64,000 nucleotides of DNA from Anaerolineae bacterium (GTDB taxonomy: Bacteria; Chloroflexota; Anaerolineae; B4-G1; DUEL01), in contig JBDOIF010000152.1 in NCBI GenBank assembly GCA_041082215.1, positions 1,235-65,234 of the forward strand, given 5' to 3'. How positions within the stretch are numbered: position 1 is the first letter of the stretch; each line of letters begins with the position of its first letter. This document shows positions 1 to 64,000 of this stretch, in pieces. Made by a program: the position numbers and the translations under genes. The notes below the pieces were generated by a model. That model saw nothing but the letters and a program-made list of their open reading frames with translations. It had not been told where the DNA came from and did not search any database.

Positions 1-130
1 CCTCATGCCCGAAACGGCGGATGGCATCCAGGATGGGGCAGAGCTGCCCGCCAGGAATGCCGAATATGAAACGGACCTTTTCCTGGATCAGACATTTGAC
101 CAGGAGATCAGCGCCCATGGTTGTGCTCAT
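1..130 (-). CDS. Thiamine-pyrophosphate-dependent enzyme (acetolactate-synthase-large-subunit-like), N-terminal fragment running off the window start
   Basis: Minus-strand translation from ATG at 130..128 gives MSTTMGADLLVKCLIQEKVRFIFGIPGGQLCPILDAIRRFGHE, a typical TPP-enzyme N-terminal domain; GGAGGAGG RBS at 140..131. The plus-strand ORF 5..274 is rejected in its favour. Confidence 0.5.
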   Translation of the reverse strand, partial: MSTTMGADLLVKCLIQEKVRFIFGIPGGQLCPILDAIRRFGHE

Positions 131-405
131 TTCCTCCTCCTTTGGACTCTGAGAGAAGCGTCGAGTGGCTGGTTTTGTAATTATATCTTACACCCGGCGC
201 AAAGGGAAGTAGGGGCGACCGATCGGGCGCATTTCAGTTTGGTGGCGAGTTACACCTTAATTTTGCCCACCTGATGGTGGTTTGATCCCTCACTCCTCCC
301 CCTAGGGGTGGGATGAGGGCCAGGTAGAGTAATTAGCCTCCAGCGCAGGCAGCTACCACATCTTCCAAAAAACTGAAATGCGCCCGACCGATCCGGCCGC
401 ACCTA

Positions 406-433
406 CTTGCTATTCCCTGGCTTCGCCGTATAA
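406..433 (+). promoter_or_regulatory. Sigma-70-like promoter candidate (TTGCTA-N16-TATAAT) for the hybrid kinase gene
   Basis: TTGCTA at 406..411 and TATAAT at 428..433, about 47 nt upstream of the ATG at 480. Confidence 0.35.
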
Positions 434-479
434 TGAAATTGTCCATCCTGAACCCTGTAAAAAGAGACGGCCCCTGAAG

Positions 480-1772
480 ATGAGCAGAGAGAAGCCGGCG
501 GAGGGAAAACCGAGGCGGACGGTCCTGATCGCGGAGGATGAGCGATCGCTGGCAGCCGCCATTGCCGCGACGCTGGACCTGGAGGGGCTGGAGACGGTGG
601 TGACCCACGATGGGGAGCAGGCTCTGGCCCTGGCCCGCGCACTGCAGCCCGACCTGGTCCTTCTGGATGTGATGATGCCAGGCCGGTCGGGCATCGAGGT
701 ATGCGCGACCCTGAAGACCGATCCTGCCACCGCATCGATCCCCGTCATCCTTGTCACGGCCAAGACGGAAAAGGCCGACCGGCTGGTGGGGCTTGCAGCA
801 GGGGCCGACGAGTACCTCACCAAACCCTTCAGCCCGACCGAGCTGATTGATCTGGTCAAAGAGGCCCTTTCCGGCCATCCTCTCCAGTTCCGCGCCCATC
901 AGCCCGACCCCTCCTCTATGCCCGCCGATCAGCTGGTGGTCTATGCCCGGGAACTACGGGAGCTGTTCGAGCGGGAACGGCAGGAGCGACAGGCGCTGGA
1001 ACAGGCGCGCCGCCGTCTGGAGGAGCTGGACCGGCTGAAGGCTTCGTTTCTCAGCGCGGTGACCCACGAATTGCTCACCCCCTTCGCGGCTATCGGCCTG
1101 GCCTTGCAGGTCCTCCAGCGGACCAGCGAGGGGTTCACGCAGCTCCAGCAGGAGGCCCTGGATGACCTGATGACGGAGATCGCAGGCCTCCACCGTATGA
1201 TCACCGGCGTGGTCAAGTTCGCCGAACTGGTCACCAAGCGGCGCGAACCCCAGCCTGGCTATATCCGTCTGGACCGGGTGATCCCGTGGGCAGTACACCC
1301 GGCCGCTGTGCTGGCCCAGGCGCGGGGGGTGGACTTCCGGGTCTTCGTGCCGGAGGACCTCCCACCGGTCCACGCCGACCCCGAGCTTCTCGGCGAGGCG
1401 GCCTTCCAGATGGCCCACAACGCGGTGAAGTTCAACCTGCCGGGAGGAAAGGCCCGGGTGCGCGTCTTCCTTTCCGATCCGTGGGTTGTGATCGAGGTAT
1501 CGGATACAGGGGTGGGGCTGACGCCAGACCGGCTGGAGGTCCTCGGGCAGCCCTTTGAGCAGAGCGCCGACTCCCTGAGACGGGGACGCGCAGGGCTGGG
1601 GATCGGCTGGGCTTTCGTATGCTACGTGGCGGAGGTCCACGGCGGCTGGACCCGCGTTGAGAGTCCAGGCCCTGGTCAGGGCAGCACATTCTCCCTGGGC
1701 ATACCGGCGGGCGAGGAAGCCCGTCTGCCGGAGGAAGAGGGGGACAGCCATTCGGAGCTTCACCCTGAATAG
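480..1772 (+). CDS. Hybrid response-regulator receiver / histidine kinase (REC-HisKA-HATPase)
   Basis: The N-terminus (TVLIAEDERSLAAAIA...LVLLDVMMPGRSG...EYLTKPF) is a CheY-like REC domain; LKASFLSAVTHELLTPF is an H-box; the C-terminus has G-box motifs (GVGLTPDRL, GLGIGWAFV). Start moved to the internal ATG at 480 (MSREK), in frame with ORF 378..1772. Confidence 0.8.
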   Translation: MSREKPAEGKPRRTVLIAEDERSLAAAIAATLDLEGLETVVTHDGEQALALARALQPDLVLLDVMMPGRSGIEVCATLKTDPATASIPVILVTAKTEKADRLVGLAAGADEYLTKPFSPTELIDLVKEALSGHPLQFRAHQPDPSSMPADQLVVYARELRELFERERQERQALEQARRRLEELDRLKASFLSAVTHELLTPFAAIGLALQVLQRTSEGFTQLQQEALDDLMTEIAGLHRMITGVVKFAELVTKRREPQPGYIRLDRVIPWAVHPAAVLAQARGVDFRVFVPEDLPPVHADPELLGEAAFQMAHNAVKFNLPGGKARVRVFLSDPWVVIEVSDTGVGLTPDRLEVLGQPFEQSADSLRRGRAGLGIGWAFVCYVAEVHGGWTRVESPGPGQGSTFSLGIPAGEEARLPEEEGDSHSELHPE

Positions 1773-2827
1773 GAGGGCAAATTGGCCCTTCGCCAGCGAG
1801 GGCCTTCCGGCGTGTCTTCCACCGTATAGCCAAGGCGGGCGATCTCTTCCCGCAACCTGTCCGCCCTGACCCAATCCCGCGCCCGGCGGGCTGCTTCCCG
1901 CTCCTCGATAAGGGCCGCTACCTCCAGTGGCAGCTCCTCTTTTACTTGCTCTGCCGCCAGTGCCGCCTCTACCACCCGGGCAGGCAGCCCCTCCTCCAGG
2001 GCAGGCAGCCGCACCTCCCCCAGCAGCCCCAGCGGGAAGGTGGACCCGCCGGAGAAGATCCGCTCTTCCCCGCTCCGCCGGACCGTCGCGCCGGACCGAC
2101 CCACGACCTGCGCCATCCCTTTGGCGAAGTCCAGCACCACGGCCGTGTGCTCGTCAATCCCCAGAATCGTGGCCGTCGGCGGAAGCATCTCCTCCAGCCG
2201 GGCCATCCGTTCCACCCCCATAAAGGCGCAGCGGGTATCCAGATTCTCCCCTCCCTCCGTGTTGTCCCAGTGGGTGACGACGGCCAGCTCCAGTCCGTAG
2301 GGCCGGAAGAGGTCCAGCCCCTCCTCCCAATAGGGATCGGCGCCTGCCTTGTAGATTTCGTAGACCGGCAGGGCATACGCTCCCGAAGCGATGGCCGCCG
2401 CGCTGGCCAGGGCCAGCGCTGCCCCTCGCCGCTGTCGGGCGACGATCGTATGCCAGGCCCACGTGCCCCTGAGGTGGCGGACGGCATAGGTGGGGCTGCC
2501 CGGCCCCATAAAGATATAGTTGGCCTTCAGAAGCGGGGCGGTCAGCTCCGGGTCGTCGGTGCTGTAGGGGCCGTCCCTCCGGCGCGCCGGCACCACCGTC
2601 ACCTGGGGGCGGAAGTTCTGCAACCGCTCCTCGATGAACCCGGCCAGCCGGCCGGCAACCCAGACGGAGTTGGGCTGGAACCCCGCCGGGGTCTCCAGAA
2701 CCGCGACCCGGATCGGCGGTTCGAGCCGACGAAACAGCATCTCATGCACCCGTCGCCCGGCAGGCGCGATCTCTCCAGAGCCGAAAAGGGCGATCGGACC
2801 GGGCTGAATGCCCATCTCTTTCACCAC
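1760..2827 (-). CDS. Peptidase S51 (cyanophycinase/PepE)-like protein with a basic C-terminal helical tail
   Basis: FMGPGSPTYAV and a LASAAAIASGAYAL Ser-nucleophile-like motif resemble S51 peptidases; the C-terminal EEREAARRARDWVRADRLREEIARLGYTVEDTPEGPRW resembles the C-terminal helix of class-I aaRS such as CysRS. Function uncertain. Confidence 0.35.
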   Translation of the reverse strand: MVKEMGIQPGPIALFGSGEIAPAGRRVHEMLFRRLEPPIRVAVLETPAGFQPNSVWVAGRLAGFIEERLQNFRPQVTVVPARRRDGPYSTDDPELTAPLLKANYIFMGPGSPTYAVRHLRGTWAWHTIVARQRRGAALALASAAAIASGAYALPVYEIYKAGADPYWEEGLDLFRPYGLELAVVTHWDNTEGGENLDTRCAFMGVERMARLEEMLPPTATILGIDEHTAVVLDFAKGMAQVVGRSGATVRRSGEERIFSGGSTFPLGLLGEVRLPALEEGLPARVVEAALAAEQVKEELPLEVAALIEEREAARRARDWVRADRLREEIARLGYTVEDTPEGPRWRRANLPSYSG

Positions 2828-2852
2828 GGTTGCTTCCCTTCCCCTTTCACAG

Positions 2853-2858
2853 TATAAT
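2853..2858 (+). promoter_or_regulatory. TATAAT -10 box upstream of the MNT/HEPN pair
   Basis: cacagTATAATcag at 2853..2858, then GGAGGG RBS (2867..2872) and ATG at 2875. Confidence 0.35.
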
Positions 2859-2874
2859 CAGTTACGGAGGGAAA

Positions 2875-3195
2875 ATGCTGGCAGACGCAGATAGAGAAAT
2901 CGCGCGCGAACTCTTGCGCCGTCTGGTGACCATTGTGCCGGTGCTTGACCTGCGTGTGTTCGGTTCTCGGGCCAGGGGTGATGCTGTGCCCGATTCAGAC
3001 CTTGACGTGTTCATCGAGTTGGAGACATGCACCCCCCAGTTGCGCCAGCGTATCAGCGAGATTGCCTGGGAAGTAGGTTTTGAAAAGGAGCGGGTGATCA
3101 CCACAGTGGTCGTTACCCGTGCCGAATTGGAGCACGGCGCGATGGGAGCCAGCCCCCTGGTCCTGAACGTCGAGCGGGAAGGTATCCGGCCTTGA
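2875..3195 (+). CDS. Nucleotidyltransferase-domain protein (MNT-type antitoxin)
   Basis: The FGSRARGDAVPDSDLDVFIEL motif (GS...D.D) is typical of a minimal nucleotidyltransferase; 4-bp ATGA overlap with the downstream HEPN gene. Confidence 0.75.
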   Translation: MLADADREIARELLRRLVTIVPVLDLRVFGSRARGDAVPDSDLDVFIELETCTPQLRQRISEIAWEVGFEKERVITTVVVTRAELEHGAMGASPLVLNVEREGIRP

Positions 3196-3599
3196 AGCCC
3201 GATCAATTGAAGGCACTGCTCTGTTACCGGATGGAGCAGGCCCGTGAATCCCTGCGCGAAGCGGAAATTCTTATGAGGGAATCCGCTCTGCGCGGCGCGA
3301 TTAACCGGGCCTACTATGCAATGTTTTACGCGCTCCTGGCCCTCCTGGCTACCAGGCAATTAGGTACCTCCAAGCACAGCGGCGCACTGGCTCTCTTCGA
3401 CCGCGAGTTCGTGAGAACCAGCGTATTCCCCCGCGAGTTCTCTCGCTCCCTTCACCTGGCTTTTGACCGCCGTCAGACCCACGATTACGGCGAGATGGTC
3501 CCAGTAACCCGTGAGATTGCCGAGGAATCCCTGGCAGATGCCCGCAAATTTGTGGATGCTGTTGAAACATACCTGATCTCCGTCGGTCACTTAGACTAG
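3192..3599 (+). CDS. HEPN-domain protein (toxin partner of the MNT)
   Basis: HEPN-like helices ending in FDRRQTHDYG (R-x4-6-H motif); translationally coupled to the MNT gene. Confidence 0.75.
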   Translation: MKPDQLKALLCYRMEQARESLREAEILMRESALRGAINRAYYAMFYALLALLATRQLGTSKHSGALALFDREFVRTSVFPREFSRSLHLAFDRRQTHDYGEMVPVTREIAEESLADARKFVDAVETYLISVGHLD

Positions 3600-3613
3600 A
3601 CTACCGTTTCTCC

Positions 3614-4396
3614 TCACCCCCGCACCGTCACCAGGTTGCCGGATTCGTACCGCCGCAGCCCCCAGGCGAAGACCCCCCGCGCCGCCAGGACGATGCCTGC
3701 GGTGAAGGCGACCAGCACCGCCAGCCGCCCCCAGTCGAAATCGCTCAACAGCGACGCCGGCATCGAGCCGACAAAGGCCGCCGGAATCAGGGTGTAGAGC
3801 AGCACCCGCACCACGCCAGGAAAGATCTCCACTGGATAAAGGCCGAAGGTGATCAGGGCGTTGATCGCCTGCATCGCCAGGTTGTCGGCGTTGCCCACCC
3901 AGAAGGCCAGCGACCCCACCAGCGTGCCGAAAGCGACCATGATCAGGCCCGCCAGAAGGCCCACCAGCAGGAAGAGCAGCACCCCATCCCACCGCACCGG
4001 CCCGGCGATCAGGAAGACGACCAGGCCGAAGAGGATATCCCCCCAGGCGGAGATGGACATCCGTGAGACCAGCAGATGGACCAGCGGGTCGGCCGGGAGC
4101 GCCAGGTAGTAGTCCAGTTCGCCGCCCGTGATGGCCTGCGCGACGCGGAAACTGTTGCCGCAGACGACGTTGGCCAGCCCGAAGCCGAAGGCGACGACCC
4201 CGTAAATGGTCATCACGCCGGAGAGGTCCCACCCCTGCAGCGTCGGCAGCCGGTTGAAGAGGACCCACCAGAAGAAGAGGAGCATCACGTCGTTGAGCAC
4301 CATGCCGAAGACCTGGAGGAGGAAAGCCCCCCGGTAGGCCATCGCCGACATCAGGTTGTGGCGGACATAGCCCCAGACCAGCCGCGCCGTCTTCAT
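3614..4396 (-). CDS. ABC-2 family transporter permease
   Basis: Six-TM hydrophobic protein, last gene of a three-gene minus-strand operon with an ABC ATPase. Confidence 0.7.
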   Translation of the reverse strand: MKTARLVWGYVRHNLMSAMAYRGAFLLQVFGMVLNDVMLLFFWWVLFNRLPTLQGWDLSGVMTIYGVVAFGFGLANVVCGNSFRVAQAITGGELDYYLALPADPLVHLLVSRMSISAWGDILFGLVVFLIAGPVRWDGVLLFLLVGLLAGLIMVAFGTLVGSLAFWVGNADNLAMQAINALITFGLYPVEIFPGVVRVLLYTLIPAAFVGSMPASLLSDFDWGRLAVLVAFTAGIVLAARGVFAWGLRRYESGNLVTVRG

Positions 4397-4397
4397 C

Positions 4398-5186
4398 TTA
4401 TCCCCCGTGCACCACCATCCGCCGCTGCGCCAGCCGCCACACCAGCGTCACCGCCGCCGCCGTCAGCCCGATGTAGGCCGCCTGCCCTGCCGCCGCCCGC
4501 AACACCTCCCCCGGCGCGAAGGCGACGAAGGCGCGGGCAGGGGCATAGGTGATGAACTGGAAAGGGAGCCACTCCGCCAGCCGCCGCAGACCTGCCGGGA
4601 ACATCTCCAGGGGGAGAAACAGCCCGCCCACGGTGAAAAGAAGCTTCTGGTAGATCCAGAAGACCGGGCTGATCTCCTCGATCCAGAAGGCCAGAAGGCC
4701 GATGAGGACGGCGATAAGCGCGTCCAGCACCAGCGCCAGCGCGGCCATCCCCAGGAAGGCCGCAAATCCTGGCAGGCTTCCCGCCACCCGTCCCGTCCCC
4801 AGCCCCACCACCGCCGACGCTGTCAGCAGATTCATCATGAAGCGGGGAACGGAGTTACCCAGAGAGTAGGCCACCTGATAGAAGGGGTAGCTCATCGGGC
4901 GGGCCAGCGTGTAGGCCAGGTCGCCGGAGCGGACTGCCTGACCGATCTCCATAAAGACCCGCGATGTCGAAAGGGTCACCGTCTCCGTCATCGCCAGATA
5001 CCAGACCATCGCCGGGAGCGAGTAGCCCGCCAGCTCCGCCCGCCCGCTGACGCCGAAGGCCGTGCTCCAGAGGGCCAGGAAGACCCCCATAAAGAGCGCC
5101 ATCTGCGCCGCCCGCATCGCCATCTCGGCGCGGTAGGTCCACTGCTGCCGGGCGGCGGTCCATAAAACGAACCCGTACCGCGTCAT
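4398..5186 (-). CDS. ABC-2 family transporter permease
   Basis: Polytopic membrane protein; start overlaps the stop of the ATPase gene (5183..5186). Confidence 0.7.
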   Translation of the reverse strand: MTRYGFVLWTAARQQWTYRAEMAMRAAQMALFMGVFLALWSTAFGVSGRAELAGYSLPAMVWYLAMTETVTLSTSRVFMEIGQAVRSGDLAYTLARPMSYPFYQVAYSLGNSVPRFMMNLLTASAVVGLGTGRVAGSLPGFAAFLGMAALALVLDALIAVLIGLLAFWIEEISPVFWIYQKLLFTVGGLFLPLEMFPAGLRRLAEWLPFQFITYAPARAFVAFAPGEVLRAAAGQAAYIGLTAAAVTLVWRLAQRRMVVHGG

Positions 5187-6196
5187 CCCCCCGTCTCCGC
5201 GTCCTTCCCTCCCTGCGTCTCCGTGTCCCCGTAGATCCGCGCGATGATCTCCTCCATCGGCGGGTTATCCACGTTGATATCCGCCACGGCGTACCGACTC
5301 AGCAGCCGGGCCACCACCTCCTCGATGGGCACGATGCCCGTATCCACCTGCAACTTGACGCCGTATCCCTTGTGCTTCAGCACCTCCACGCCAGGCAGCT
5401 CAAGCCCCTGCCACGGTTCCCCCAGCTTCAGGGAGATGGTCTTGGTGTGGATGTACTCCCGCTTGAGGGTGGAGACCCGACCGTCGAAGATCACCTCTCC
5501 GTGGTTGATGACCATGGCCCGCTGGCAGAGCACCTCCACATCGCCAGCGTCGTGGGAGGTGAGAAAGATAGTGACCCCCTCCTGCTGGTTGAGTTCCAGG
5601 ATGAGGTCGCGAATGCGCTGCTTGACGACCACATCCAGCCCGATGGTCGGCTCGTCCAGGAAGAGGATGCGGGGGCGGTGGAGGAGGGAGGCGGCGATCT
5701 CACACCGCATCCGCTCCCCCAGGGAGAGTTTCCGCACCGGAACCTGGAGGTAATCGCCGATCTCGAAGAGGTCCACCAGGTAGGCCAGCCGCTGCCGGTA
5801 GGCCCGCCCGTCCAGCTCGTAGATGCGGGCCAGGAGGTCGAAGGAGTCGCTGGGCGGCAGGTGGTACCAGAGCTGGGATTTCTGGCCGAAGACGGCGCCG
5901 ATCTGGTAGGCCAGGCGGGCGCGCTCCCGCCAGGGGACCATCCCCAGCACCTGTGCCTGGCCGGAGGTGGGGTAGAGGATGCCCACCAGCATCTTGATCG
6001 TGGTGGACTTGCCCGCTCCGTTGGGGCCGATGAAGGCCACCCGCTCGCCCGGTTCCACAGCAAAGGAGATCCCCCTCACCGCCCGCACCTCCCGGCGGAC
6101 GGGCCGGAAGAGGGCGCGCAGGCTCCCCGAAAGCCCGGGCTGCTTCTCGCGGGCGAGAAAGGTTTTGGTCAGTTGGCGGGTTTCGATGATCGGCAA
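5183..6196 (-). CDS. ABC transporter ATP-binding protein
   Basis: Walker A GPNGAGKST, signature LSLGERMR, Walker B ILFLDEPTIGLD. Confidence 0.9.
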   Translation of the reverse strand: MPIIETRQLTKTFLAREKQPGLSGSLRALFRPVRREVRAVRGISFAVEPGERVAFIGPNGAGKSTTIKMLVGILYPTSGQAQVLGMVPWRERARLAYQIGAVFGQKSQLWYHLPPSDSFDLLARIYELDGRAYRQRLAYLVDLFEIGDYLQVPVRKLSLGERMRCEIAASLLHRPRILFLDEPTIGLDVVVKQRIRDLILELNQQEGVTIFLTSHDAGDVEVLCQRAMVINHGEVIFDGRVSTLKREYIHTKTISLKLGEPWQGLELPGVEVLKHKGYGVKLQVDTGIVPIEEVVARLLSRYAVADINVDNPPMEEIIARIYGDTETQGGKDAETGG

Positions 6197-6211
6197 AGAG
6201 ACCCCCCTCTC

Positions 6212-7315
6212 TTAGAAATAGGCTTCGTATCCCCCAATCCCCAGCTCGTCCCGCATCACCTGCAGTTCCCGGCGCAGGTTGGGGTTGATGGGGATGCCCT
6301 GCTGGCGGACTTCCTGCTCCTTTTCGTACTCCTTCTCCCCGGCGACGTAGATGCGGTCGTGGCCGGGGGCCTTGCGGGCGTTCTGGAGCGCGCGGAGGAT
6401 CGCCCCGGCGATGCGACGGAACTCCTCCAGCGGAATGAAGTGTTCGATATCCATCGCGAGGAAGAAGTGGCCCAGCATGTAGGGCCGGCGGGAGCCGTCG
6501 GGGGCGACGCCCAGCAGGTCCTTCATAAACGGCCCGCCGGAGAGGGCCGAGGAGAGGATCTCCACCATCACCCCCAGGCCGTACCCCTTGTGGCCGCCCA
6601 TCTCCTCCCCCGCCCCGCCCAGCGGCAGGAAGGCCGCCTTCGCTGTTCCCAGGTCCTCCAGGATACGGGCCGGGTCGGTGAGCGGGTTGCCGTGCTCGTC
6701 AATCACCCAGCCCTCCGGCACCGGCTTCTCGGCGCGGGCCAGCACCTCGATCTTGCCCCGCTGGGTGATGGGCGTGGCGGCGTCGAAGCAGAAGGGGTAC
6801 GGCAGGTCAGTTGGGGCAGCGAAAGCGATGGGGTTGGTCCCCAGCATCGGGTCGGTGCTGAAGGTCGGGGCGACGGACGGCCGGGTGTTGGTCACCGTCA
6901 GGCCAATCATCCCTTCGGCGGCGGCCATCAGGGGGTAGTAGCCGGCGATGCCGAAGTGGGTCGAGTTGCGCACCGCCACCGCCCCCAGTCCGTACCGCCG
7001 GGCCTTCTCCATCGCCAGCCGCATCGAGCGGTAAGCAATGACCTGGCCCATCCCGTGGTGACCGTCCGCCAGCGCCGTCGTCTCGGTCTCTTTGACTACC
7101 TCGAAGTGGGTTTGGGTGAACTGTACCCCCGCCTTGATCCGGTCGTAATAGTACTTCAGCCGACCGATGCCGTGGGAGTCAATCCCCCGCAGGTCGGAGG
7201 TGATGAGGACGTCGGCGCAGATACGGGCGTCCTCCTCTGGCACGCCCAGGGCACGGAAGACGTCGAGCATGAAGCGCTCGGCCACTTCGACTGGCAAGCA
7301 GATCATTTCTGTCAT
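6212..7315 (-). CDS. Ldh_2-family (malate / L-sulfolactate / ureidoglycolate dehydrogenase-type) oxidoreductase
   Basis: MTEMICLPVEVAERFMLDVFRALGVPEEDARICADVLITSDLRGIDSHGIGRL is a typical Ldh_2 N-terminus; the tracked ORF start at 7378 is repeat-derived, so the start is placed at MTEM (7315). Confidence 0.7.
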   Translation of the reverse strand: MTEMICLPVEVAERFMLDVFRALGVPEEDARICADVLITSDLRGIDSHGIGRLKYYYDRIKAGVQFTQTHFEVVKETETTALADGHHGMGQVIAYRSMRLAMEKARRYGLGAVAVRNSTHFGIAGYYPLMAAAEGMIGLTVTNTRPSVAPTFSTDPMLGTNPIAFAAPTDLPYPFCFDAATPITQRGKIEVLARAEKPVPEGWVIDEHGNPLTDPARILEDLGTAKAAFLPLGGAGEEMGGHKGYGLGVMVEILSSALSGGPFMKDLLGVAPDGSRRPYMLGHFFLAMDIEHFIPLEEFRRIAGAILRALQNARKAPGHDRIYVAGEKEYEKEQEVRQQGIPINPNLRRELQVMRDELGIGGYEAYF

Positions 7316-7351
7316 CTTGCTTTCTCCGCCTTTCCCGAGGAACTGTACGCT

Positions 7352-7404
7352 GTGGGCAAGCTGAAGCTTACCTCTCATATTCGGGCAAGCTGAAGCTTGC
7401 CCTG
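7352..7404. repeat. Two tandem copies of a palindromic AAGCTGAAGCTT-core hairpin element
   Basis: gtGGGCAAGCTGAAGCTTaCC (7352..7372, imperfect) and cGGGCAAGCTGAAGCTTGCCCtg (perfect 20-bp palindrome at 7383..7402). Confidence 0.6.
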
Positions 7405-7518
7405 CAAAAGATTATAGGCGGGGGGGAGCATCTCCGCAAGCTGCGGGTTGCGTCCTCCGCGTCCTCTGTGGTAAAATCGGCCCCGGTCCAGAACCCACTT
7501 TCTACAGGAGAAAGCCCG

Positions 7519-8388
7519 ATGGAGACCATTTTGAAGAGCGCTCGGAAAACCGTCGTCATCGGCCCGGAGAGGCCCACGGTGCTCATTGGGGAGCGGATCA
7601 ACCCCACCGGCAAGAAGCGGCTGGCCGCGGCGCTGGCCGAGGGCGACCTGGAGATCGTGCGTCAGGAGGCGGTTGCCCAGGTCGAGGCGGGAGCCGACGT
7701 GCTGGATGTCAACGTTGGCGCAGCGGGGGTGGACGAGGTGAAGATGCTCCCCCGCGCCATCCGCACGGTGATGGAGGTGGTGGATGTGCCGGTGTGTATA
7801 GACACGGCCAACGTCGGTGCGTTGCGGGCCGCCCTGGAACTCCACCGGGAGCTGGCCCCGGAGGGGAAGCCGCTGGTCAATTCGGTCAACGGCGAGGAGG
7901 CCCGGCTGGAGGGGGTGCTGCCGCTGGTGGCGGAATACGGCGCGGCCGTGATCGGCCTGACGATGGACGATGAGGGGATCCCGCAGGTCCCCGAGCGGCG
8001 GCTGGAGATCGCGCGCAAGATCGTCGAGCGGGCGGAGGGGATGGGGATCCCCCGTGCAGATGTGCTGATAGACTGCCTGGCGTTGACCGTCGGCGCCGAC
8101 TCCCGCGCCGGCCGGGTTACGCTCGACGCCATCCGGCTGGTGCGACAGGAGCTGGGGGTCAATATGACCATCGGGGCGAGCAACATCTCCTTCGGCCTGC
8201 CGGAGCGGGAGGTGATCAACCAGGTCTTCCTGAGCATGGCGATCCTGGAGGGGGTCAACTGCCCCATTGTGGATGCGGCCAGGATGCGGCCGGCGATCCT
8301 GGCGGCGGACCTGGTCCTGGGTCGGGACGACTACGGGATGCGGTACATCCGCGCCTACAAGAAACGCCGGCAGGCGGGGGTGGGCTAA
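7519..8388 (+). CDS. Pterin-binding methyltransferase (methyltetrahydrofolate:corrinoid methyltransferase / MtrH / AcsE-like)
   Basis: VIGERINPTGKKRL, DVLDVNVG, VCIDTANVGAL and NSVNGEE match the pterin-binding (DHPS-like TIM barrel) family of methyl-H4folate methyltransferases. Start set at METILK (7519). Confidence 0.65.
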   Translation: METILKSARKTVVIGPERPTVLIGERINPTGKKRLAAALAEGDLEIVRQEAVAQVEAGADVLDVNVGAAGVDEVKMLPRAIRTVMEVVDVPVCIDTANVGALRAALELHRELAPEGKPLVNSVNGEEARLEGVLPLVAEYGAAVIGLTMDDEGIPQVPERRLEIARKIVERAEGMGIPRADVLIDCLALTVGADSRAGRVTLDAIRLVRQELGVNMTIGASNISFGLPEREVINQVFLSMAILEGVNCPIVDAARMRPAILAADLVLGRDDYGMRYIRAYKKRRQAGVG

Positions 8389-8391
8389 ATT

Positions 8392-8421
8392 TGTAGGACA
8401 AGCTTCAGCTTGTCCTACAAC
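8392..8421. repeat. Perfect 30-bp palindrome (TTGTAGGACAAGCTTCAGCTTGTCCTACAA), same AAGCTT-core family as 7352..7404
   Basis: Lies between the convergent methyltransferase (+) and etfA (-) genes and probably acts as a bidirectional terminator. Confidence 0.6.
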
Positions 8422-8474
8422 AAAACGCCGCGCCAACCGGGAGGTCAGCGCGGCGTTCTGTGTCCTCACATCCC

Positions 8475-9461
8475 CTATGAACCCAGCCGCTCCTTCAGCA
8501 CGGCGGTCAGCGCCGGGACCACCTTGAAGAGGTCGCCGACGATGCCGTAGTGGGCCAACTGGAAGATCGGCGCTTCCGGGTCCTTGTTGATGGCAACGAT
8601 GACCTTGCTGGTGCGCATCCCGGCCTGGTGCTGGATCGCGCCGGAGATGCCGCAGGCGATATAGAGGTCGGGGCTGACCGTCTTCCCTGTCTGGCCGACC
8701 TGGTGCTCGTAGGGGATCCAGCCCGCGTCAACGGCGGCGCGGGAGGCGCCGACGGCCGCGTTGAGCACGCTGGCCAGCTCCCGGATCGGCCCGAAGCCCT
8801 CCGGCCCACCCACGCCCCGTCCTCCTGAGACGATGATGGCGGCGTCCGCCAGGCTCACTCCGCCCTCCGTCGTCCGGAAGTCGGTCACTTTGCAGGGGAT
8901 CTCTTCTTCCTTCAAAACCGGTTCCACCCGCACCACCTCTCCGGTCCGTGAAGGATCGGGGTCAGGCTTGGGGAACGCCCGCGTGCGGGTGGTGAAGATG
9001 GCCGGCCGCCGCTCCGGCACCGTGCAGGTGGAAAGGAGCTTGCCGGCATAGATAGGTCGGGTCGCCACCAGCTTCCCGTCCTCGAACTCCAGCGCGGTGC
9101 AGTCGGCGACGCATCCGGTCTCCAGGTCCACCGCCACCGCCGGCCCCAGGTCCCGCCCGCGGAAGGTGGCGCCGAGCAGAATGACCTCCGGTTTCTGTTC
9201 CTGCGCCAGCCGGGTCAGGAGGGCTGCATACGGCTCCAGGCGGAAATCGGCCAGGGTAGGATCGTCGGCCAGGAAGACCTTGTCGGCCCCGTAGGCGATG
9301 GCTTCCTGAGCCAGCCCTTCCACGCCGTGTCCGAAGAGGCAGGCACAGACCTGCCCACCCAGCTTCTGGCTCAGCCTGCGAGCGACGCCGATGGCCTCCC
9401 AGGAAGCCGGGGCCACCTCGCCGCGGAACTGCTCAACCCAGACGAAAACGTCCTTGCCCAT
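8475..9461 (-). CDS. etfA: Electron transfer flavoprotein alpha subunit
   Basis: EtfA N-terminus [12 protein letters not shown] and the C-terminal FAD-binding region; directly follows etfB. Confidence 0.85.
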
Positions 9462-9471
9462 CGCTCACCCC

Positions 9472-10275
9472 CTAGATGACCTTCTCGGCCAGCAGCTTTT
9501 CGACCAGGATGCGGGCTGCCTCGTCAACCGTCTCGGCTGCGATGATCTCCGCTGCTCCCTCCCGGGCCGGCGGCGGGAAGATCCGCTCCCACCGAACGCC
9601 CGACCCCGCTGCCCCGGCCCTGTCCGGCTCCGCGCCGATGTCGGCCGCCTTCCAGACCGGATACTCGGCGCGGGTGGCCTTCCGGATGCCCATAAAGGAC
9701 GGATAACGCGGCTCGTTGATCCCCTTCACCGTACCGACGACGGCCGGGAGCGGGGCCTTCACCACCTGCCGCCCCTGCTCCAGGAGCCGCTCCACGGTGA
9801 TGGAGCGCCCCTCCGGGTCCAGTTCGGCGATCTTGATGACGTAAGTCAGCGGAGCGAAGCCCAGCCGCCGGGCCAGTTCGATCGCCACCTGCCCGGTCTG
9901 GCTGTCAATCGCCGACTTGCCGAAGAGGACCAGGTCCACATCCCCCATCTTCTCGATGGCCTTTGCCAGCACATAGGAGGTCGCCAGCGTGTCCGACCCA
10001 TGAAAGGAGTCGTCCCAGATGCGGATCGCCTCGTCGCATCCCATAGCGATGGCGTGCTTGAGGGCCTCCAGTGCCGCCTCCGGCCCCATCGAGATGACGG
10101 TGACCTTTGGTGCTCCCCCGAACCGCTCCTTGATCAGCAGCGCTTCCTCGACCGCGTACTCGTCCCATGGGTTGATAATGATGGGCGAGTCCCCCCACGA
10201 TACGTTGCCCGCCTCGTCAACGGTCAGTTTGGCTGCCGAGTCGGGCGTCTGTTTGGTGCAGACGACGATGTGCAC
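9472..10275 (-). CDS. etfB: Electron transfer flavoprotein beta subunit
   Basis: MHIVVCTKQTPDSAAKLTVDEAG...WDEYAVEEALLIKE is a canonical EtfB N-terminus. Confidence 0.85.
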   Translation of the reverse strand: MHIVVCTKQTPDSAAKLTVDEAGNVSWGDSPIIINPWDEYAVEEALLIKERFGGAPKVTVISMGPEAALEALKHAIAMGCDEAIRIWDDSFHGSDTLATSYVLAKAIEKMGDVDLVLFGKSAIDSQTGQVAIELARRLGFAPLTYVIKIAELDPEGRSITVERLLEQGRQVVKAPLPAVVGTVKGINEPRYPSFMGIRKATRAEYPVWKAADIGAEPDRAGAAGSGVRWERIFPPPAREGAAEIIAAETVDEAARILVEKLLAEKVI

Positions 10276-10322
10276 AGCTCACCTCCTCTGAACGTGAAAC
10301 CTGGAACCTTAACCGGGGTTAT

Positions 10323-10357
10323 CAGACGTCAAACGTCAGACGTCATATGTCGAACGA
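10323..10357. repeat. Tandem heptanucleotide repeat (CAGACGT/CAAACGT, about 5 units), same family as 59150..59238
   Basis: cagacgtcaaacgtcagacgtcatatgtcgaacga, in the etfB / LysM-gene intergenic space. Confidence 0.6.
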
Positions 10358-10430
10358 TAACTGACCGACAGTCATTATATCCGCGAATGGAAAAGGCGCA
10401 AGTCCCTTCTCTTCTCCTGAGCGGGACCGG

Positions 10431-11456
10431 CTACGGATTCACGATAAGGATCTGTCCCACCTCGATTGTAGCATCCGCCCCTATGCCGTTGAGCGACGCC
10501 AGCGTGTCCACGCTCATCCCGAAGCGGCGGGCGATGGAGTAGAGCGTGTCGTGCGGCTGGACATAATAACCACAGGTCCCCCGCGGCGGCGGGACCGGGA
10601 TCAGGATCATCGCCCCGGCCTGGACCTGCTCCGGGTCGCTGATCTGGCTGGCGGCGGCGATGGCCTGAGCGGTGGTGCCGAACTTCAGCCCGATGCGGAA
10701 GAGGTTCTCCCCCGGCTGGACGACGTAATAGATGCCTCTTCTGCTTGCCTGAGGGGAGGGTTGAGGAGAAGCAGCGGCAGTCGGCTGGGCCGTCGGCACG
10801 GCCGTTGGCTGGGCCGTCGGCCCGGCGGTCGGCTGGGGCGCTTCCCCTTCTCCCCCCTCTCCCACAACGCTGACCAGCCCGGCGGAGAGGGGGGCGATCT
10901 CCAGAGGGTCTCCCTCAGCGTCGAGCGCCGCAACCTGCTCAAAGCGGAGAGCGGAGCTTCCCGCAGCCAATCCGCGCAGGATGAAGGAGGCCACCACCCC
11001 GTTTCCATCCACCCCGGTTCCAGGAGCCATCGCTACCTGGTAGAGGATGCGTCCGCCCTCCTGATCCACCCGGTTTTCCATCACCTGCCCCGGCGGTGGC
11101 ATCCGCCCCGGCGCGATCTGCACCCCCTCCGCCCCGGGGTCGGCATCCTCCACACCGACCAGGGTGGGGGCAAAGCTCAGCTCCACCAGGATGCCGTTCA
11201 ACTGTCGGGCACCGTCCACCCAGATGTTGACGGTGGCCGTTTCCCCTACCCCCAGCTCGACGACCGCCGGCTCCAGATAAAGGCTGGGGGGAAGCCCCTC
11301 CGCCGTCGCAACCGGACTGAGTTCAAAGGGGACGATCGGGGTGGGGACCGTCGGCGCGGTCGTCGGTGTGGTCGGCGTCTCCTCATAGACAGGCTCCACG
11401 CAGCCGGATAGAAGCAACGTCAGGCCGATCCCCAGCATCCATTTCCAAACACGCAT
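10431..11456 (-). CDS. Secreted lipoprotein with two C-terminal LysM domains
   Basis: Lipobox LLLSGC near the N-terminus (start set at MRVWKW); a Pro/Thr/Ala linker; two LysM motifs (YYVVQPGENLFRIGLKFG and YYVQPHDTLYSIARRFG). Confidence 0.75.
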   Translation of the reverse strand: MRVWKWMLGIGLTLLLSGCVEPVYEETPTTPTTAPTVPTPIVPFELSPVATAEGLPPSLYLEPAVVELGVGETATVNIWVDGARQLNGILVELSFAPTLVGVEDADPGAEGVQIAPGRMPPPGQVMENRVDQEGGRILYQVAMAPGTGVDGNGVVASFILRGLAAGSSALRFEQVAALDAEGDPLEIAPLSAGLVSVVGEGGEGEAPQPTAGPTAQPTAVPTAQPTAAASPQPSPQASRRGIYYVVQPGENLFRIGLKFGTTAQAIAAASQISDPEQVQAGAMILIPVPPPRGTCGYYVQPHDTLYSIARRFGMSVDTLASLNGIGADATIEVGQILIVNP

Positions 11457-11556
11457 CGCTACCTCCTCGAGGGGGAAAACTGGATTTCCGCTTGTCATTA
11501 TATCATTATATATGGAGGCACAGAGAACGCGGGGTTTCTCCGTGCCCTCCGCCGCA

Positions 11557-12393
11557 TCAGGTTTCGGGTTTCAGGCGGTAGAGGACCTCCGCCAACCGGG
11601 CCCAATCCTCCAGGCGGAGCCGTTCTGCCCGCTGACGGGGGTCGAGACCGGCCGCCAGCAATGCCCCGGCAACCTGCTGCGGGTCCAGCCCCAATCCCGC
11701 TGCCAGGCTGTTGCGCAACTGCTTGCGCGGCTGGGAGAAACCGGCCCGCACGATATGGAAAAAGGCCGCCACGTCCCCTACCGCCACAGGGGGAAAAGGG
11801 TAGGGATCGATCTGCACCACCGCCGACTCCACCTCCGGCCGGGGGTCGAAAGCGCCGGGCTTCAGGCGGAAGAGCACCCGGGGCCGACCGTAGAACTGAA
11901 CGCTTACCGCCAGCAAGCTCATCCGTCCGCCCCGGGCCTCGATCCGTTCCGCCACCTCCCGCTGGACCGTGACCACCAGGCGACGGGGCGGATGGGAGCT
12001 TTCCAGCAGGTGGCGAAGGACAGCGGAGGTGATGCCATAAGGGAGGTTGGCGACCACCCGGTACGGATGTCCCTCCATCAGGTCCGCCGGGTCGAGCGCC
12101 AGGATGTCCCCCTGAACGATCTGGACGTTGCGGCAGTCAGCCAGCTCCGCTTCAAGGACCGGGATCAGCCGCCGGTCCAGCTCCACCGCCACAACCCGCT
12201 CTGCCCGCTCCGCCAGCGCCCGGGTGAGCGTGCCCAGACCCGCCCCCACCTCCAGCGCCCATTCTCCTGCTTCCAGCTCCGCCGCGTCCGCGATCCGCTC
12301 CAGCGCCCCCCGGTCCACCAGAAAATGCTGCCCCAGCTCCTTCCGGGGCTCCAGCTCGTAGCGGCGCAGGATTTCTCGGATCGAACGATTCAT
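11557..12393 (-). CDS. rsmA: 16S rRNA (adenine1518/1519-N6)-dimethyltransferase
   Basis: LGQHFLVD, LEVGAGLGTLTRAL and NLPYGITS are KsgA/RsmA signature motifs. Confidence 0.9.
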   Translation of the reverse strand: MNRSIREILRRYELEPRKELGQHFLVDRGALERIADAAELEAGEWALEVGAGLGTLTRALAERAERVVAVELDRRLIPVLEAELADCRNVQIVQGDILALDPADLMEGHPYRVVANLPYGITSAVLRHLLESSHPPRRLVVTVQREVAERIEARGGRMSLLAVSVQFYGRPRVLFRLKPGAFDPRPEVESAVVQIDPYPFPPVAVGDVAAFFHIVRAGFSQPRKQLRNSLAAGLGLDPQQVAGALLAAGLDPRQRAERLRLEDWARLAEVLYRLKPET

Positions 12394-12651
12394 TGAAACT
12401 CAGCCGCCGGACAGTTTTATAGATCCCGAATACCACGAATCAGGCAAATGACACGAATTGTGCGAAACAGGCCCAAATAGGACCAGAACTGCCCGCAAGT
12501 ATTCGTGAGATTCGGTCTGTTCGCGCCATTCGCGATAAGGCTCCTGGGCTCCGACAAAGGTGTCAGGTGGTTAAATTGAAACCGCAGATTCAACCACGGA
12601 GACGCAGAGGACACCGAGAAGCCGTGAAGTGCCTTCCGCCCCTTCGTGGTC

Positions 12652-14034
12652 TCATTGCCCGATGATGTAGTTGATCTGATCCGGCGGAGGGACGGGGGTG
12701 AGGAGATAGACGTCCACCCACCGGTACCACAGCACCAGGTTGTCGTCGTCGTATCCCAGGTCAATCCGGCGGCCCTTGATCGCCCCGCCCGTATCCCCGG
12801 CCACGCCGATCCCATAGCCGGGCACGTAGACCTGGCTGCGCAGAGGAATGATGCGGGGGTCCACCGCGACGATGCCATACCCCATCGGCCAGCCCAGCCG
12901 TGTGCGGCCATAGTAAGGGCTGGACCGGGGGGTGCCGGCAGTGGCGGCGCTGTAGGAGGTGGCCAGCATCCGGACCACCCGCCAGTACTCCACCGTCCCC
13001 TCTGGCGTCTCCAGTTGACGGACCACGATCTGGGTCCCGTAGCCGATGATCTTGGTGGTCGGCGGGACGGCGACGTACTCGTTCTCCAGCGTGCGGGAGA
13101 CCTCCTGTCCATTCTCATAACGGACCCGCAGCCGTCGCTCCAGCACGCCGGGGGCGCCTTCCTGGATCAGCCGCTGATGGTCCAGCTCCAGTTCGGGGTC
13201 GGGTTGCCACACCACATCGAAGGGGATCGGCTCCTGCTGGATGAGGAACCGCTCGGAGACGCGCACCACCTCGACGGTCGTCTCCTCATCCAGGGAGGCG
13301 TCCGCGGGGGGAAGGGAGTAATCCTGTCCGGTGAGGACGATCCCCAGGTCGGCCAGAACCTGTCCGACCCGGTCCCGATGGGTGCGGGTGCGGATCGTCC
13401 GCCCGTCTACCCGCACCGTCACCGGGCGGGACCGCTCGATGTAGACATGGGCACCGGCGGTCAGCGGCGTCCCCAGGTCTGGCTCCACCCGGTCCGCCAG
13501 GTAGAGAGTAAGCCCTGTCTCCCACAGCGCGCCGCCCACGGTCCTGGCGGTGGTGTAGAAGGTGAACGAGCGCCCGTCCTCGTGGATCGTGACCGGCACG
13601 GCCCGCTCCACCCGAATGGTCTGCGGGCTGTTCTCCACGACGATCCGGTCGTGGGGCGTCAGGGAGACCCCCGCCTCGGCGAGGACCTGTCGGGGGTCGG
13701 TGGCGTGGGTGCGGACGGGCCAGGCTTCCCCGTCCGCCTCAACCCAGACCGGGCGGGCCCGCACCACGCGGACGGTCATCCCCGGCTCCAGGGGGTGGTC
13801 GGGCTCCGGCTCAACCCAATCCTCCGGGCAGACCTCCAGCCCGACGTCCAGCAGGAGTGCGCCCACCGTCGCCTGATGGGTGCGGACGGGCCGGGACTCC
13901 CCGTCCACGACCAGGGTGACAGCCTTCAGCGTGGATTGATACCCGGCAGCCAGCCCTCCGATGAGGAGCAACGCTGCCAGGATCGTCAAACCCCGCCGGA
14001 GGGACGGCGATAAATCCGGTGATTTGTGCCTCAC
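12652..14034 (-). CDS. YabE-like cell-wall protein (DUF348 / G5 / 3D domains)
   Basis: N-terminal TM anchor, repeated G5-like segments, and a C-terminal 3D (MltA-like) domain SYSAATAGTPRSSPYYGRTRLGWPMGYGIVAVDPRIIPL... Confidence 0.65.
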   Translation of the reverse strand: MRHKSPDLSPSLRRGLTILAALLLIGGLAAGYQSTLKAVTLVVDGESRPVRTHQATVGALLLDVGLEVCPEDWVEPEPDHPLEPGMTVRVVRARPVWVEADGEAWPVRTHATDPRQVLAEAGVSLTPHDRIVVENSPQTIRVERAVPVTIHEDGRSFTFYTTARTVGGALWETGLTLYLADRVEPDLGTPLTAGAHVYIERSRPVTVRVDGRTIRTRTHRDRVGQVLADLGIVLTGQDYSLPPADASLDEETTVEVVRVSERFLIQQEPIPFDVVWQPDPELELDHQRLIQEGAPGVLERRLRVRYENGQEVSRTLENEYVAVPPTTKIIGYGTQIVVRQLETPEGTVEYWRVVRMLATSYSAATAGTPRSSPYYGRTRLGWPMGYGIVAVDPRIIPLRSQVYVPGYGIGVAGDTGGAIKGRRIDLGYDDDNLVLWYRWVDVYLLTPVPPPDQINYIIGQ

Positions 14035-14090
14035 AAACCCTCTCTTAATGATAGGGCTTACTCAGTTCGACCTTTTCTCACCACGGAGAG

Positions 14091-14115
14091 AGGGGCGAAG
14101 CCTGGCTTCGCCCCT
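14091..14115 (-). terminator. GC-rich hairpin downstream of the SRP RNA 3' end
   Basis: aGGGGCGAAGCCtGGCTTCGCCCCt is a perfect 10-bp stem lying right after the predicted SRP RNA 3' end on the minus strand. Confidence 0.4.
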
Positions 14116-14119
14116 GTCC

Positions 14120-14400
14120 TGGCCGTGCACCCCCCTTCGAACCGCACTGCCCGGCTTGTCGTTGCCGTCCGGCTCCGGGCCGGCACCCCTGCGGCACCCG
14201 GGAGGGACTCTTTACCGTTGCTTCCTTCCGGACCTGGCGGGGTTCGGAGGCTCCCGCCGCGCAGGACCAGCCCCTCAACGCCTTCCGACACCGGCAGTCC
14301 CGTTCAGGCAAGCCCTCGGGGGGGAATTCGACCCCGCTATGGCGGATTGCGGGTACAGGGCACCGCCAGCTCCCCGTCTAGCACGGCCAGAGCTCATCTT
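14120..14400 (-). ncRNA. ffs: Signal recognition particle RNA, long (Bacillus-type) form with Alu domain
   Basis: The minus strand carries the domain-IV motif CAGGTCCGGAAGGAAGCAAC (complement of 14221..14240). The 5' part GGCCGTGCTAGACGGGGAGCTGGCGGTGCCCTGTACCCGCAATCCGCCATAGCGGGGTCGAATTCCC is near-identical in pattern to the B. subtilis scRNA Alu domain, and the 3' GAAGGGGGGTGCACGGCC matches the scRNA 3' end. Ends are approximate. Confidence 0.75.
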
Positions 14401-14439
14401 ACTCCAGGCAGGGGGTTTTGTCAAACCGGTTGCTGGTTG

Positions 14440-16680
14440 CTAGTCGGTTTCGCCGCCGATGACGCGGCGGGGCCGACCGGCAGCCTCCTGTGGCCCGACC
14501 AGCCCCATCTCCTCCAGTTGCTCCATCAGCCGGGCAGCGCGGGGGTAGCCGATACGTAGCTGCCGCTGCAGGTAGGAGGCGGAGATCGTCTTCCGTCTCC
14601 GCACCAGCTCGACGGCCTGCTCTAACAGCCCGTCATCCTCATCCGCACTGCCGAGGTCTGTTCCCTCTTCATGTCGCATCATAGGCTCCCAGGGGGCCTC
14701 CGCTGGCCATCCCGGCACCTGACTCCGCCAGAAATCCACCACCCGCTGAACTTCCTCCTCCCCCACGTAGCAACCCTGCACCCGCACCGGCCGTCCGGCG
14801 TCGGCGGCCAGATAGAGCATGTCGCCCCGTCCCAGGAGCGTTTCCGCCCCCGGCATGTCCAGAATCACCCGCGAATCCACCTGGCTGGCGGTGGCGAAGG
14901 AGATGCGGGCCGGAAAGTTGGCTTTGATGAGGCCGGTGACCACGTCGGTGCTGGGCCGCTGCGTGGCGACGACCAGGTGGATGCCGGTCGCCCGGGCCAT
15001 CTGCGCGATGCGGCAGATGGTCCGCTCCGTCTCCTCGGGGGCAAGCATCATCAGATCGGCCAGCTCGTCAATGAGGACGACGATGCGGGGAAGCCGCTCC
15101 TCCGGATTCCGACGCCCCACCTTCTCATTGTAGTCGTCCAGATGACGGGCACCGGCAGCGGCGAACTGCTTATACCGCCGATCCATCTCGTGCGCCACCC
15201 ACCGCAGCACCCGCGCGATGCGGTCCAGCTCCACTTCGGCATGGCCCAGCAGGTGGGGCAGGCCGTTGAAACGGACCAGCTCCACCATCTTGGGGTCAAT
15301 CATCACCATCCTCAGTTCGTCGGGACGGTTGATCATCGCCAGGCAGACGGCCATCGCCTTGATGCAGACCGATTTGCCGGAGCCGGTGGTGCCGGCGATG
15401 AGCAGATGGGGCATCACCCCCAGGTCGGCGACCACGGCGCTCCCGGCCACGTCCTCCCCCAGCGCGATGGCCAGGGGGGAGTCCAGCGCCTGGAACTCCT
15501 CGCTCTCCATCACTGAGCGGAGGGTGACCAGGCCGATCTCCTCGTTTGGGACCTCGATGCCGACCACGGAGCGGCCCGGCACCGGGGCCTCTACCCGCAG
15601 GGAAGGGGCAGCCAGCGCCAGCGCCAGGTCGTCGGTCAGGGCGGCGATCTGGCTCACCCGCACCTTATGGGCCCGCTGCTGCCCGTTGGGTCCGGCCCGC
15701 TGGGTAAAGCCAGGGGCGACGCCGAACTGGGTCACCGTGGGGCCGCGACGCACTTCCACGACCTCCACCGGCAAGCCAAACTGGGCAAGGGTCTCTTCAA
15801 TGATGCGGCTCTTCAGCCGTACCTCCTCATCGGAGAGGCCGGGTTGCTCCCCTTCCTCCAGAAGGTCGAGGGGAGGGAGCATCAGCTCCCCTGGTGGAGG
15901 AGCCGCGGCGGAGAGAGGGACGGGTTTCGGCTTCAGCGGAGGCTCCCGGACGGCGGCGGGGGCGGTGGTGGGCCGCTCCACCGGTGGAGGCGACGGGGCT
16001 GGCGCAGGAGGTTCCCGGACGGCGGATCGGCGTGCCGGAGCTGCTCCTGTCCGCGGGGCCGCACCGGTGCGACGGGAGGGCGCAGCGGTGGGCTGCGGAC
16101 GACGCTGGACCGGACGGGTCCTCCGCACCCTCTCCCACACATCCCGCAACGTTACGTCGAACGCAAGCCCCAGGCCGATCAGGAGGAGCAGGAAAAAGAG
16201 GATCCCGGCGACCAGCACACCCATATAGAGGCTCAAGACGTGGGCCAGCGCCCACCCCACCAGCCCTCCGCCCCATCCGCTCTCGACCAGCGCCCAGGGG
16301 TTGGCGCGGCCAGCCACCAGGTGGGTCAGAGCCAGGAGGGCGAAGAAAACCAGCTCCAGGCCCACGGCCGGCCGCCACCGCCAGACGATGGGGCGGTCCA
16401 GATGGTGCTGGAGGATCAGCACCCCCGCCCCTCCTATCGCCACGGTGACCGGCACGATACCCCAGCCGAAAAGGAACCGCAGCAGGCTGACCCAGGCGTC
16501 GGTCCAGCGGCCGGAGGTCACTCCCAGCAGCGCCAGAAAGGTCAGCAGGGCCAGCACAATCAGACCGACCGCCATCGTCTGCTGGACCAGAGGGCTGGTA
16601 AGCCAGGCCAGCCAGTAGGAGAACTCTCCTGGTCGCCCTTTTTGCGGGCTGCCCTTCCGATCGGCCTCCCGACGTGTCAT
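14440..16680 (-). CDS. ftsK: DNA translocase FtsK/SpoIIIE
   Basis: N-terminal TM segments, a Pro/Ala-rich linker, Walker A GTTGSGKS, and a C-terminal winged-helix gamma domain. Confidence 0.9.
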   Translation of the reverse strand: MTRREADRKGSPQKGRPGEFSYWLAWLTSPLVQQTMAVGLIVLALLTFLALLGVTSGRWTDAWVSLLRFLFGWGIVPVTVAIGGAGVLILQHHLDRPIVWRWRPAVGLELVFFALLALTHLVAGRANPWALVESGWGGGLVGWALAHVLSLYMGVLVAGILFFLLLLIGLGLAFDVTLRDVWERVRRTRPVQRRPQPTAAPSRRTGAAPRTGAAPARRSAVREPPAPAPSPPPVERPTTAPAAVREPPLKPKPVPLSAAAPPPGELMLPPLDLLEEGEQPGLSDEEVRLKSRIIEETLAQFGLPVEVVEVRRGPTVTQFGVAPGFTQRAGPNGQQRAHKVRVSQIAALTDDLALALAAPSLRVEAPVPGRSVVGIEVPNEEIGLVTLRSVMESEEFQALDSPLAIALGEDVAGSAVVADLGVMPHLLIAGTTGSGKSVCIKAMAVCLAMINRPDELRMVMIDPKMVELVRFNGLPHLLGHAEVELDRIARVLRWVAHEMDRRYKQFAAAGARHLDDYNEKVGRRNPEERLPRIVVLIDELADLMMLAPEETERTICRIAQMARATGIHLVVATQRPSTDVVTGLIKANFPARISFATASQVDSRVILDMPGAETLLGRGDMLYLAADAGRPVRVQGCYVGEEEVQRVVDFWRSQVPGWPAEAPWEPMMRHEEGTDLGSADEDDGLLEQAVELVRRRKTISASYLQRQLRIGYPRAARLMEQLEEMGLVGPQEAAGRPRRVIGGETD

Positions 16681-16687
16681 CCGAGCC

Positions 16688-17689
16688 CTACCCGTCCGCC
16701 TGCGCTACCGGCCCCTGGCCATCCGCCTCCTCCAGCTGGCGCAGGCTGAGGCCGAGGCGACGGCGAGCGCCGTCCACACTGACCACCCGCAAACGTACCC
16801 ATTGCCCTTCCTGAACCACCTTGCGAGGGTGCAAATTCTCCCCTTCTTTCAATTCAGAGGCGTGGATCAGCCCCTCCAGCCCCTCTTCGACCCTGACAAA
16901 AGCGCCGAAGTCCACCACGTTGGTGATCACCCCCTCCACCACCTGTCCCACGTGGTACCGCTGTTCAACCGTATCCCAGGGGTTGGTCTGGGCCCGTTTG
17001 AGGCTCAACCCCACCCGCCCCCGTTCCCGGTCCACATTGAGGACGTAAACCTGCACCTCCTGCCCGGGGCGGAGGACATCGGAGGGGTGCTCGATGCGGC
17101 TCCAGGAGATTTCAGAGATATGGATCAGCCCCTCCAGCCCTCCCAGGTCAATGAAGGCGCCGAATGAGCAGAGGTTCGTCACGCGCCCCCTGCGGATATC
17201 CCCCGGCTCCAGGCTCTCCAGCAACGCCAGTCGGCGGGCCTCGTCGGAGCGGCTGGCCCGCTCAGAGAGCACCAGTCGGCTTCGCTCCTCATCCACCTCG
17301 ATGACCCGGAGGCGGAGCACCCGACCGAGCCGGGCTCGCAGCTCCCGCTCCCGCTCCCCCTCGTCCAGGTAGGGCGGAAAGTCGGCCAGGTGGGAGACAG
17401 GGACAAAACCCTGGTGGCCGTTCCATTCGACCAGAAGGCCGCCCCGATTGTAACCGGTGGCCTGCAATTCCAGCACCGTCCCCTCATCCATCGCCTGTCT
17501 GGCCGCCCGCCACCTCCCATCCGAGGGGGGCGGAGAGCTTGCGGGCCTCTCCACAGCAATTCCCAGCATGCGCCAGACCATCTCCGTTTCCACCGGAGGG
17601 GCCGGTAGCTGGCTATGCTCGCCCTCTTCCACCAGAGCCCGCCAGTACGATTCGTCACAAGGCGCATTCCCAGGCAAGAACTCCACCAT
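16688..17689 (-). CDS. S1 RNA-binding domain protein (multi-S1 repeat)
   Basis: Repeated S1 motifs (GRVTNLCSFGAFIDLGGLEGLIHISE..., GVITNVVDFGAFVRVEEGLEGLIHASE...). Confidence 0.75.
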   Translation of the reverse strand: MVEFLPGNAPCDESYWRALVEEGEHSQLPAPPVETEMVWRMLGIAVERPASSPPPSDGRWRAARQAMDEGTVLELQATGYNRGGLLVEWNGHQGFVPVSHLADFPPYLDEGERERELRARLGRVLRLRVIEVDEERSRLVLSERASRSDEARRLALLESLEPGDIRRGRVTNLCSFGAFIDLGGLEGLIHISEISWSRIEHPSDVLRPGQEVQVYVLNVDRERGRVGLSLKRAQTNPWDTVEQRYHVGQVVEGVITNVVDFGAFVRVEEGLEGLIHASELKEGENLHPRKVVQEGQWVRLRVVSVDGARRRLGLSLRQLEEADGQGPVAQADG

Positions 17690-17754
17690 CTTACCTCCCT
17701 ACTGAAGAGACAGACGTACGGATTGATCGGACACGAATTCAAACGAGTTCCAGT

Positions 17755-19683
17755 TCAGCCCCTGCTTCCTTCTTCTCTGTCTGTTTGCTCCTCCCGTTCC
17801 ATCTGTGCCAGCACACGCGCCACTTCCTCGATGGCGATCCGCTGCTTCCGATACAGGTCAGATTCGCTCATCGCCAGCCGCATCGCCACATCCCGTACCC
17901 GGAGCCCCTTAATGAATTTTAGCTCCAGGATGTTGTAGAGCAACCACTCCGCTGCCGTCATGCTCCGGTTCCCCTGAGGTCGAAGCCGTTCGATCGCATC
18001 GCGCAGGACGGCCCGGAGGGCATTGACGGAGCTGCCGTATCGCTCCGATGCCCGCCTGACCACCCGAAGGCCGAGCAGGGGGCTGTGGGTCAGTTCGGGG
18101 CCGCCCCAGTAGTCGGAAAGGGCGCCCCGCACCCATCGGGTGAATTCGGCGTTCACGGCCGGGTCGGCCAGGTCGGTGAGGGCCGTCGGCCCCTCGTACC
18201 GCAACACCCCCCGCCGTCGCTGGATCTCCTCGATCTGGGGGATCATCTGCTCCAGCGCGCCGAAGAGGCCCTGCTGGATCAGCCGGTCCTCCAGCGCTGC
18301 CTCCACCTGCCCGACGAGGGTCAACAGCCCCTCCTCCTCCTCCGGCGATAGATCAGGCTCCGGCACCCGGGCGGCGAGCCCCAGAATGCCGATCACCGTC
18401 TCGCCCGAGCGGGTGTGCAGGGGCAGAAGCCAGTAGCCGTCCCAGACGAAGAATCGGCCGTAGGGGCGCAGGCTCCGTTCCCCACCTTCCTTTGCAACGG
18501 CCGTCACCGCTTCAGGGGGCAACGCTTCGGTGGAAAGGCCAAGGGAGCCACAGATCACCTCCAGGCGGGCCTGCCCTCCATCCACAACAGCAATGAAGGC
18601 GGCGGAGGTGCGCAGCAGATCGCAGAGGGCGGTCAGGACGTTCTCCAGAAACTGACGGAGGTCGGTCGTGGTCAGCAACCGATTGCTCAACCCCTGCAGC
18701 CACTCAATCTCCTCCCGATCCCGCCGGTACAGCAACCGGTCAATCAGCGGCTTGGAGAGCTCCACTCCCAGTTGGATCAGGAGGATGGTGATCACCACAC
18801 CGAAGAGGGTCAGGCGGAGGGCGGGAAGCCCCAGGAAGCCGTCAGCGCGGGAGGCGGCGATGACGACCATCACCACTGCCGTCGCCTGCACCGGCCCCCG
18901 GAGGAGATAGCGGACGAAGCGATGCTTCACCACGCGGTCAGGGGTCAGCGCGCCGAAGAAGGCCACGGTATAGGCCATCACCAGCAACATCAGGCCAACG
19001 GCCAGGTTGCCGAAGATCAGCACCACCCACAAAAGCGCGCCAGGGAGCTGCTGTGGCCAGCCGGTGATGAGCAGGTAGGGGAAGACCCCCGCCGCAGGCG
19101 CGGCGAAGGAGAACGCCAGGTAGGTCATACGGCGACGGGAGGTGGAGGTAAGGCAGCGGGTCCACGCCTTGACGACGTTCCGCCCTCCCCATCCCACGGC
19201 CACGGTGAAATACATGAAGAAGGCCCAGAAATGGGGGCCGGCTTTGAGATGGAAGGCGCCAGCTTCCTGGGTTCCGTCCTTCACCAGAATATCGGTGAGG
19301 GCGGCTATGGCGAGCATCAACCCTCCGAGTCCGTAGGCCACCCGGACGGCGAGGGAACGGGAACGGCTGCGGTCGTTGGTTGTCTGGAGAAGGGCGTCGC
19401 TGAAGTGGAGATAGGCGGCGGGGGTGAAGGCAATCCCCAACCATTGCAGCCGCAACCAGCGGAGGGCCGCCTCCAGCGTGGCCCCCGCCACAGCCAGGTC
19501 AACAAAATAGACGATGAGAACGCAGGCCAGAAGGGCGCAGAAGGCCCGGGCCACATTGTTGCGGAAGTTATAGATGAGAATATAGACCAGAAGGGCAAAG
19601 GAGAGAATGACGATCCCCGAAGTGAAGACCGCGTTGATCAGCGAGAGCAAGCCCACCCAGTCCACAGAAGATATCCCCACCAT
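17755..19683 (-). CDS. Polytopic membrane sensor with cytoplasmic GAF-like domain and C-terminal sigma-70-region-4/LuxR-like HTH
   Basis: About 10 predicted TM helices over the first ~300 aa; a GAF-like region; the C-terminal RSMTAAEWLLYNILELKFIKGLRVRDVAMRLAMSESDLYRKQRIAIEEV is a region-4-type HTH. Confidence 0.5.
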   Translation of the reverse strand: MVGISSVDWVGLLSLINAVFTSGIVILSFALLVYILIYNFRNNVARAFCALLACVLIVYFVDLAVAGATLEAALRWLRLQWLGIAFTPAAYLHFSDALLQTTNDRSRSRSLAVRVAYGLGGLMLAIAALTDILVKDGTQEAGAFHLKAGPHFWAFFMYFTVAVGWGGRNVVKAWTRCLTSTSRRRMTYLAFSFAAPAAGVFPYLLITGWPQQLPGALLWVVLIFGNLAVGLMLLVMAYTVAFFGALTPDRVVKHRFVRYLLRGPVQATAVVMVVIAASRADGFLGLPALRLTLFGVVITILLIQLGVELSKPLIDRLLYRRDREEIEWLQGLSNRLLTTTDLRQFLENVLTALCDLLRTSAAFIAVVDGGQARLEVICGSLGLSTEALPPEAVTAVAKEGGERSLRPYGRFFVWDGYWLLPLHTRSGETVIGILGLAARVPEPDLSPEEEEGLLTLVGQVEAALEDRLIQQGLFGALEQMIPQIEEIQRRRGVLRYEGPTALTDLADPAVNAEFTRWVRGALSDYWGGPELTHSPLLGLRVVRRASERYGSSVNALRAVLRDAIERLRPQGNRSMTAAEWLLYNILELKFIKGLRVRDVAMRLAMSESDLYRKQRIAIEEVARVLAQMEREEQTDREEGSRG

Positions 19684-19713
19684 ACCCGGCTTCGTTTCAC
19701 AAACGCTTTCAAC

Positions 19714-20253
19714 TCAAATCCGTCTGCGCAGGGCCAGTCCGAACAGCAGGGCGATATCCTGCGAGCGCCAGTGCTGGTCGTGGTAGCCGCAGAAGGAAAG
19801 GCCCAGCGACCGGCAGAAGCGGACCCCCGGATCGTTTCGCGTCTGTACTTCCACCACAAGCCGCCGCAGGTCCTGGCTCACTGCCCAGGCAGCGGCCTCG
19901 TGAAGGAGCTGACTGCCAACGCCCTGTCGCCGCCGGGCCGGCTCCACGACCAGGTCCTGCACCCAGACTATCCCGTGCCCCAGGAGGGTCCGCGCTGCCA
20001 GGTAGCCCCAGATTTTCCCCTCGTCGGTCGCCACCAGGAAGAGATCGCACCCCTTCCAGCCGTCCACCAGCTCTTCCCCCTGGCGGGGGTAGGGGAGGCG
20101 GACCTGACGGGGCAGGCGCACGGGCTGAAAGGCGATGGTGACCGCCCCCTCGTGCTCCTGCTCCTCCATCCGCCAGGCGTACTCGGTGAGGATGGAGTGG
20201 TCCAGACGAAAACAGGCCTCCAGGTCCGCAGGACGGGCCTCGCGGATGCGCAC
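19714..20253 (-). CDS. GNAT-family N-acetyltransferase
   Basis: Acetyl-CoA binding motif RRQGVGSQLL and overall GNAT topology. Confidence 0.75.
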   Translation of the reverse strand: MRIREARPADLEACFRLDHSILTEYAWRMEEQEHEGAVTIAFQPVRLPRQVRLPYPRQGEELVDGWKGCDLFLVATDEGKIWGYLAARTLLGHGIVWVQDLVVEPARRRQGVGSQLLHEAAAWAVSQDLRRLVVEVQTRNDPGVRFCRSLGLSFCGYHDQHWRSQDIALLFGLALRRRI

Positions 20254-20336
20254 GATGCTCCCTCCAGCTCAGGTGGGTTTATTCTACCATCGGAAACTGG
20301 AGGGGACAAGTGGGGTGGAGGGGAGGGAATTGATGG

Positions 20337-20365
20337 TTGCATCTCCCCTTCAAGTCTGCTATAAT
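20337..20365 (+). promoter_or_regulatory. Near-consensus extended -10 promoter (TTGCAT-N17-TGcTATAAT)
   Basis: TTGCAT at 20337..20342, TGc at 20357..20359 and TATAAT at 20360..20365; GGGAGGG RBS and ATG at 20404 follow. Confidence 0.5.
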
Positions 20366-20403
20366 GTGTAAAATCGTATTGCGCACAGAGCGCGGGAGGG
20401 AAG

Positions 20404-21000
20404 ATGCAGATCGTGCAGGCATTCCTCAGTCTCTCTACGGCCTTCGGCCTCTCCGCGTCCGCCGGGCTGAATGCCTACATCCCTCTGCTGACCATCGCAC
20501 TGGTGGACCGGTTGACTGATGGCCTCATAGACCTGCAGGGGCCGTGGGTCTGGCTGAGCAGTTGGTGGACCATTGGGGTGCTGGCAGTGCTGCTGACGGT
20601 CGAGCTGCTGGTGGATAAGGTCCCCGCCCTGGACACCGTCAACGACATCATCCAGACAGTGGTCCGCCCCGCAGCAGGGGCGATCCTCTTTGCAGCTTCC
20701 ACCCGCGCCATCGGCCTTCACCCCGTTCTGGCCGCCATCTGCGGCGTGATCCTGGCGGGCGGTGTGCACACGGTCAAGGCGGGGGGGCGGCCCGTGGTGA
20801 CGGCCACCACCGGGGGCACAGCCAACCCCATCGTCAGCACCATAGAGGACATCGTCGCCGCGATCGGCTCTGTCATCGCCGTTGTCTACCCTTATCTGGT
20901 GGTCGTTTTCTTCCTGCTGCTGGTCCTGCTGATCGTCCTGCTGGTGGTCTGGCGGCGGCGGCGTGCGGCGGCGGGACACACTCACGCGAAAGGGAGCTGA
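20404..21000 (+). CDS. DUF4126-family membrane protein
   Basis: Four hydrophobic helices with the pattern LVDKVPALDTVNDIIQTVVRPAAGA typical of DUF4126. Confidence 0.5.
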   Translation: MQIVQAFLSLSTAFGLSASAGLNAYIPLLTIALVDRLTDGLIDLQGPWVWLSSWWTIGVLAVLLTVELLVDKVPALDTVNDIIQTVVRPAAGAILFAASTRAIGLHPVLAAICGVILAGGVHTVKAGGRPVVTATTGGTANPIVSTIEDIVAAIGSVIAVVYPYLVVVFFLLLVLLIVLLVVWRRRRAAAGHTHAKGS

Positions 21001-21003
21001 GAA

Positions 21004-21327
21004 ATGGAACAACAACCCTACGGTTACGGCTACACGCCAGCTCCGCCGACCAGTGGGCTGGCCATCGTCTCCCTGATCTCCAGCATCCTCGGGCTGACCT
21101 TCCTCCCCGTCGTCGGGAGCATTGTCGGCCTGATCCTGGGCTATATGGCCAGGCGGCAGATTCAGGAGAGCGCCGGCGCTCAGGGCGGTGAAGGGCTGGC
21201 CAAAGCGGGGATCATCGTCGGCTGGGTAGGCATCGGCCTGTTTGTCCTGGGTATCTGCATCGCGCTTGCGATCATCGCTATGAGCGGTGGCCTGGCCGCC
21301 TGCGCAGCGTTGGGGAACTTCCAGTAA
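21004..21327 (+). CDS. DUF4190-family small membrane protein
   Basis: Two-TM protein in which the GLILGYMARRQI pattern lies between the helices. Confidence 0.5.
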   Translation: MEQQPYGYGYTPAPPTSGLAIVSLISSILGLTFLPVVGSIVGLILGYMARRQIQESAGAQGGEGLAKAGIIVGWVGIGLFVLGICIALAIIAMSGGLAACAALGNFQ

Positions 21328-21329
21328 CT

Positions 21330-21602
21330 TTGCCTGTCCCCCGTTCCCCTTACCCGTCCTTCCTTGCCCTGGGGATCGGCGTGGTGAGCCTGGGCCTGCT
21401 GCCCTTCATCCCCATCCTTCCAGGGCTGGGGAGCCTGCTGGCCCTGACGCTGGGCCTGCTGGCCTACCGCCGTCTGCCCGCAGGGCGGAGAGGGAGGGCG
21501 GTCGTAACTATAGCCATCGGAGGAATGGGGGCCATGCTGGCGTTGACCCAGCTACTGGCCGCTCTCCTTGCTGTGCTCGCCGCTCCCGGCGCCGAAAGAT
21601 AG
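21330..21602 (+). CDS. Small membrane protein, DUF4190-like paralog
   Basis: Hydrophobic two-helix protein immediately after the previous gene; start uncertain. Confidence 0.4.
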   Translation: MPVPRSPYPSFLALGIGVVSLGLLPFIPILPGLGSLLALTLGLLAYRRLPAGRRGRAVVTIAIGGMGAMLALTQLLAALLAVLAAPGAER

Positions 21603-21680
21603 GTTGGGGGGTGGCAAGGGCTGGCCGCGCTCCTCTTGTCCAGACGTTTTTCCAGTTCATCCTCATTCAGGAGAGAAACG

Positions 21681-21884
21681 ATGGGAGAACAGGGTTACGA
21701 GACATTCGAAGCTCCAGTCCAGAAGAAGAGCAACAGAGGGCTTATCATCGCCATCATCGTTATCGCTGTCCTGCTCTGTTGCTGCTGCGTGGCGCTCCTG
21801 GCCTTCGGCTGGTTCTACGGGGACCAGATCCTGGAAGCCCTGAAGCAGATGGGCCGGGTGATGCCCGCGCTGCCGATCGGTTAG
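21681..21884 (+). CDS. Small single-TM membrane protein
   Basis: MGEQGYETFEAPVQKK, then a TM helix with a CCCC run; start set at the internal ATG. Confidence 0.35.
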   Translation: MGEQGYETFEAPVQKKSNRGLIIAIIVIAVLLCCCCVALLAFGWFYGDQILEALKQMGRVMPALPIG

Positions 21885-21918
21885 TACCTTCTCCACAATC
21901 CTGCCGGTCTCACCATAA

Positions 21919-21976
21919 GGACACGGAGAACACGGAGCCCCTCACGGGTCCTCCGTGTCCTCCGTGTCTCCGTGGT
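21919..21976. repeat. Inverted arrangement of CACGGAGA nonamer/heptamer repeats forming a hairpin
   Basis: ggACACGGAGAACACGGAG...gtCCTCCGTGTCCTCCGTGTCTCCGTGg, between the small membrane gene and uvrC; same family as 28336..28364. Confidence 0.55.
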
Positions 21977-22026
21977 TTCTGATACGATGTTCTTTCCCGG
22001 CCGGATGGTCGGGCGGCCTGTACGGG

Positions 22027-23889
22027 ATGATGAGAGCCGGTATTCCAGAAGCTGTCCTGCAGGTCCTGCAAAACCTGCCTGCCCGCCCCGGCGTCTATCT
22101 GATGCACGACGCCAGGGGACAGGTGATCTACGTGGGCAAGGCGGTCAACCTCCGCAATCGGGTTCGTTCCTACTTCACCTCCTCCGCCCAGGAGAGCGCC
22201 AAAATCCGACGGCTGGTGGCAGAGGTGACGGAGCTGGAATTTATCGTCACCGATACGGAGCTGGAAGCTCTCATCCTCGAGGCCAACCTCATCAAGAGCC
22301 ACCGCCCCCGCTTCAATGTGCGGCTTCGGGACGACAAGCGGTACCCCTATATCAAGATCACCTGGGCGGACCCCTTTCCCCGGGTCCTGATCACGAGGCG
22401 GATGGAACGGGACGGCAGCCGGTACTTCGGCCCGTATACCTCCGCTTCGGCGGTCCGGGAGACGCTGGAGATGCTCCGGCGGACCTTCCCCTACCTCACC
22501 TGCGATCGGGAGATCACGGGGAAGGACGAGCGGGCCTGCCTCTACCACGACATCAGGCTCTGTCTGGCTCCATGCATCGGTGCGGTGAGCCAGGAGGAGT
22601 ACCGGGCGATGATCCGGGGGCTGATCCGCTTCCTGGAGGGGCGCGGCGAGGAGGTGCTGGACGACCTGGAGGCACGGATGCGGGCGGCTGCCGACGGGCT
22701 GGACTTCGAGCGGGCGGCGCTCCTGCGGGATCAGCTCCAGGCGGCGCGACGGGTGGTGGAGCGACAGAAAATCGTCGCCACGGCCGGCAGCGACCAGGAC
22801 GTGATCGCCTTCGCCCGGGACGACGGCAACGCCTGCGCGCAGGTCTTCTTCATCCGCGGCGGCAAGCTCCTGGGACGGGAATATTTCCTGCTGGAAGGGG
22901 CCGAGGCGGAAGAGGACCGGGAGGTGATGGCCGCCTTCCTCAAGCAGTTCTACGAGGAGGCAGCCTATGTTCCGCCGGAGGTCATCCTGCCAGAGGACGT
23001 GGACGAGGCCCTTGTGATCGAGGAGTGGCTGCGCTCCAAGCGGGGGGCGAAGGTGGCCCTCCGGGTCCCCCGTCGGGGGCGGAAGCGGGAGCTGGTGCAG
23101 ATGGCGGCGGAGAACGCAGCCCAGATGCTGGCCGTGGTCCGTGCCCAGTGGGAGACGGACGCCCACAAGCAGGAACAGGCACTGGACGAGCTGCAGGAGG
23201 CGCTGGGGCTGCCCAATCGCCCTGCCCGCATCGAATGCTACGACATCTCCACCACCCAGGGGGCCCAGCCAACGGGGAGCCTGGTGGTCTTCGAACAGGG
23301 GGTGCCCCGTAAGTCCCACTACCGCCGCTTCACGGTCCGCACCGTGGAGGGGCCGGACGACTACGCCTGTATGCGGGAGGTGCTGACCCGCCGGTTCGAG
23401 CGGTGGCAGGCTGCCACGTCGGAGGAGCTGAAGGGAGCGCGGGAGATCAAGGCGTGGGCGCTTCTGCCGGACCTCCTGATCGTGGACGGGGGAAAGGGGC
23501 AGTTGGCTGTGGCAGTGGAGGTGCTGGAGCGTTTCGGTCTACGGGATCGGGTGCCGGCGGCGGCGCTGGCTAAAAGGGAGGAGGAGCTTTTCCTGCCGGG
23601 GCTGCCCCAACCAGTGCGGCTGCCAGAGGGGTCCCAGGGGCTTTTTCTCCTCCAGCGCATTCGGGATGAGGCCCACCGCTTCGCCATCGCCCACCACCGG
23701 CTGCGACGGGGGCGGGCAGGGCTGGCTTCCGAGCTGGACGGGATCCCGGGCGTCGGGCCGGCCCGGAGACGGGCGCTGCTGCGGGCCTTCGGCTCGGTGG
23801 AGCGGATCCGGGCCGCCAGCGTGGAGGAGTTGACCGCCGTGCCGGGCATCTCCCGCAGGGTGGCAGAGGCGATTAAGGAACATCTCTAG
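22027..23889 (+). CDS. uvrC: Excinuclease ABC subunit C
   Basis: GIY-YIG N-terminus (GVYLMHDARGQVIYVGKAVNLRNRVRSYF), UvrC central domain, C-terminal RNaseH-like and HhH regions. Start set at MMRAG. Confidence 0.9.
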   Translation: MMRAGIPEAVLQVLQNLPARPGVYLMHDARGQVIYVGKAVNLRNRVRSYFTSSAQESAKIRRLVAEVTELEFIVTDTELEALILEANLIKSHRPRFNVRLRDDKRYPYIKITWADPFPRVLITRRMERDGSRYFGPYTSASAVRETLEMLRRTFPYLTCDREITGKDERACLYHDIRLCLAPCIGAVSQEEYRAMIRGLIRFLEGRGEEVLDDLEARMRAAADGLDFERAALLRDQLQAARRVVERQKIVATAGSDQDVIAFARDDGNACAQVFFIRGGKLLGREYFLLEGAEAEEDREVMAAFLKQFYEEAAYVPPEVILPEDVDEALVIEEWLRSKRGAKVALRVPRRGRKRELVQMAAENAAQMLAVVRAQWETDAHKQEQALDELQEALGLPNRPARIECYDISTTQGAQPTGSLVVFEQGVPRKSHYRRFTVRTVEGPDDYACMREVLTRRFERWQAATSEELKGAREIKAWALLPDLLIVDGGKGQLAVAVEVLERFGLRDRVPAAALAKREEELFLPGLPQPVRLPEGSQGLFLLQRIRDEAHRFAIAHHRLRRGRAGLASELDGIPGVGPARRRALLRAFGSVERIRAASVEELTAVPGISRRVAEAIKEHL

Positions 23890-23903
23890 GGGACGCGGAG
23901 ACG

Positions 23904-24905
23904 ATGAGGGCAATGCTTCTGCCCAGGCCCCGGCCAGCGGAGGAACGGCCGCTCGAGCTTGCCGACCTTCCCCTTCCCCAACCCGGCCCCGGCCAGGTCC
24001 GCATCCGGGTGCGGGCCTGCGGGGTCTGCCATACCGACCTCCACACGGTGGAAGGGGACCTCGCCCTGCCGAAGCTCCCCCTTGTCCCCGGCCACCAGAT
24101 CGTGGGGGTGGTGGAGGAAAGGGGAGAGGGGGCGGACCGGTTCGAGGTCGGGCAGCGGGTAGGGGTGCCCTGGCTCTACCATACCTGCGGCGCATGCGAG
24201 TTCTGCCGGCGGGGGCTGGAAAACCTCTGCACCGAGGCCCGCTTTACCGGCCTCCACGCCGACGGCGGCTACGCCGAGGCGATGGTGGCCCATCAGGACT
24301 TTGCCTATCCCCTCCCCGAAGGTTTCCCGGATGTGGCAGCGGCGCCTCTCCTCTGCGCGGGGATCATCGGCTACCGGGCGCTCAGGCTGAGCGGGGTGGA
24401 GCCAGGGCAGCGGCTGGGGATGTACGGCTTCGGCGGCTCGGCTCACATCACCATCCAGGTGGCCCGCCACTGGGGCTGCGAGGTCTACGTCTTCACCCGC
24501 AGCGAAAGCCACCGACGGCACGCCCTGGAGCTGGGGGCGGCCTGGGTGGGGGGCGCGGAAGAGGATCCCGGGGTCCGGCTGCACGGGAGCATCATTTTCG
24601 CTCCGGCAGGAAAGCTGGTGCCGGAGGCGCTTCGGGTGCTGGAGCGGGGCGGCACGCTGGCGCTGGCCGGAGTGACGATGACCCCCATCCCGGAGCTGGA
24701 TTACGACCGGCTGCTCTACTGGGAACGGTCGGTCAGAAGCGTGGCCAACTTCACCCGGCAGGATGCGGAAGAGCTGCTGGCGCTGGCCGCCGAGATCCCC
24801 ATCCGCACCACTGTGCAGACCTTTCCCCTGGAAGCGGCCAACGAGGCGCTGCTGGCCCTCAAGCGGAGCCAGATCGAAGGGACGGGGGTGCTGGTCATCG
24901 GATAG
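23904..24905 (+). CDS. Zinc-binding alcohol dehydrogenase (MDR family)
   Basis: GVCHTDLH zinc motif and Rossmann glycine motif GFGGSAH. Confidence 0.85.
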   Translation: MRAMLLPRPRPAEERPLELADLPLPQPGPGQVRIRVRACGVCHTDLHTVEGDLALPKLPLVPGHQIVGVVEERGEGADRFEVGQRVGVPWLYHTCGACEFCRRGLENLCTEARFTGLHADGGYAEAMVAHQDFAYPLPEGFPDVAAAPLLCAGIIGYRALRLSGVEPGQRLGMYGFGGSAHITIQVARHWGCEVYVFTRSESHRRHALELGAAWVGGAEEDPGVRLHGSIIFAPAGKLVPEALRVLERGGTLALAGVTMTPIPELDYDRLLYWERSVRSVANFTRQDAEELLALAAEIPIRTTVQTFPLEAANEALLALKRSQIEGTGVLVIG

Positions 24906-27900
24906 CGGCCGGCAACCGCGCCCGGAGCGGGGCCGGGAGGAGCGGCGCCAGCATTTCCCATTCCTGCGGGGTGATCGCCCGCAACCCAACCAGCGCCACC
25001 AGGTAGACCCCCAGCCCTGCCAGCCCTGCCAGCGGACGGTTCAGGAGAGCCACCCCTCCGGTCACCACACCCATCGCCAGCCCGGCCAGGGCCAGCCGCC
25101 CGATCGTCTGCCGCCAGCCCACCGGCCCCAACTGGCGGCGCAGGTCCAGGTAGAACAGCCCCGCCAGCAGCAGTTCTCCCCCCACGATGATCCACGCCGA
25201 GGCAATGTAGCTGAAAGCCGGCACGAAGAGGAGGTTTGCCACCACGGCGAAGACCACCCGCGCCCCTGAGGCCAGGAGGACGTACCGCTGGCGGTTGAGG
25301 GCGATCAGCACATAGTTGGTCAGGCTGTTGAGCCAGCCGAAGAGGATGGACCAGATCAGCAGCCGCAGCGCCGTCGCGCCATGGGGGAGGAACCGGCTGC
25401 CGCTGAGCAGCCCGACCAGCCCCGTCGCCGCCAGCGCGACCACCACCGCTACCGGCAACGCCACCGCCGTCAGCAGCTTGACGGAGAGCTGATAGGAGCG
25501 GCGGAGGCCGGCCCGGTCCTGGGCTGCCTGCTGGGACATCACCGGAAAGACGGCGAGGGTGAAGAAGGAGGGGATGATGTTCAGGGCGTCCACCCACTTG
25601 CGGGCGGCGTCATACCAGCCGACGGCGGCATCCCCCTGGAGGTTCTGGAGCAACAGCACGTTGACGCCCGGGAAGAGGGCCTGCAGCAGGATGGAGGCCA
25701 TCAGGGGCCAGCTCTCGGAGAGCATCAGCCGTTGCAGGGGCCAGGCCACCTGTTCGCGGGTGGGCGGAAGGCGGGACCAGACCAGCCGGTGGGCCAGTAC
25801 CGCCAGTACCGCCAGGGTCGCCAGGTTGGTCAGGACCGCCGCTCCGGCCAGCCCCACGATCCCCATCCCGGCCACCAGCACCAGCACCCCCAGCGTGACC
25901 CGCACCACCGTGGTCACCGTCTGGATGGCGGCGGGGATTTCGTGCTTTTCGAAGCCGCGAAAGAGGGCGGCAAACCCGTAGGCCACGCTCCCCGGCAGCA
26001 GGCCGACGTAGAGCAGCGCCGTCGCCCAGACCGTCTCCTCCGCCAGTGCCCCACCCAGCCCCTGCCATCCGGCCAGAAACCCCCCCAGCATGGGGGCCAC
26101 CGCGGCGTAGAGAAGTAGCCGGAGGACGGTGGTGTTGAGGAAAATCCTGCGCGCCTGATCCCGCTGACGGGCCACCTCCCGCATCATGTACATGTCCAGG
26201 CCGAAGTTGGCCAGCGTGTCAAACCAGAGGTAAATGTTGACCGCCGTCGCGTACTGGCCGTTCCCCACCGGTCCCAGGATGCGGGCCATCAGCGCGGCGA
26301 AGGCGAACTCGATGGCCCGGTTGAAGAGGTTGAGGACAATGGGGGCCAGAGAGTTCTTCGCCACCCGCCGGACGGTGCTGACCTCGTCCTCCTCCCGGTA
26401 AAAGAACCGCCAGAGGTAGAGGCCGACGAGGAAGAGCACCATCATCCCGGCGATGAAGGTGATGAAGGCGCCGACCTTCACGCTGTTGGGGCTGTATTTG
26501 AAGCGGACGGTCCAGGCCCCCGGCTCCAGGAATACTCCCCGGAAGTTCCCGTCCACCCGGGCCACTGCCACCTCCTGTTCTGCCTCTTCTCCCGCCCCCT
26601 GAGGCCGCACGAAGGCCCGCCAGCCGGGGAAGTAGGAGTCGGTCAGCACCAGCCAGCTCGGCTCGGAGACGCTGACATCAATAAAGACCTCGTTGAGGGT
26701 GTAGCTGGTGACTCGTTGCTGGTTGCTGATTGCTGGTTGCTCGCTGCCAGCAACCAGCGACCAGTGACCAGTTTCGAGTATTACGTAGCGGTGGGGGTCA
26801 TAGGTCCGCAGGGCCTGAGCGACGTCGTCGGCCACGACGGCGGCGGTGGCGGGGAGGGTAAAGGCGCGGGGGAGCGCCGAGAGGTTTTCGTACACTCGCA
26901 CCGCCTCGTCCTGATAGACCAACCGGTATTTGGCCGGGTTGGGGATTTCCACCTCGGTGACGATGTATTTGACGTTGAGCAGGTCGAGGAGGGGGCTATC
27001 GAGGCTGGACCACTGCCGGAGGGGGGCAATCCGATTGTACTGGAGCTGGTCCTGTGGCTCGATCAGCTCCATATAAGCGGCGTACTGCTGGGGAAAGATA
27101 GAGTCGTACCCATCCACTGCCTGGAGTCCGTAGAACATCCCCACATTGGCGTTCATTGTCTTGGTAGTGCCGGGCGGGGTGAAGGCGGCGTACCGCCAGA
27201 GGGAGCCGTCCTGCCGCAGGAACGCCACCACCGGCGGGGTGTAGTCCAGAAGCGCCGGGTCCACTGCCGGATGGAACCCCGCGCCGAAGGAGACCAGGTC
27301 CACCACCAGCACTGTCACGGCCAGGAACTCCCACACCGGCCGGCGGCGGAGGAAGATGGGGCAGCGGCTCACCCGCAGGGCGATGCCGGTGGCAGCAAGC
27401 AGCAGTCCGAAGAGGGCAACCCACCTGAACTCGTAGGAGTAGAAGGCCCGATGGTCGGGAAAGGCGCTGGAGGCCAGGGCCAGATTCCAGAAGGCCTGCT
27501 CCACCAGCGGCTCGATCTGTCCGAAGAAGGCCCGGCTGAGGACCAGCCCGACCAGGGTCACCACCCCTCCCCAGAAAGCCATCGCGGCCAGCAGGCTCAC
27601 CAGCGACGGAGCGGCGTCCAGGAGGAGAAACCTGCCCACTCCCCGCTTTCCCCCTCCTGTCCCCTCTTCCCTGCTTCGCCTCACCTCATCCACCCCGAAC
27701 CCTGCCAGCACCGCTACCGACAGGGTGAGGGGGAAGACCCAGCGGAAGGGAGAGTGGGACTGGTGGAGGTAGGGCAGGGCGTAGACGAGGGCGTAGAGGG
27801 GGGTTCCGAAGATGCAGCCGAAGGAGAAGAAGGCGAGAAGGGTAAAAAAGGCACCGATCGCAGGGCGCATAGCGCAGGGCAGCCTGCGGAATACGCAATA

Positions 27901-29124
27901 CGCCATACGGAATACAGCCACTGCGGCCAGGAAAAGCGGCAGAAGCCCCACATAGGCCCCACCCTCGACGTAGTTCTTGATCCCCCAGTCGTGGCTGAGG
28001 ATCGGCTCCCCGTGGGCGTTGACGGAGGCGGGGACCGTGCGCCACTGGAAAAGGTCAAAATAGCTGTGGTGAGCCGGGTTGCCGAAGAAATTGGGGATGG
28101 CGAAGGCGATAATGCGGCGCGGCGGGTATGCCCAGCCGAGCACCTGCTGGAGTGTCGGTGCCGCCTGTGCGCTGCGGAAGCCGGTGGTGGCCACCTCGTA
28201 GAGGGGGACGAACTGCACCGCCCCCAGCGCCAGCCCCAGCAGGACCATCAGGACCAGCCATGCCGCCGTTCTTAACCGCAAAGGGCACAAAGTCTTCTTT
28301 AAGGAAACCACGGAGGGAGCCCTGAAAACTCTGCGAAACTCTGTGTTCTCCGTGTCTCCGTGGTTAGAACCTGATGGAACTGCATAAGTCCTGCCAATCA
28401 ACCGCCAGACGGCGTAGGCTCCGGTCACCAGGAGCACGAAGTAGGTGTTCTCAGCGTGGCCCGCCAGCATCTGGCAGCCCAGCCCCATCCCTCCCAGGAG
28501 CACCCAGGGAAGGCTGGATGGGCGGCTACCCAGTGCCGGCCGCTGCTGGATCACCCGCTCCACCATCGCCAGGATGAAGGGAAGCCAGGAAGAGCCTGCG
28601 ATGATCATCGGGTGGACCACGGAGACCAGCATAAAACCGCTGAACTGGAAGGTGATCCCGGCGATGAGCCCCCCCAGCCGGCTGGCCCCCAGCGTACGGG
28701 CGAGGAGGTAAGCCCACCAGCCAGCCAGCCCCAGTTGGAGCCAGGTAAAGACCCCGTAGGCCCGCCACAGTGGGAGGACATAGAAGACAAGGCTCAGGGG
28801 GTAGAGGACCGAATGCTGCCCGTTGGCGAAGAAGGGATGGCCGGCGAAGACATAGGGGTCCCAGAGAGGCAGCTCCCGCGCCTGGATTGCTTCCACCAGA
28901 AGCCGCTTCCAGGCATAGTTTTCCAGGATCAGGTCGGCCAGCAGGTGGTTTTGGGGGACCCCCACTCCCAGCTCCTCTGCTGCTGCCCGATAGGGCTGGT
29001 GCAGAAAGAGAGCGTCGGCAGGGAGGAGGGTGCGGTCGTCCAGGACGACGGGGGCGAAGAGGATCAGCGGCAGAAAGAGGAGGATGGAGGCCGCAGCCAG
29101 GGTGGAAAGCCTGCAACGGATCAT
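24895..29124 (-). CDS. Giant fusion protein: N-terminal YfhO-family membrane glycosyltransferase-like domain (about 900 aa) fused to a C-terminal Wzx/MATE-like polysaccharide flippase domain (about 500 aa)
   Basis: The N-terminus ([12 protein letters not shown]...[22 protein letters not shown]...) is typical of YfhO. From [37 protein letters not shown] onward it is a canonical Wzx-family flippase. Start set at MIRCRL (29124), overlapping the upstream GT2 stop by 4 bp. Confidence 0.6.
26713..26775. repeat. Palindromic TTGCTGG-type heptamer array embedded in frame in the YfhO-Wzx CDS
   Basis: gttgctggttgctgattgctggttgctcg / ctgccagcaaccagcgaccagtgaccag are reverse complements of each other; translated as [14 protein letters not shown]. 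Confidence 0.55.
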
Positions 29125-29858
29125 GCGCCTGCCCGGAGGGACCGCAGGTGCCGGTGTCGCCAGCGGACCTCCCACACCCGCAGTGCCGCCTCGATCTTGA
29201 CCGGCATCGTCATCTTGGAGCGACCGATGCGCCGGTCCTCGAAGTAGATGGGGACTTCTAAGACGCGGTAGCCGAGCCGTTCGCAGACGTAGGCCATCTC
29301 CACCTGGAAGACGTAGCCCTGGGAGCGGATGGCACTCAGGTCAATGCCCTCCAGGGCCTCCCGCTTCCAGGCCTTGAATCCGGCGGTGATATCTCGCACC
29401 CGGCAGCCGAGGATGATGCGGGCGTAGAGGTTGGCCCACCAGGAAAGGATCACCCGCCCCAGGCCCCACTTCTCATCGGTGCGGCCCCCCTTTACATAGC
29501 GGGATCCCACCACGACATCGTATTGGGGGATATGGGCCAGGAGCCGGGGGACGTCGGAGGGAGCGTGGGAGAAGTCGCAGTCCATCTGCACGATTGCCTC
29601 CGCTCCGTGGGCCAGCGCCCACCGGAAGCCGTCCACATAGGCCCGTCCCAGCCCCCGTAGTCCGGTCCGATGGAGGACGTAGAGCCTGCCGGGGTTTTCC
29701 TCCGCCAGCCGGTCAGCGATCGCTCCGGTGCCGTCGGGCGATTCGTCGTCCACGATCAGGATGTCCAGGTCGGGGACCCCCAGCTCCCACAGCGCCCTTG
29801 CCATGGGGGTCACGTTTTCCGCCTCGTTATACGTTGGTATCACAACGGTTGTTTTCAT
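29121..29858 (-). CDS. GT2 polyprenyl-phosphate mannose/glucose synthase (Dpm1-like)
   Basis: [12 protein letters not shown]...[13 protein letters not shown]...QMDCDFSH are GT2 / DPM-synthase motifs. Confidence 0.8.
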
Positions 29859-29939
29859 CCGGGCCTTTCTTTCAAAGCAAAAGGGCGCGGCTGGGTGGAA
29901 GCAAGCCGCAGCCCGGCGTTTGGAGCAGACCGATGGGGG

Positions 29940-30806
29940 TTACGAGGAGGCCAGCGAACCCCGGATCGCCTCCCGCAACCCATTCAGGTCCGAAAAAGCC
30001 CCGGGGCCGGTGAGCGTGCCCAGCCGGACCGACAGATGGGGGAGGGGGGAACCATCCCGGCTGCGGCCGGTTTCCCAGTCAACGCGGGGGTAGAAGAAGA
30101 TCAGCGTTTCCCGCAGGCGGGTGCTCAGCCGTTCCCGCGCCCGCAGGACATTTTCGGGGTGGAGGGGGAGGAAGAACACCGTGTCGTCCAGGTGGCCGAC
30201 GAAGGCATCCACTCCCTCTTCCTCTCGGGCGATGCGCTGGATCATCAGTGCCACGGCGCGGAGTACGTCGTCGCGGGCCACGAAGCCGTAGACATCGGCA
30301 AACCTTTCCAGGCCATCCAGCGCCACAGTCACAACGGCCCAGGGGTCCTTTGTTGTCAGGAGCTCCCTGAGCCGTGCTTCGGCGAGGGCGGCGAAGGGAA
30401 TGCCGGTCACCGGGTGGGTGACCGGCTCTGTGCTGGCCCGCCGCAGGACGTTGCGGACCCGCAGCTTGAGTTCCTGGACGTCGAAGGGCTTGGTGATGTA
30501 GTCTACCGCTCCCAGCTCCAGCCCGGCCAGTCGGTCAATCCGCTCCCGCCTTTCGGTGAGGAAGATGATGGGGATATGGGCGGTCCGCCTGTGGCTGCGC
30601 AGTCGTCGGCAGATCTCGTAGCCGTCTATATCCGGCAGGCGGATGTCCAGCACGATCAGATCGGGTGGGTTCTTTTTTGCGAGGGCCAGAGCTTCGTTCC
30701 CCCAGCCTACAGCCGTGACCGCGTACCCCTGTGCCTCGAAGTACGAGGTCAGCATCTCGGCCGTGTTTGGCTCATCTTCGACAATTAGGATATGCCGCGG
30801 CTCCAT
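29940..30806 (-). CDS. Response regulator with C-terminal degenerate GGDEF-like domain
   Basis: REC domain (ILIVEDEPNTAEML...DLIVLDIRLPDIDG...DYITKPF); the C-terminal GGDEF fold carries GHLDD in place of GG(D/E)EF. Confidence 0.65.
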   Translation of the reverse strand: MEPRHILIVEDEPNTAEMLTSYFEAQGYAVTAVGWGNEALALAKKNPPDLIVLDIRLPDIDGYEICRRLRSHRRTAHIPIIFLTERRERIDRLAGLELGAVDYITKPFDVQELKLRVRNVLRRASTEPVTHPVTGIPFAALAEARLRELLTTKDPWAVVTVALDGLERFADVYGFVARDDVLRAVALMIQRIAREEEGVDAFVGHLDDTVFFLPLHPENVLRARERLSTRLRETLIFFYPRVDWETGRSRDGSPLPHLSVRLGTLTGPGAFSDLNGLREAIRGSLASS

Positions 30807-30827
30807 CGCCGCCCCCGATGGTCCTGA

Positions 30828-31460
30828 CTAGCCGATAGGTTCTTTATAAATCGCATAGGTGCAGACCTTGCCGCCGGCGGCTGCGCATTCGATCTCGTCT
30901 ATACGGAACTTTTTGCCGCCGCTGACCCAGTGAAGCCCTTCTTCGATGACCCCCATCCCGGCGAAACAGATGGGCCGGTCCGCATGGCGACCCCAGCAGA
31001 CCGGGCAGGGGTGCATTGTGTAGGTGTAGTATTCTCCCTTGTCCTCCACTTCGCTGACCTGGTCGCTGAACTGGGTGAAGATTTTGGCCAGCGCCGGTAG
31101 CCCGGCCTTCAATTTGGCGGGAAGGGGTAGCACTTTAAAGGCGAGGTCTCCCACACCAGCCAGAGGGCCAAACCCTGGCAGCCCCAGGGCGAAGGCTGCC
31201 CGACCGGCCCGCAACTGAAGCCCCCGCCCTCCGCGCGGGCCGTACATCTCCTCCAGCGCCCAGTTCAGGGCCGAAAAATCGGCAAAGTCGAATTCTTTGT
31301 CGAAGTTGTCCGGGGGATAATTGTCGATCAGATGGGAGAGGCCGGCCAGGTTGAGGATCGCGTTGAGGCCGTTTTTCCCCATCACCTCCTCGATGGCCTG
31401 GATGTAGATCCGGGCCAGCTTGTTGGGGTAGAAGTAACCGCTGGGCTCGATCCGTCTCAC
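30828..31460 (-). CDS. V4R (4-vinyl reductase) domain protein
   Basis: C-terminal HPCPVCWG...CFAGMGVIEEGLHW Cys motif and overall V4R-like sequence. Confidence 0.5.
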   Translation of the reverse strand: MRRIEPSGYFYPNKLARIYIQAIEEVMGKNGLNAILNLAGLSHLIDNYPPDNFDKEFDFADFSALNWALEEMYGPRGGRGLQLRAGRAAFALGLPGFGPLAGVGDLAFKVLPLPAKLKAGLPALAKIFTQFSDQVSEVEDKGEYYTYTMHPCPVCWGRHADRPICFAGMGVIEEGLHWVSGGKKFRIDEIECAAAGGKVCTYAIYKEPIG

Positions 31461-31484
31461 GTCTAGCCTCCTGTGCCGCCTCTG

Positions 31485-31874
31485 CTACAAAATATCTGCC
31501 AGCTCTTCGGCCGCGCGACGCATCTCCAGGAAAACCAGCCCCAGCTTGGCGCCTGCCCGGGCCAGGACGGTCAGGACGGCCTCTTCACCGACTGCGGTCA
31601 GGATGACATAGCCGCCCTCACCCTTCACGTACACCTCGTCCAGCGTCCCCCGGCCCAGCTCGCTGGCGATCCGTTCGCCCAGCGAGAGCATCGCCGCAGA
31701 CATCGCCGAGACCCGGTCCTCCTCCACCCCCGCCGGCAGGGATGAAGCCATCGTCAGCCCGTCTACACTCACCACAGCGGAGGCCTCGATGTCGGGGGTG
31801 CTCATCTGGAGTTCACGCAGGCGTTCTACCAGCCGCTCGGTGCGGGACCTTTCTACCATTCCGTGCTCCTTCAA
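31485..31874 (-). CDS. Roadblock/LC7 (MglB-like) domain protein
   Basis: ASAVVSVDGLTMASSL...GGYVILTAVGEEAVLTVLA is a typical Roadblock/LC7 fold signature. Confidence 0.65.
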   Translation of the reverse strand: MKEHGMVERSRTERLVERLRELQMSTPDIEASAVVSVDGLTMASSLPAGVEEDRVSAMSAAMLSLGERIASELGRGTLDEVYVKGEGGYVILTAVGEEAVLTVLARAGAKLGLVFLEMRRAAEELADIL

Positions 31875-32029
31875 GGTGGGGTTGCCCTTCCAATAAACTT
31901 CCCACTGCCGGAGCTCCCGGCGGGAGGAATAACGAAATAAAGGTTACCATAGGTAGCGAAGCTTGTCAAGTTCTCTTGTTTGAAGGTCGGACGTGAGTTC
32001 AGACACAAACGCTCATCGGCCGCTTCTGA

Positions 32030-32110
32030 CCTCACCCCATCCCCCTCACCCCACCCCCTGGCTCCCTGCCGCGCGGGAGAGGGGAGGGGGTAGGGGGAAG
32101 GGTGAGGGTC
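32030..32110. repeat. About 80-nt C-rich / G-rich imperfect hairpin (G-quadruplex-capable arm)
   Basis: gacctcaccccatccccctcaccccaccccctggctccctgccgcgcgggagaggggagggggtagggggaagggtgagggtc; the arms are reverse complements, and the G-arm has four or more G3-5 runs. Downstream of comEA. Confidence 0.5.
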
Positions 32111-32153
32111 GCTTTCCCACCATGTCCGAAGCCCGGCTCCTGAAAGCAACCGC

Positions 32154-32765
32154 TCAGTCCACCGTGATCCGACCCCGGATCTCCTCGAAGACCGCCGGGC
32201 CAATGCCAGGGACCTCCATCAGCTCTTCCACGCTCTTGAAGGGGCCGTATGTCTCCCGGTATTCGACGATCCGCTGGGCTGTGGAAGGGCCGATGTGGGG
32301 GAGCATTTCCAGCTCCTCAACGGTGGCGATGTTGATGTTTACTATCCCCCCGCTGGCGGAAGCAACCCCGCCGGAAAGAACAGGGATAGGGGGCTCCTCC
32401 CCCACGCGCGGCACGTAGACCTGTTGCTGGTCTCTCAGCTCCTGCGCCAGGTTGATGCGCTCGAGATCGGCTTCGGGCGCCGGACCCCCGGCTGCGCGCA
32501 CGGCGTCTTCCACCAGGCTGCCGGGGGGAAGACGGTAGACCGCGGGCTGCTGCACCGCCCCACAGACGTAAACTCGCAGAGGGAGGGGGGTGGGAGTGGG
32601 GAGGGGGGTGGCCGTGGGGTCAGGGGTGCTGACCTCGATGGGAGGGGCCTGGGGATGGGGGGTGAAGAAGCCCAGCAGGCCGCCTGCGATCAGGCTCAGC
32701 ACAGAGCAGAGGACCAGAAGGCTGCGGTGACGCGCGACGCCGCTCCCCAAATCCGTGTTTTCCAT
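32154..32765 (-). CDS. comEA: ComEA-like DNA-binding protein (tandem helix-hairpin-helix)
   Basis: N-terminal TM; C-terminal VNINIATVEELEMLPHIGPSTAQRIVEYRETYGPFKSVEELMEVPGIGPAVFEEI has HhH motifs. Confidence 0.75.
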   Translation of the reverse strand: MENTDLGSGVARHRSLLVLCSVLSLIAGGLLGFFTPHPQAPPIEVSTPDPTATPLPTPTPLPLRVYVCGAVQQPAVYRLPPGSLVEDAVRAAGGPAPEADLERINLAQELRDQQQVYVPRVGEEPPIPVLSGGVASASGGIVNINIATVEELEMLPHIGPSTAQRIVEYRETYGPFKSVEELMEVPGIGPAVFEEIRGRITVD

Positions 32766-32898
32766 GTGCTTTTCTCCGTTGTAAGCTGCGTTTGTGCCTG
32801 ATTATACTCCGGGAGGCAAAAGAGACAAGTCCACCTTCTCCCCTTGTCCACTCCTCCCTTTCATGCTACAATCTTCCAGGCCTGGGAGTGCGGAAAGC

Positions 32899-33795
32899 AT
32901 GCTCGATGTGGGGATTGTGATCGTTAACTACAACACGCGCGACCTGTTGCGCACCTGCCTGCAAACCGTCTATGCCAGCCGGGGGCAGCTCTCCTTCGAG
33001 GTATGTGTGGTGGACAACGGCTCCGCCGACGGCAGCGCCGATATGGTCGCAGCCGAGTTCCACCAGGTCCGCCTGATCGCCAACGCCGACAACCACGGCT
33101 ACCCGGCAGCCAACAACCAGGGGTTACGGGCCTTCGGCTACCCCGACGGGGCCGACGCTCCCCGTTTCGCCCTGCTCCTGAACCCCGACACCGAGCTTCC
33201 GGAAGACGCGCTGACAGAGATGCTGGCCTTTATGACAGCGAGGCCCGACGCTGGCGTGGCTGGCCCCAAACTGGTCCGGCCGGACGGCTCGCTGGACCTG
33301 GCCTGTCGTCGTTCCTTCCCGTCCCCTGCTGTCTCCTTTTACCGGCTTGTCGGCCTTTCCCGCCTCTTCCCCCGCAGCCGCCGCTTCGGCCGCTATAACC
33401 TGACCTACCTCGACCCCGACCAGACGGCCGAGGTGGACGCCGTCGTGGGGGCCTTCATGCTCGTCCGCCGGGAGGCGATCCGGGACGCCGGGCTGCTGGA
33501 TGAGACTTTTTTTATGTATGGGGAGGACCTGGACTGGTGTTACCGCATCAAAGCGGCAGGGTGGAAGGTGTACTATAACCCGGCCGTCACGGTCCTCCAC
33601 GTGAAACGGGCGTCCAGCCAGCACAGCCCCCGCGCGCGGGTGGAGTTCTGGCGGGCGATGGAGCTTTTCTATACCAAGCACTATGCTTCCCATACCCCCC
33701 GTCCCCTCCACACGCTCATCCTCGGCACCCTGCGCGCGCGGACCGATCTGGAGCGGCTGAGGCAGAAGCTCACGGCCGGGCCGGAGGTGGTTTGA
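32899..33795 (+). CDS. Family-2 glycosyltransferase
   Basis: VIVNYNTRDLL...VVDNGSADGS...NHGYPAANN motifs; start at MLDVGIV is uncertain (an alternative ATG lies at 32863). Confidence 0.75.
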   Translation: MLDVGIVIVNYNTRDLLRTCLQTVYASRGQLSFEVCVVDNGSADGSADMVAAEFHQVRLIANADNHGYPAANNQGLRAFGYPDGADAPRFALLLNPDTELPEDALTEMLAFMTARPDAGVAGPKLVRPDGSLDLACRRSFPSPAVSFYRLVGLSRLFPRSRRFGRYNLTYLDPDQTAEVDAVVGAFMLVRREAIRDAGLLDETFFMYGEDLDWCYRIKAAGWKVYYNPAVTVLHVKRASSQHSPRARVEFWRAMELFYTKHYASHTPRPLHTLILGTLRARTDLERLRQKLTAGPEVV

Positions 33796-35219
33796 TGAGA
33801 GCCTTGATGAAAAAGCAAAGGGCTCACATCTTTTTTGTCGTTACCCTCGCCTTCACCGACGTGGTGATGAGTGGTGCGGCCTTCTACGCCGCCTACTGGC
33901 TGCGCCGCTATCTCCCTCTGCCAACCCCGGCCATTGATATGGGCCGGCCCGCCCGGTACATCCTGCTAATGTTCACCCATGTCCTCTCCGTCCTTATCGT
34001 GCTCCTCTACAGCCGTATGTACCGGCTGGTCCGAAGCCCTTCCCGGGTGGACGAGTTCTACCAGATTTTCGGCGCGGGGACGGTGGGGACGGTGACCGGC
34101 GTCGCTCTATCGTACCTCTTTTTCAAGAACACCCCGCTTGAGGTGGATTACCCGCGGGGGATGATCGGATATACCTGGCTGCTGACCATCGCCCTGATCA
34201 CGGTGGGACGGCTGGCCCACGGCCGACTCCGCGCCGCCCTCCAGGCCCGGGGCTGGGGGCGGGACCGGGTGCTGGTGGTCGGCACCGGGGATGTCGCCCG
34301 GATGATCCTTCAGAAGATCCTGGGCAACCCCTCTCTGGGCTACGAGGTGGTGGGCGCGGTGGCGGTCAACGGCCATCCGGAGGCTGCCCTGCCTGCTCCC
34401 ATCCTCGGCCACGCTGGCAACCTGGCCGAGATGATCGAACAGCACCAGGTGGACGAGGTGATCATCGCCCTGCCAGAGGCCTCCCATCAGGACATCCTGC
34501 TGCTGATCTCGGAATGCGAGCGGGGTAAGGCGACCATCAAGGTGTTCCCTGACCTCTTCCAGATTATGGCCGGTCAGATGAGCATCGGCGATCTGGGAGG
34601 ACTCCCCCTGCTGACCGTGCGGGACATCGCCCTGCGGGGCTGGCGGCGGGCAGCCAAACGGGCTATGGACATCGTTGGAGCCACCGTCGGGCTGGTCCTT
34701 CTCTCCCCGCTGATGCTCTTAACCGCTATTCTGATCAAGCTGGACTCCCCCGGCCCGGTCTTCTACGTCCAGGAGCGGATGGGGCTGGATGCCCGTCCCT
34801 TTCCCATGTTGAAGTTCCGCTCGATGCGTCAGGACGCGGAACGGACAGGACCGGGGTGGACCCGCCCCAACGACCCCCGTGTTACCCGGCTGGGTAGCTT
34901 CCTGCGCCGCCTCAACGTGGATGAGCTGCCCCAGTTGATCAATGTGCTGCTGGGTGAGATGAGCCTGGTCGGGCCGCGGCCGGAGCGCCCTGTTTATGTC
35001 TCCCAGTTCCGCCGCTCCATCCCCCGCTACATGGAGCGCCACCGGGAAAAGGCGGGGATGACGGGCTGGGCCCAGATCAACGGGCTGCGTGGCGATACCT
35101 CCATCGCCGAACGGACAAAATACGACCTCTGGTATATCGAGAACTGGTCGCTCCTCCTGGATATCAAGATCCTCATCCGCACCCTTTTCAACGTCTTTCG
35201 TGCCCCCAACGCCTACTGA
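33792..35219 (+). CDS. Polyprenyl-phosphate glycosyl-1-phosphate transferase (bacterial sugar transferase, WcaJ/PssY-like)
   Basis: N-terminal TM block and a C-terminal bacterial sugar transferase domain ([11 protein letters not shown]...[16 protein letters not shown]...[16 protein letters not shown]). Confidence 0.85.
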
Positions 35220-35294
35220 TTGGCTCCCGGCCCGTTCCGATTTGGTCAATCGCACGGGAGTGTGGTATACTCAGAAGAGCAGAGAGGGCGGGGT

Positions 35295-35996
35295 ATGGAC
35301 GAGATCCGGATCATCATTGTGGACGATCACCCCTTTTTCCGCGAGGGGCTGCGGAATGTGCTCGCCTCCGAACAGGACATCCGGGTTGTGGGCGAGGCAG
35401 GAGACGGAGAGGAGGCCGTGGAAAAGGCTGCCGAGCTCCAGCCCGACGTCATCCTGATGGACGTCAATCTGCCCCGGATGAACGGACTGGAGGCGATGCG
35501 GCGCATTAAAGAAGCCCGCCCCGAAACCAACTTCGTCATCCTCACCGCCTACGACGACGAGGAGCAGGTCTACCACGCCGTGCGGGCCGGCGCCTCCGCC
35601 TACCACGCCAAAGATGTGGACCCCAGGAGGCTCGTGACGACGATCCGGGAGGTCAACGCTGGCCGATATGTGGTGGGCGGTGCGACGCTGACGGAGACGG
35701 AGATCGGCCAGTGGCTCCTGGAAAAGTTCCGCCTCTTCGGCGGGGAGATGTTCGAAGAAGGCCGCTACCTCTCCCCCCTGTCGGCGCGGGAGATGGAGAT
35801 CCTCCGCATGGTTGTGGCCGGGATGAGCAACAAGGAAATCGCCTACCGCCTGGGCATCAGCCATCAGACAGTGAAGAACCACATCACGGCCATCCTGAAC
35901 AAGCTCGGCGTGGCCGACCGGACCCAGGCCGCTGTCTATGCGCTCCGCCGGGGCTGGGTGCCGCTCCGGTCGGCCTCCGGGGGGGAGTCCTCGTAG
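35295..35996 (+). CDS. NarL/FixJ-family response regulator (REC + LuxR HTH)
   Basis: IIVDDHPFFREGL...VILMDVNLPRMNG; C-terminal LSAREMEILRMVVAGMSNKEIAYRLGISHQTVKNH. Confidence 0.85.
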   Translation: MDEIRIIIVDDHPFFREGLRNVLASEQDIRVVGEAGDGEEAVEKAAELQPDVILMDVNLPRMNGLEAMRRIKEARPETNFVILTAYDDEEQVYHAVRAGASAYHAKDVDPRRLVTTIREVNAGRYVVGGATLTETEIGQWLLEKFRLFGGEMFEEGRYLSPLSAREMEILRMVVAGMSNKEIAYRLGISHQTVKNHITAILNKLGVADRTQAAVYALRRGWVPLRSASGGESS

Positions 35997-36006
35997 GGGG
36001 GCAACT

Positions 36007-37056
36007 ATGGTCGTGCAGGGTCAGTCCGATTCCTCGTTCCAGCAGTTCGTGGAAGAGTGCCGCAAAGAGTACGAGCAGATCCAGACCGAGCTGAAGGAGG
36101 TGGACCTGCTGATCCAGCAGACGGTGGGAGAGGTGGATCGGCTCTCCCAGCGCAGTGCCCAGGTTGCCAACCGGCTGCGGCAGGTCGAATCGCTCTTCGA
36201 CACCATCCCCCGGGAGGACATCCGTGAGGCATATACCGCTGTGCTGGAGACCCAGCAGCGCCTCTTCACGATGCGCGGCCAGCTGGAGAAGCTCCAGTCC
36301 GACCAGCGGAATATGGATCGGCTGGCCCGCCTCCTGCGGCGTGTCCTGGAGTTTTCCCAGGTGGACGTATCTTTACAGGGCCAGGTAGCAGAGGAGGAGG
36401 AAGGGGAAACCATGCCCCTGGTCATCCGCATCATCGAGGCCCAGGAGCGGGAACGAAAGGACATGGCCCGTCAGATCCACGACGGGCCTGCCCAGGCCCT
36501 GACCAACCTGGTCCTCCAGGCAGAGATCTGCGAGCGGCTATTTGATTCCAACCCCGAAAGAGCACGGGCGGAGCTGGCCAACCTGAAGACGGCAGTAGCC
36601 GCCACGTTCCAGAAGGTCCGTGGCTTCATCAGCGACCTGCGGCCCATGATGCTGGACGACCTGGGGCTGGTGCCCACTCTGAAGCGACACATCGAGGGGT
36701 TCAATGAGACCAACGAGATGCAGGTTAGCCTCCTGGTCACTGGCCGGGATAGAAGGTTTGCCCCTTACAAGGAAGTGACCGCCTTCCGCGTGATCCAGAC
36801 ACTGCTCATCAACGCCCGCGACCTCTCCCACGCCTCCAACGTTCAGGTCTCCCTCGACGTGGGGGAGAACTCCCTCCACGCGGCCGTAGAGGATGACGGC
36901 AGCGGGTTCGAGATGGAAGAGCTGGCCAGCGGGCCGATCGCCGAGCAGATGGGCCTGCGGGCGTTGCGGGAACGGGTGGAGATGGTGGGGGGGGAGTTCT
37001 GGGTGGAAAGCAGCCCCGGTCGGGGCACCAGGGTCAGCTTTGACATCCCCCTGTGA
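36007..37056 (+). CDS. Sensor histidine kinase, HisKA_3 (NarX/DegS-type), probably cytoplasmic
   Basis: H-box ERERKDMARQIHDGPAQALTNL and an HATPase region with ...DDGSGF...; no clear TM segment, a coiled N-terminus. Confidence 0.8.
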   Translation: MVVQGQSDSSFQQFVEECRKEYEQIQTELKEVDLLIQQTVGEVDRLSQRSAQVANRLRQVESLFDTIPREDIREAYTAVLETQQRLFTMRGQLEKLQSDQRNMDRLARLLRRVLEFSQVDVSLQGQVAEEEEGETMPLVIRIIEAQERERKDMARQIHDGPAQALTNLVLQAEICERLFDSNPERARAELANLKTAVAATFQKVRGFISDLRPMMLDDLGLVPTLKRHIEGFNETNEMQVSLLVTGRDRRFAPYKEVTAFRVIQTLLINARDLSHASNVQVSLDVGENSLHAAVEDDGSGFEMEELASGPIAEQMGLRALRERVEMVGGEFWVESSPGRGTRVSFDIPL

Positions 37057-37097
37057 CGCTCCGGGCCGACCCGGTCCGCTATAGTACTCACTTCCTA

Positions 37098-37128
37098 TTG
37101 ACCCCTCAGTGCTTTTGTGGCATCATAT
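37098..37128 (+). promoter_or_regulatory. Promoter candidate upstream of the flp pilin (TTGACC ... CATCATAT)
   Basis: TTGACC at 37098..37103 and an AT-rich -10-like catcatat at about 37121..37128; GGAGGTG RBS at 37191..37197. Confidence 0.3.
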
Positions 37129-37198
37129 GCATAGACGTTGAGGGGGATTGCCTCCCCGCAGGGTTATTCTCACACAGAGAGGAGGTGAATGAACATGT

Positions 37199-37351
37199 TG
37201 TATCTGCCGCGCGAAGAGGGCCAGGGCCTGGTCGAGTATGCTTTGATCCTCGTTCTGGTGGCCATCGTCGTGATCGTCATTCTGGCGCTGCTGGGCCCGG
37301 CCATTGGGAACATCTTCTCCAACATCGTCAGCGCGATCTAGTGTCCCTAGC
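37199..37351 (+). CDS. flp: Flp/Fap-family type IVb pilin (50 aa), missing from the ORF track
   Basis: MNMLYLPREEGQGLVEYALILVLVAIVVIVILALLGPAIGNIFSNIVSAI; the G/xxxxEY processing motif (GQGLVEYALI) plus a hydrophobic helix; strong RBS. Confidence 0.7.
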
Positions 37352-37384
37352 CCCCCATCTCTATTCCAGCATAAGCTGAGCCCC

Positions 37385-37421
37385 GCTCTCCGGCGGGGCT
37401 CAGCGTCTTTCAACTCCCTGA
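37385..37421 (+). terminator. Rho-independent terminator after flp
   Basis: GCTGAGCCCCGCtctccGGCGGGGCTCAGC hairpin followed by GTCTTTC. Confidence 0.6.
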
Positions 37422-37445
37422 CCGATTTAACCGTCTCTCCACCTT

Positions 37446-38243
37446 TCACGCTTGCGGCCCTGTCCTCCCCAATCGCTGCTCCAGGGCTTCCATTACTTCG
37501 GAGACCGCCTCTTCAATATTGGGATAGGCCAGCCAGACCGTCGCCAGGCCAAACAGGGCGCCTGTCACAACGCGCCGCAGAGGGGTGCTCTCCAGCGAGG
37601 GGACCGGCAGGGCGGGGTAAAGAAGACGAAGGGCATGGGAGAAAAGCTGGAGGCCTCCGTCCAGCCCGACGGGCAGGACGCCGAAAAGGAGATAGGCCCA
37701 AAACGGCAGCGGGCGCAGCCGTCGGCGGACCAGCCCGTAAGCCAGCCCGCCAAGGAGCACAGAACCGTAAATGGCCGTGTCCCGCTGACAGAGGGCCACC
37801 TTGAACCCCAGCACCGCGTCGCCGATGTAGCCATGGGGAACGAGGGCCTCTGGACCGACCCGCTGGCTCAGCTCCTCCATCGTATAGGCTGGCCGCAGGC
37901 CGAAGAGATACCAGGAGCGGTAGGGCAACTGATGGCAGAGGGGGCGGTACATCGCATAGATGACCTGTGCCGGCCCCTCCACCCCCCAATGCATCAGGAC
38001 CGGGGCCAGAAAGGGGAGGCCAACGTAGAGAAAGGCCACCAGGTTGAACAGGGCCAGCCAGCGGCGCATCAGCCAGTAGATCAACCGGTCCGCCGCCAGG
38101 ACCAGGCGGCGCTCCCCCGGGGAAAGGGGCCGGTCCAGGCCAGCGCGGGCCGTCCGCCGCCTTTCAACCTCCGCCAGGACCTCCTCCGTCGTCGGTTCCG
38201 GCGCGGCTGCAGGGCATCCTCCGTTCGACGTTTCCCGGTCCAC
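37446..38243 (-). CDS. DUF2085-family membrane protein
   Basis: CHQLPYRSWYLFG...CQRDTAIYG motifs and four TM helices. Confidence 0.5.
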   Translation of the reverse strand: MDRETSNGGCPAAAPEPTTEEVLAEVERRRTARAGLDRPLSPGERRLVLAADRLIYWLMRRWLALFNLVAFLYVGLPFLAPVLMHWGVEGPAQVIYAMYRPLCHQLPYRSWYLFGLRPAYTMEELSQRVGPEALVPHGYIGDAVLGFKVALCQRDTAIYGSVLLGGLAYGLVRRRLRPLPFWAYLLFGVLPVGLDGGLQLFSHALRLLYPALPVPSLESTPLRRVVTGALFGLATVWLAYPNIEEAVSEVMEALEQRLGRTGPQA

Positions 38244-38256
38244 GTTCCGTGTCCCC

Positions 38257-39213
38257 TCACCGCAGATAGACCAGCGGGTCTACCGGCTGCCCCTGATGGC
38301 GCAGCTCAAAGTGGAGGTGGGGGCCGGTGGAGTAGCCGGTGGACCCCGCCGCGCCGATGACCTCCCCCTGCGCCACCTCCTGCCCCGTCACCACAGAAAT
38401 GTAGGAAAGATGGGCATACCAGGTCTGCCACCCGTCTGCATGGTCAATCAGCACCAGATTGCCGTACCCCCCGGACGGCCCGGCAAAGGAAACGGTGCCG
38501 GCGGCGGCAGCGACGATGGGATCGTATAATGCGGCGGCGATGTCGAGCCCGTTGTGGGAAGGATTCTCCGGGTCGTGGAAGTACCAGCCAGAAATGGCCC
38601 TTCGCGGGCTGGGCCAGATAAAGCCCCACCCTCTGGAGGCCTGTCCCTCCTCGCCCGGGGGTAGCCCGTCCAGCGAAAGGGTGCCGGTATAGATTTCGGG
38701 CCGGGTGAGCAGCCGCTCTTCGGAGAGGGTGACCAGCAGGGTGTATCGTCCCGGCCGGCCGGAGCGGGCCGTCAGCCGCAGAAGATAGGAGCCGGTCTGA
38801 TCCAGCTCCTGCTCGACAATGTAGGGGGGCAGGGTGACCGTGCCGGCCTCCTGGATCAGCGTCACCCCTTCAGGCCCCAGGAGCGTCGCCTCCACCTCCG
38901 CCTCCGGCCCCGAAGCGGTGGCGGGGCGGAACCAGACCTCCACCGTCGCCAGGTGCCCGGCGGTGGTGGCGAAGACCCAGCGGTCGGTTTCTCCTACCTC
39001 CAGCTCCCCTTCCGCCATCTCGCCGACCACCAGCAGCTCCTGGGGGGGCGGCGTGCTGTTAGGAAGGGGAAGAGCGTCCCCCGCCGGGCGGCCGTCCCCA
39101 GGGGGTGGGGAACCGCACGCCACCCCGGCCGCCAGCAACAGAGCGGCCGGAAGGAAAAGCCAGATGGGCCAGCGCGTCCTCACCCTTCCTCCACCCCGGA
39201 CCCTCGCTGCCAT
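38257..39213 (-). CDS. Secreted M23-family metallopeptidase
   Basis: Signal peptide; C-terminal HNGLDIAA...GNLVLIDHADGWQTWYAHL...GSTGYSTGPHLHFE (HxxxD / HxH motifs). Confidence 0.85.
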   Translation of the reverse strand: MAARVRGGGRVRTRWPIWLFLPAALLLAAGVACGSPPPGDGRPAGDALPLPNSTPPPQELLVVGEMAEGELEVGETDRWVFATTAGHLATVEVWFRPATASGPEAEVEATLLGPEGVTLIQEAGTVTLPPYIVEQELDQTGSYLLRLTARSGRPGRYTLLVTLSEERLLTRPEIYTGTLSLDGLPPGEEGQASRGWGFIWPSPRRAISGWYFHDPENPSHNGLDIAAALYDPIVAAAAGTVSFAGPSGGYGNLVLIDHADGWQTWYAHLSYISVVTGQEVAQGEVIGAAGSTGYSTGPHLHFELRHQGQPVDPLVYLR

Positions 39214-39833
39214 ACGTGAAGCACCCTCACCGACGGATCGGCGCAGATGGCCTCCAGGAGGGCCTCCCGCTCCACCCCCTCCACCCGCAGGGTCAGGTTC
39301 ATCCTTTCCCCCCCACCCGGACGGTGGGAGACGATGGAGCAGATGTTCCCTCCGATCGCGGCGATCCGACCGGCCATCTTGGCCAGCTCCCCCGGCCGGT
39401 CTGGCACCTGGACAGTGATCCGCAGCGAGGGGGTGTCGGCCCCCAGCGCCTCAGCAAACTGGGCGAAGATGTCGGAACGGGTGATGATCCCAACCAGCCG
39501 CCCGCCTTCTTCCACAACCGGCAACCCACCGATGTCGTGCTCGATCATGAGACGGGCGGCCTCCTCCAGGGGGTAGTCGGGCGGGACGGTGACGACAGGG
39601 GAGCGCATCACCTGCTCCACCCGGTGCTGGCGCTGCATCACGCCGGGGGAAGGGGCGGTGGAAAGAAAGAGCCGCAGGTCGTTTTCGGTGACGATCCCCA
39701 CCACCCGCCCCTCCTCATCCACGACCGGCAGACGACAGAAGCCTCCGCTCTTGCAAAGGGCCACCCCCGCCAGTGGATCGCTGCCCGGGCGAAGGGTGAC
39801 CGGGTTAGGTGTCATTCGATCCCGTACCAGCAT
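39180..39833 (-). CDS. CBS-pair + ACT domain protein (AcuB-like)
   Basis: Two CBS motifs (VTLRPGSDPLAGVALCKSGGFCRLPVVDEEGRVVGIVTENDL; VTVPPDYPLEEAARLMIEHDIGGLPVVEEGGRLVGIITRSDI) and a C-terminal ACT-like region. Start set at MLVRDRM. Confidence 0.7.
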   Translation of the reverse strand: MLVRDRMTPNPVTLRPGSDPLAGVALCKSGGFCRLPVVDEEGRVVGIVTENDLRLFLSTAPSPGVMQRQHRVEQVMRSPVVTVPPDYPLEEAARLMIEHDIGGLPVVEEGGRLVGIITRSDIFAQFAEALGADTPSLRITVQVPDRPGELAKMAGRIAAIGGNICSIVSHRPGGGERMNLTLRVEGVEREALLEAICADPSVRVLHVWQRGSGVEEG

Positions 39834-40035
39834 CGCGGTCCTCCCTGCAAAGATTATACCTCCCGGGAGGGGAAGCGCAACCTGGCGGTTCGTCATTTTA
39901 CCCCAAACAGGATATAATTATCCTGTCCCTAATACCCTGAACACCGCTCCCCTGGTAGGGCCTTCCGAAAACCACAAAGGACACGAAGGACGCAAAGGGC
40001 ACAAAAGTTTAAAATGTGTTTTTAAATATTTCCTT

Positions 40036-41577
40036 ATGCAACCAACAACCCGAAAAGCAGAGCATACCTATCTTTACCTCACCGTCTTCACGGGCGGGCT
40101 GGTCTCCCTGGGTGTGGAACTTTCCGCCTCCCGACTGCTGGCCCCCTATTTCGGCGACTCCCACCCTGTCTGGGCGGCCATCATCGGCCTGATCCTCCTC
40201 TACCTCACCGTGGGCTACTTCCTCGGCGGCCGTTGGGCCGACCGCTCCCCCCGCCCCGCCACCCTCTATCAGATCGTCGTCTGGGCTGCCCTGATGGTGG
40301 GGCTGGTCCCCTTCGTCTCCCGGCCCATCCTGCTCATGGCCGTGCGCGGCTTTGCCCGCTACGACCTGGCCCTCCTGGTGGGGCCGTTCCTGGCGGTCCT
40401 CCTCCTCTTCTCCTTCCCTGTCACGCTGATGGGTTGTGTCTCCCCCTTCGTCATCCGGCTGCTGATGGAGCAGCCGGAGCGGGCCGGGGATGTGGCAGGG
40501 CGGACCTACGCCATTTCCACGGCGGGCAGCCTGCTGGGAACCCTTTTGCCGGTCTTTCTCCTCATCCCTGCCCTGGGCACTCGCAACACCTTTGTCCTTC
40601 TCTCCCTGCTCCTGATGGGGGTGGGACTGGTGGGGCTGGCCCGCGTCGCCCCCCGACGTGCCCTGATCTATATCTGGATGCCTCTGGCGGTGCTCCTCCC
40701 TGCCTTCCTCCTCCACCGGCAGCCCCTCAAGCCCGGGGAAGGGGCCATTTACGAGGCCGAGTCCGCCTATAATTACATCCAGGTGGTGGAAAAGGGCAGC
40801 TGGCGCCAGCTTTACCTGAACGAGGGGCAGGGCATCCACTCCGTCTACCGGCCCGGGCAGCGAAGGGTAGGGGGGACGTGGGATTATTTTCTCATCGCGC
40901 CCTTCTTCAACCCGCCTCCCTTTCCGCCCGGCCGGGTTGAGAGCCTGGCGATGGTCGGCCTGGCCGCCGGCACGATCCCCAAAGAGTACACCGCCTTCTT
41001 CGGCCCCATCCCCATTGACGGGGTGGAGCTGGACCCGGAGATTGTACAGGTGGGGCGGGCGTTCTTTGCGATGGACGAGCCTAACCTGAACGTCGTCGTC
41101 GGCGACGGACGGGCCTTCCTGGCCCGCTCCGCCCGGAGCTATACAGTGGTAGGGGTGGATGCCTACCGGCTCCCCTATATCCCCTGGCACCTGACCACGG
41201 TGGAGTTCTTCCGGGAGGTGAGGGACCACCTCACCGATGACGGCGTCGCGGTGGTCAACGTGGGGCGGACACCGGAGGATGACCGGCTGGTGCGGTCCCT
41301 CGCCGCCACCCTCCTCCAGGTCTTTCCCACCGTCCATCGGATAGATGTGCCAGCTTCCTTCAACACCATCCTGGTAGCGACGGTCCGGCCGACGGTGCCG
41401 GAGAACCTGCTGGCCAACCGGTCCCTGCTGACCGATCCGGTCCTTCAGGAGATCGCCGACGAGGCGTGGGCCAGCCTCCGGCCCCTCGAACCCGGCCCCC
41501 CTGTCCTCACCGACGACCGGGCCCCCGTGGAGATGCTCACCCACGCGGTGGTGCTGAGCTATCTTTTGGGAGAATAG
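40036..41577 (+). CDS. Membrane-anchored spermidine-synthase-family protein (N-terminal polytopic domain + C-terminal aminopropyltransferase fold)
   Basis: About 7 TM helices, then YNYIQVVEKGSW..LYLNEG..HS...VGLAAGTIPKE...GVELDPEIV..VVGDGRAFL...YTVVGVDAY; start at ATG 40036, the upstream part of tracked ORF 39589 is spurious. Confidence 0.7.
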   Translation: MQPTTRKAEHTYLYLTVFTGGLVSLGVELSASRLLAPYFGDSHPVWAAIIGLILLYLTVGYFLGGRWADRSPRPATLYQIVVWAALMVGLVPFVSRPILLMAVRGFARYDLALLVGPFLAVLLLFSFPVTLMGCVSPFVIRLLMEQPERAGDVAGRTYAISTAGSLLGTLLPVFLLIPALGTRNTFVLLSLLLMGVGLVGLARVAPRRALIYIWMPLAVLLPAFLLHRQPLKPGEGAIYEAESAYNYIQVVEKGSWRQLYLNEGQGIHSVYRPGQRRVGGTWDYFLIAPFFNPPPFPPGRVESLAMVGLAAGTIPKEYTAFFGPIPIDGVELDPEIVQVGRAFFAMDEPNLNVVVGDGRAFLARSARSYTVVGVDAYRLPYIPWHLTTVEFFREVRDHLTDDGVAVVNVGRTPEDDRLVRSLAATLLQVFPTVHRIDVPASFNTILVATVRPTVPENLLANRSLLTDPVLQEIADEAWASLRPLEPGPPVLTDDRAPVEMLTHAVVLSYLLGE

Positions 41578-41579
41578 GG

Positions 41580-42269
41580 ATGAATCGCTTCTGGTCTCGG
41601 CTGTTCCATACCCTGATCGTCCTGGCCCTGCCAGTGGTGTTCCTCTCGGCAAGCCTGCGGGCCGTGACTGCCCACTGGCTGGTCCGCTGGGAGTACGGGA
41701 AGGCTGGCTTCCCCCCCGACCCTTTCGGGCTGACGACGGAGGAACGCATCCGGCTGGCGGGGACCTGCGTGGACTATCTGGCGACGGGTGCGGGGATCGA
41801 GCTCCTGGCCGACCTGCGGCTCCCCGATGGGAGGCCCGCTTTCAACCAGCGGGAGCTGGACCATATGGTGGACGTGAAGCGGGTGTTTGGGGGGATCCTC
41901 TGGGCGGGGCTGGTCGCCGGGGTGGTAGCCGTGGGGGGAACGGCGGCCCTTGCCGCCCGCCCGGCGACCCGGTCCCGTGCCCCGGCTGCGCTGATGGGCG
42001 GCTCTCTCCTCACCTTCGGCCTGCTCGTCCTGATAGGGGGGCTGATGCTGGCCCGGTGGGAGGTCTTCTTCACCGGCTTCCACGAGCTGCTATTCCCGCC
42101 GGGTACGTGGACCTTTCCCACCTCCGACACCCTCATCCGCCTCTATCCGGAGCGGTTCTGGATGGACGTAGGGGCGACGGTGGTGGGACTGATCGTCGTT
42201 CAGATGGCCGTCGCTGGCGGGGGGGCCTTTTTCTGGCAGAGGCTGGGAAGACGCGAATGGAACGAATGA
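41580..42269 (+). CDS. TIGR01906/DUF1461-like integral membrane protein
   Basis: MNRFWSRLFHTLIVLALPVVFLSASLRAVTAHWLVRWEYGKAGFPPDPFGLTTEERIRLA matches this family pattern; begins 3 nt after the previous gene. Confidence 0.5.
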   Translation: MNRFWSRLFHTLIVLALPVVFLSASLRAVTAHWLVRWEYGKAGFPPDPFGLTTEERIRLAGTCVDYLATGAGIELLADLRLPDGRPAFNQRELDHMVDVKRVFGGILWAGLVAGVVAVGGTAALAARPATRSRAPAALMGGSLLTFGLLVLIGGLMLARWEVFFTGFHELLFPPGTWTFPTSDTLIRLYPERFWMDVGATVVGLIVVQMAVAGGGAFFWQRLGRREWNE

Positions 42270-42330
42270 GAGCGAATGAAACGAATTCGCCTGATTCAGG
42301 AGATTCGCGATCCGCGGACGCACAAGGAGA

Positions 42331-42942
42331 TCACCTGTCCTGAAGTCGAAAAGCGGCCTGCGCTGCCTGCCACTCCTGGGGCGTGTTGATATTGCGGAAG
42401 GAGCGCAGGTCGGGATCGAGCCGGGCGACCTCCTCTTCCGTCACATACCGCACGCGGACGTGGGGAAAGAAGGAGATGATGCGACGGTGGCCGGCGCGGA
42501 TGGCAGCCTCCATTGCCGGAAGACAGGTACGGCGGTAGGCGGCGTGAAGGGTCTCTACCTGCTCCCCCTGCCGGAGCGCAGCCACGTCGAACCCTTCCGC
42601 CCAGGCGACGAAGGCCCGCAGGAGAACCGGATTCAGGAACGGCATGTCGCAGCCGACGGCCAGGATCAGGTCGTATCCGGCCGCCTGAAGCCCTGCATGC
42701 AGTCCGCCCAGCACGCCAACGCCGGGAAATCGGTCCGGGACGACAGGCACACCCAGCCCGGCATACCGCTGGACGTCGTTTGCCACAATCAGCACCTCGG
42801 CGCAGACCCCGGCCATTCGGTCCAGGACGTGGGCGATGAGCGGCCGGCCCCCCAGGTCCAGAAACGCTTTATCCCGTCCCATCCTCCGGCTGGCCCCGCC
42901 GGCCAGCACCACACCCGTCACCGACAGACGCTCCACCATTTC
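42331..42942 (-). CDS. mobA: Molybdenum cofactor guanylyltransferase
   Basis: GVVLAGGASRRMGRDKAFL...DRFPGVGVLGGLHAGL; start set at MVERL. Confidence 0.8.
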   Translation of the reverse strand, partial: EMVERLSVTGVVLAGGASRRMGRDKAFLDLGGRPLIAHVLDRMAGVCAEVLIVANDVQRYAGLGVPVVPDRFPGVGVLGGLHAGLQAAGYDLILAVGCDMPFLNPVLLRAFVAWAEGFDVAALRQGEQVETLHAAYRRTCLPAMEAAIRAGHRRIISFFPHVRVRYVTEEEVARLDPDLRSFRNINTPQEWQAAQAAFRLQDR

Positions 42943-42977
42943 GTTCCCTGTAAATACAGGCGAGGCACGCCTCGCCC

Positions 42978-43319
42978 CTACTCTACCTCTATGCTTTCCA
43001 CCAGCAATTCCTTGCCCCCCACGGCGATCGGCTGGAGCAGGCCGCACTGAGGGCAGGTCCAATCCGCTCCATCCGGCTCATACTCCGCCCCGCAGTTCAG
43101 ACAACGGAAGCGGGCGGGCACGTGTCGGAAGGCCAGCTCTGCCCCTGCTGCCATCGTATCCCGGCTGAGGAAATCGAAGTAGAACTGAACCGATTCGCCG
43201 ACGATGCCGGAGAGCTCCCCCACGGCCAGGTGGATGCGAAGGATACGATTCGCCCCGGCCTGTTTGGCGTGGGCCAGGGCGATGTCCAGAATGGATTGGG
43301 TTACGGAGAGTTCATGCAT
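42978..43319 (-). CDS. hypA: Hydrogenase/metalloenzyme nickel-insertion protein HypA
   Basis: MHELSVTQSILDIALAHA, C-terminal CLNCG...CPQCG zinc motif. Confidence 0.85.
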   Translation of the reverse strand: MHELSVTQSILDIALAHAKQAGANRILRIHLAVGELSGIVGESVQFYFDFLSRDTMAAGAELAFRHVPARFRCLNCGAEYEPDGADWTCPQCGLLQPIAVGGKELLVESIEVE

Positions 43320-43334
43320 ACGGAATACGGAGCA

Positions 43335-43364
43335 CGGAGTACGTATTGCGTGTTGCGTACTCCG
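43335..43364 (-). terminator. Repeat-derived hairpin (CGGAGTACG / CGTACTCCG) immediately 3' of fdhA
   Basis: cggagtacgTATTGCGTGTTGcgtactccg lies 2 nt after the fdhA stop; TACGGAA/TATTGCG repeat family. Confidence 0.45.
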
Positions 43365-43365
43365 T

Positions 43366-45471
43366 TTACGAAACCGGCTCCACCCGCACCGCGCAGACCT
43401 TGTACTCCGGGATTTTGGCGAGGGGGTCCAGCGCGGCGTGGGTGAGCGCGTTCGCCGCCGCCTCCGCGTAGTGGAAGGGGATGAAGACGACGCCGGGCCG
43501 GATGCGCTTCGTCAGCCGCACCGCAACCTCGATCTCCCCTCGGCGACTCATCACCCGCACCCGCCGAGCGCCGTCCAGGCCGATGCGGGCCGCGTCGTCC
43601 GGATGCATCTCCACATACGGCTCCGGCGCCTCCTGCTCCAGTTTGGGCGACCGGCGGGTCATGGTGCCGGTGTGGAACTGGAACATGGTGCGGCCCGTGG
43701 TCAGGATGAACGGGTACTCCTCATCGGGCAGTTCCGCCGCCTCCTGGAACTCTATCGCGTGGAAGCGGCCCAGGCCTCGGGTGAACTTCTCCTTGTGCAG
43801 GTACGGGGTGCCGGGGTGTTCGGCCGACGGGACGGGCCACTGCAGGGAGCCCTCCCGGTCCAGCCGCTCGTAGGTGACGCCGCCGTAGGAGGGCGCGACG
43901 CGGGCGATTTCAGACATGATTTCGGCGGGGGAGGAGTAGTCCCATTGCGTATTGCGTATTGCGTATTGCGTATCGCGTGCTGCGTGTTGCGTAAGGCGCT
44001 TGGCCAGTTCACAGAGGATTTCCCAGTCGGCCTTGGCCTGGCCCGGCGGGTCCACGGCCTTCCGCACCCGCTGGATGCGCCGGTCGGTGGCGGTGAAGGT
44101 GCCGTCTTTCTCGGCAAACGATGCGCCCGGCAGAACCACGTGCGCCAGTTGTGCCGTCTCCGTCAGGAAGATGTCCTGAACGACCAGGAAGTCCAGTTTC
44201 TCCAGGCACTCCCGCGCGTGGTGGATGTCGGGGTCGGAGAGAAGGGGGTTCTCGCCCATCACGAAGAGGCCCCGCAGGCGCCCCTCCCCTGCCGCGTGGA
44301 CCATCTCCACGACGGTCATGCCAACCTTGTCGGACAACCCCTCCATGCCCCAGGCGGCCTCAAATCTGGCCTTCGCCTCCGGCGAGGTGACGGGCTGGTA
44401 GGCCGGGTAGACGTTGGGGAGGCCGCCCATGTCGCAGGCGCCCTGGACGTTGTTCTGGCCCCGCAGGGGGTTGACCCCGCCGCCAGGGACGCCCAGATTG
44501 CCGGTGAGCATGGCCAGGTTGGCTACGCTCTTGACGTTGTCGGTGCCGGTGGTGTGCTGGGTGATCCCCATTGCATAGAGAATGGCGGCAGGCTTGTTCT
44601 GGGCGTACATCCGCGCCGCGGCGCGCAGGTCCTCCGCTGGGATGCCGGTAATCTCCTCCACCCGCTCCGGCGGGTACTGCTGGACCACCTGCCACATTTC
44701 CTCAAAGCCCTCGGTCCGCTGCCGGATAAACTCCTGGTCGGCCAGTTCCTCGGTGATGATGACGTACATCAGGCCGTTGAGCCAGGCGACATCGGTGCCG
44801 GGGCGGGGGCGCAGGTAGAGGTCGGCCATCCGGCCGATCTGGACCTCGCGCGGGTCGATGACGACAATTTTCGCCCCCCGCTCCTTTGCTTTGAGGACAT
44901 GGCTGGCGATGAGGGGGTGGCCCTCGGTGGTGTTGGAGCCGGTGATCAGGAAGCAGCGGGTGTATTCGCTGAACTCCGGGATGGAGTTAGTCATCGCGCC
45001 ACTGCCGAATGCGGCGGCCAGACCGGCCACCGTGGGGGCGTGTCAGAGACGGGCGCAGTGGTCCACGTTGTTGGTCCTGAAGACGGCGCGGGCCAGTTTC
45101 TGGGCCAGGTAGTTCTCCTCGTTGGTGCACTTGGCGGAGACCAGGAAGCCCAGGGCGTCGGGGCCGTATGTGTCGCGGATGTGGAGCAGCCGATCCGCGA
45201 CCAGGCCCAGCGCCTCGTCCCAGGACGCCTCCCGGAACCCCCCCTGTGTCCCCCCCGCATGCAGGGGGGAGCGGATGAGGGGGGTCGTCAGCCGGTCCGG
45301 GTGGCGGACGAAGGCGGTGGCGTTCCAGCCCTTGATGCAGAGTTTCCCCCCGCTGACGGGGTGCTCCTTCGCCGGCAACACCCCGACGATTTCGCCGTCC
45401 AGCACCTGGATGTAGAGGCCGCATCCGGTGCCGCAGTAGGGGCAGGTAGTGAAGATGTTTCGGTAGTCCAT
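43366..45471 (-). CDS. fdhA: Formate dehydrogenase catalytic subunit (FdhF/FdhA-type), selenocysteine-containing; in-frame TGA at 45043..45045 read as Sec
   Basis: Tracked ORFs 45043..45513 and 43366..45030 are in the same frame and together align with FdhF: CPYCGTGCG...NNVDHCARL-[TGA]-HAPTVAGL (E. coli: CARV-U-HGPSVAGL). Downstream MGITQHTTG, RGQNNVQGACDMG and a C-terminal KVCAVRVEP are molybdopterin-enzyme motifs. N-terminus placed at MDY (45471); the tracked upstream 14 aa are repeat-derived. Confidence 0.85.
43944..43995. repeat. TTGCGTA heptanucleotide tandem array (about 7 units) in frame inside fdhA
   Basis: attgcgtattgcgtattgcgtattgcgtatcgcgtgctgcgtgttgcgtaag, translated as ...[12 protein letters not shown]..., an insertion relative to the E. 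coli FdhF alignment. Confidence 0.7.
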
Positions 45472-45513
45472 AGGGTACTCCGTGTTACGTATTCCGTATT
45501 GCGTGTCCTGCAT

Positions 45514-47193
45514 TCACGCATCCAGACTCTTGAGAAAATCATTCGCTGCTTTTGCCAGTAATCGCGCTCTTTCCTTGAGAAACTGCTCGTAGTGCTCAAT
45601 GCTCCATTGCCCTTCTAACTGGGCCTTATTTCCAACAGCTTGCGCAAATGAATCGGGGATCAAGTGCTCAAGAAGTAACTGTTCGGAAATGTTGAATTGG
45701 GCCAGGTATTTTGCAGGTGGTTTTCCAGACAACCGGTTCACGTTTGTGCTTTCGTTCAGTACCGTGATGTTTGCCAGAGCATGAATCCGGTCATCAGGGA
45801 CACCGGCACTTCTCAGCACGCTGCGAGGATAAACGTGGTGCCACTGGGGTTCAAACCCACTCACGATTAAAGCACCTGTCCTATCATAGCCAATACGGGT
45901 TTGGTCTACCCAATCCCGCGCTTCTCGGTGAAACACCACCAGATAAAGCATCAGACGCAAGAAACGGCTACCAGCGCAGTCATACCGGCTCAGAAACTCT
46001 TCGGGGGTAATTTCGGAAGGCGCGTGTAAGCGCCCGTATAGGTTCTTTAAAGCCTGATCAAAGTCCTGCGCTTCAGTAATTGCGCGCACGTCCTCGTTCA
46101 AACTGGTAATCGCTGAACCGCTGTAACGGCCATCCCAGTTTGCCAGAAGAAACCAGCGAACAGCCTTGCTAAATCGGTAATTTTTCGTATCTTTCCAGCG
46201 GTGATGTAGCACGAAGAGAGGGATCAGACTGTTAACCGAGGGGAGCAACTTTACTGACATAATCCCGACCTCGGCCAGCCGTTTTCGAACTTCCACGATT
46301 ACTTCTCTGGTTTGTTGCCAAACAACGCTCAGGTTTTGAGGATTCCAAAAGTCTTTAGGGACTTCCTTCAGTCGGGCTCGCCCTTTACCAATGCCAGTCA
46401 TTGTGCGGACGAAGATGCCGGCATCCAGTCCCCATCCTATATCCTCCAACTCGCCGCAAAAGGGAAGATATTCCTCTCGCACCCAGCCTGGATTCCGTAC
46501 AGCGGCCAGCGCCAGAACAACATCGGCTTCCTTCACTCGCGTCCCTTCTTGATTCAACCGAGCGAAAATCTCGGCCACGTCTTCCACTTCATGGTTGATC
46601 CGAATTATGGGAATATCTCGCTCACGGATTTGCCACAAGCGCTGTAAGCGAGCATGGACTTTTGCAAACAGGTCCATCATCTGGGCAGGCTCAGGCTGAA
46701 TGGATGCCACAATCTCTTGAGCCAGTAGAGTTAGTGTCTCAACGTTCTCTGTGCTCAGTACACGGCGCAGGCTAATCCAGTGTGGATCGCGGCGACGGAT
46801 AGGGTTCGGCAGAGCAAACTCCAGATGGTCTTCGTCAGGGAGAAGATTTACCATCACATCATACCGCTCCAGGGCCCTGTTCCATTCCTGTGCGCTATCC
46901 CACCAGTATGGCTTTTGCCCTAAAAGCAGGCAAAGAGCAACCGTCCGTTGTTGCCCATCTACAATCCAAAGCGAAGCCTGCGTACCCTGGGCCGTTTTGG
47001 ACTCCTGGTACGAATACGAAGAGGAGTCCCAGAGCAAAAACGAACCGATCGGATAATCGCGATAGAGTGACTCCGCCAGTTTCTTGACCTGCTCCGGATC
47101 CCAAACGAATTCTCGCTGAAATTCAGGAATATCCACGCTCTTGTTGACCGCCTGTTTGACAATCTCCCGAACTTTCTGTTGCTCAAGTGCCAT
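45514..47193 (-). CDS. GmrSD-family type IV restriction endonuclease (DUF262 ParB-like + DUF1524 HNH-like)
   Basis: DUF262 N-terminus (IPEFQREFVW...DGQQR) and DUF1524 C-terminus (His/Asn motifs); markedly AT-richer than its surroundings. Confidence 0.75.
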   Translation of the reverse strand: MALEQQKVREIVKQAVNKSVDIPEFQREFVWDPEQVKKLAESLYRDYPIGSFLLWDSSSYSYQESKTAQGTQASLWIVDGQQRTVALCLLLGQKPYWWDSAQEWNRALERYDVMVNLLPDEDHLEFALPNPIRRRDPHWISLRRVLSTENVETLTLLAQEIVASIQPEPAQMMDLFAKVHARLQRLWQIRERDIPIIRINHEVEDVAEIFARLNQEGTRVKEADVVLALAAVRNPGWVREEYLPFCGELEDIGWGLDAGIFVRTMTGIGKGRARLKEVPKDFWNPQNLSVVWQQTREVIVEVRKRLAEVGIMSVKLLPSVNSLIPLFVLHHRWKDTKNYRFSKAVRWFLLANWDGRYSGSAITSLNEDVRAITEAQDFDQALKNLYGRLHAPSEITPEEFLSRYDCAGSRFLRLMLYLVVFHREARDWVDQTRIGYDRTGALIVSGFEPQWHHVYPRSVLRSAGVPDDRIHALANITVLNESTNVNRLSGKPPAKYLAQFNISEQLLLEHLIPDSFAQAVGNKAQLEGQWSIEHYEQFLKERARLLAKAANDFLKSLDA

Positions 47194-47233
47194 AGATGTT
47201 TCTCCTTCCGTAAGTTGGCATCCAGCAGAAGCC

Positions 47234-47428
47234 TCATTCCTGCTCCGTTCGCCACGCCAGAATCTGGTGCTGAAGTTCCACAGAGGTATAGCGAGAACCC
47301 AGGTCCCTTAAGGCACCGGCCCATTCAAACCCTGGATGAGCCCGGACCTTCTTTTCACGCTTTGCCAGCAGAAACTCAATAAAATCCCGCACTTCCTGCC
47401 GGATGTCCGCAGGAAGCATCCGATGCAT
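47234..47428 (-). CDS. DUF2281-like small protein (antitoxin-like)
   Basis: 64 aa with QEVRDFIEFLLAKREKK, the DUF2281 pattern. Confidence 0.45.
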   Translation of the reverse strand: MHRMLPADIRQEVRDFIEFLLAKREKKVRAHPGFEWAGALRDLGSRYTSVELQHQILAWRTEQE

Positions 47429-47447
47429 TATCTCACCTCCGCTATCT

Positions 47448-47520
47448 GCCCCTCCGCCAGCGTCAGCGACAGCGGCGGGGCGGCGAAGAGGTCGGCGCCG
47501 GGTGCGTAGCCCAACAAATC
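47448..47520. repeat. 73-bp direct repeat, copy A (about 88% identical to 48104..48176)
   Basis: cccctccgccagcgtcagcgacagcggcggggcggcg...cccaacaa; the first 38 nt are identical to copy B. Confidence 0.8.
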
Positions 47521-47523
47521 GGC

Positions 47524-47772
47524 CTATGCTGGAGAGAGAGCGACTTCCAGGGTTCTCATCCGGCGGTCAACCTCCTCCAGCATATCCTGAATCGCTCTGA
47601 TCGCCTCCTCGTCAAAAAGCACTTCTCCGCACTGGTCACATACCCAGGCCGGGACAGCATCCACAATGAGATGATACCCCTTGCGCGTGACCGTATAACT
47701 GACCGGTTTTCGGACCAGCGTCCCTTTACAATAGAAGCATTCCATGACAATCACCTCTTTCGGGTGCGCCAA
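47524..47772 (-). CDS. YgiT-type (MqsA-like) zinc-finger antitoxin
   Basis: MECFYCKG...VCDQCGEVLFDEEA is the YgiT-type zinc-finger motif. Confidence 0.7.
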   Translation of the reverse strand: MAHPKEVIVMECFYCKGTLVRKPVSYTVTRKGYHLIVDAVPAWVCDQCGEVLFDEEAIRAIQDMLEEVDRRMRTLEVALSPA

Positions 47773-48083
47773 TCAGGTTCCCAGTAGTCCTCGCTGGGCA
47801 GGTAAGCAGTGATGATTGCCAGATAATCCTTCTTCGGCGCACAGACTACGTGCACCGGACGACCCATATGCCCCCAACCCAGCATCAGGCAACTATGCCC
47901 CCGGGCATCCTCCGGATAGTCTTCTATCACTTCGCCGTAGAGAACCACCGCGCGAACTTCATCCGGAGAAATCATCCGGTCAGGAGCATTCATCTGATGT
48001 AAGGCGTGCGGCAGGTAAAGAATCCGCTTCGCAGCAGCTTCTCTAACCTTCTCCAGAATGCTCCTATGGCTCTCGGGTCTCAT
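47751..48083 (-). CDS. DUF4258-family toxin-like protein
   Basis: MRPESHRSILEKVREAAAKRILYLPHALHQMNAPDRMISPDEV...; its ATG (48083..48081) overlaps the TGA of the upstream fdhB-like gene by 1 nt. Confidence 0.6.
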   Translation of the reverse strand: MRPESHRSILEKVREAAAKRILYLPHALHQMNAPDRMISPDEVRAVVLYGEVIEDYPEDARGHSCLMLGWGHMGRPVHVVCAPKKDYLAIITAYLPSEDYWEPDWRTRKR

Positions 48084-48913
48084 CACTCCATACCTACCAT
48101 CGGCCCCTCCGCCAGCGTCAGCGACAGCGGCGGGGCGGCGGCGAGGTCCGCTCCTGGCTCGTACCCCAACAACTCCCCCACATCGCGCCGGATCAGGTCG
48201 TAGAGGACGGTCAGCGGGATGTGGGCCGGGCAGGTCAGTTCGCACTGGCGGCAGCCGACGCAGCGGGCCGCCATGTGCATGGCCCGGATAAGGTGGAAGG
48301 ACGGGAAGGGCGGGGCCAGCACCCCCGGCTCCACCCAGAGCGGGTCCTCCAGCGCGCAGGCCTCGCAGAAGCACTCCGGGCAGATGTTGCGGCAGCCGTA
48401 GCACTTGATGCATTTGGCGAACTGCTCCCGCCAGAAGGCCCAGCGCTCCGCCCAATCCATACTCTCGTACCGGGCGATGATGGGGTTGGGCGAGCCAGCG
48501 AGAGCTGGCGTCCCCAGCGCCACGGCTTGAGGCCAGCCCTCCGTCTTCGGGAAGGGGGCATCGCAGTGGCACGCCTCCGCCTCCTCCGCGGTGCAGGCCA
48601 CCCCCAGGATGTACAGGCGCTCGGGGTCTATCTGATTCCGCTTGGCCATCTCCACCAGCGCGCGCAGATCGCAGGCACGGGCGACAATGCCGAAGCGGGC
48701 CTGCGGGTAGCGCTTCTGGAGCAGGGAGACGACGGACGCCAGAGGGTAGCGAGGGGAGAGAACCAGTTCGGAGAGGTCATCTCCCTGGCGGAAGAGATAC
48801 GGCGCGGTGCCCACAGCCGTCCGCCGCAGGCCGACAACGCCGTCCAGTTCAGGAAGTTTCTCCGCCACGTGGGCGCGCAGGGTGTCCAAAAGGTCGTTAT
48901 CGGTCATCGGCAA
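48083..48913 (-). CDS. FrhB/FdhB-family iron-sulfur protein (putative formate dehydrogenase beta / electron-transfer subunit)
   Basis: An FrhB_FdhB-like core (FGIVARACDLRALVEMAKRNQIDPERLYILGVAC) and two C-terminal Cys clusters (CIKCYGCRNICPECFCEAC; CVGCRQCELTCP). Its last ~25 codons are encoded by repeat copy B. Confidence 0.5.
   Translation of the reverse strand: MPMTDNDLLDTLRAHVAEKLPELDGVVGLRRTAVGTAPYLFRQGDDLSELVLSPRYPLASVVSLLQKRYPQARFGIVARACDLRALVEMAKRNQIDPERLYILGVACTAEEAEACHCDAPFPKTEGWPQAVALGTPALAGSPNPIIARYESMDWAERWAFWREQFAKCIKCYGCRNICPECFCEACALEDPLWVEPGVLAPPFPSFHLIRAMHMAARCVGCRQCELTCPAHIPLTVLYDLIRRDVGELLGYEPGADLAAAPPLSLTLAEGPMVGME
48104..48176. repeat. 73-bp direct repeat, copy B, forming the 3' end of the fdhB-like gene
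   Basis: See copy A; together they bracket the YgiT/DUF4258 cassette. Confidence 0.8.
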
Positions 48914-48929
48914 ATACTCCCCATAGAGA

Positions 48930-49316
48930 TTATCGGAGTCCCAGCAATCGGCGGGCGAACCGCCGTACCTTTCCGGCTATTTGCACGGCTATCCTTGCTT
49001 CTTCCGGAAGGGGTTCTTCGCCGGGATAGCGTACTTCTACAGCATAAGCAGAGAGCCGATCCAGGTCATCCGGATGAATGGGTACGATGATCCCTGCCTG
49101 TTCACACAAAGTACCCAGCGCTGCCAGGTCGTGTGTCTTCGGGAAATCCTGCCCATGGAAAACCAGCAGGGCTTTCAGATATTTCTCAGCGCATTGTTGT
49201 GCATGAAAGCAGGCGCCATACAATAATGGCCTTTTGCGACGTATAGCAGATTGGGCCAGCCAGTAGTCCTCCTCGGCCCGGGTTGCCCACGAGGCAGGGT
49301 CAAGAATGGCGCTCAT
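48930..49316 (-). CDS. HEPN-domain protein
   Basis: HEPN helices with the ...EVRYPGEE motif; paired with the upstream nucleotidyltransferase. Confidence 0.65.
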   Translation of the reverse strand: MSAILDPASWATRAEEDYWLAQSAIRRKRPLLYGACFHAQQCAEKYLKALLVFHGQDFPKTHDLAALGTLCEQAGIIVPIHPDDLDRLSAYAVEVRYPGEEPLPEEARIAVQIAGKVRRFARRLLGLR

Positions 49317-49677
49317 ACAGGGTCAAGCCCTTTTCCAGAATTTCTCTAATGAAGAAATCGCCTTCCGCCAGAGCCTGCTGGATTTCCGCGGGCGTTCTGA
49401 CCAGAATATCCACCGGAAAGGGGCGGGGGCGCAGCAGGCGGGAGACCTTCAGGTACCGCTCGACGGGGGGGGCCACGCTCTCCATCACCACCAGCAGGTC
49501 CACATCGCTATCAGTTGTGGCTCCACCCCGAGCATAGGAACCAAAGAGGACGATTTTCTCTGGCTGCAGCGCATCGGCCAGCCGCCGGATCAGCGCGTGA
49601 AAGGCTCGGGCGTCCACTTCTGGAAACCCCCGGGCCCGAATCGGGGTGGGAAGATCTACAGCCGCTCGTTCAGCCAT
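49300..49677 (-). CDS. Nucleotidyltransferase (MNT) antitoxin
   Basis: LFGSYARGGATTDSDVDLLVV; start uncertain (set at MAERAAV). Confidence 0.65.
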   Translation of the reverse strand: MAERAAVDLPTPIRARGFPEVDARAFHALIRRLADALQPEKIVLFGSYARGGATTDSDVDLLVVMESVAPPVERYLKVSRLLRPRPFPVDILVRTPAEIQQALAEGDFFIREILEKGLTLYERHS

Positions 49678-50063
49678 TCCGAGTGCTCCCCCAGCCAGCG
49701 CCGGTAAGCCGAAGCGACCGCCTCCAGGTCGGTCAGGCGCTGGCTGCAAATCTCGTACAATTCCTCGGGACTCACCTCGTGGTAAAAGTGAACCAGCCGG
49801 TTTCTGTAGCCAGCCAGTATGCGCAACAGAGCCGCTTCTTCGGGAGAAAGAACAGCCTGCTCTTCCAGCCGAATAGCGATCTCCCAGTATTCGCTTACAC
49901 CGGTCCCGAAGCCCTTCGCCAGAATATACCGGCCCAGGTCCAGCAGGGCCTCCAGCGCCCGGTGCAGGCAGGATTCCGCTGTCCAGAGATTGCGCCGATC
50001 GGCGAAAAAAGCATCCCGGTCGGTCAGGGGCAGAGAGCGGATTTCCCCGATCATCCGCTCCAC
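49656..50063 (-). CDS. hepT: HepT-like (DUF86) HEPN toxin
   Basis: RNLWTAESCLHRALEALLDLGRYILAK...YRNRLVHFY; R-x4-HxY motif. Confidence 0.75.
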   Translation of the reverse strand: MERMIGEIRSLPLTDRDAFFADRRNLWTAESCLHRALEALLDLGRYILAKGFGTGVSEYWEIAIRLEEQAVLSPEEAALLRILAGYRNRLVHFYHEVSPEELYEICSQRLTDLEAVASAYRRWLGEHSEWLNERL

Positions 50064-50109
50064 CCAGGCCAGACGATCCGCACTACACGCCGGGAAAGGG
50101 TGCCAGGAG

Positions 50110-50538
50110 TCATACCGGTTTTCCCAGGATCAACGCGATGCGCTCCCGCTCCAGCGGGGCGAGATCCCCCGCACGGCGCAGGACGTAGAGGTCGTACTCG
50201 TCGGCGTCGTCCTCGTCGCGGGCGTGGAGGCGCTCACCCCGGATAATCTCCGCTGCCAGGAAGGGGTCCGCGTCGTCCAGCGAGACCAGGTCCACCCTAT
50301 GGACGCCGAAGAGGTCCTCCAGGGCAATCGCCAGCCGGACCTTGTCGTGGACGGAGAGCCGGAGTCCCCGCGCGGGCTTCACCCCGATGTCCAGGTCGGA
50401 CGGGCCCGGGGTCAGAGCCGGGAGTCCCCCCTCCAGCCACGCCCGGGCCTCCCCGGCCCGGCTGCCGAAGGCATAGAGGATGTCCACGCCGAAGGATTCG
50501 CAGAGTTGCCGGAGCCGCACGCTCCGGTCCTCGTTCAT
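50110..50538 (-). CDS. mntA: MntA-like nucleotidyltransferase antitoxin
   Basis: ILYAFGSRAG...SDLDIGV. Confidence 0.75.
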   Translation of the reverse strand: MNEDRSVRLRQLCESFGVDILYAFGSRAGEARAWLEGGLPALTPGPSDLDIGVKPARGLRLSVHDKVRLAIALEDLFGVHRVDLVSLDDADPFLAAEIIRGERLHARDEDDADEYDLYVLRRAGDLAPLERERIALILGKPV

Positions 50539-50552
50539 TTCTCCATCTCCTC

Positions 50553-50762
50553 CTACTTCCGGTGACGGGTGGCCTCAAGTTCCTCTGGACTCCAGCTCGC
50601 CTCCGGCGGTCGCCTACCCACCACTGTTTCCCGTACCGGCACAATCATCACCACCGGCAGACCGTCCCGCTCCACGATGAAGGTCTCGCCGTCCCGATAC
50701 ACCCGCCGGATCACCTCCCCAAACCGGTTCTTCGCCTCCGTCGCCGAAATGACCGTGGGCAT
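50553..50762 (-). CDS. Phd/YefM-family antitoxin (apparent orphan)
   Basis: MPTVISATEAKNRFGEVIRRVYRDGETFIVERDGLPVVMIVPV. Confidence 0.7.
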   Translation of the reverse strand: MPTVISATEAKNRFGEVIRRVYRDGETFIVERDGLPVVMIVPVRETVVGRRPPEASWSPEELEATRHRK

Positions 50763-50855
50763 CGCTTCGCCTCCTTCCAGATTGGCTAACACAATCCAAT
50801 TATAGCCGACGTTGCCCAATCTGGTAAGCGCGCGTAGCGCGAGATTTATCTTGCG

Positions 50856-51275
50856 CTACAGGCCCAGTTCCTGCTCGATCGGCCCCAGGGCGCGGATGGT
50901 CTCCACGAACTCGGCGGTCACCTGGGCAAACTTGGGGGCCTCCGCCGAGGAGACCCAGTCCAGTCGCAGCCGCTGGGGGTTGATGCCCACGTAGGAAAGC
51001 AGGTTACGCAGCAGGGGCATCCGTTTGGCGGTGCGGTGATTACCGTTGATGTAATGGCAGTCGCCGATGTGGCAGCCCAGCACCAGCACCCCGTCGGCGC
51101 CAGCGCGAAAGGCCCGCAGCACCATTTCCGGCGACACCCGCCCGGAGCACATCACCCGGATGGGCAGGACGTTGGGCGGCGACTTCATCCGCGCGATGCC
51201 CGCGTTATCGGCTCCGGCGTAGGAGCACCAGTTGCACAGAAAAGCGACAATGCGAGGTTGAAAAACTTCGCTCAT
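50856..51275 (-). CDS. mvhD: MvhD/FlxD-type hydrogenase iron-sulfur subunit (HdrA-associated)
   Basis: IVAFLCNWCSYAGAD...VMCSGRVSPEMVLRAF..GADGVLVLGCHIGDCHY. Confidence 0.85.
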   Translation of the reverse strand: MSEVFQPRIVAFLCNWCSYAGADNAGIARMKSPPNVLPIRVMCSGRVSPEMVLRAFRAGADGVLVLGCHIGDCHYINGNHRTAKRMPLLRNLLSYVGINPQRLRLDWVSSAEAPKFAQVTAEFVETIRALGPIEQELGL

Positions 51276-51301
51276 AGCGTACTCCGTATTGCGTATTCCG
51301 T

Positions 51302-51802
51302 TTATGACATGGGCACTTCGCTCAGGAGTTCAGAAAGTTCGGCATCAGGGTCGGTGGTAGAGTAGAGATAGGGCGCGCTACTTTCACACAGTTGTACGAT
51401 ACCGGTGGTTTCCCGCTCCTCAGGAATAATAGAGAGGAGCAGGCGGACAATCTGGGTCAGCAGGTGGAGCCGATGAGCCAGGACAGCCTCTTTCAGGCCA
51501 TGGCGCCCCTCGTAGTACCAGGTTCGGGCCTCGCGGGCGGAGCCCAGGGCGTACTCGTAGAATCGGGCCCGCTCCTTCCCGGACCGGCGGCTGTACCCTT
51601 CGGCGATGTTGGCGGCGATAGAACCCAGGGCCCGATATAACTGGTCGGCCAGGCCGCGCATCCGGGCATCCTCAGCCAGCACCGAAACATCGTGCCAGCC
51701 CAGGTCGGCAGCGAAGAGGGCCAGCCGGTACACCCGCATCTGCCAGAGCGGATCCGCCGTAATCTCCGACGGCACGCTCTGCAACCACTCCTCGTGCGTC
51801 AT
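51302..51802 (-). CDS. Four-helix-bundle protein (TIGR02436 / 23S-rRNA-IVS-protein family)
   Basis: MTHEEWLQS...YRLALFAADL...LGSIAANIAEGYSRRSGKERARFYEYALGSAREARTWYYEG is characteristic of this family; the tracked N-terminal 24 aa are repeat-derived. Confidence 0.7.
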   Translation of the reverse strand: MTHEEWLQSVPSEITADPLWQMRVYRLALFAADLGWHDVSVLAEDARMRGLADQLYRALGSIAANIAEGYSRRSGKERARFYEYALGSAREARTWYYEGRHGLKEAVLAHRLHLLTQIVRLLLSIIPEERETTGIVQLCESSAPYLYSTTDPDAELSELLSEVPMS

Positions 51803-51825
51803 CGCCCACCTCCAACGGAACATGG

Positions 51826-51870
51826 AGTACGGAATACGTGCTGCGTACTGCGTATTCCGTATTCCGTGCT
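51826..51870. repeat. TACGGAA-family palindromic repeat hairpin between the 4HB gene and hdrA
   Basis: ggagtacggaatacgTGCTGCGTACTGcgtattccgtattccgtgctcc. Confidence 0.6.
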
Positions 51871-51877
51871 CCACGCG

Positions 51878-53833
51878 CTACACCCAGACGCCCGCTAAGA
51901 GGCCCTCTATCTGCGCCACAATCTGCTCGTCGGTAAAGTGAAGGCCGGTGATGGCATGGGATGGGCAGGTGGCGACGCAGGTGCCACATCCCTGACACAG
52001 CGCCGGGTTTACCTGCGCTTTCCCTTCCACGCGGGAGATCGCGGAGTAAGGGCAGGCCAGGATGCACTCACCGCACCCCACGCAGGCCTCCCGATCCACC
52101 ACGGCGACGGTGGGCGATATGGTGACCTCGCCCTGGTTGAACAACCGCACCACCTCCAGCGCCGCCGCCCCGGCATGGGCCACCGTGTCGGGGATGTCCC
52201 GTGGCCCCTGGGCACAGCCGGCCAGGAAGACCCCCGCCGTGGCCGTCTCCACCGGCCGCAGTTTGGGGTGCGCTTCGGCAAACCAGCCGTCGGGTGTGCG
52301 GCCCAGGCCGAACAACGGGGCGATGCGGTCCACATCGGGCTGCGGCTCGATGGCCGACTCCAGGATCACCAGGTCCACGTCCACAAACACCAGCCGTCCC
52401 AGGTTGGCATCCTCTCCCTTCACGCGGAGTTTGCCATCCGGCATGACTTCCACCTCGGCTCCCTTGCCCCGGACGAAGACGACTCCCTCCTCCTGCACCC
52501 GCTCGTAGAACTCCTCATAGGCCTTGCCGAAGGCCCGCATATCCATATAGAAATCGTACACCTCGGCTCCGGTCTTATCCCGCACCTGGTGGGCGTGCTT
52601 GAGGGCGTACATGCAACAGATGCGGGAGCAGTAAGGGTGAGCGTTCTCGTCGCGGCTGCCGACGCAATGGATGATGGCCACCCGCTGGGGCTTCTTCCCC
52701 TCGGCGGTGACGATCTCCCCCCCGGTGGGGCCGGTGGCGCTGGTGAGCCGCTCAAACTGTAGCCCGGTGATGATATTGGGCGAGAGGCCGTAGGAATACT
52801 GCGGAAGTTTCGCGGGGTCCCACATCGCAAACCCGGTCGCCACGATGATGGCGCCGACCTGAACTTCGAGCAGTTGATCCTCCTGGGTGTAATCAATCGC
52901 CCCGGTGGGGCAGAACTTCTCGCAGACCTTACACTTGCCCTGGGTAAAGAACCGGCAGTTCTCCCGGTCAATCACCGGGATGTTCGGGATGGCCTGGGCG
53001 AAGGGGCGGTAGATGGCCTTCCGCTTCCCCATCCCCGCCTCGAAGGCTGTATCCACCACTTTGGTGGGGCACTTCTCCTGGCAGAGGCCACAGCCGGTGC
53101 ACTTCTCCTCATCCACCGACCGCGCCCGTTTGCGGATGCGGGCGGTGAAATGGCCCACATAGCCGGAGACCTCTTCAACTTCACTGTAGGTCAGGAGGGT
53201 GATGTTGGGATGCCGACCGGCATCCATCATCTTGGGGCCCAGGATTCAGGTACTACAGTCCAGCGTGGGGAAAGTCTTATCCAACTGGGCCATATGGCCG
53301 CCGATGGATGGCTCCCGTTCCACCAGATAGACCGGGTAGCCCGCGTCAGCGATGGAGAGGGCGGCCTGGATGCCGGCGATGCCGCCGCCCACCACCAGCG
53401 CCGCTTTTGTCACCGGCTCCCGCCGGGGCTCCAGCGGGGCCTGGTATGCCACCCGGAAAACCGCCGACCGCACCAGCCGCTTCGCCTTCTCCGTGGCTGC
53501 CTCTTTATCATCGGTGATCCAGGAGACATGCTCGCGGATGTTGGCCATCTGGAAGAAATAGGGGTTGAGCCCGGCGGCCCCCAGGGCTCGCTGGAAGGTC
53601 GTCTCGTGCATCCGGGGGGTGCAGGACGCCACCACGACCCGGTTCAGGCCCAGGTTGCGGATGTCCTCCTGGATCATCAACTGGCCCGGCTCGGAGCACA
53701 TGTACTTGTACACCCGGGCGACGGCGACGCCAGGCAGTTTAGAAGCCATCTCTGCGACCGCCTCCACATCCACCGTGGCCGAGATATTGATGCCGCATTC
53801 ACAGATGTAGACGCCGATTCGGGGTTGCTCCAT
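51878..53833 (-). CDS. hdrA: Heterodisulfide reductase subunit A, selenocysteine-containing paralog 1; in-frame TGA at 53246..53248
   Basis: Tracked ORFs 53246..53971 and 51878..53230 are in one frame: ...GGGIAGIQAAL...KTFPTLDCST-[TGA]-ILGPKMMDAGRHPNITLLTYSEV..., which aligns with the HdrA consensus KTFPTLDCS-x-C-ILxPKMVEVxRHPNI with TGA at the Cys position. Also an FAD Rossmann motif, four or more ferredoxin Cys clusters, and an N-terminal YICECG. Start set at MEQPRIGVY. Confidence 0.85.
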
Positions 53834-53865
53834 AGCGAGCGCTCCTTCCATTTCGGTCTCAGACA

Positions 53866-55065
53866 TCAGGACTCTGCAGCCTGAATAGACTGCCAGAGCA
53901 GTTCCATTACATCCATTGCCCGCACGCGGATGCGGTTCTGCCGCGCTCCTTCCTGGAGGGTGCGCTTGCACTGCTGGCAGGCGGACGCCAGGATGCTGGC
54001 TCCTGTCGCCTGGATCTGGGCCAGCCGTTTTGCCGCGACGCCCATTGTGACAGCAGGGTCAGCCATCTCTACATCTCCGCCGCCGCCACAGCACAGCGCG
54101 CTCTGGCGAGACATAGACATCTCTCTCAATTCCAGCCCCGGAATGCGGGTCAGTATTTCCCGGGGTGGATCATATACGCCGCTCTTGCGCCCCAGGTCAC
54201 AGGGGTCGTGATAGGTCACCACGCCTTCCACTGGTCCCAATGGCGGGGCGGATTGTGCCATTCGTTCTGCCAGGAACTCGGTAGCATGCTGGAAATGGAG
54301 CCCTCGCACATCCGCCATCTCCGGATACAGGTGGGACCAGGCGTAGTAACAGGACGGACAGGTGAAGACCACCCTTTCCGCGCCCACCCTGCGCACCTGT
54401 TCCAGGTTGTGTCGGGCGATTTCCGCCATCTGATCCCGCAGTCCCGCGACATAGAGCGGGTATCCGCAACACCACTCGTCTCCGCCCAGGGTGGTAAACT
54501 CCACCTCTGCCCGCTCCAGCACTTTGACCGTTGCCTGAGGGATGGAGTACGCGCGCGGGTAGAACGACCCCACGCATCCCACAAAATAAACGACCTCCGC
54601 CGTTCGCCGCAGGGGTTGCACGCCCACCGGTGGGTCGGGCATATTCTGGCTCCATACCAGACGGTTGGCGTTCTCGTCGCCGGAGATGTTGTACTGGCTG
54701 GTGACGGTCTGGCTGACTCGCAGCAGCAGTTGGGGGACTTCCAGGCCCTGGCGCTGGACGTACTCCCGAAGGGCCACCATCGTATCCGTGATCTGGATGC
54801 CCCGGGGGCAACGGACCTGGCAGGACTTACAAACCGTGCAGAGCCAGAAGGTGCGGCTGGTCAATACCTCCGCCGTTAGTCCCAGCTGCACCATTCGCCA
54901 CAACTGACGCGGGGTATAATCCATCGCGTAGGAGGTGGGACAGGAAGCGGAGCATGTGCCGCACTGGATGCAGGAGAGAATCTTTTCCCAGCGGCCGGGG
55001 GTCACCTGCTGAGCAAACGTCCGGTCCGCCTGGGCGAGGTCCAGGATTTCAGGGGGGTTGGTCAT
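53866..55065 (-). CDS. HdrC-HdrB fusion protein (HdrD/GlpC-like; 2x[4Fe-4S] + two CCG domains)
   Basis: N-terminal CIQCGTCSASCP...CTVCKSCQVRCP; C-terminal CCG motifs (DEWCCGYP..., LCCGGGG). Confidence 0.8.
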   Translation of the reverse strand: MTNPPEILDLAQADRTFAQQVTPGRWEKILSCIQCGTCSASCPTSYAMDYTPRQLWRMVQLGLTAEVLTSRTFWLCTVCKSCQVRCPRGIQITDTMVALREYVQRQGLEVPQLLLRVSQTVTSQYNISGDENANRLVWSQNMPDPPVGVQPLRRTAEVVYFVGCVGSFYPRAYSIPQATVKVLERAEVEFTTLGGDEWCCGYPLYVAGLRDQMAEIARHNLEQVRRVGAERVVFTCPSCYYAWSHLYPEMADVRGLHFQHATEFLAERMAQSAPPLGPVEGVVTYHDPCDLGRKSGVYDPPREILTRIPGLELREMSMSRQSALCCGGGGDVEMADPAVTMGVAAKRLAQIQATGASILASACQQCKRTLQEGARQNRIRVRAMDVMELLWQSIQAAES

Positions 55066-55196
55066 CTACAGCCTCCCGGTTTGGGATTCAGAAGCAGCGG
55101 GGGATGTTGTATCACATAAACTATATCCTGTCAAGAGAAATACCTGAAGGATACAGCAGGCATCGTGTCGGGTAACCTGGCAAACCCTTATTGAAA

Positions 55197-55238
55197 GAAG
55201 CGTTTTGCGATGGCAAAGTCATCGCAAAACGCTTCTAT
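55197..55238. terminator. Perfect 16-bp-stem hairpin (GAAGCGTTTTGCGATG gcaaagt CATCGCAAAACGCTTC) downstream of the FNT-REC gene
   Basis: Unusually AT-rich palindrome in the 190-bp gap between the FNT-REC gene and the hdrCB gene. Confidence 0.45.
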
Positions 55239-55256
55239 GTAGTAGTAAACCGGCCC

Positions 55257-56522
55257 TTATCCGCCCGCCTGGGGCAAAAAGCGGCGAACGGTGTGCAGAA
55301 GATGGTCCGGGTCTATCGGTTTGCTGATCCAGGCGTCTATCGGGATGTGCAGGGTATCGGGCAGAAGGCCAGCGTACTGGCTGCTATCAATGCTGGAGAC
55401 CATCACCACCGGGATAGGCCGCAGGGCCGGGTCCGCCGCGATTTCCTGGGCGACACCCGCGCCTTCCAGCGGCGTCGCCATCATCACGTCCAGCATGACC
55501 AGGTCCGGCTTCTCCTCCCGCATCATCTTCAACGCCTGCTGCCCGTTGCTGGCGGTCGCGACCTGATACCCCGCTTTGCTGAGAATCCGCCGGGAGAGGT
55601 CCACGAAGTCCGGGTCATCGTCCACCACCAGAATCCTCAGCGCCACTCCTGGCTTGACCTCCACCTTCTTCTTCGGTCGCAGATAGATGAACCAGTAGGC
55701 CAGGCCGACAAAGCCTGCGCCGCCGATGATGTTCCCGATGGTCACCGGCAGCAGATTTCTCAGGAAGAAGCCCCCCCAGGTAAGCGCGGCGAAGTCGGCG
55801 GGCGTCTTGCCGATGGCTTCCCAGAAAGCCGCTGGTGCCCATGACTTGATGAAAAGGCCGATCGGGATGAGGTACATATTGGCGATACTGTGCTCAAACC
55901 CGGCGGCGACAAAGGCAGTAATGGGGAAGATGATGGAGAGGATTTTATCCGTTGTGGACCGGGCCGACGCGCAGAGCCACACCGCCAGGCAGACCAGCGC
56001 ATTACACATAATGCCCAGCGCGGTGGCCTGAAGGAATCCCAGGCTGCATTTCGCGTTGGCGATAGAGAGTGCGTTCAATCCCAGCGCGCCCGAGGCAAAG
56101 GTGTACTGGCTGGTAAGAAACATCACCAGCGCGGTGAAGATAGAACCGATGAAGTTGCCCGCGTAGACAATGGCCCAGTTGCGCAGGAGTTGGACAGTGG
56201 TGACCCGGCGGCTGGCGTAGGCCATCACAATGAGATTGTTGCCGGTGAACAGTTCTGCCCCAGCGACCACGACCGCGATCAGGCCGAGGCAGAAGACCAG
56301 GCCGCCTGCCAGCCGGATCAGTCCATACGGCACACCAGCCGCGCTCAAGCCGGTCGTCACGGTGGTCAGGAAGATACCACCCGTTCCGATAAACGCGCCG
56401 GCCAGAACGGCAAGAGCGAACATCGTCCAGAAATCCAGGTTCGCTTTGGTGACCCCCACCTCTTCCATACGGCTGGCCATTTTCGCCGGTGGGAAGGCAT
56501 CAATTTGCAATTCACTGCTCAT
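55257..56522 (-). CDS. Formate/nitrite transporter (FocA/FNT) fused to a C-terminal response-regulator receiver domain
   Basis: An FNT core (FLTTVTTGLSAAG...LFTGNN...AAGFEHSIANMY) followed by RILVVDDDPDFVDLSRRILSKAGYQVATASNGQQALKMMREEKPDLVMLDVMM..., i.e. a CheY-like REC with the phospho-acceptor Asp context. Confidence 0.75.
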   Translation of the reverse strand: MSSELQIDAFPPAKMASRMEEVGVTKANLDFWTMFALAVLAGAFIGTGGIFLTTVTTGLSAAGVPYGLIRLAGGLVFCLGLIAVVVAGAELFTGNNLIVMAYASRRVTTVQLLRNWAIVYAGNFIGSIFTALVMFLTSQYTFASGALGLNALSIANAKCSLGFLQATALGIMCNALVCLAVWLCASARSTTDKILSIIFPITAFVAAGFEHSIANMYLIPIGLFIKSWAPAAFWEAIGKTPADFAALTWGGFFLRNLLPVTIGNIIGGAGFVGLAYWFIYLRPKKKVEVKPGVALRILVVDDDPDFVDLSRRILSKAGYQVATASNGQQALKMMREEKPDLVMLDVMMATPLEGAGVAQEIAADPALRPIPVVMVSSIDSSQYAGLLPDTLHIPIDAWISKPIDPDHLLHTVRRFLPQAGG

Positions 56523-56590
56523 CGGTCTCCTCCTGTGGAAGCGGGATGGATTAGAACGGTTCCTGCAGTGTGCAACTGCATCCGGCTATG

Positions 56591-56779
56591 TTATTGTGCC
56601 ACCAGTTCCACCACGTCCATCACCCGGATACGGAGTTTCTCGTGCCGGGCTGCGCCCGCCAGGGTCCGCTTGCACTGATGGCAGTTGGAGAGCAGGATTT
56701 TCGCGCCTGTGACCTGTACCTCACCGATGCGCCGCTGGGGGACCGCTGCGACCAGTTCTTTGCGCCTCTGCGGTGGGTT
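56591..56779 (-). pseudogene. In-frame HdrB C-terminal remnant following the hdrC TGA (deletion scar, or part of a recoded read-through)
   Basis: After the TGA at 56780..56782 the same frame continues NPPQRRKELVAAVPQRRIGEVQVTGAKILLSNCHQCKRTLAGAARHEKLRIRVMDVVELVAQ*, homologous to the C-terminus of the HdrCB fusion (ILASACQQCKRTLQEGARQNRIRVRAMDVMELLWQ). Confidence 0.45.
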
Positions 56780-57160
56780 TCATCCTGTGGCCTTTCCCAG
56801 GACCGCCCGCACCCGCCCGGGTGGGGCCAGCTCCACCGGTTCCAATCCCCACAGCGCGCGCCCTTCATTGACCTCCGGGCCCACACACAGGGCATAGCCA
56901 CAGGCCAGGACATTCTCAAAGGCCTGTCGGTACCCCTCCGGCGCCGACCTTCGGCGGCGTGCTTCCATCATCAACTCGTGGATGTCCACCCCGGCGGGGC
57001 AGGCCTCCTGGCAGCGCCAGCAGGAGGTGCAGAGCCACACATCGTAAACAGGATCACCGGCCAGGAAGGAGACGATGGCGTGCCCTCCCACCGTCTCCAC
57101 CGGGCAGACGGTGACACAGAGGCCACAGCCCAAACACTCGTCCGGTCGGTTCACTGCCAT
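56780..57160 (-). CDS. hdrC: Heterodisulfide reductase subunit C-like ferredoxin
   Basis: CLGCGLCVTVCP...CTSCWRCQEACP. Confidence 0.75.
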   Translation of the reverse strand: MAVNRPDECLGCGLCVTVCPVETVGGHAIVSFLAGDPVYDVWLCTSCWRCQEACPAGVDIHELMMEARRRRSAPEGYRQAFENVLACGYALCVGPEVNEGRALWGLEPVELAPPGRVRAVLGKATG

Positions 57161-58005
57161 TCCTCCTTCCGCAGCCCCAGCCGCTCCGCCGGAAGCCCCA
57201 TTGCCAGCCCGATCAACTGTGGCAGAAGGAGCGCTCGCCTGCGCAGGGCTTCGTCATTGCCCGCAATCTTGCGCTGAAAGCGACGGAGGAGCAAATGGCA
57301 GTTCCCGCAAGCATAGAGCAGCAGGTCGGCCTCTTGCACCGCCTCGAGTCTCCGCCGCCCGGCCCTCAGGGCCAGTTCTGGATCGGCCAGATAGACCGTC
57401 GCCCCGCAGCACTCGTCCTCCCCGCCATACTCCAGGACCTCCGCGCCGGTCAGCTCCACCAGGCGGCGAAGGCTCTGTGGTTCCACCGGGTCGTCGAAGC
57501 CCATCACCTCGCCGGGGCGAAAGGCCTGGCAGGGGTTGATGAACGCCACCCGGAAGGGTAGCGGGCGGACGATCCGCGCCCGCACTCCCTCCTCCCGCTC
57601 GGCCAGCAACCGGATCAGGTGGATCGGCTCCACCTCCCCCGCGACCGAAAGCCCCATTGGCTCCAGCCGCCGGTTCGCCTCGGTCCGCACCCTGGGATCG
57701 GCCCGGAGCGCGCGAGCGGCGCGGGCCAGGGTGTTGGTGCAACCCCCGCACACTGTGACCACCTGCCGGTGGCCCATCCGCTCCACCAGCGCCAGGTTGT
57801 AGGCTGCCAGGTAAACCCAATCAGCGGTGAAGGATTCGACGACGGGCGAGCCACAACAGGCGGCCTGCTGGACCAGCTCCAGTTCCATTCCCAGCGCCTC
57901 CAGCACCGCCCGGGTGGCCGCCTCGTATTCGGGCATGCGCTGGAGGACCAGGCAGCCGGGGTAGAAGGCAAATTGCAGGTTACAGGTTGCAGACTGCAGA
58001 GCCAA
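57151..58005 (-). CDS. hdrB: Heterodisulfide reductase subunit B-like (two CCG domains)
   Basis: FYPGC...CCGSP and INPCQ...CCGAT motifs; the N-terminal ~10 aa overlap a CAGGTTR repeat (57975..58002), so the start is uncertain. Confidence 0.75.
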   Translation of the reverse strand: MALQSATCNLQFAFYPGCLVLQRMPEYEAATRAVLEALGMELELVQQAACCGSPVVESFTADWVYLAAYNLALVERMGHRQVVTVCGGCTNTLARAARALRADPRVRTEANRRLEPMGLSVAGEVEPIHLIRLLAEREEGVRARIVRPLPFRVAFINPCQAFRPGEVMGFDDPVEPQSLRRLVELTGAEVLEYGGEDECCGATVYLADPELALRAGRRRLEAVQEADLLLYACGNCHLLLRRFQRKIAGNDEALRRRALLLPQLIGLAMGLPAERLGLRKEEWQ

Positions 58006-58087
58006 AAGCCGGCGTCCCTATAATATGCTGCGATCCCGTGTATAACAAGTGCAGGTCGGCACGCAGAAGGGATGACATCCGTCGCTC

Positions 58088-59128
58088 TTACAGCGCCACC
58101 ACCCGGGCGAAGTCCGCCGGGGTCACGCCGGGGGTCTCGATATGGTACTCGGCATAGAAGCGGGAGATGATCGGCTCCACTTCCTCCAGCCTTGCCCCTA
58201 TCAGTGCGCTTTCCAGATCTGTCAGCCGCTCCGCTGGATAGAAGAAGAAGTCGCCAGAGAGGGAGACACTCTCGATCACTCCTTCTCGCACCTCGGCCGT
58301 GGCGCGGATGAGGCCGCCGGGGGCTTTGTAGGCCCGCTGAACCACCTGGACGCCGGAGCGGATGGTGACGGCACGGCCTTCCTGGGGCCGGCCGTGGCGG
58401 AACAGCCACTCGTCGGTGAGCATCCTCTGCGCCAGCCGGTCCGCCTCCGCCCGCCATTCGGCATCCACCTCCGTCACCACCTCCATCGGCCCCAGCACAT
58501 CGGCGAACCTCTCCGCCAGCAGGTCCCACAGTTCCTCGCGCGGCGGCGCTGTGCCCAGCTCCCTCCGGATAGTGGAGAGATTATCCTGCAGGGTCTTGTA
58601 GACTTTATCGCGGAACTTCTCGTCGGGCACCCGCAGCACCCGTACCATCGTCTCGTAGTCAAAATCCACAATCAGGTTGCCGACGAAGACGATGTAGTCG
58701 CCGATCTCGGCCACGCCGTTGCCGGAAATCTTGCGGCCGTTGGCGATGATGTCGTTGACCGGCTTGTACTCGGCGGGGATGCCCAGAGCCCGGTAGGCGG
58801 CGATGGGGGCCTGGAGAAACTTCTGGTAGAACGCTGCCTTGTCCTTCGGGACCAGCGGGTTATCCTTGTGGATGATTAACTGGTAGAAGAGTTGTTCGCC
58901 ATCCAGATAGACGGCGCCCCCTCCCACCTCTCGCCGGAAGACCGGAATGCCGCGCTCCCGGCAGTAGTCCAGGTCCACCTCCTGCGCGGCGTCCTGGAAG
59001 TAGCCGATGCAGACGTAGGGGGATGCAGGGGAAAGCAGATTCAGCCCCTCCCGCCCGATGCGAGGAAGGGCATGGTAGAGAATTTGGGAGTCCTGCCAGG
59101 GTACGGTCTCGAGGCGGTAGAGTTTCAT
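58088..59128 (-). CDS. lplA: Lipoate-protein ligase A-like (LplA/LipB/BirA catalytic fold + LplA C-terminal domain)
   Basis: MKLYRLETVPWQDSQILYHAL...RREVGGGAVYLDGEQL...K(I)SGNG lysine motif; AGGAGG RBS before the ATG at 59128. The tracked N-terminal 11 aa are rejected. Confidence 0.7.
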   Translation of the reverse strand: MKLYRLETVPWQDSQILYHALPRIGREGLNLLSPASPYVCIGYFQDAAQEVDLDYCRERGIPVFRREVGGGAVYLDGEQLFYQLIIHKDNPLVPKDKAAFYQKFLQAPIAAYRALGIPAEYKPVNDIIANGRKISGNGVAEIGDYIVFVGNLIVDFDYETMVRVLRVPDEKFRDKVYKTLQDNLSTIRRELGTAPPREELWDLLAERFADVLGPMEVVTEVDAEWRAEADRLAQRMLTDEWLFRHGRPQEGRAVTIRSGVQVVQRAYKAPGGLIRATAEVREGVIESVSLSGDFFFYPAERLTDLESALIGARLEEVEPIISRFYAEYHIETPGVTPADFARVVAL

Positions 59129-59149
59129 GAATTCCTCCTGTTTTTGGGT

Positions 59150-59238
59150 GTCGGGCGTCAAACGTCAGGCGTCAAACGTCAAACGTCAAACGTCAGGCGT
59201 CAAACGTCAAACGTCAAACGTCAAACGTCAGGCATCAA
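59150..59238. repeat. Tandem array of about 13 GTCAAAC / GTCAGGC heptamers
   Basis: gtcgggcgtcaaacgtcaggcgtcaaacgtcaaacgtcaaacgtcaggc...gtcaggcatcaacc, between mvhD2 and lplA. Confidence 0.85.
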
Positions 59239-59656
59239 CCGCTGCTCGCATCTCCAGCGGGCCCAGCCGGCGCACCTTTTCGGTGAACTCCCGCACCGTC
59301 TGGGCAAACAGCTCCCCCTCCGAGGAAGAGACCCACTTGACCAGGAATCGCTCCGGCTCGATGCCGGTGAACGCCAGCAGGGCCTTGAGGACCGGCATTC
59401 GGCGGGCGGTGCGGTGGTTGCCGGTGGCGTAGTGGCAGTCGCCGATATGGCAACCCAGCACCATTACCCCATCGGCTCCCTCTTTGAAAGCGCGGATCAC
59501 CAGCTCCGGCGCGACCCGTCCCGAGCAGGGGACGCGGATGATCTTGAGGTTGGGAGGGTACTTCAGCCGGGTCGCCCCGGCCAGGTCCGCTCCGGCATAA
59601 CTGCACCAGTTGCAGAGGAAACCGATGATCTTCGGCTCGTAAGCCTGCTCGCTCAT
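59228..59656 (-). CDS. mvhD: MvhD/FlxD-type iron-sulfur subunit, paralog 2
   Basis: IIGFLCNWCSYAGADLAG...VPCSGRVAPELVIRAF..GADGVMVLGCHIGDCHY. Confidence 0.85.
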   Translation of the reverse strand: MSEQAYEPKIIGFLCNWCSYAGADLAGATRLKYPPNLKIIRVPCSGRVAPELVIRAFKEGADGVMVLGCHIGDCHYATGNHRTARRMPVLKALLAFTGIEPERFLVKWVSSSEGELFAQTVREFTEKVRRLGPLEMRAAVDA

Positions 59657-59665
59657 CCCAGCCTC

Positions 59666-59715
59666 CTACGGAATACGCAGTACGTACTACGTATTGCGTG
59701 TCGCGTATTGCGCCC
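59666..59715. repeat. TACGGAA/TATTGCG-family repeat overlapping the hdrA2 3' end
   Basis: ctacggaatacgcagtacgtactacgtattgcgtgtcgcgtattgcgc; it encodes the last residues (AMRAQYATRNT) of the tracked HdrA2 ORF. Confidence 0.6.
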
Positions 59716-61678
59716 GCATCGCGAAGATCGCCCCCATCATCTCCGAAACCAGTTGCCGGTCGGTGAAGTGACGGAGGGTGATCGCTTTGGAAGGGCAGGC
59801 TCCGGCGCAGGTGCCGCACCCCTTGCAGAGCGCATCGATCACATGGGCGACCCTGCGCTCTTTCAGGTATTCGATGGCCGCGTACGGACAGGACTGGATA
59901 CACTGCCCGCAGCCGGTGCACATCAGCTCGTCCACGAGGGCGGTGGCCGACTCTACCTTCACCTCTCCCTGGCCGATGAGGGAAAGGACCCGCGCCGCCG
60001 CCGCCGAGCCCTGGGCCACCGAGTCCGGGATGTCCTTCGGCCCCTGAGCGCACCCGGCGACGAGCACCCCGTCGGTCATCGTCGCCACCGGGTCCAGCTT
60101 GGGGTGCTTTTCCCTGAACCACCCGTCGGCGTCGGTGCTGATGCCGAAGAGACGGGCCACTTCCCGGCTGTCGTGGCGCGGTTCCAGGCCGATCGCCAGC
60201 ACCACCATATCCACCGGCAGCCGTCGCTGCCGCCCCACCAGGGAATCGTCGAACTGGACGACCAGTTTTCCCTCCTCCTCCGGCCCGCGTGCAGCGTCCG
60301 TCACCTGGGCCACCTTCCCGCGGATGAAGTGGATCCCCTCATCCAGCATCCGGTGGTAGAACTCCTCATATAGCTTGCCGGGGGCGCGAATGTCAATATA
60401 GAAGTTATATACCTCGGCGTGGGTCTTATGGCGGATCAGGTGGGCCAGCTTCAGGGAGTACATACAGCAGACCCGGGAGCAGTATTCGTGGTACTTCTTG
60501 TCCCGGCTGCCCACGCAGTGGATGATGGCCACCTGTCGGGGGACCGTTTCCCCATCCCGCAGGACCACCTTGCCGCCGGTAGGACCAGCCCCGCTGAGCA
60601 TCCGCTCCATCTCCAGGCTGGTGAAGACGTTGGGGAAACGGCCGTAGCCGTACTGGGGAATCCGTCGGGCGTCGAAGGGATCGAAGCCGGTGGCGAGGAT
60701 GATGTTGCCCACCTGGACCTCCAGGATGGTGTCCTGCTGGTTGTAGTCTATGGCGCCGGTGGGGCAGACCTTTTCACAGAGGCGGCAACGGCCTTTGGTA
60801 AACCAGAGGCAGTTGTCGCGGTCAATGACGGGGACGGGGGGCACTGCCTGGGCGAAGGGGCGGTAGACCGCCTTCCGATACCCCAGCCCCGCCTCGTAGG
60901 CGGCGTCAACGACTTTCGTGGGGCACTTTTCCTCACACGTACCGCATCCGGTGCACTTCTCTGCATCCACCGACCGGGCCCGAACGCGGATGCGGACCAC
61001 AAAGTTGCCCACATAGCCGGAGACGCTTTCCACCTCGCTGTAGGTCAGGAGATTGATGTTGGGATGCCGACCGGCATCCATCATTTTGGGCCCGAGAATT
61101 CAGGCACTACAGTCGAGCGTGGGGAAGGTCTCATCCAGTTGAGCCATCCGGCCGCCGATGGAAGGCTCCCGTTCCACCAGATAGACCGGGTAGCCGGCGT
61201 TGGCCAGCTCCAGGGCCGCCTGGATGCCGGTGATCCCCCCGCCGACGACCAGCGTGGCCGGGTTGATGCGCACCCGGTTTTCCTCCAGGGGCTGGTGGTG
61301 GCGCACCCTTAGGACCGCCGCCTCGACCAGGGCTTTTGCCTTCCCGGTGGCGATCTCGGGGTCATCGTGGACCCAGGAACACTGTTCGCGGATGTTGGCC
61401 ATCTCGAAGAAGTAGGGGTTGAGACCTGCCTCTGCCACAGCTCGCTGGAAGGTCGGCTCGTGCATCCGCGGGGTGCAGGAAGCCACCACCACCCGGTCCA
61501 GTCCCAGCTCCTGAATGTCCTTTTTGATCAGCTCCTGGCCCAGGCTGGAACACATGAAGCGGTAGTCGCGGGCCACGGCCACCCCCGGCAGGTCGGCGGC
61601 CCAGCGGGCCACCTCCGCCACGTCTACCACACCGGCGATGTTGGAACCACAGTGGCAGATGTAGACGCCGATCTTCAT
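59687..61678 (-). CDS. hdrA: Heterodisulfide reductase subunit A, selenocysteine-containing paralog 2; in-frame TGA at 61100..61102
   Basis: Tracked ORFs 61100..61708 and 59687..61084 share a frame: ...ETFPTLDCSA-[TGA]-ILGPKMMDAGRHPNINLLTYSEV...; the same architecture as paralog 1 (about 75% identity by eye). Start set at MKIGVY. Confidence 0.85.
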
Positions 61679-61753
61679 CGAGCACCCCCATTTGTAGTTG
61701 TGCGGCACTTCGCTACGCTTCGTGCCTCAATACGAACACCCAACCGTTTGTAG

Positions 61754-62740
61754 TCAGCGACGGAGCGAAGCGGAGTCGCGCTGTACGGCCGCCAGCGGTT
61801 CGGGCATCGGCAGGCCGGTCCGCTCCCGGCGCGGTTTGCGTTCCGCTGTCTCCTCTTCGGGTGGCGGGTTGCGGAACTTCTCCAGCACCCGTTCCGCCGA
61901 CACGATCTCCTGCCCAAAGCCCAGTTTCTCCGGCTCCAATCCGAAGGCCAGGCCCATCATCTGGGTGAAGTAGAGGACCGGGATGTGGAAATCGGTGCCG
62001 AAGTGGGAGTTGACCTGTCCCTGGTAGGCGTCCAGGTTGAGCTGGCACATCGGGCAGGCAGTGACGAGGGCGTCCACCTCCAGCTTGGCCGCGTTGTAGA
62101 GCAGGTAGTGGATCATCCTGTAGGCGGTCTCGGCGTCCAACTGGGTCATATGGCCGCCGCAGCAGTTGGCCCGCAGGGTGTAATCCACCACCTCCGCCCC
62201 CAGCGTCTCCAGCAGCCGCTCCATCCGCGAGGGGTATTCGAAGTTGTCGCGCCCCTCTGGGCGGACAGTGACACAGCCGTAGTAGGCGGCCAGCCGCAGC
62301 CCCCGCAGCGGCGCCTTCACGTGGGCTCCGATCTCCTCCAGGCTGAAATCCTCCACAACCACCTCCAGCGCGTGGCGGGAGTGGACCCGGCCCGGATCAT
62401 AGTGGAGCTTCCCCGCCGCCAGCGCCTCGTTCACCGCCGCTGCCAGCTTGGGATGGGCAAGCATATTCTTGTCGGTCTTCAGCATATTGTAGTAACAGGC
62501 GGAGCAGGGGGCCACCACCTCCTTCAGGTCGGGGGGCACCAGCGCCAGGTTGCGGGCCACCAGCGCGTAAGCGGGGAGCAGGTCGAGGGAAAAGTACTCC
62601 GTTGCCCCGCAGCAGTTCCAATCGGGGATCTCCACCAGCTCGATCCCCAGAACCTCTGCCACGGCGCGGAAAGACTCGTCGTAGGCCGCAGCGTTCCGTT
62701 CCAGCGAACAACCGGGGTAGTAGGCGTACCGTCTCACCAT
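61754..62740 (-). CDS. hdrB: Heterodisulfide reductase subunit B-like, paralog 3
   Basis: MVRRYAYYPGC...NCCGATE and GCV...NCCGGH CCG motifs; start set at the ATG 62740 (GGGAGGTG RBS), and the long tracked upstream extension is rejected. Confidence 0.8.
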   Translation of the reverse strand: MVRRYAYYPGCSLERNAAAYDESFRAVAEVLGIELVEIPDWNCCGATEYFSLDLLPAYALVARNLALVPPDLKEVVAPCSACYYNMLKTDKNMLAHPKLAAAVNEALAAGKLHYDPGRVHSRHALEVVVEDFSLEEIGAHVKAPLRGLRLAAYYGCVTVRPEGRDNFEYPSRMERLLETLGAEVVDYTLRANCCGGHMTQLDAETAYRMIHYLLYNAAKLEVDALVTACPMCQLNLDAYQGQVNSHFGTDFHIPVLYFTQMMGLAFGLEPEKLGFGQEIVSAERVLEKFRNPPPEEETAERKPRRERTGLPMPEPLAAVQRDSASLRR

Positions 62741-63279
62741 GCACCTCCCAGTTCTTTGGCCCTGCGGAGGATAGCGCGCAGTTGGCGGATGCCCTGGATC
62801 CGTTTGGGCGTGAAGGACATCCGGCCCCGGGTCACCATGCCCAGCATCAGGGGGGACATGCGGATGCTCTGGAGGGGATGGTGGCGAAGGTAGTGCCCGG
62901 TCGCCAGACCCAGTTCGAAACTGCGCCCGTAAGTCTCCACCTGCCCCACGAAGGTCTCGGAGAAGCCGGTGATGGAAGCAGTGTAGTAGCCAGCCTGGAT
63001 GGCCAGCCGCTTGAGCTGGTACATAATGTCTGTGATCGGGATCTCCTGGGGGCAGCGGATGGTGCAGTAGTAGCAGGAGACGCAGAACCAGAAGGTGTTG
63101 CTTTTGAGGACCTCCTCCCGCATTCCGGCCAGGATCATTGCGAAGATCTCCCGCGGCGTGTAGTCCATAGCCGGGCCGGAAGGGCACGACCCGCCACAGG
63201 AACCGCACTGAATACAGGCCCTCAGCCGCTCCCCGCCGGGGATCGCCATCACCTCTTCTAGGAAGCTCTTTTCTGCCAT
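62734..63279 (-). CDS. hdrC: Heterodisulfide reductase subunit C-like, paralog 3
   Basis: CIQCGSCGGSCP...CVSCYYCTIRCP; start set at MAEKSF (could be MARRRD at 63324). Confidence 0.75.
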   Translation of the reverse strand: MAEKSFLEEVMAIPGGERLRACIQCGSCGGSCPSGPAMDYTPREIFAMILAGMREEVLKSNTFWFCVSCYYCTIRCPQEIPITDIMYQLKRLAIQAGYYTASITGFSETFVGQVETYGRSFELGLATGHYLRHHPLQSIRMSPLMLGMVTRGRMSFTPKRIQGIRQLRAILRRAKELGGAW

Positions 63280-63304
63280 ACTCTCCTCCTGATCCGACCG
63301 GCTC

Positions 63305-64000
63305 TTATCCCGCCTCCGTGCCAAAGAGCAGCCTCTCCACTTCCCGTAGCCGCTCCAGTCCTTTCACCTCGAAAGGGAGCAGAGGGAGCTTGACCAGCGT
63401 GATCCGGTCGCCGTACTCCTCCTCCAGCATCTGGAGGTAGGGACGCTGCATCTGTGCCCGTTGCCGCAGGAAATCCCCGTTCGCGTTCAATACCAGGTCG
63501 TTGACGATCATGTACCGGACCTCAAGCCCATACCGGGCCAGGTCCCGGATCACCCGGCGGCTCTGGTAGACCCCCAGAGCTTCGGGGATGGTGACCAGGA
63601 TGAACTCGACATTGGCCGGATCGGTGAAGAAGCGAATCGTCTGCTCCGAGAGGGCCTTCCAGCTCTCGATGATCTCCAGAAAGGGGGTCCTGGAGAGTTT
63701 AAAGGTGTCCCGCACCTCCAGATAGACCTTGGGCGCTACCCGCAGATGTTCCAGGAACCGCTGCGGCAGGCCCAGGAGGCGGAGCGTATCGCCAGCCGGC
63801 GCCGTATCCCAGACGATCATGTCGTAGCGCCGATCCCGTACCCGTTCCAGGATGTAATCCAGCAGAAACTCCTCCTGGATGCCGGGGGCCATAGCCACAT
63901 AATCTACCACCTCGTCATAGGGCAGGTCAATCAACGCCGACGCCGCCTCATACACTTCCGGCCCGAACTTCTCCTTCCAGCGGCGCATCACCTCGTCGGG
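63305..64000 (-). CDS. ArsA/GET3-family ATPase-like protein, C-terminal part (N-terminus beyond window end)
   Basis: MIVWDTAPAGDTLRLLGLP...FILVTIPEALGVYQSRRVIRDLARYGLEVRYMIVNDL resembles the ArsA-type anion-transporting ATPase distal region; the frame is open to the window edge. Confidence 0.5.
   Translation of the reverse strand, partial: PDEVMRRWKEKFGPEVYEAASALIDLPYDEVVDYVAMAPGIQEEFLLDYILERVRDRRYDMIVWDTAPAGDTLRLLGLPQRFLEHLRVAPKVYLEVRDTFKLSRTPFLEIIESWKALSEQTIRFFTDPANVEFILVTIPEALGVYQSRRVIRDLARYGLEVRYMIVNDLVLNANGDFLRQRAQMQRPYLQMLEEEYGDRITLVKLPLLPFEVKGLERLREVERLLFGTEAG

Follow-up and report, generated by a model that had tools for sequence, protein, structure and literature searches.

The S23p/four-helix-bundle (4HB) protein family numbers its members in the thousands and is represented by two crystal structures, but to our knowledge it has no function assigned outside diversity-generating retroelements (DGRs). 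In cyanobacteria and other bacteria, tandem heptamer arrays have been recognized since around 1990. The closest described counterpart of the locus considered here is the intervening sequence (IVS) with an S23p gene (PF05635/S23p) carried in helix 45 of the 23S rRNA in Coxiella burnetii, Leptospira, Brucella and Xanthomonas. In the Coxiella IVS, the S23p open reading frame (ORF) is preceded by two to three tandem GACAGAT heptamers, the number of which varies between strains, along with one degenerate unit; a stem bounds the element, the first repeat is the site of RNase III cleavage, and the ORF itself is apparently untranslated and decaying (PMC4990558). A mobility function for the product of the IVS ORF was proposed by Ralph and McClelland, as that proposal is cited in PMC4990558. 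The related protein Avd assembles into a pentameric barrel with a positive charge, which in DGR ribonucleoproteins binds RNA stem-loops located beside its own gene (bioRxiv 10.1101/2023.10.23.563531), and a homopentameric barrel is likewise known for Xcc0516 (2gsc; PMC4990558). Genes encoding 4HB proteins have also been recorded inside cas operons, with repeats unremarked (PMC3936711).

Genome-wide heptamer repeats have been described with the units GGGAATC in Xanthomonas and GGGGATT in Nostoc (PMC4692102), and with the unit TAACTGA in Beggiatoaceae, cyanobacteria and Bacteroidetes (PMC4679880); the function and horizontal distribution of these arrays were left unexplained in both reports, from which the terms 'S23', 'intervening' and 'helix bundle' are absent. 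A literature search, which left subscription journals mostly outside its reach such that earlier descriptions are possible, retrieved no link between PF05635/TIGR02436 and flanking tandem arrays beyond the Coxiella IVS, and "TIGR02436" appeared in no paper within this incomplete coverage.

The locus considered here lies within a 64-kb stretch of Anaerolineae DNA (64,000 nucleotides, hereafter the window) that encodes two hdr modules. The original prediction held that a TIGR02436 4HB gene interrupts the hdrA-mvhD pair in the first module only, that palindromic repeats forming two hairpins flank this gene, and that these flanks suggest mobility of the repeat-4HB-repeat unit. The gene map was found to be correct: the 4HB gene is situated between the stop codon of hdrA1 (51878) and the start of mvhD1 (51275), with all three genes on the same strand and spacers of 75 nt and 26 nt around it, whereas in module 2 mvhD2 follows approximately 30 nt after hdrA2 with no gene between them (Table 1). 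The neighbouring ORFs encode HdrCB, HdrA, MvhD, nucleotidyltransferases, DUF4258, GmrSD and FocA proteins, and the hdrA1 orthologue of genome L081 had been called as a 665-aa product. No promoter- or terminator-like sites were predicted in either spacer flanking the 4HB gene, and no U-tract follows its upstream hairpin. Rfam and tRNA scans of the 4HB region gave no match, and the window encodes no rRNA, with SRP RNA being the only Rfam hit.

Table 1. Features of the 4HB locus and of related sites in the window (positions are those of the window)
Feature	Position	Strand	Details
Gene-less array hairpin, between fdhA and hypA	43320..43365	-	CGTAYTS family
mvhD1 (FlpD), downstream host gene	50856..51275	-	PF02662, 181 bits
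Downstream array (rcU)	51277..51301	-	ACGGAAT ACGCAAT ACGGAGT ACGC; 3.4 units; from 4HB stop codon to 1 nt before mvhD1 ATG
4HB coding sequence (TIGR02436/PF05635/S23p)	51302..51802	-	166 aa; stop TAA 51302-51304; HMM, AF2/Foldseek, orthologues, dN/dS
Shine-Dalgarno GGAGG of 4HB gene	51809..51813	-	6 nt 5' of ATG at 51802; read from sequence
Gene-proximal upstream array (U)	51815..51838	-	CGTATTC CGTACTC CATGTTC CGT (coding strand); 3' arm of hairpin
Distal upstream array (rcU)	51840..51873	-	ACGGAAT ACGGAAT ACGCAGT ACGCAGC (coding strand); 5' arm of hairpin; starts 4 nt after hdrA1 stop
hdrA1, upstream host gene	51878..53866	-	In-frame TGA (selenocysteine) 53246-53248, motif DCST*ILGPK
HdrC/HdrB fusion	53866-55065	-	Fer4 and CCG domains
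mvhD2, module 2	59228-59656		
Gene-less array hairpin, hdrA2-mvhD2 junction	~59664..59712	-	CGTAYTS family; overlaps hdrA2 stop codon
hdrA2, module 2	59687-61678		

The family assignment also held, in that profile HMM searches scored the 166-aa ORF at 66.4 bits against TIGR02436 (cut-off 24) and at 57.1 bits against PF05635 (cut-off 33.8). An alternative 190-aa ORF starting at GTG was rejected as an over-extension, because GGAGG precedes the ATG at 51802, and this start agrees with the N-termini of the orthologues, which begin at the ATG, share the sequence MT(H/Y)EEWLQSVP and have an equivalent GGAGG or GAGAGG ahead of their starts. An AlphaFold (AF2) model of the monomer, built with 29 homologues, had a pLDDT of 86.8 and displayed the up-down four-helix bundle of the family (helices at residues 23-43, 46-71, 75-98 and 105-131) followed by a disordered acidic tail. 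Foldseek matched this model to Xcc0516 (2gsc_E; TM 0.91, rmsd 1.5 Å) and BT_0352 (2rld_E; TM 0.89). Residues R57, S61, N65, E68 and G69, forming the motif R-x3-S-x3-N-x2-E-G, were invariant or nearly so among the 29 homologues; GxxRxxxSxxxNxxE is the conserved motif of the TIGR02436/PF05635 family (PMC3936711).

The model also resembled the homologous four-helix bundle of Avd (TM 0.80 to 8ube_D and 0.77 to 4dwl_E), and since PF05635 includes Avd proteins, the gene could be conceived of as the avd gene of a DGR or a remnant thereof. Its similarity to Avd in sequence is marginal, however, with both sequence and structure being much closer to Xcc0516 and BT_0352; furthermore, no neighbouring ORF encodes a reverse transcriptase domain, and no template/variable repeat pair was found within 16 kb. 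The DGR hypothesis, to which we attach almost no probability, was therefore rejected.

With regard to the flanks, repeats are indeed present on both sides of the gene, although these proved to be tandem heptamer arrays (CGTATTC/GAATACG) rather than palindromes. Read along the coding strand, the locus is composed of the hdrA1 stop codon, an array of rcU units, an array of U units, the Shine-Dalgarno sequence, the 4HB gene, a second rcU array and the mvhD1 start codon. Only the upstream of the two predicted hairpins (51815-51873) folds as such, at -32.2 kcal/mol (z = -3.15 against 200 shuffles), while the downstream repeat (51277-51301) is an array running in one direction. Array U occupies the same position and polarity as the upstream arrays of related cassettes, with which it is homologous. 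Its pairing with the downstream array was calculated at -27.9 kcal/mol versus -32.2 kcal/mol with the distal array, and because U pairs locally at least as well, a stem enclosing the gene is not the predicted ground state at this locus. The fold of the 631-nt spacer-gene-spacer RNA was not exceptional (z = -1.4), hence no gene-enclosing stem is claimed. The third downstream unit, ACGGAGT, contains GGAG (51282-51285) 6 nt before the mvhD1 start, and to judge from the sequence this is the sole plausible Shine-Dalgarno site of mvhD1. The layout in which the downstream array extends through to mvhD is shared by the orthologues, with 4-10 units.

Compared with the 23S rRNA IVSs, the locus has in common a sense S23p ORF within a transcribed host unit (highly transcribed in the case of rRNA), tandem heptamers upstream of that ORF and complementary ends. 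It differs in that the host is the spacer of a protein-coding operon and not helix 45 of 23S rRNA, and in that this lineage has a local hairpin plus a downstream half-array in place of one enclosing stem. Unlike that of Coxiella, the ORF has a strong Shine-Dalgarno sequence and is under purifying selection, and the role of the 4HB protein may thus differ between the two contexts, given that the Coxiella ORF decays and the ORF described here is constrained.

Arrays of the same family were found at eight sites in the window, two of which are the flanks of the single 4HB gene that the window contains. The sequence CGTATTCCGTA, with at most one mismatch, occurs 15 times compared with an expectation of 0.17. 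The six remaining sites of this CGTAYTS family include the fdhA-hypA intergenic region, a short array ahead of fdhA, two arrays that lie in frame within coding sequences and the hdrA2-mvhD2 junction, where, as had been anticipated, the repeat is present in the form of a hairpin without a gene. Two further families were evident: TGACGTT at two sites, including 11 tandem copies after mvhD2, and GCTGGTT/ACCAGYG at one. The window therefore displays dispersed, mainly intergenic tandem 7-nt units of several families, as is typical of STRR-type repeats. The CGTAYTS-family repeats are not private to the 4HB gene, and gene-less arrays are common in the window. As in the genome-wide arrays (STRR, Xanthomonas, Nostoc and TAACTGA), the units are 7 nt long and mostly intergenic, often form convergent pairs capable of a hairpin, keep a conserved position with variable copy number, are occasionally found in frame within genes, and have a patchy distribution that appears horizontal.

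Such abundance raises the possibility of coincidence, namely that most short spacers of this genome hold STRR-like arrays, as in heterocystous cyanobacteria or Xanthomonas, and that an ordinary 4HB gene has them merely in the two spacers which its presence generates. The flanks of 4HB homologues were accordingly inspected in 80 loci, with flank statistics calculated for 72, from Verrucomicrobiota, Blastocatellia, Gemmatimonadota, Poribacteria, Chlamydiota, Bacteroidota, Desulfobacterota, Marinimicrobia and others. Inverse-complementary flanks, defined as two 120-nt flanks with an ungapped inverse-complement score of 12 or more, were found for 72% of the 4HB genes (n = 72) and for 0.6% of 360 random segments of the same size, and an array was present in either flank of 74% of the genes compared with 5% of controls. 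Although some 15% of the other intergenic gaps in these loci (n = 197) also carried arrays, the figure for gaps adjacent to a 4HB gene was 69% (n = 111), a 4.5-fold enrichment. The array period was 7 in 64 of 83 cases and mostly 8 in the remainder, and the upstream neighbour was co-oriented with the 4HB gene in 55 of 68 loci. On inspection of the 80 loci, nearly all of the genes were enclosed by a tandem array on one side and its reverse complement on the other. Examples of flank pairs include (GTGAAAC)n with (GTTTCAC)n, (GCGACCT)n with (AGGTCGC)n, and (AACTGGA)13 with (AGTTTCA)12. RNAduplex energies of 100-nt flanks separated poorly from shuffles (median z -2.6); the ungapped complementarity statistic is the better test of the flanks.

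A neighbour-joining tree labelled with the repeat units demonstrated that the unit tracks the 4HB clade and not the phylum of the host. Thus, the clade with the AAATTAG unit spans Bacteroidota and Marinimicrobia, that with AAACTGG spans Lentisphaerota, Nitrospinota, Desulfonema and Spartobacteria, and the Thermoflexales clade has ATTCCGT, with ATTCGTG and AAACGTG in its sister group. Different cassettes of one genome may carry different units: contig L056 encodes, 2 kb from each other, a pair of 4HB genes with 27% identity and the private units GAAATTG and TCAAGAA, and L076 holds two cassettes, one with an 8-mer and the other with a 7-mer unit. Arrays without a gene at other places in the loci (296 kb) matched the unit of the resident cassette 11 times and a foreign unit never. 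The enrichment, the complementarity of the flanks, the different units within single genomes and an empty allele that lacks arrays (L053, described below) largely refute coincidence, which we regard as having little chance of being correct. That part of the original prediction which took repeat-4HB-repeat to be a coherent unit is therefore supported across the family, both by flank complementarity and by the unit following the clade.

Mobility of this particular copy was not supported. A scan of one genome per species retrieved three close relatives, L001-L003 (MAGs of Thermoflexales and Anaerolineae; 81-87% protein identity), all of which encode the 4HB gene between hdrA and mvhD. Matching arrays flank it in these three genomes with different unit numbers, the downstream array consisting of 3.4 units in the window versus 5, 7 and 10 units in L001-L003, though copy numbers from short-read MAG assemblies may be unreliable. 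The same gene order was identified in L081, L090, L092 and L169, which brings the count to at least seven syntenic Thermoflexales-like genomes, and L081 also retains the wider order hdrC-hdrB-hdrA-4HB-mvhD ... fdhA-hypA-mobA. Conservation of the gene at this site among relatives is one of the two observations that the original prediction had named as counting against it, and with regard to recent mobility it does so. Pairwise dN/dS values of the 4HB gene were 0.10-0.15, at dS values of 0.24-0.70 that match those of its neighbours, for which dN/dS was 0.06-0.15 (mvhD) and 0.03-0.11 (hdrA). Both the synteny and these neighbour-like values indicate that the 4HB gene and its neighbours were inherited together and that the 4HB product is subject to selection. 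This copy is thus an old, fixed and selected resident of the operon that has made no recent move. In L169, mvhD is 91% identical to that of the window and the 4HB protein only 71%, a mismatch that could reflect either an exchange of cassettes at the site or faster evolution of the 4HB gene.

Selection as strong as that on hdrA and mvhD would also be expected if the 4HB protein were an accessory subunit or regulator of the electron-bifurcating HdrABC-MvhD complex, kept in place for stoichiometric co-expression. The recurrence of the arrangement could be read likewise, as hdrA-4HB-mvhD is found both in the Thermoflexales-like Anaerolineae and in the Marinimicrobia-like contigs L053 and L056; the 4HB proteins of the latter belong to the distant GAAATTG clade, hence their arrival at this junction was independent. 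However, a 4HB gene was present in only two of approximately 58 measurable metagenomic hdrA-mvhD junctions, the spacers of which mostly measured -10 to +30 nt, and was absent from module 2 as well as from the orthologous junctions of L091, L094 and L096. The closest non-orthologous relatives of the protein, a clade of 155-aa proteins with 62-65% identity, are encoded in three unrelated contexts, one following holB, another following GDSL lipase genes and the third between larA-N and gnd. All of these genes are enclosed between (CGTGTTG)n and (CAACACG)n. Another relative is located between macB-like genes, and the family extends to rRNA IVSs and cas operons (PMC4990558, PMC3936711). With so few junctions filled and module 2 empty, a functional role in the Hdr complex is considered unlikely.

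Whole cassettes have nonetheless been gained and lost between related genomes over evolutionary time. The second cassette of L056 is missing, arrays included, from L053, in which hdrA is 86% identical and the two genes that border this cassette in L056 are 34 nt apart, with no arrays in the spacer; no target-site duplication was visible at this filled/empty pair. Among metagenomic orthologues of mvhD1, L090 and L092 are filled, whilst L091, L094 and L096 (mvhD 85-86% identical) have spacers of 69-88 nt devoid of a 4HB gene. These empty junctions were considered as simple excision products, and this was rejected on the grounds that L094 and L096 carry gene-less hairpins of other heptamer units (TGACGTT/AAACGTC and TCACGTT/AAACGTG); the L091 junction has only a degenerate inverted repeat. 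In the mvhD tree, the three empty genomes form a sister clade to the filled ones, and the filled L081 falls outside both, a topology that favours loss of the cassette in the empty clade, albeit with a weak bootstrap value of 54% for that clade. The L090 locus is arranged as hairpin-gene-hairpin (rcU-U-4HB-rcU-U), which is suggestive of a U-gene-rcU cassette having integrated into the loop of an earlier rcU-U hairpin, or of Campbell-type recombination. All five gene-less hairpins that were typed (three in the window and those of L094 and L096) have the polarity rcU-U; strict automated matching across the 80 loci detected no gene-less hairpin of either polarity, rcU-U or U-rcU. Arrays or palindromes were also observed at the hdrA-mvhD junctions of L113, L118 and L121.

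Gain and loss at the level of the cassette, and the sharing of a 4HB clade together with its unit across phyla, might suggest a mobile element that is currently active and autonomous, with the 4HB protein itself as the catalyst of both excision and insertion at the arrays, in keeping with the mobility proposal of Ralph and McClelland insofar as it is cited in PMC4990558. Against this, the copy occupies a single, fixed site in genomes that differ at dS values of up to 0.7, it is the only one in 64 kb, and the L053/L056 junction bears no target-site duplication. The repeat-4HB-repeat unit includes neither a recombinase gene nor any other gene for mobility, and no transposase or RAYT is encoded in or beside it. 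We know of no nuclease or recombinase chemistry for the 4HB fold, and an autonomous element of this kind seems very improbable.

The cassette also lacks the hallmarks of transposons, MITEs and REPtrons, that is, a transposase or RAYT, and terminal inverted repeats with target-site duplication. Like REP/BIME elements and MITEs, the arrays are short, structured, dispersed intergenic repeats in which gene-less copies outnumber those bearing a gene. REPs, however, are single imperfect palindromes mobilized by RAYTs, and MITEs are marked by terminal inverted repeats along with duplications of the target, whereas the arms of the cassette are tandem, microsatellite-like arrays with no associated transposase. 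A resemblance to integron cassettes is apparent in the promoter-less single ORF, the structured imperfect inverted repeats and the co-directional insertion into a transcribed site, but there is neither an integrase nor an attI site, and the 4HB cassettes are single, scattered among operon spacers and confined to one protein family. In relation to DGRs, the cassette has no reverse transcriptase, template or variable repeats.

Taken together, it is reasonably probable that the 4HB unit is an IVS-type passenger cassette of the S23p/TIGR02436/Avd superfamily, carried between reverse-complementary, mostly heptamer arrays in the spacer of the hdrCB-hdrA1-mvhD1 operon. Such a cassette would have neither a promoter nor a terminator; its transcription would enter from the hdr promoter, its translation would start from its own Shine-Dalgarno sequence, and its insertion would not be polar, because the downstream array would supply the Shine-Dalgarno sequence of mvhD1. 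By analogy with the Coxiella IVS, the array stems may present double-stranded RNA cleavable by RNase III, and may punctuate or stabilize the hdrA, 4HB and mvhD segments of the transcript; with tandem units, the stem could re-form in any register after slippage. As with Xcc0516 and Avd, the 4HB protein probably forms a barrel of five subunits. Since Avd binds RNA stem-loops encoded beside it, the 4HB protein may similarly bind the stem-loops of its own array family, both in cis and at gene-less arrays elsewhere. Over evolutionary time, the cassette would move or be exchanged by recombination at the arrays, with no enzyme of its own.

A broader and more tentative proposal, which we think possible though doubtful, is that a single system unites the S23p/4HB genes with the genome-wide heptamer arrays of cyanobacteria, Xanthomonas, Beggiatoaceae, Bacteroidota, Chloroflexota and others. 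Within it, every 4HB paralogue would recognize stem-loops formed by its own array family; cassettes with the gene inside the hairpin would be the 'autonomous' form and gene-less arrays their dispersed derivatives, with the 23S rRNA IVS being a special case residing in rRNA. Both features are present in the complete genomes of Desulfonema magnum (NZ_CP061800), Xanthomonas campestris ATCC 33913 (XCC0516 and about 186 GGGAATC arrays) and Nostoc PCC 7120. Within the literature that was searched, coverage of which is incomplete, the association of 4HB genes with heptamer arrays across the family is apparently undescribed, and it is this association that we consider worth pursuing.

Two puzzles, the function of the S23p/4HB proteins and the origin, function and horizontal spread of the heptamer arrays, may have one answer. 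As the array unit travels with the gene, the 4HB protein becomes a candidate reader of the arrays, and one that can be tested, and the concept of the IVS would be extended from rRNA to ordinary operons. For annotation, the cassette would account for small 4HB genes that interrupt hdr, cas and macB operons without polar effects, and cautions against calling 4HB proteins subunits of the host pathway. If the broader proposal is true, these elements would represent a widespread and unrecognized class of protein-RNA (or protein-DNA) repeat system that spreads horizontally and shapes the processing of operon mRNA.

Heptamer arrays in the window extend into coding sequence at several points (see table), where they are translated in frame, among them one in the gene for a formate-dehydrogenase-like protein (fdhA-like). 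The orthologue at L081, one of the loci carrying an orthologous hdrA-4HB-mvhD arrangement, has at positions 8270-8320 a hairpin whose heptamers belong to another family (CAGGTTC x3 / AACCTGA x3) and which is translated as 'ISGSRFQVPNLQPET', and the two arrays occupy the same loop of the protein. With distinct families present in the window and in L081, this one loop has been colonised by two array families, leaving the reading frame unbroken. The tail of HdrA1 in L081 and in L169, another of the orthologous loci, also continues into the array, as does that of HdrA2 in the window.

Repeat families other than the CGTAYTS arrays that frame the 4HB gene are listed in the table. In L094, a relative with no 4HB gene between hdrA and mvhD, the gene-less hairpin at this junction is built from the TGACGTT unit, which is also similar to the array unit in two Chlamydiota 4HB cassettes, L042 and L043.

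Features annotated in the window
Feature	Position	Strand	Context
In-frame CGTAYTS-family heptamer array	43948-43989	minus	within fdhA-like ORF 43366-45030 (formate-dehydrogenase-like), translated
In-frame CGTAYTS-family array	27889-27916	minus	within 1426-aa membrane-protein ORF 24895-29175, translated
In-frame CGTAYTS-family array	59687-59712	minus	encodes HdrA2 C-terminal tail 'QYATRNT*'
(TGACGTT)x11, second heptamer family	59156-59230		occupies spacer from mvhD2 to next gene (lplA-like)
TGACGTT array, 5-unit copy	10322-10356		
Third heptamer family, (GCTGGTT)n then (ACCAGYG)n, inverted pair	26704-26772		within 1426-aa ORF
Island of toxin-antitoxin and defence-type genes	45514-50800		between mvhD1 and fdhA
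GmrSD-type restriction endonuclease	45514-47193		in island
77-nt direct repeat, 87% identical	47444-47520 / 48099-48175		marks two paralogous ORFs in island
DUF4258 protein	47751-48572		in island
Two MNT-type nucleotidyltransferases	49300-49749, 50110-50538		in island
Putative selenocysteine TGA, fdhA-like gene	45043-45045	minus	in frame; known position, motif HCARL*
Putative selenocysteine TGA, hdrA1	53246-53248	minus	in frame; known position, motif DCS(T/A)*ILGPK
Putative selenocysteine TGA, hdrA2	61100-61102	minus	in frame; known position, motif DCS(T/A)*ILGPK
Bacterial large SRP RNA	14123-14386	minus	Rfam RF01854, 172 bits

The hdrA-4HB-mvhD order was also found in the Marinimicrobia-like genomes L053 (4924-5415) and L056 (4940-5428), with arrays of GAAATTN / NAATTTC; these insertions are independent of that in the window, and one junction has been hit twice. 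Three Verrucomicrobiota genomes (L004, L006 and L008, at ~4850-5600) harbour a 4HB cassette between two macB/FtsX-type permease genes, with GTGAAAC / GTTTCAC arrays. The array begins where the first permease gene has its stop codon, and this spacer is a further conserved intra-operon site for 4HB cassettes. The 4HB orthologue of metagenome contig L092 has a 1-nt deletion (~2540-2560) within the invariant SIAANIAEG motif, so that the gene is a pseudogene or the contig is misassembled here.

At the position of the toxin-antitoxin and defence island, L081 encodes only a 272-aa Fe-S protein and L169 an MNT/HepT pair. An Rfam scan of the window returned no match besides the large SRP RNA.

The hdrA1, hdrA2 and fdhA-like genes each contain one in-frame TGA codon, placed where the known selenocysteine lies. 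Judging from these codons, the organism would evidently make three selenoproteins from a 20-kb stretch.

Follow-up and report, generated by a model that had tools for sequence, protein, structure and literature searches.

The window analysed here is a stretch of 64 kb that carries, on its minus strand, an hdrA gene (hdrA paralog 1, here hdrA1; 51878..53833) interrupted by an in-frame UGA codon at 53248-53246. Two open reading frames, 53246..53971 and 51878..53230 (both minus), lie in one and the same frame with this TGA as their junction, and reading through the UGA yields a full-length HdrA of 651 amino acids in which the putative selenocysteine (Sec) would be residue 196, the last of a CxxU motif (C193-S-T-U196). 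The minus-strand codons of this region are AAG ACT TTC CCC ACG CTG GAC TGT AGT ACC TGA ATC CTG GGC CCC AAG ATG ATG GAT GCC GGT CGG CAT CCC AAC ATC, translated as KTFPTLDCST*ILGPKMMDAGRHPNI, and the UGA stands at the second Cys of the FPTLDCSxC motif. Between the UGA and the next ATG are the codons for I-L-G-P-K (53231..53245, minus), which are translated only upon read-through. The encoded protein comprises an N-terminal Fe-S domain, a FAD/thioredoxin-reductase-like domain, an inserted ferredoxin and a C-terminal ferredoxin, and both halves have intact domains and a high GC3 (0.75-0.85).

Residues 1-646 of HdrA1 align with residues 9-653 of a solved methanogen HdrA (8rvu_a, E 2.7e-231) and equally along 5odc_A (E 2e-218), with conservation of the CxC, CxxCxxCxxxCP (four copies) and CCMY motifs. 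Against these structures Sec196 falls on Cys197, whose equivalent is Sec197 in Methanococcus maripaludis HdrA (PMC13518236), and the same position is an invariant Cys in 112 full-length homologs. Cys-form homologs of HdrA1 share 74-80% identity with it, the full-length ones up to 80%; a look-up of the exact protein gave no record. The first-pass annotation had described a TGA at the conserved HdrA Cys, flanked by two ORFs in the same frame and situated at the site used for Sec in the Methanococcales, and on all of these points it proved correct, the Cys homologs having C at exactly this position. The top NCBIfam match of HdrA1 is the HdrA model NF040770 at 832 bits, short of the equivalog cutoff of 1100, and NF041778 gives 623 bits for a cutoff of 1400. 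Because these scores lie below the methanogen equivalog cutoffs we refer to HdrA1 as an ‘HdrA family protein’: as judged from its sequence it is an HdrA family flavoprotein, and not a demonstrated CoB-CoM heterodisulfide reductase.

The genes around hdrA1, all on the minus strand, form an hdr-fdh cluster that is interrupted in the window by toxin-antitoxin and restriction genes. Directly upstream of hdrA1 is a fused hdrC-hdrB (53866..55065) with a 4Fe-4S dicluster and two CCG domains (Pfam, NCBIfam); the order hdrCB-hdrA is also seen in relatives, and HdrCB was found in 60 related loci. The [2Fe-2S] electron-entry subunit mvhD/flpD (50856..51275) matches PF02662 over positions 1-123 of 123 (E 8.8e-54) and is a Cys form, with a homolog in 78 of the related loci fetched. 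An fdhB-like gene (48083..48913), to which the Pfam scan assigned no family, encodes an FdhB-like Fe-S subunit of the Hdr-associated formate dehydrogenase; in locus L005 its counterpart with 76% identity sits between mvhD and fdhA. The formate dehydrogenase alpha subunit itself, fdhA (43366..45513), is recognized by TIGR01591 (Fdh-alpha), and a second hdrA (hdrA paralog 2; 59687..61678) encodes a protein of ~663 amino acids with 62% identity to paralog 1 and Pfam matches for both halves. We also observed that a lipoate-protein ligase gene recurs beside these bifurcating-type hdr genes, accompanied in one relative by a GcvH-like gene.

Both fdhA and hdrA paralog 2 contain in-frame UGA codons of their own. 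The UGA of fdhA (45045-45043) lies in the motif VDHCARL-U-HAPTV and is kept as TGA in 26 related loci; its halves cover profile positions 1-128 and 135-672 of TIGR01591, and the C-terminal part by itself reaches 675 bits, above the cutoff of 666, so that the gene reads as a canonical Sec formate dehydrogenase. A candidate SECIS, in which CGGUGGCC pairs with GGCCGCCG around a GGUCU loop, begins 10 nt past this UGA. In hdrA paralog 2 the UGA is at 61102-61100 and the hairpin sequence is the same as in paralog 1 (fold z = -1.85 versus dinucleotide shuffles, of weak significance). A systematic scan of the window left these three as the only credible in-frame TGAs (two hdrA and one fdhA), all other junctions being gene boundaries or off-frame artefacts. 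They coincide with the sites at which two established selenoprotein families are known to carry Sec, and each is accompanied by a hairpin with a GGUC-type loop. MvhD/FlpD and HdrB/GlpC-like proteins are also selenoprotein families elsewhere; Sec was rejected for the copies in the window, whose uninterrupted profile matches mark them as Cys forms.

A hairpin is predicted downstream of the hdrA1 UGA (53201..53231, minus). Its upper stem is a perfect 7-bp helix of GGAUGCC (53225-53219) with GGCAUCC (53214-53208), closed by the apical loop GGUC (53218-53215), and a short lower stem of GAUG (53231-53228) with CAUC (53204-53201) may extend it. The hairpin starts 20 nt past the UGA, with 27 nt between UGA and loop, and the core has an energy of -13.1 kcal/mol. 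These values lie within all limits of the published bacterial SECIS (bSECIS) model, namely a loop of 3-9 nt opened by G[G/U], a stem of 4-16 bp, an MFE <= -7.5 kcal/mol and a UGA distance of 16-37 nt (PMC13188914). The suggestion in the first-pass annotation that a 7-bp stem with a GGUC loop about 20 nt downstream could be a SECIS is thus upheld, both by this agreement and by the nucleotide-level selection described below. The folding energy of the 66-67-nt segment, on the other hand, is unexceptional for such a GC-rich sequence (z = -0.8 to -0.9 versus dinucleotide shuffles). Folding energy alone does not set the hdrA1 site apart, and the case rests on comparison across genes. Searches of Rfam returned no SECIS family, either over the whole window at gathering score or over 52900-53500 at E <= 10 (chance matches only), a result that says little since bacterial SECIS elements are short and diverse.

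A first motif search matched 86 homologous sites, every one of them with TGA, and inspection by eye added 2 (88/88 altogether), these loci having been recruited partly by the peptide pattern KMMDAGRH, which biases them towards Sec forms at the amino-acid level and leaves synonymous sites unbiased. About 80 independent assemblies, for the most part MAGs of Anaerolineae and Thermoflexales, supplied the sites, at protein identities of 61-89%, and a near-invariant hairpin accompanies the TGA throughout the 86. Among 83 distinct sequences the hairpin codons GAT GCC GGT CGG CAT are unchanged with the exception of one CAC, whereas synonymous sites flanking the hairpin vary by 20-55%. When the whole gene is considered (77 distinct hdrA genes), the D-A-G-R-H codons of the hairpin are the only conserved columns with a codon variability of <=2%, compared to a mean of 0.32 for the other conserved columns. 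Being invariant, the hairpin offers no compensatory base changes for a covariation test. In the Cys-form relatives the MMDAGRH peptide after the Cys is no longer kept; at the hairpin, L085 has changed the loop from GGUC to GGCC, and L087 has AGCC plus CAC. Furthermore, hdrA and the neighbouring fdhA always match in their Sec/Cys state, with TGA in both in 26 of 26 cases and TGC in both in 3 of 3.

Could the gene truly be split, with translation stopping at the UGA and restarting at the ATG-ATG six codons on to give a FAD-binding N-terminal fragment of 195 amino acids and a C-terminal one of 450? In line with such an arrangement an ATG ATG is present 15 nt past the TGA, and gene callers break every relative in the same manner (195 aa plus 450-454 aa). 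However, the I-L-G-P-K codons, which two separate polypeptides would leave untranslated, show 20-46% synonymous variation with a single amino-acid change (L to I) among the 83 distinct sequences. Such a pattern is that of coding sequence under purifying selection at the protein level and speaks against two polypeptides. A split would also sever the FAD-domain segment LDCSxCILxPKM, contiguous in all solved HdrA structures, at exactly the Cys known as Sec in other HdrAs, and by eye there is no Shine-Dalgarno-like purine run before the ATG. Since it would furthermore leave the nucleotide invariance of the hairpin unexplained, we regard a split gene as very improbable.

A second explanation, which we consider just as improbable, is that the UGA is read through without Sec, by a suppressor tRNA, by near-cognate insertion of Trp or Cys, or by a reassigned code (codes 4, 25). 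In its favour, no Sec machinery is visible in the 64-kb window: about 60 ORFs scanned against Pfam and NCBIfam included no selA, selB or selD, and ARAGORN was negative for any tRNA in the window and for tRNA-Sec in 60 related loci, so that the Sec machinery of the host is only inferred, with the canonical Sec-FdhA of the same window as indirect support. Yet TGA is the commonest ordinary stop in the window, ending 27 of 51 family-supported ORFs, and the code is therefore not reassigned genome-wide. Non-Sec read-through also sits poorly with the confinement of the three credible in-frame TGAs to known Sec positions with GGUC-type hairpins, and the coupling of the Sec/Cys states of hdrA and fdhA across genomes is what one would expect if a dedicated Sec-decoding trait were gained or lost. 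Finally, a TGC or TGT Cys codon is one base change away from TGA, and homologs of the Cys form are found at 74-80% identity. Even so, it is hardly credible that the TGA reflects an error of sequencing or assembly or a recent nonsense mutation (pseudogene), given that the TGA recurs in every related site of independent assemblies and in a second paralog of the window, that both halves retain their GC3 and domains, and that the downstream hairpin is selectively maintained.

We therefore favour, with a probability of roughly 93%, the reading that selenocysteine is inserted at the UGA (53248-53246) by means of the downstream SECIS, which would give a single 651-residue HdrA with Sec at position 196. 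By analogy with E. coli fdhF, the mRNA hairpin GGAUGCC-GGUC-GGCAUCC, 20 nt downstream, would work as the bacterial SECIS and bring a complex of SelB, GTP and Sec-tRNA(Sec) to the ribosome paused at the UGA. The resulting Sec196 would be the second residue of the CxxC/U motif in the FAD (thioredoxin-reductase-like) domain. In Methanothermobacter wolfeii the N-terminal [4Fe-4S] cluster of one HdrA protomer has Cys197 of the other protomer as a ligand (PMC9012536), and for Sec197 of M. maripaludis the cryo-EM density has been read as a Cys-Sec bridge from that cluster to the bifurcating FAD (PMC13518236). These two observations place the residue at position 197 on the route that electrons take from flavin to ferredoxin, and by analogy Sec196 of HdrA1 may have a similar redox role. 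Considering that hdrA1 belongs to an hdrCB-hdrA-mvhD-fdhB-fdhA cluster with FdhA as a further selenoprotein, HdrA1 is most likely the flavin subunit of a formate-oxidising Hdr-Fdh complex with flavin-based electron bifurcation in an anaerobic member of the Chloroflexota (Anaerolineae/Thermoflexales), the substrates of this putative complex being inferred only.

Two more far-reaching ideas can be put forward, although together we think them unlikely. The 18-nt SECIS hairpin is essentially identical between HdrA genes whose proteins share only 61-89% identity, across two paralog clades and across MAGs labelled as Chloroflexota, ‘delta proteobacterium’ and Syntrophaceae. Near-identity across such divergent HdrAs and differently labelled MAGs could point to lateral spread of a Sec-HdrA cassette, or to an unusually stringent, family-specific pairing of SelB and SECIS. 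As for the complex itself, the lipoate-protein ligase gene (once with a GcvH-like gene) adjoining the hdr genes could mean that the ‘heterodisulfide’ handled by HdrBC is a lipoylated carrier protein receiving formate-derived electrons.

The UGA of hdrA1 is very probably a genuine Sec codon with a recoding hairpin, in a bacterial selenoprotein family that is long known and fairly common, and in this sense the finding is correct and ordinary. The supposition in the first-pass annotation that Sec-HdrA is rare in bacteria was wrong: HdrA was already the fourth largest bacterial selenoprotein family in a 2006 survey, with 16 proteins (PMC1794560), and by 2016 a further survey counted 103 Sec-HdrA proteins in 42 organisms (PMC5029168). 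The 2026 structural paper on M. maripaludis explicitly leaves open why position 197 retains Sec (PMC13518236), and for this the natural Sec/Cys pairs described here, in which HdrA and FdhA switch together, could be of use. In the window and in every related public assembly examined, gene callers split Sec-hdrA (195 aa plus 450 aa) and likewise Sec-fdhA. Metabolic reconstructions from Anaerolineae and Thermoflexales MAGs will consequently miscount or miss these bifurcating enzymes and underestimate the selenium dependence of Chloroflexota. With the Sec-HdrA of Chloroflexota a selenoprotein family that is already well catalogued gains one more lineage, and no concept changes.

In the paradigm bacterial SECIS, that of E. 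coli fdhF, the apical loop contains GGUC, and SelB contacts its G and U. The hdrA1 hairpin resembles it in lying immediately 3’ of the UGA and inside the ORF, but differs in starting 20 nt past the UGA and in having a perfect 7-bp stem without the bulged U of fdhF. The fdhA of the window, with its GGUCU loop and a stem starting 10 nt past the UGA, comes close to the fdhF arrangement.

In comparison with methanogen HdrA (Methanothermobacter Cys form, PDB 5ODC, 8RVU), HdrA1 shows full-length homology, the same four-domain layout and the same Fe-S Cys motifs, whereas the methanogen substrate CoM-S-S-CoB is not known from this bacterium. Sec itself is found at residue 197 in the VhuD-associated HdrA of M. 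maripaludis and M. jannaschii (PMC9012536, PMC13518236). The recoding signal differs, being an in-frame bacterial hairpin here and generally a 3’-UTR SECIS of different shape in archaea (PMC13188914).

Bacterial Sec-HdrAs were listed in 2006 from Moorella, Carboxydothermus, Syntrophobacter (7 copies), Syntrophus (4) and others (PMC1794560). Across the surveys they are catalogued from Syntrophobacter fumaroxidans, Syntrophus aciditrophicus, Moorella thermoacetica, Carboxydothermus hydrogenoformans, Desulfotomaculum reducens and Syntrophomonas wolfei (PMC1794560; PMC5029168; PMC13188914), and the Sec motif is given as CxxU (PMC13188914). HdrA1 belongs to the same family, has its Sec at the same CxxU position and carries its SECIS in the coding region just past the UGA, as the published SECIS elements do by description; like them it is often multicopy per genome and adjoins mvhD/frhD and hdrBC/glpC-like genes. 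It differs from these proteins in its host, a member of the Chloroflexota (Anaerolineae/Thermoflexales) and not of the Deltaproteobacteria or Clostridia, in the Cys forms of the adjacent MvhD and HdrB/C-like proteins, and in its partner, which here is a formate dehydrogenase in place of a [NiFe(Se)] hydrogenase.

An HdrBCA-MvhD-FdhBA operon with a Sec-containing formate dehydrogenase is described from the marine Chloroflexi DscP3 and Dsc4 and from Desulfobacula toluolica Tol2 (PMC5736913). The cluster in the window has the same gene set as that operon, with fused hdrBC, mvhD, an Fe-S FdhB and a Sec FdhA. In the section of that paper considered here Sec is reported for FdhA only, whereas here HdrA appears to be a Sec protein as well, and the window's cluster, unlike theirs, is interrupted by toxin-antitoxin and restriction genes.

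In hdrA1, window 53271-53201 reads on the minus strand TTC CCC ACG CTG GAC TGT AGT ACC TGA ATC CTG GGC CCC AAG ATG ATG GAT GCC GGT CGG CAT CCC AAC ATC, with the TGA at 53248-53246 (-), and the two ORFs flanking it (53246..53971(-) and 51878..53230(-)) do share a single frame, as the first-pass annotation had claimed. Translation through the TGA gives ...KTFPTLDCST*ILGPKMMDAGRHPNI..., and the joined product, counted from the ATG at 53833 (MEQPRIGVYICECG) that is also the start used by relatives, is 651 aa long, the TGA being codon 196. Residues 1-646 align with the solved HdrA of hydrogenotrophic methanogens (8rvu, E 2.7e-231; 5odc, E 2e-218), and every landmark motif of HdrA is retained: an N-terminal CxC plus two more Cys, the FAD-binding GGGIAG, two CxxCxxCxxxCP motifs in each of the inserted and C-terminal ferredoxin domains, and CSRICCMY. 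The top NCBIfam matches are HdrA models, reached at scores under their cut-offs (832 bits versus the methanogen equivalog cut-off of 1100), which is why we describe HdrA1 as an HdrA-family flavoprotein and not as a proven CoB-CoM reductase.

The UGA aligns with the second Cys of LDCSMCILAPKM in the methanogen HdrA structures, numbered 205 in 8rvu_a (whose sequence begins 8 residues early), 194 in 8rvv_A (which begins at residue 4) and natively Cys197, so that its placement at a conserved Cys holds. In the M. wolfeii structure Cys197 belongs to the thioredoxin-reductase-like domain of one HdrA and ligates the partner protomer's N-terminal [4Fe-4S] cluster (PMC9012536). The same site is Sec197 in Methanococcus maripaludis, in line with what the first-pass annotation said of the Methanococcales, and cryo-EM density from that species points to a Cys-Sec bridge linking the N-terminal [4Fe-4S] cluster with the bifurcating FAD (PMC13518236).

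The hairpin proposed earlier was also found: GGAUGCC (53225-53219) and GGCAUCC (53214-53208) form a stem capped by a GGUC loop (53218-53215). The hairpin begins 20 nt past the UGA and may have a lower stem of GAUG with CAUC. It stays within every limit of the published model for bacterial SECIS elements (PMC13188914), namely an apical loop of 4 nt (model, 3-9 nt), an upper stem of 7 bp (4-16 bp), a loop starting GGUC (G, then G or U), a UGA-to-loop distance of 27 nt (16-37 nt) and an MFE of -13.1 kcal/mol (<= -7.5 kcal/mol). Its energy is unremarkable for this 64.5% GC sequence (z about -0.8 versus shuffles), and thermodynamics by itself therefore proves nothing about it.

A search of a 5.8-billion-protein collection with HdrA1 returned full-length homologs (about 650 aa) of up to 80% identity that carry Cys at the UGA site (FPTLDCS[LI]CILGPKM, DCAACILTPKM), and closer homologs of 86-90% identity that are fragments of 449-454 aa, all starting MMDAGRHP like the window's downstream ORF. 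The TGA and hairpin of the window recur on the contigs encoding these fragments. Scanning one genome per GTDB species gave 79 related loci with protein identities of 61 to 89%, nearly all labelled Anaerolineae, Thermoflexales, Thermoflexia or Chloroflexota, and a few 'delta proteobacterium' or Syntrophaceae. Every locatable related site has TGA (86 through motif search, 2 by eye), a count in which Sec forms are over-sampled at the amino-acid level because KMMDAGRH was one of the six peptide patterns used for recruitment; since a peptide pattern leaves codon choice free, synonymous sites are unbiased.

The pattern at these synonymous sites is the strongest evidence that the UGA is real and read through. 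Codons +8 to +12 past the UGA (GAT GCC GGT CGG CAT), which make up most of the stem and the entire loop, are unchanged in 83 distinct sequences save for one CAC, and the codons flanking them vary at 20-55% of those sequences. When 77 distinct full-length genes were aligned by codon, 264 columns combined a conserved amino acid with a degenerate codon; their mean codon variability is 0.32, and only five of them, D-A-G-R-H, lie at <=0.02. That the gene might be expressed as two polypeptides split at the UGA is made very unlikely by codons +1 to +5 (I-L-G-P-K), which separate the UGA from the first ATG and across the 83 sequences show many synonymous changes and a single conservative replacement; this is coding-type evolution, and the codons are therefore translated. 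Two Cys-form relatives are altered exactly where Sec forms never are, with a GGCC loop in locus L085 and AGCC plus a CAC stem codon in L087, and in Cys forms the peptide past the Cys varies freely (MVEAGRH, MVTVSRD, MVSVGQH...). Both loci (L085 9965-13741, L087 9947-13233) encode Cys-HdrA and Cys-FdhA (TGC) within one operon, and their degraded hairpins are SECIS remnants of the kind described following Sec-to-Cys conversion.

Two further Sec sites lie in the window. The second paralog, hdrA2 (59687-61678 (-); 62% identity to paralog 1), has its UGA at 61102-61100 within DETFPTLDCSA-U-ILGPKMMDAGRH, then a hairpin identical to that of hdrA1, and is followed by an mvhD (59656-59228 (-)). The two paralogs represent two clades that recur in related genomes: 55 loci have LDKT...ST, 22 have LDET...SA, and 3 have both. 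The fdhA gene (43366-45513 (-)) has a TGA at 45045-45043 in VDHCARL*HAPTVAGL, the classical FdhA Sec site; its two halves cover positions 1-128 and 135-672 of TIGR01591. A stem of CGGUGGCC with GGCCGCCG and a GGUCU loop starts 10 nt past this UGA, an arrangement close to that of E. coli fdhF. In related loci the fdhA stem shows G-C to G-U changes and, in L031, one G-C to A-U double change that hints at compensatory evolution. A scan for every same-frame TGA junction in the window gave no credible case beyond these three genes, and TGA terminates 27 of 51 family-supported ORFs and is therefore not globally reassigned. The Sec/Cys state of hdrA and neighbouring fdhA is fully coupled in related loci (TGA-TGA, 26/26; TGC-TGC, 3/3), as would be expected if a dedicated trait for decoding Sec is either present or lost. 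No tRNA, selA, selB or selD was found within the 64-kb window, nor any tRNA-Sec in 60 related loci; the window's sole Rfam match at gathering score is a bacterial large SRP RNA (14123-14386 (-); RF01854, 172 bits).

In relatives hdrC/B-hdrA-mvhD-fdhB-fdhA are contiguous, and in the window the same cluster is interrupted within 51874-45514 (-). Here a fused hdrCB (55065-53866 (-)) precedes hdrA1, followed on the same strand by a 23S-rRNA-IVP (intervening-sequence) family gene (51874-51302), mvhD (51275-50856), two MNT/HEPN (nucleotidyltransferase/HEPN, MNT/HepT-type) toxin-antitoxin pairs (50538-48930), a gene for an fdhB-like Fe-S subunit (48913-48083; it shares 76% identity with the gene that separates mvhD from fdhA in related locus L005), a DUF4258 ORF, a GmrSD-type restriction endonuclease gene (47193-45514), fdhA and lastly mobA. 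This is in effect a small defence/TA island inside an energy-metabolism operon. Between the two hdr clusters lies a FocA/NirC-family formate/nitrite transporter gene (55257-56522 (-)) with a C-terminally fused response-regulator receiver domain and homologs in 23 related loci. Directly upstream of hdrA2 is a gene for a 484-aa protein (61754-63208 (-)) whose HdrB-like part holds two CCG domains (residues 160-444) and whose N-terminal extension, about 160 aa long, has no family match; a separate 284-aa HdrB and a 126-aa HdrC-like ORF occupy 58005-56780. An LplA-type lipoate-protein ligase gene (58088-59161 (-)) also sits among the hdr genes, with homologs in the flanks, of up to 10 kb, retrieved around Sec-hdrA at 10 related loci, including L001, L004 and L005; L005 carries a GcvH-like gene as well. 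The arrangement is reminiscent of the tie between lipoate-binding proteins and the sHdr systems of sulfur oxidisers, whereas the window's HdrA is of the full-length bifurcating type.

From homology and the HdrBCA-MvhD-FdhBA gene order, the best-supported function for HdrA1 would be that of the flavin subunit in an Hdr complex that depends on formate and performs flavin-based electron bifurcation. FdhAB would deliver electrons by way of MvhD to the HdrA FAD, where they would split between a branch to HdrBC and its disulfide substrate and a branch to ferredoxin, with Sec196 placed at the N-terminal cluster of the latter. An earlier report describes such a gene cluster with Sec-FDH in marine Chloroflexi and Desulfobacula toluolica (PMC5736913).

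The suggestion that Sec-HdrA is rare in bacteria is contradicted by two surveys. Zhang et al. (2006) placed HdrA fourth in size among the selenoprotein families of bacteria and listed 16 proteins, from hosts including S. fumaroxidans (7 copies), S. aciditrophicus (4 copies), Moorella, Carboxydothermus, Desulfotomaculum and Syntrophomonas (PMC1794560), and Peng et al. (2016) counted 103 Sec-HdrA in 42 organisms (PMC5029168); a 2026 review lists HdrA with the CxxU motif (PMC13188914). The literature we found on Anaerolineae/Thermoflexales mentions Sec-FdhA only and no Sec-HdrA. Modestly new are this host clade, a hairpin strikingly invariant over two paralog clades and differently labelled MAGs, and the systematic mis-splitting of Sec-hdrA genes in public assemblies. 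The residue, motif, SECIS type, multi-copy habit and neighbourhood are all as expected for known Sec-HdrA.

Follow-up and report, generated by a model that had tools for sequence, protein, structure and literature searches.

Can a membrane channel for a metabolite be the direct output of a two-component system? Two-component systems are mostly known for the control of transcription, motility and second messengers, and a gene from an Anaerolineae bacterium raises the question of whether they may also act on a channel: it encodes a FocA-type formate channel of the FNT family followed, in the same reading frame, by a CheY-like receiver (REC) domain. The gene, here focA-REC, lies in a stretch of 64,000 nucleotides that was analysed as a whole (the window), and a sequence-only reading of that stretch had proposed that the fusion puts formate passage under two-component control.

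A channel and a receiver in one protein

The coding sequence and its parts, in the order in which they are read, are:

56527..56534, minus strand: Shine-Dalgarno-like GGAGGAGA, 4 nt upstream of the focA-REC ATG, read from sequence
55257..56522, minus strand: focA-REC coding sequence, 421 aa including the start, a single open reading frame with Pfam FNT and REC matches and full-length homologues
56520-56522, minus strand: start codon ATG
55689..56480, minus strand: FNT (FocA-type) channel domain, residues 15-278, with an N-terminal helix at 12-27
55677..55685, minus strand: Y280-L281-R282 motif, directly after TM6, placed by alignment to FocA structures
55638..55676, minus strand: linker, residues 283-295, 13 residues, basic, PKKKVEVKPGVAL
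55275..55637, minus strand: receiver (REC) domain, residues 296-416
55488..55490, minus strand: codon of D345 (in LDVMM), the predicted phospho-acceptor Asp, position read from sequence
55257-55259, minus strand: stop codon TAA

No stop or frameshift was found inside the open reading frame (55257..56522), and Pfam assigns residues 15-278 to PF01226 Form_Nir_trans (E 5e-79; 265.5 bits, cut-off 34.6) and residues 297-412 to PF00072 Response_reg (E 9.6e-21; 74.5 bits, cut-off 30.2), with no HisKA/HATPase transmitter in the protein. A full channel and a receiver that is complete by its Pfam match share one polypeptide, as the sequence-only reading had it, and the linker RPKKKVEVKPGVA is indeed short and basic. 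The protein passes the NCBIfam equivalog TIGR04060 'formate transporter FocA' (302.6, cut-off 290.1) and does not reach the cut-off of NF008069, the model for enterobacterial FocA (292 vs 440).

Over its whole length, the channel part can be aligned with the FocA structures of Vibrio, Salmonella and E. coli (E ~1e-76 to 1e-78; 48-50% identity), the alignment reaching the terminal "YWFIYLR", and Foldseek superimposes the FocA-REC model on E. coli FocA 9g49 with a TM-score of 0.92 and an rmsd of 2.4 Å at 48% identity; a solved structure covering both FNT and REC was not found by Foldseek. In an alignment of 121 FocA-REC sequences, the pore residues T93, H211, F77, F204 and F209 and the tyrosine Y280 are invariant, and L281 and R282 are conserved at 90% or more. 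In E. coli FocA, roles have been described for the pore residues H209 and T91 and for the Phe gate F75/F202/F207 (PMC12559229), and Y278-L279-R280, right after TM6, is indispensable for moving formate in both directions (PMC5572259). FocA-REC shares the pore His and Thr, the Phe gate, the N-terminal helix and the YLR motif with the FocA proteins of E. coli, Salmonella and Vibrio (3KCU, 3Q7K, 3KLY, 9G49), but these end 3-5 residues after YLR, whereas FocA-REC adds the 13-residue linker and a 120-residue receiver. Both termini of FocA are cytoplasmic (PMC5572259), which places REC in the cytoplasm, where the sequence-only reading needed it. In E. coli FocA, the C-terminus touches the N-terminal gating helix and swivels with the "breathing" of the channel (PMC12559229), and formate flux is controlled by cytoplasmic partners such as PflB (PMC12559229, PMC5572259).

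The REC domains of the family are C-terminal and begin 13 residues after YLR; the length of the linker is constant across the 121 sequences, with the family motif RPxKVVEVKPGVAP. Of the motifs singled out earlier, VVDDDPD forms the acidic pocket of the receiver and LDVMM contains D345. D301/D302/D303, D345, S376, W398 and K401-P402 are invariant (121/121 sequences), and a pseudo-receiver is ruled out because every catalytic residue of REC is among the invariant ones. The dN/dS ratios of focA-REC (0.04-0.08 for FNT, with 0.05-0.08 against four close relatives, and 0.11-0.19 for REC) indicate that both parts are under purifying selection.

In the AF2 monomer model (pLDDT 82.8, pTM 0.74), the FNT part adopts a six-TM aquaporin-like fold (pLDDT mostly >85) with the N-terminal helix at 12-27, and REC consists of beta1-5 and alpha1, 2, 3 and 5. 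The alpha4 segment (377-396) is modelled mostly as a loop (pLDDT ~49), so the receiver switch may be atypical. The output face of receivers is usually alpha4-beta5-alpha5; in FocA-REC, no part of the REC surface apart from the active site is as conserved as the alpha4 segment and beta5 (entropy 0.65 and 0.29, respectively, vs 1.1-1.5 for alpha1-3).

These features allow a reading in which REC is a docking or assembly domain that acts independently of phosphorylation and might form a metabolon by holding the cytoplasmic Fdh-MvhD-Hdr complex at the mouth of the channel, or stabilise the pentamer. The alpha4 region is unusual yet conserved, as in some atypical receivers, the Hdr and Fdh genes keep a tightly conserved order with respect to the fused gene, and E. 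coli FocA is itself controlled through contact with a cytoplasmic enzyme, PflB (PMC12559229, PMC5572259). Against this stand the dedicated kinases co-located with the fused gene in relatives and the invariance, in all 121 sequences, of the Mg2+-binding, phosphorylation and Ser/aromatic/Lys switch residues. Pseudo-receivers usually lose some of the phosphorylation residues, and we regard a phosphorylation-independent role as quite improbable. The protein is rather predicted to be a functional FocA-type formate/formic-acid channel with a phosphorylatable receiver on its cytoplasmic C-terminus.

A family restricted to Anaerolineae

In a search of 5.8 billion proteins, with figures given for the matches listed, the FNT-REC fusion recurs in at least 120 database clusters at the same length (~417 aa) and at 92 to 72% identity. 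All 120 clusters among the matches listed carry PF01226 and PF00072, and where an organism is named it is an Anaerolineae or Chloroflexota MAG. In GTDB species representatives, FNT and REC share one open reading frame at 27 loci (L001-L027), all from Anaerolineae-type Chloroflexota; the nearest of these, with 92-93% identity, bear the labels Thermoflexus, Thermoflexales and Anaerolineae. An unfused FocA is found in ~50 other Anaerolineae (63-71% identity to the window protein). Upon clustering at 50%, the fused family shrinks to essentially one representative, P0121, plus fragments, and is therefore compact and lineage-restricted.

Because the fusion recurs at the same length in the clusters and in 27 species, a sequencing or assembly artefact is excluded. 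That focA and a response regulator gene were joined by such an error or by a recent frameshift, or are a decaying pseudogene, can practically be discounted: the fusion is in frame, with identical linker length, in at least 120 clusters from independent samples and in the 27 species genomes, and both FNT and REC are under purifying selection. Nothing in the window speaks for such an origin, and what can be cited on its side is a relative, L028, in which REC is frameshifted and decayed. The continuity of the gene across the FNT-REC junction, which the sequence-only reading had staked its case on, is thus secure, and a frameshift or chimera is ruled out by the recurrent fusion, the fixed linker length and the dN/dS values.

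In a rough NJ tree, 26 of 28 fused proteins fall in one clade, and L026 and L027 fall elsewhere, so that strict monophyly of the fused proteins is not upheld. The clade also contains four members without REC: in L028 the domain has decayed through frameshifts and stops, and L029, L032 and L033 end right after "YLRPxK". This distribution of sequences would fit one main fusion event followed by occasional loss of REC. The four losses imply that the channel works without REC; they fit an added regulator, yet they also mark the receiver as dispensable.

The FocA-REC family is real and conserved in Anaerolineae, and apparently unstudied. The sequence-only reading knew of no description of the architecture, and in this it holds up: no paper describing an FNT-receiver fusion was found, an FNT phylogeny and a census of archaeal two-component systems included, in a search that covered subscription journals to a small extent. 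As a claim of rarity it does not, since the fusion is not rare in Anaerolineae and both Pfam matches are precomputed in public databases, which means that domain-architecture databases certainly contain FocA-REC proteins. The clusters bear only the public names "formate transporter (FocA)" or "response regulator". FocA-REC is best classed as a response regulator with a channel output or, equally, as a FocA with a new regulatory appendage; it calls for no new category.

The Fdh/Hdr neighbourhood

Hdr-like, MvhD and FdhA genes surround focA-REC, in agreement with the earlier placement of the fusion in an Fdh/Hdr locus. The features concerned are:

61754-63208, minus strand: CCG-domain protein
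59687-61708, minus strand: second HdrA(Sec)
59228-59656, minus strand: second MvhD
58088..59161, minus strand: lipoate-protein ligase (LplA-type), upstream of focA-REC
57151-58005, minus strand: HdrB-like gene, upstream of focA-REC
56780-57160, minus strand: HdrC-like gene, upstream of focA-REC
55196..55236, minus strand: 17-bp perfect hairpin followed by UUUC, ~20 nt after the focA-REC stop
53866..55065, minus strand: HdrD-like protein (2x CCG + 4Fe-4S), immediately downstream of focA-REC
51878..53971, minus strand: HdrA-like flavoprotein, with an in-frame TGA (selenocysteine) at 53246-53248
50856..51275, minus strand: MvhD (FlpD) subunit
48083..48913, minus strand: 276-aa Fe-S (Fer4) protein, kept between MvhD and FdhA in related loci
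43366..45513, minus strand: FdhA-type molybdopterin formate dehydrogenase, with an in-frame TGA (Sec) at 45043-45045

On the minus strand the order in the window runs lplA, hdrB-like, hdrC-like, focA-REC, hdrD-like, hdrA, mvhD, toxin-antitoxin genes, the gene of the 276-aa Fe-S protein, a GmrSD gene, fdhA and mobA. The in-frame TGA lies at the classic selenocysteine position in both hdrA genes and in fdhA. At least 11 related loci keep the order (lplA) - focA-REC - hdrD-like - hdrA - mvhD - Fe-S - fdhA, and on the evidence of gene order focA-REC heads a conserved operon with hdrD-like, hdrA(Sec), mvhD, the Fer4 gene and fdhA(Sec), whose complex of the Fdh-MvhD-HdrA type is probably electron-bifurcating. 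The lplA gene is a conserved upstream neighbour in 7 of the 27 fused loci, directly adjoining in most of these; in the window, the hdrB/hdrC-like genes separate it from focA-REC. The association with mvhD is peculiar to the fused gene (12/27 loci, vs 0/50 for unfused focA), while fdhA is found near both (16/27 and 34/50).

FocA of E. coli, Salmonella and Vibrio is regulated by pH and by the cytoplasmic enzyme PflB/TdcE. The partner in the FocA-PflB gating pair is a glycyl-radical enzyme, whereas none is present among the five window ORFs of >600 aa, and the neighbours of focA-REC are Hdr, MvhD and Fdh genes.

The hairpin between focA-REC and the hdrD-like gene (MFE -36.7 kcal/mol, z = -5.36, 0/200 shuffles as stable) is a possible terminator or attenuator. 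It was missed by a terminator scan of 54900-57000 because its T-run is short; the sole call of that scan lies inside the coding sequence (1 call vs a shuffle mean of 1.9). A sigma-70 promoter scan of the same interval returned no sites, and Rfam, at gathering thresholds, reports no regulatory RNA near focA-REC, its only match being an SRP RNA at 14123-14386.

Kinases beside the fused gene

The sequence-only reading suggested looking for a cognate histidine kinase. In relatives there are candidates. In L082-L086 (74-85% identity), the fused gene directly adjoins kinase genes that overlap or are closely spaced: a ~650-aa Cache_3-Cache_2/HAMP/HisKA/HATPase protein (Cache-HK) in L082-L085, and one or two ~380-aa REC-HisKA-HATPase proteins (REC-HK), the only kind seen in L086. 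Counted by orthologue-level scores, 13-14 of the 27 species loci have Cache-HK, and 15-16 have REC-HK, no more than 10 kb from the fused gene, fractions that are lower bounds because many contigs are short; neither was found near any of ~49 unfused focA genes. The Cache domain sits between two TM helices and is therefore outward-facing, and the REC-HKs are soluble. Against the PDB, the Cache domain gives weak matches to chemoreceptor ligand-binding domains (E 9e-7), which do not indicate its ligand. Four Pfam-annotated module loci (L082, L084, L085, L086) contain no DNA-binding response regulator, leaving FocA-REC as the obvious terminal receiver.

The module is absent from the window itself, where no Cache-HK or REC-HK scores >150 bits, and from the flanks of the closest relatives, L001-L004, whose contigs are mostly short. 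The only complete histidine kinase in the window, a REC-HisKA-HATPase protein at 378-1772, shares 25-28% identity with the module kinases, against 64-73% among these kinases themselves, and was rejected as their orthologue. A truncated ORF at 5-274 was ruled out as a kinase tail, and a 642-aa protein at 17755-19683 gave only an N-terminal HisKA_7TM match (threshold 1e-5). The partner of FocA-REC must consequently be encoded outside these 64 kb, or be missing.

Other FNT fusions and known systems

An exhaustive search of representatives, combined with Pfam scans, recovered FNT proteins with an N-terminal REC (P0138, P0151, P0174), with CBS (P0131, P0166) and with PilZ (P0125); the last two kinds imply that FNTs tolerate, and repeatedly acquire, soluble regulatory domains. 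The N-terminal REC-FNT family is diverse, keeps the phospho-acceptor residues and comes from Planctomycetota where the source names an organism. P0278 and P0281, also from Planctomycetota, have the order REC - (HisKA gap) - HATPase - FNT, and their kinase part can be aligned along its entire length with the Anaerolineae REC-HK at 35% identity, vs 26% with the window kinase at 378-1772. An unfused focA in L069 is preceded, 144 nt upstream, by the gene of a stand-alone REC that matches the FocA-REC receiver at 46% identity and shares its unusual alpha4 segment. Such Rosetta-stone links would support the view that this REC type, the REC-HK kinases and FNT channels work together physically.

The Planctomycetota REC-FNT and REC-HK-FNT proteins (P0151 family, P0278, P0281), publicly named only 'formate/nitrite transporter', combine FNT with an intact receiver, like FocA-REC. 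In REC-FNT, however, the receiver is at the N-terminus, the known gating end of FocA, whereas in FocA-REC it is C-terminal, and the FNT part, at 41-43% identity to the window protein, represents another subfamily. In the one context examined, neither kinase nor formate genes lie near REC-FNT. The N-terminal fusion is an independent event.

Response regulators with outputs other than DNA binding are familiar from CheY, CheB and PleD, and FocA-REC has the same canonical receiver active site; probably it receives phosphate from a histidine kinase such as those encoded nearby in relatives. It differs from these regulators in that its output is an integral-membrane channel, its receiver is C-terminal to the presumed output and a conserved loop is modelled in place of alpha4. 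Cytoplasmic sensor domains fused to the channels that they gate are also well known, with CBS in ClC and MgtE and RCK in K+ channels. In these channels, as in FNT-CBS, FNT-PilZ and FocA-REC, a soluble regulatory domain sits at the cytoplasmic end of a channel, but CBS, RCK and PilZ domains respond to small ligands (nucleotides, c-di-GMP), while the input to FocA-REC would be covalent aspartyl phosphorylation by a kinase cascade.

The direction of signalling could also be reversed, with the channel as the sensor (a 'transceptor' or co-sensor): formate occupancy or flux would alter phosphorylation or dephosphorylation of REC, and FocA-REC would, in a formate-dependent manner, drain phosphate from the network of REC-HK and Cache-HK or modulate that network, the true output of which would be something else, e.g., a stand-alone REC or transcription. 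There is a precedent in Ks-Amt5, where an ammonium-channel domain serves as sensor of a fused histidine kinase (PMC5764959); the Planctomycetota REC-HK-FNT proteins resemble kinases whose input module is an FNT; in L082 and L085, small genes for a stand-alone REC lie near the kinase module; and several module kinases have REC inputs of their own, as is typical of branched phosphorelays. Both Ks-Amt5 and FocA-REC join a membrane domain of a channel family covalently to two-component machinery, but Ks-Amt5 is a non-transporting sensor with a transmitter kinase, a type of fusion found in the distant P0278 and P0281 and not in the window protein, whereas FocA-REC has a receiver, which receives and does not transmit, and a channel that keeps all transport residues. 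Moreover, the module already has a separate outward-facing sensor, the Cache domain, and focA-REC is the first gene of an operon that consumes formate and so needs a working importer. A sensory role of the channel is thus unlikely, if a more serious contender than docking.

A proposed model of phosphorylation-controlled formate flux

That the fused gene, and not the unfused focA, adjoins the kinase module favours direct control of the channel by its receiver. We consider it on balance probable, though not strongly so, that phosphorylation of D345 modulates the gating or the direction of formate flux as the terminal output of the Cache-HK/REC-HK pathway. The channel would then be the output domain of a response regulator, and D345 would be phosphorylated by a pathway that in relatives comprises the outward-facing Cache_3-Cache_2 sensor kinase and one or two soluble REC-HisKA-HATPase kinases, and whose kinases would in this genome be encoded outside the window. 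A change at the conserved alpha4-beta5 face of REC may travel along the linker, which is short and of fixed length, and reach the Y-L-R motif and the C-terminal region, and from there the N-terminal helix that this region contacts; in E. coli FocA, these elements govern translocation. Phosphorylation could act within seconds and need no new transcription, turning formate flux on or off or favouring one direction, and formate supply would be matched to the putatively co-transcribed selenium-dependent FdhA-MvhD-HdrA(-HdrD-like) complex.

We infer phosphotransfer, the gating change, its sign and the ligand of the kinase, which is possibly external formate. Of the two-component control claimed by the sequence-only reading, what stands firmly is the invariance of the phosphorylation residues and the presence of kinases next to focA-REC in roughly half of the related loci, with gating as the inferred part; the kinase look-up was likewise answered in relatives and not in the window. 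The lack of a module kinase in the window or beside L001-L004 counts against gating by REC. So does symmetry: dimerisation, the usual mode of signalling in REC domains, is an awkward match for a channel with five-fold symmetry.

A broader claim can be attached to this model, and we hold it more tentatively, as falling just short of probable: FocA-REC may be the first known membrane channel gated directly by aspartyl phosphorylation of a covalently attached receiver, the transcription-free output of a dedicated cascade that would run from the outward-facing Cache sensor kinase through the REC-HK kinases to the channel, and receiver control of FNT channels may have arisen two or more times, with a C-terminal REC in Anaerolineae and an N-terminal one in Planctomycetota. 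No characterised REC-gated channel was found in the searchable literature.

Implications

If gating by the receiver is true, a receiver on a metabolite channel would provide fast post-translational control of membrane passage. This would be surprising for both the FNT and the two-component fields, and it is directly testable in a family that is lineage-restricted and visible in databases. For the study of FNTs, FocA-REC would offer a natural, genetically tractable switch with which to approach a long-standing problem, namely how events at the two cytoplasmic termini gate FocA and determine the direction of transport; the switch could be operated via D345 mutants or BeF3-. The pair of Cache kinase and channel could serve engineering as a compact sensor-actuator module. 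For anaerobic ecology, the finding concerns the handling of formate, one of the main currencies of interspecies electron transfer, in the abundant and mostly uncultured Anaerolineae.

Decayed, tandem and stand-alone forms of the receiver domain

At locus L028 (6506-7700), FocA shows 90% identity over its channel part, and the REC region retains DNA-level resemblance but carries many frameshifts and stops, with reduced GC; this decay may represent natural loss of REC, or assembly errors. Locus L022 (9941-12593) carries focA-REC twice in tandem, as full-length paralogues that share 69% and 48% identity with the window protein; next to them lie the Hdr/Fdh operon and the kinase module. In the split arrangement of locus L069 (9962-11466), an unfused focA is preceded, at a distance of 144 nt, by a stand-alone REC gene whose product shares 46% identity, and the unusual alpha4 segment, with the fused REC.

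Outside the window, FNT domains occur in further fusion types: FNT-CBS, FNT-PilZ, N-terminal REC-FNT and REC-HisKA-HATPase-FNT (P0131, P0166, P0125, P0278, P0281 and the P0151 family), the latter two with Planctomycetota as named sources. No description of these types was found in the literature searched, and source names were uninformative. Unannotated extensions are present on P0130, P0158, P0216, P0123 and P0129.

Organization of the Hdr/Fdh operon

The gap between focA-REC and the hdrD-like gene contains a perfect 17-bp hairpin (55196-55236; z = -5.4), which might act in termination or attenuation and so fix the channel:enzyme expression ratio, or might be a repeat element. ORF callers break fdhA and both hdrA genes of the window each into two at an in-frame TGA, and identical splits are found in related loci. 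All three codons occupy classic selenocysteine positions, as predicted from sequence:

45043-45045, minus strand, TGA in FdhA, CARL[U]H
53246-53248, minus strand, TGA in HdrA, LDCS[U]ILGPK
61100-61102, minus strand, TGA in the second HdrA, LDCS[U]ILGPK

The conserved hdrA-mvhD-FeS-fdhA operon is interrupted in the window by insertions that are absent from related loci:

45514-47193, 49656-50819 and 51302-51874, probable mobile or defence genes

They encode a GmrSD-type restriction protein, a HepT/MNT pair, a Phd antitoxin and a 23S-rRNA-IVS protein; GC3 of the GmrSD-type gene is unusually low (0.54 vs ~0.8).

Two further features lie elsewhere in the window:

14123-14386, minus strand, bacterial large SRP RNA (172 bits), the sole Rfam family at gathering threshold
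17755-19683, minus strand, 642-aa protein whose sole Pfam match at the 1e-5 threshold is to the HisKA_7TM N-terminal region

Pfam detected no kinase domain in the latter at this threshold, and an atypical 7TM receptor is a possible identity for it.

Nature of the Hdr-like complex

A further gene lies inside the Hdr-like cluster:

58088-59161, lipoate-protein ligase, upstream of focA-REC

Where related loci possess such a ligase gene, it is in most cases directly upstream of focA-REC; in the window, hdrB/hdrC-like genes separate the two. At locus L081 (8465-9975), a GcvH-like protein accompanies the ligase upstream of focA-REC. This arrangement within an Hdr-like cluster is reminiscent of sHdr systems that depend on a lipoate-binding protein, and the Hdr-like complex of the window may be something other than a classical heterodisulfide reductase.
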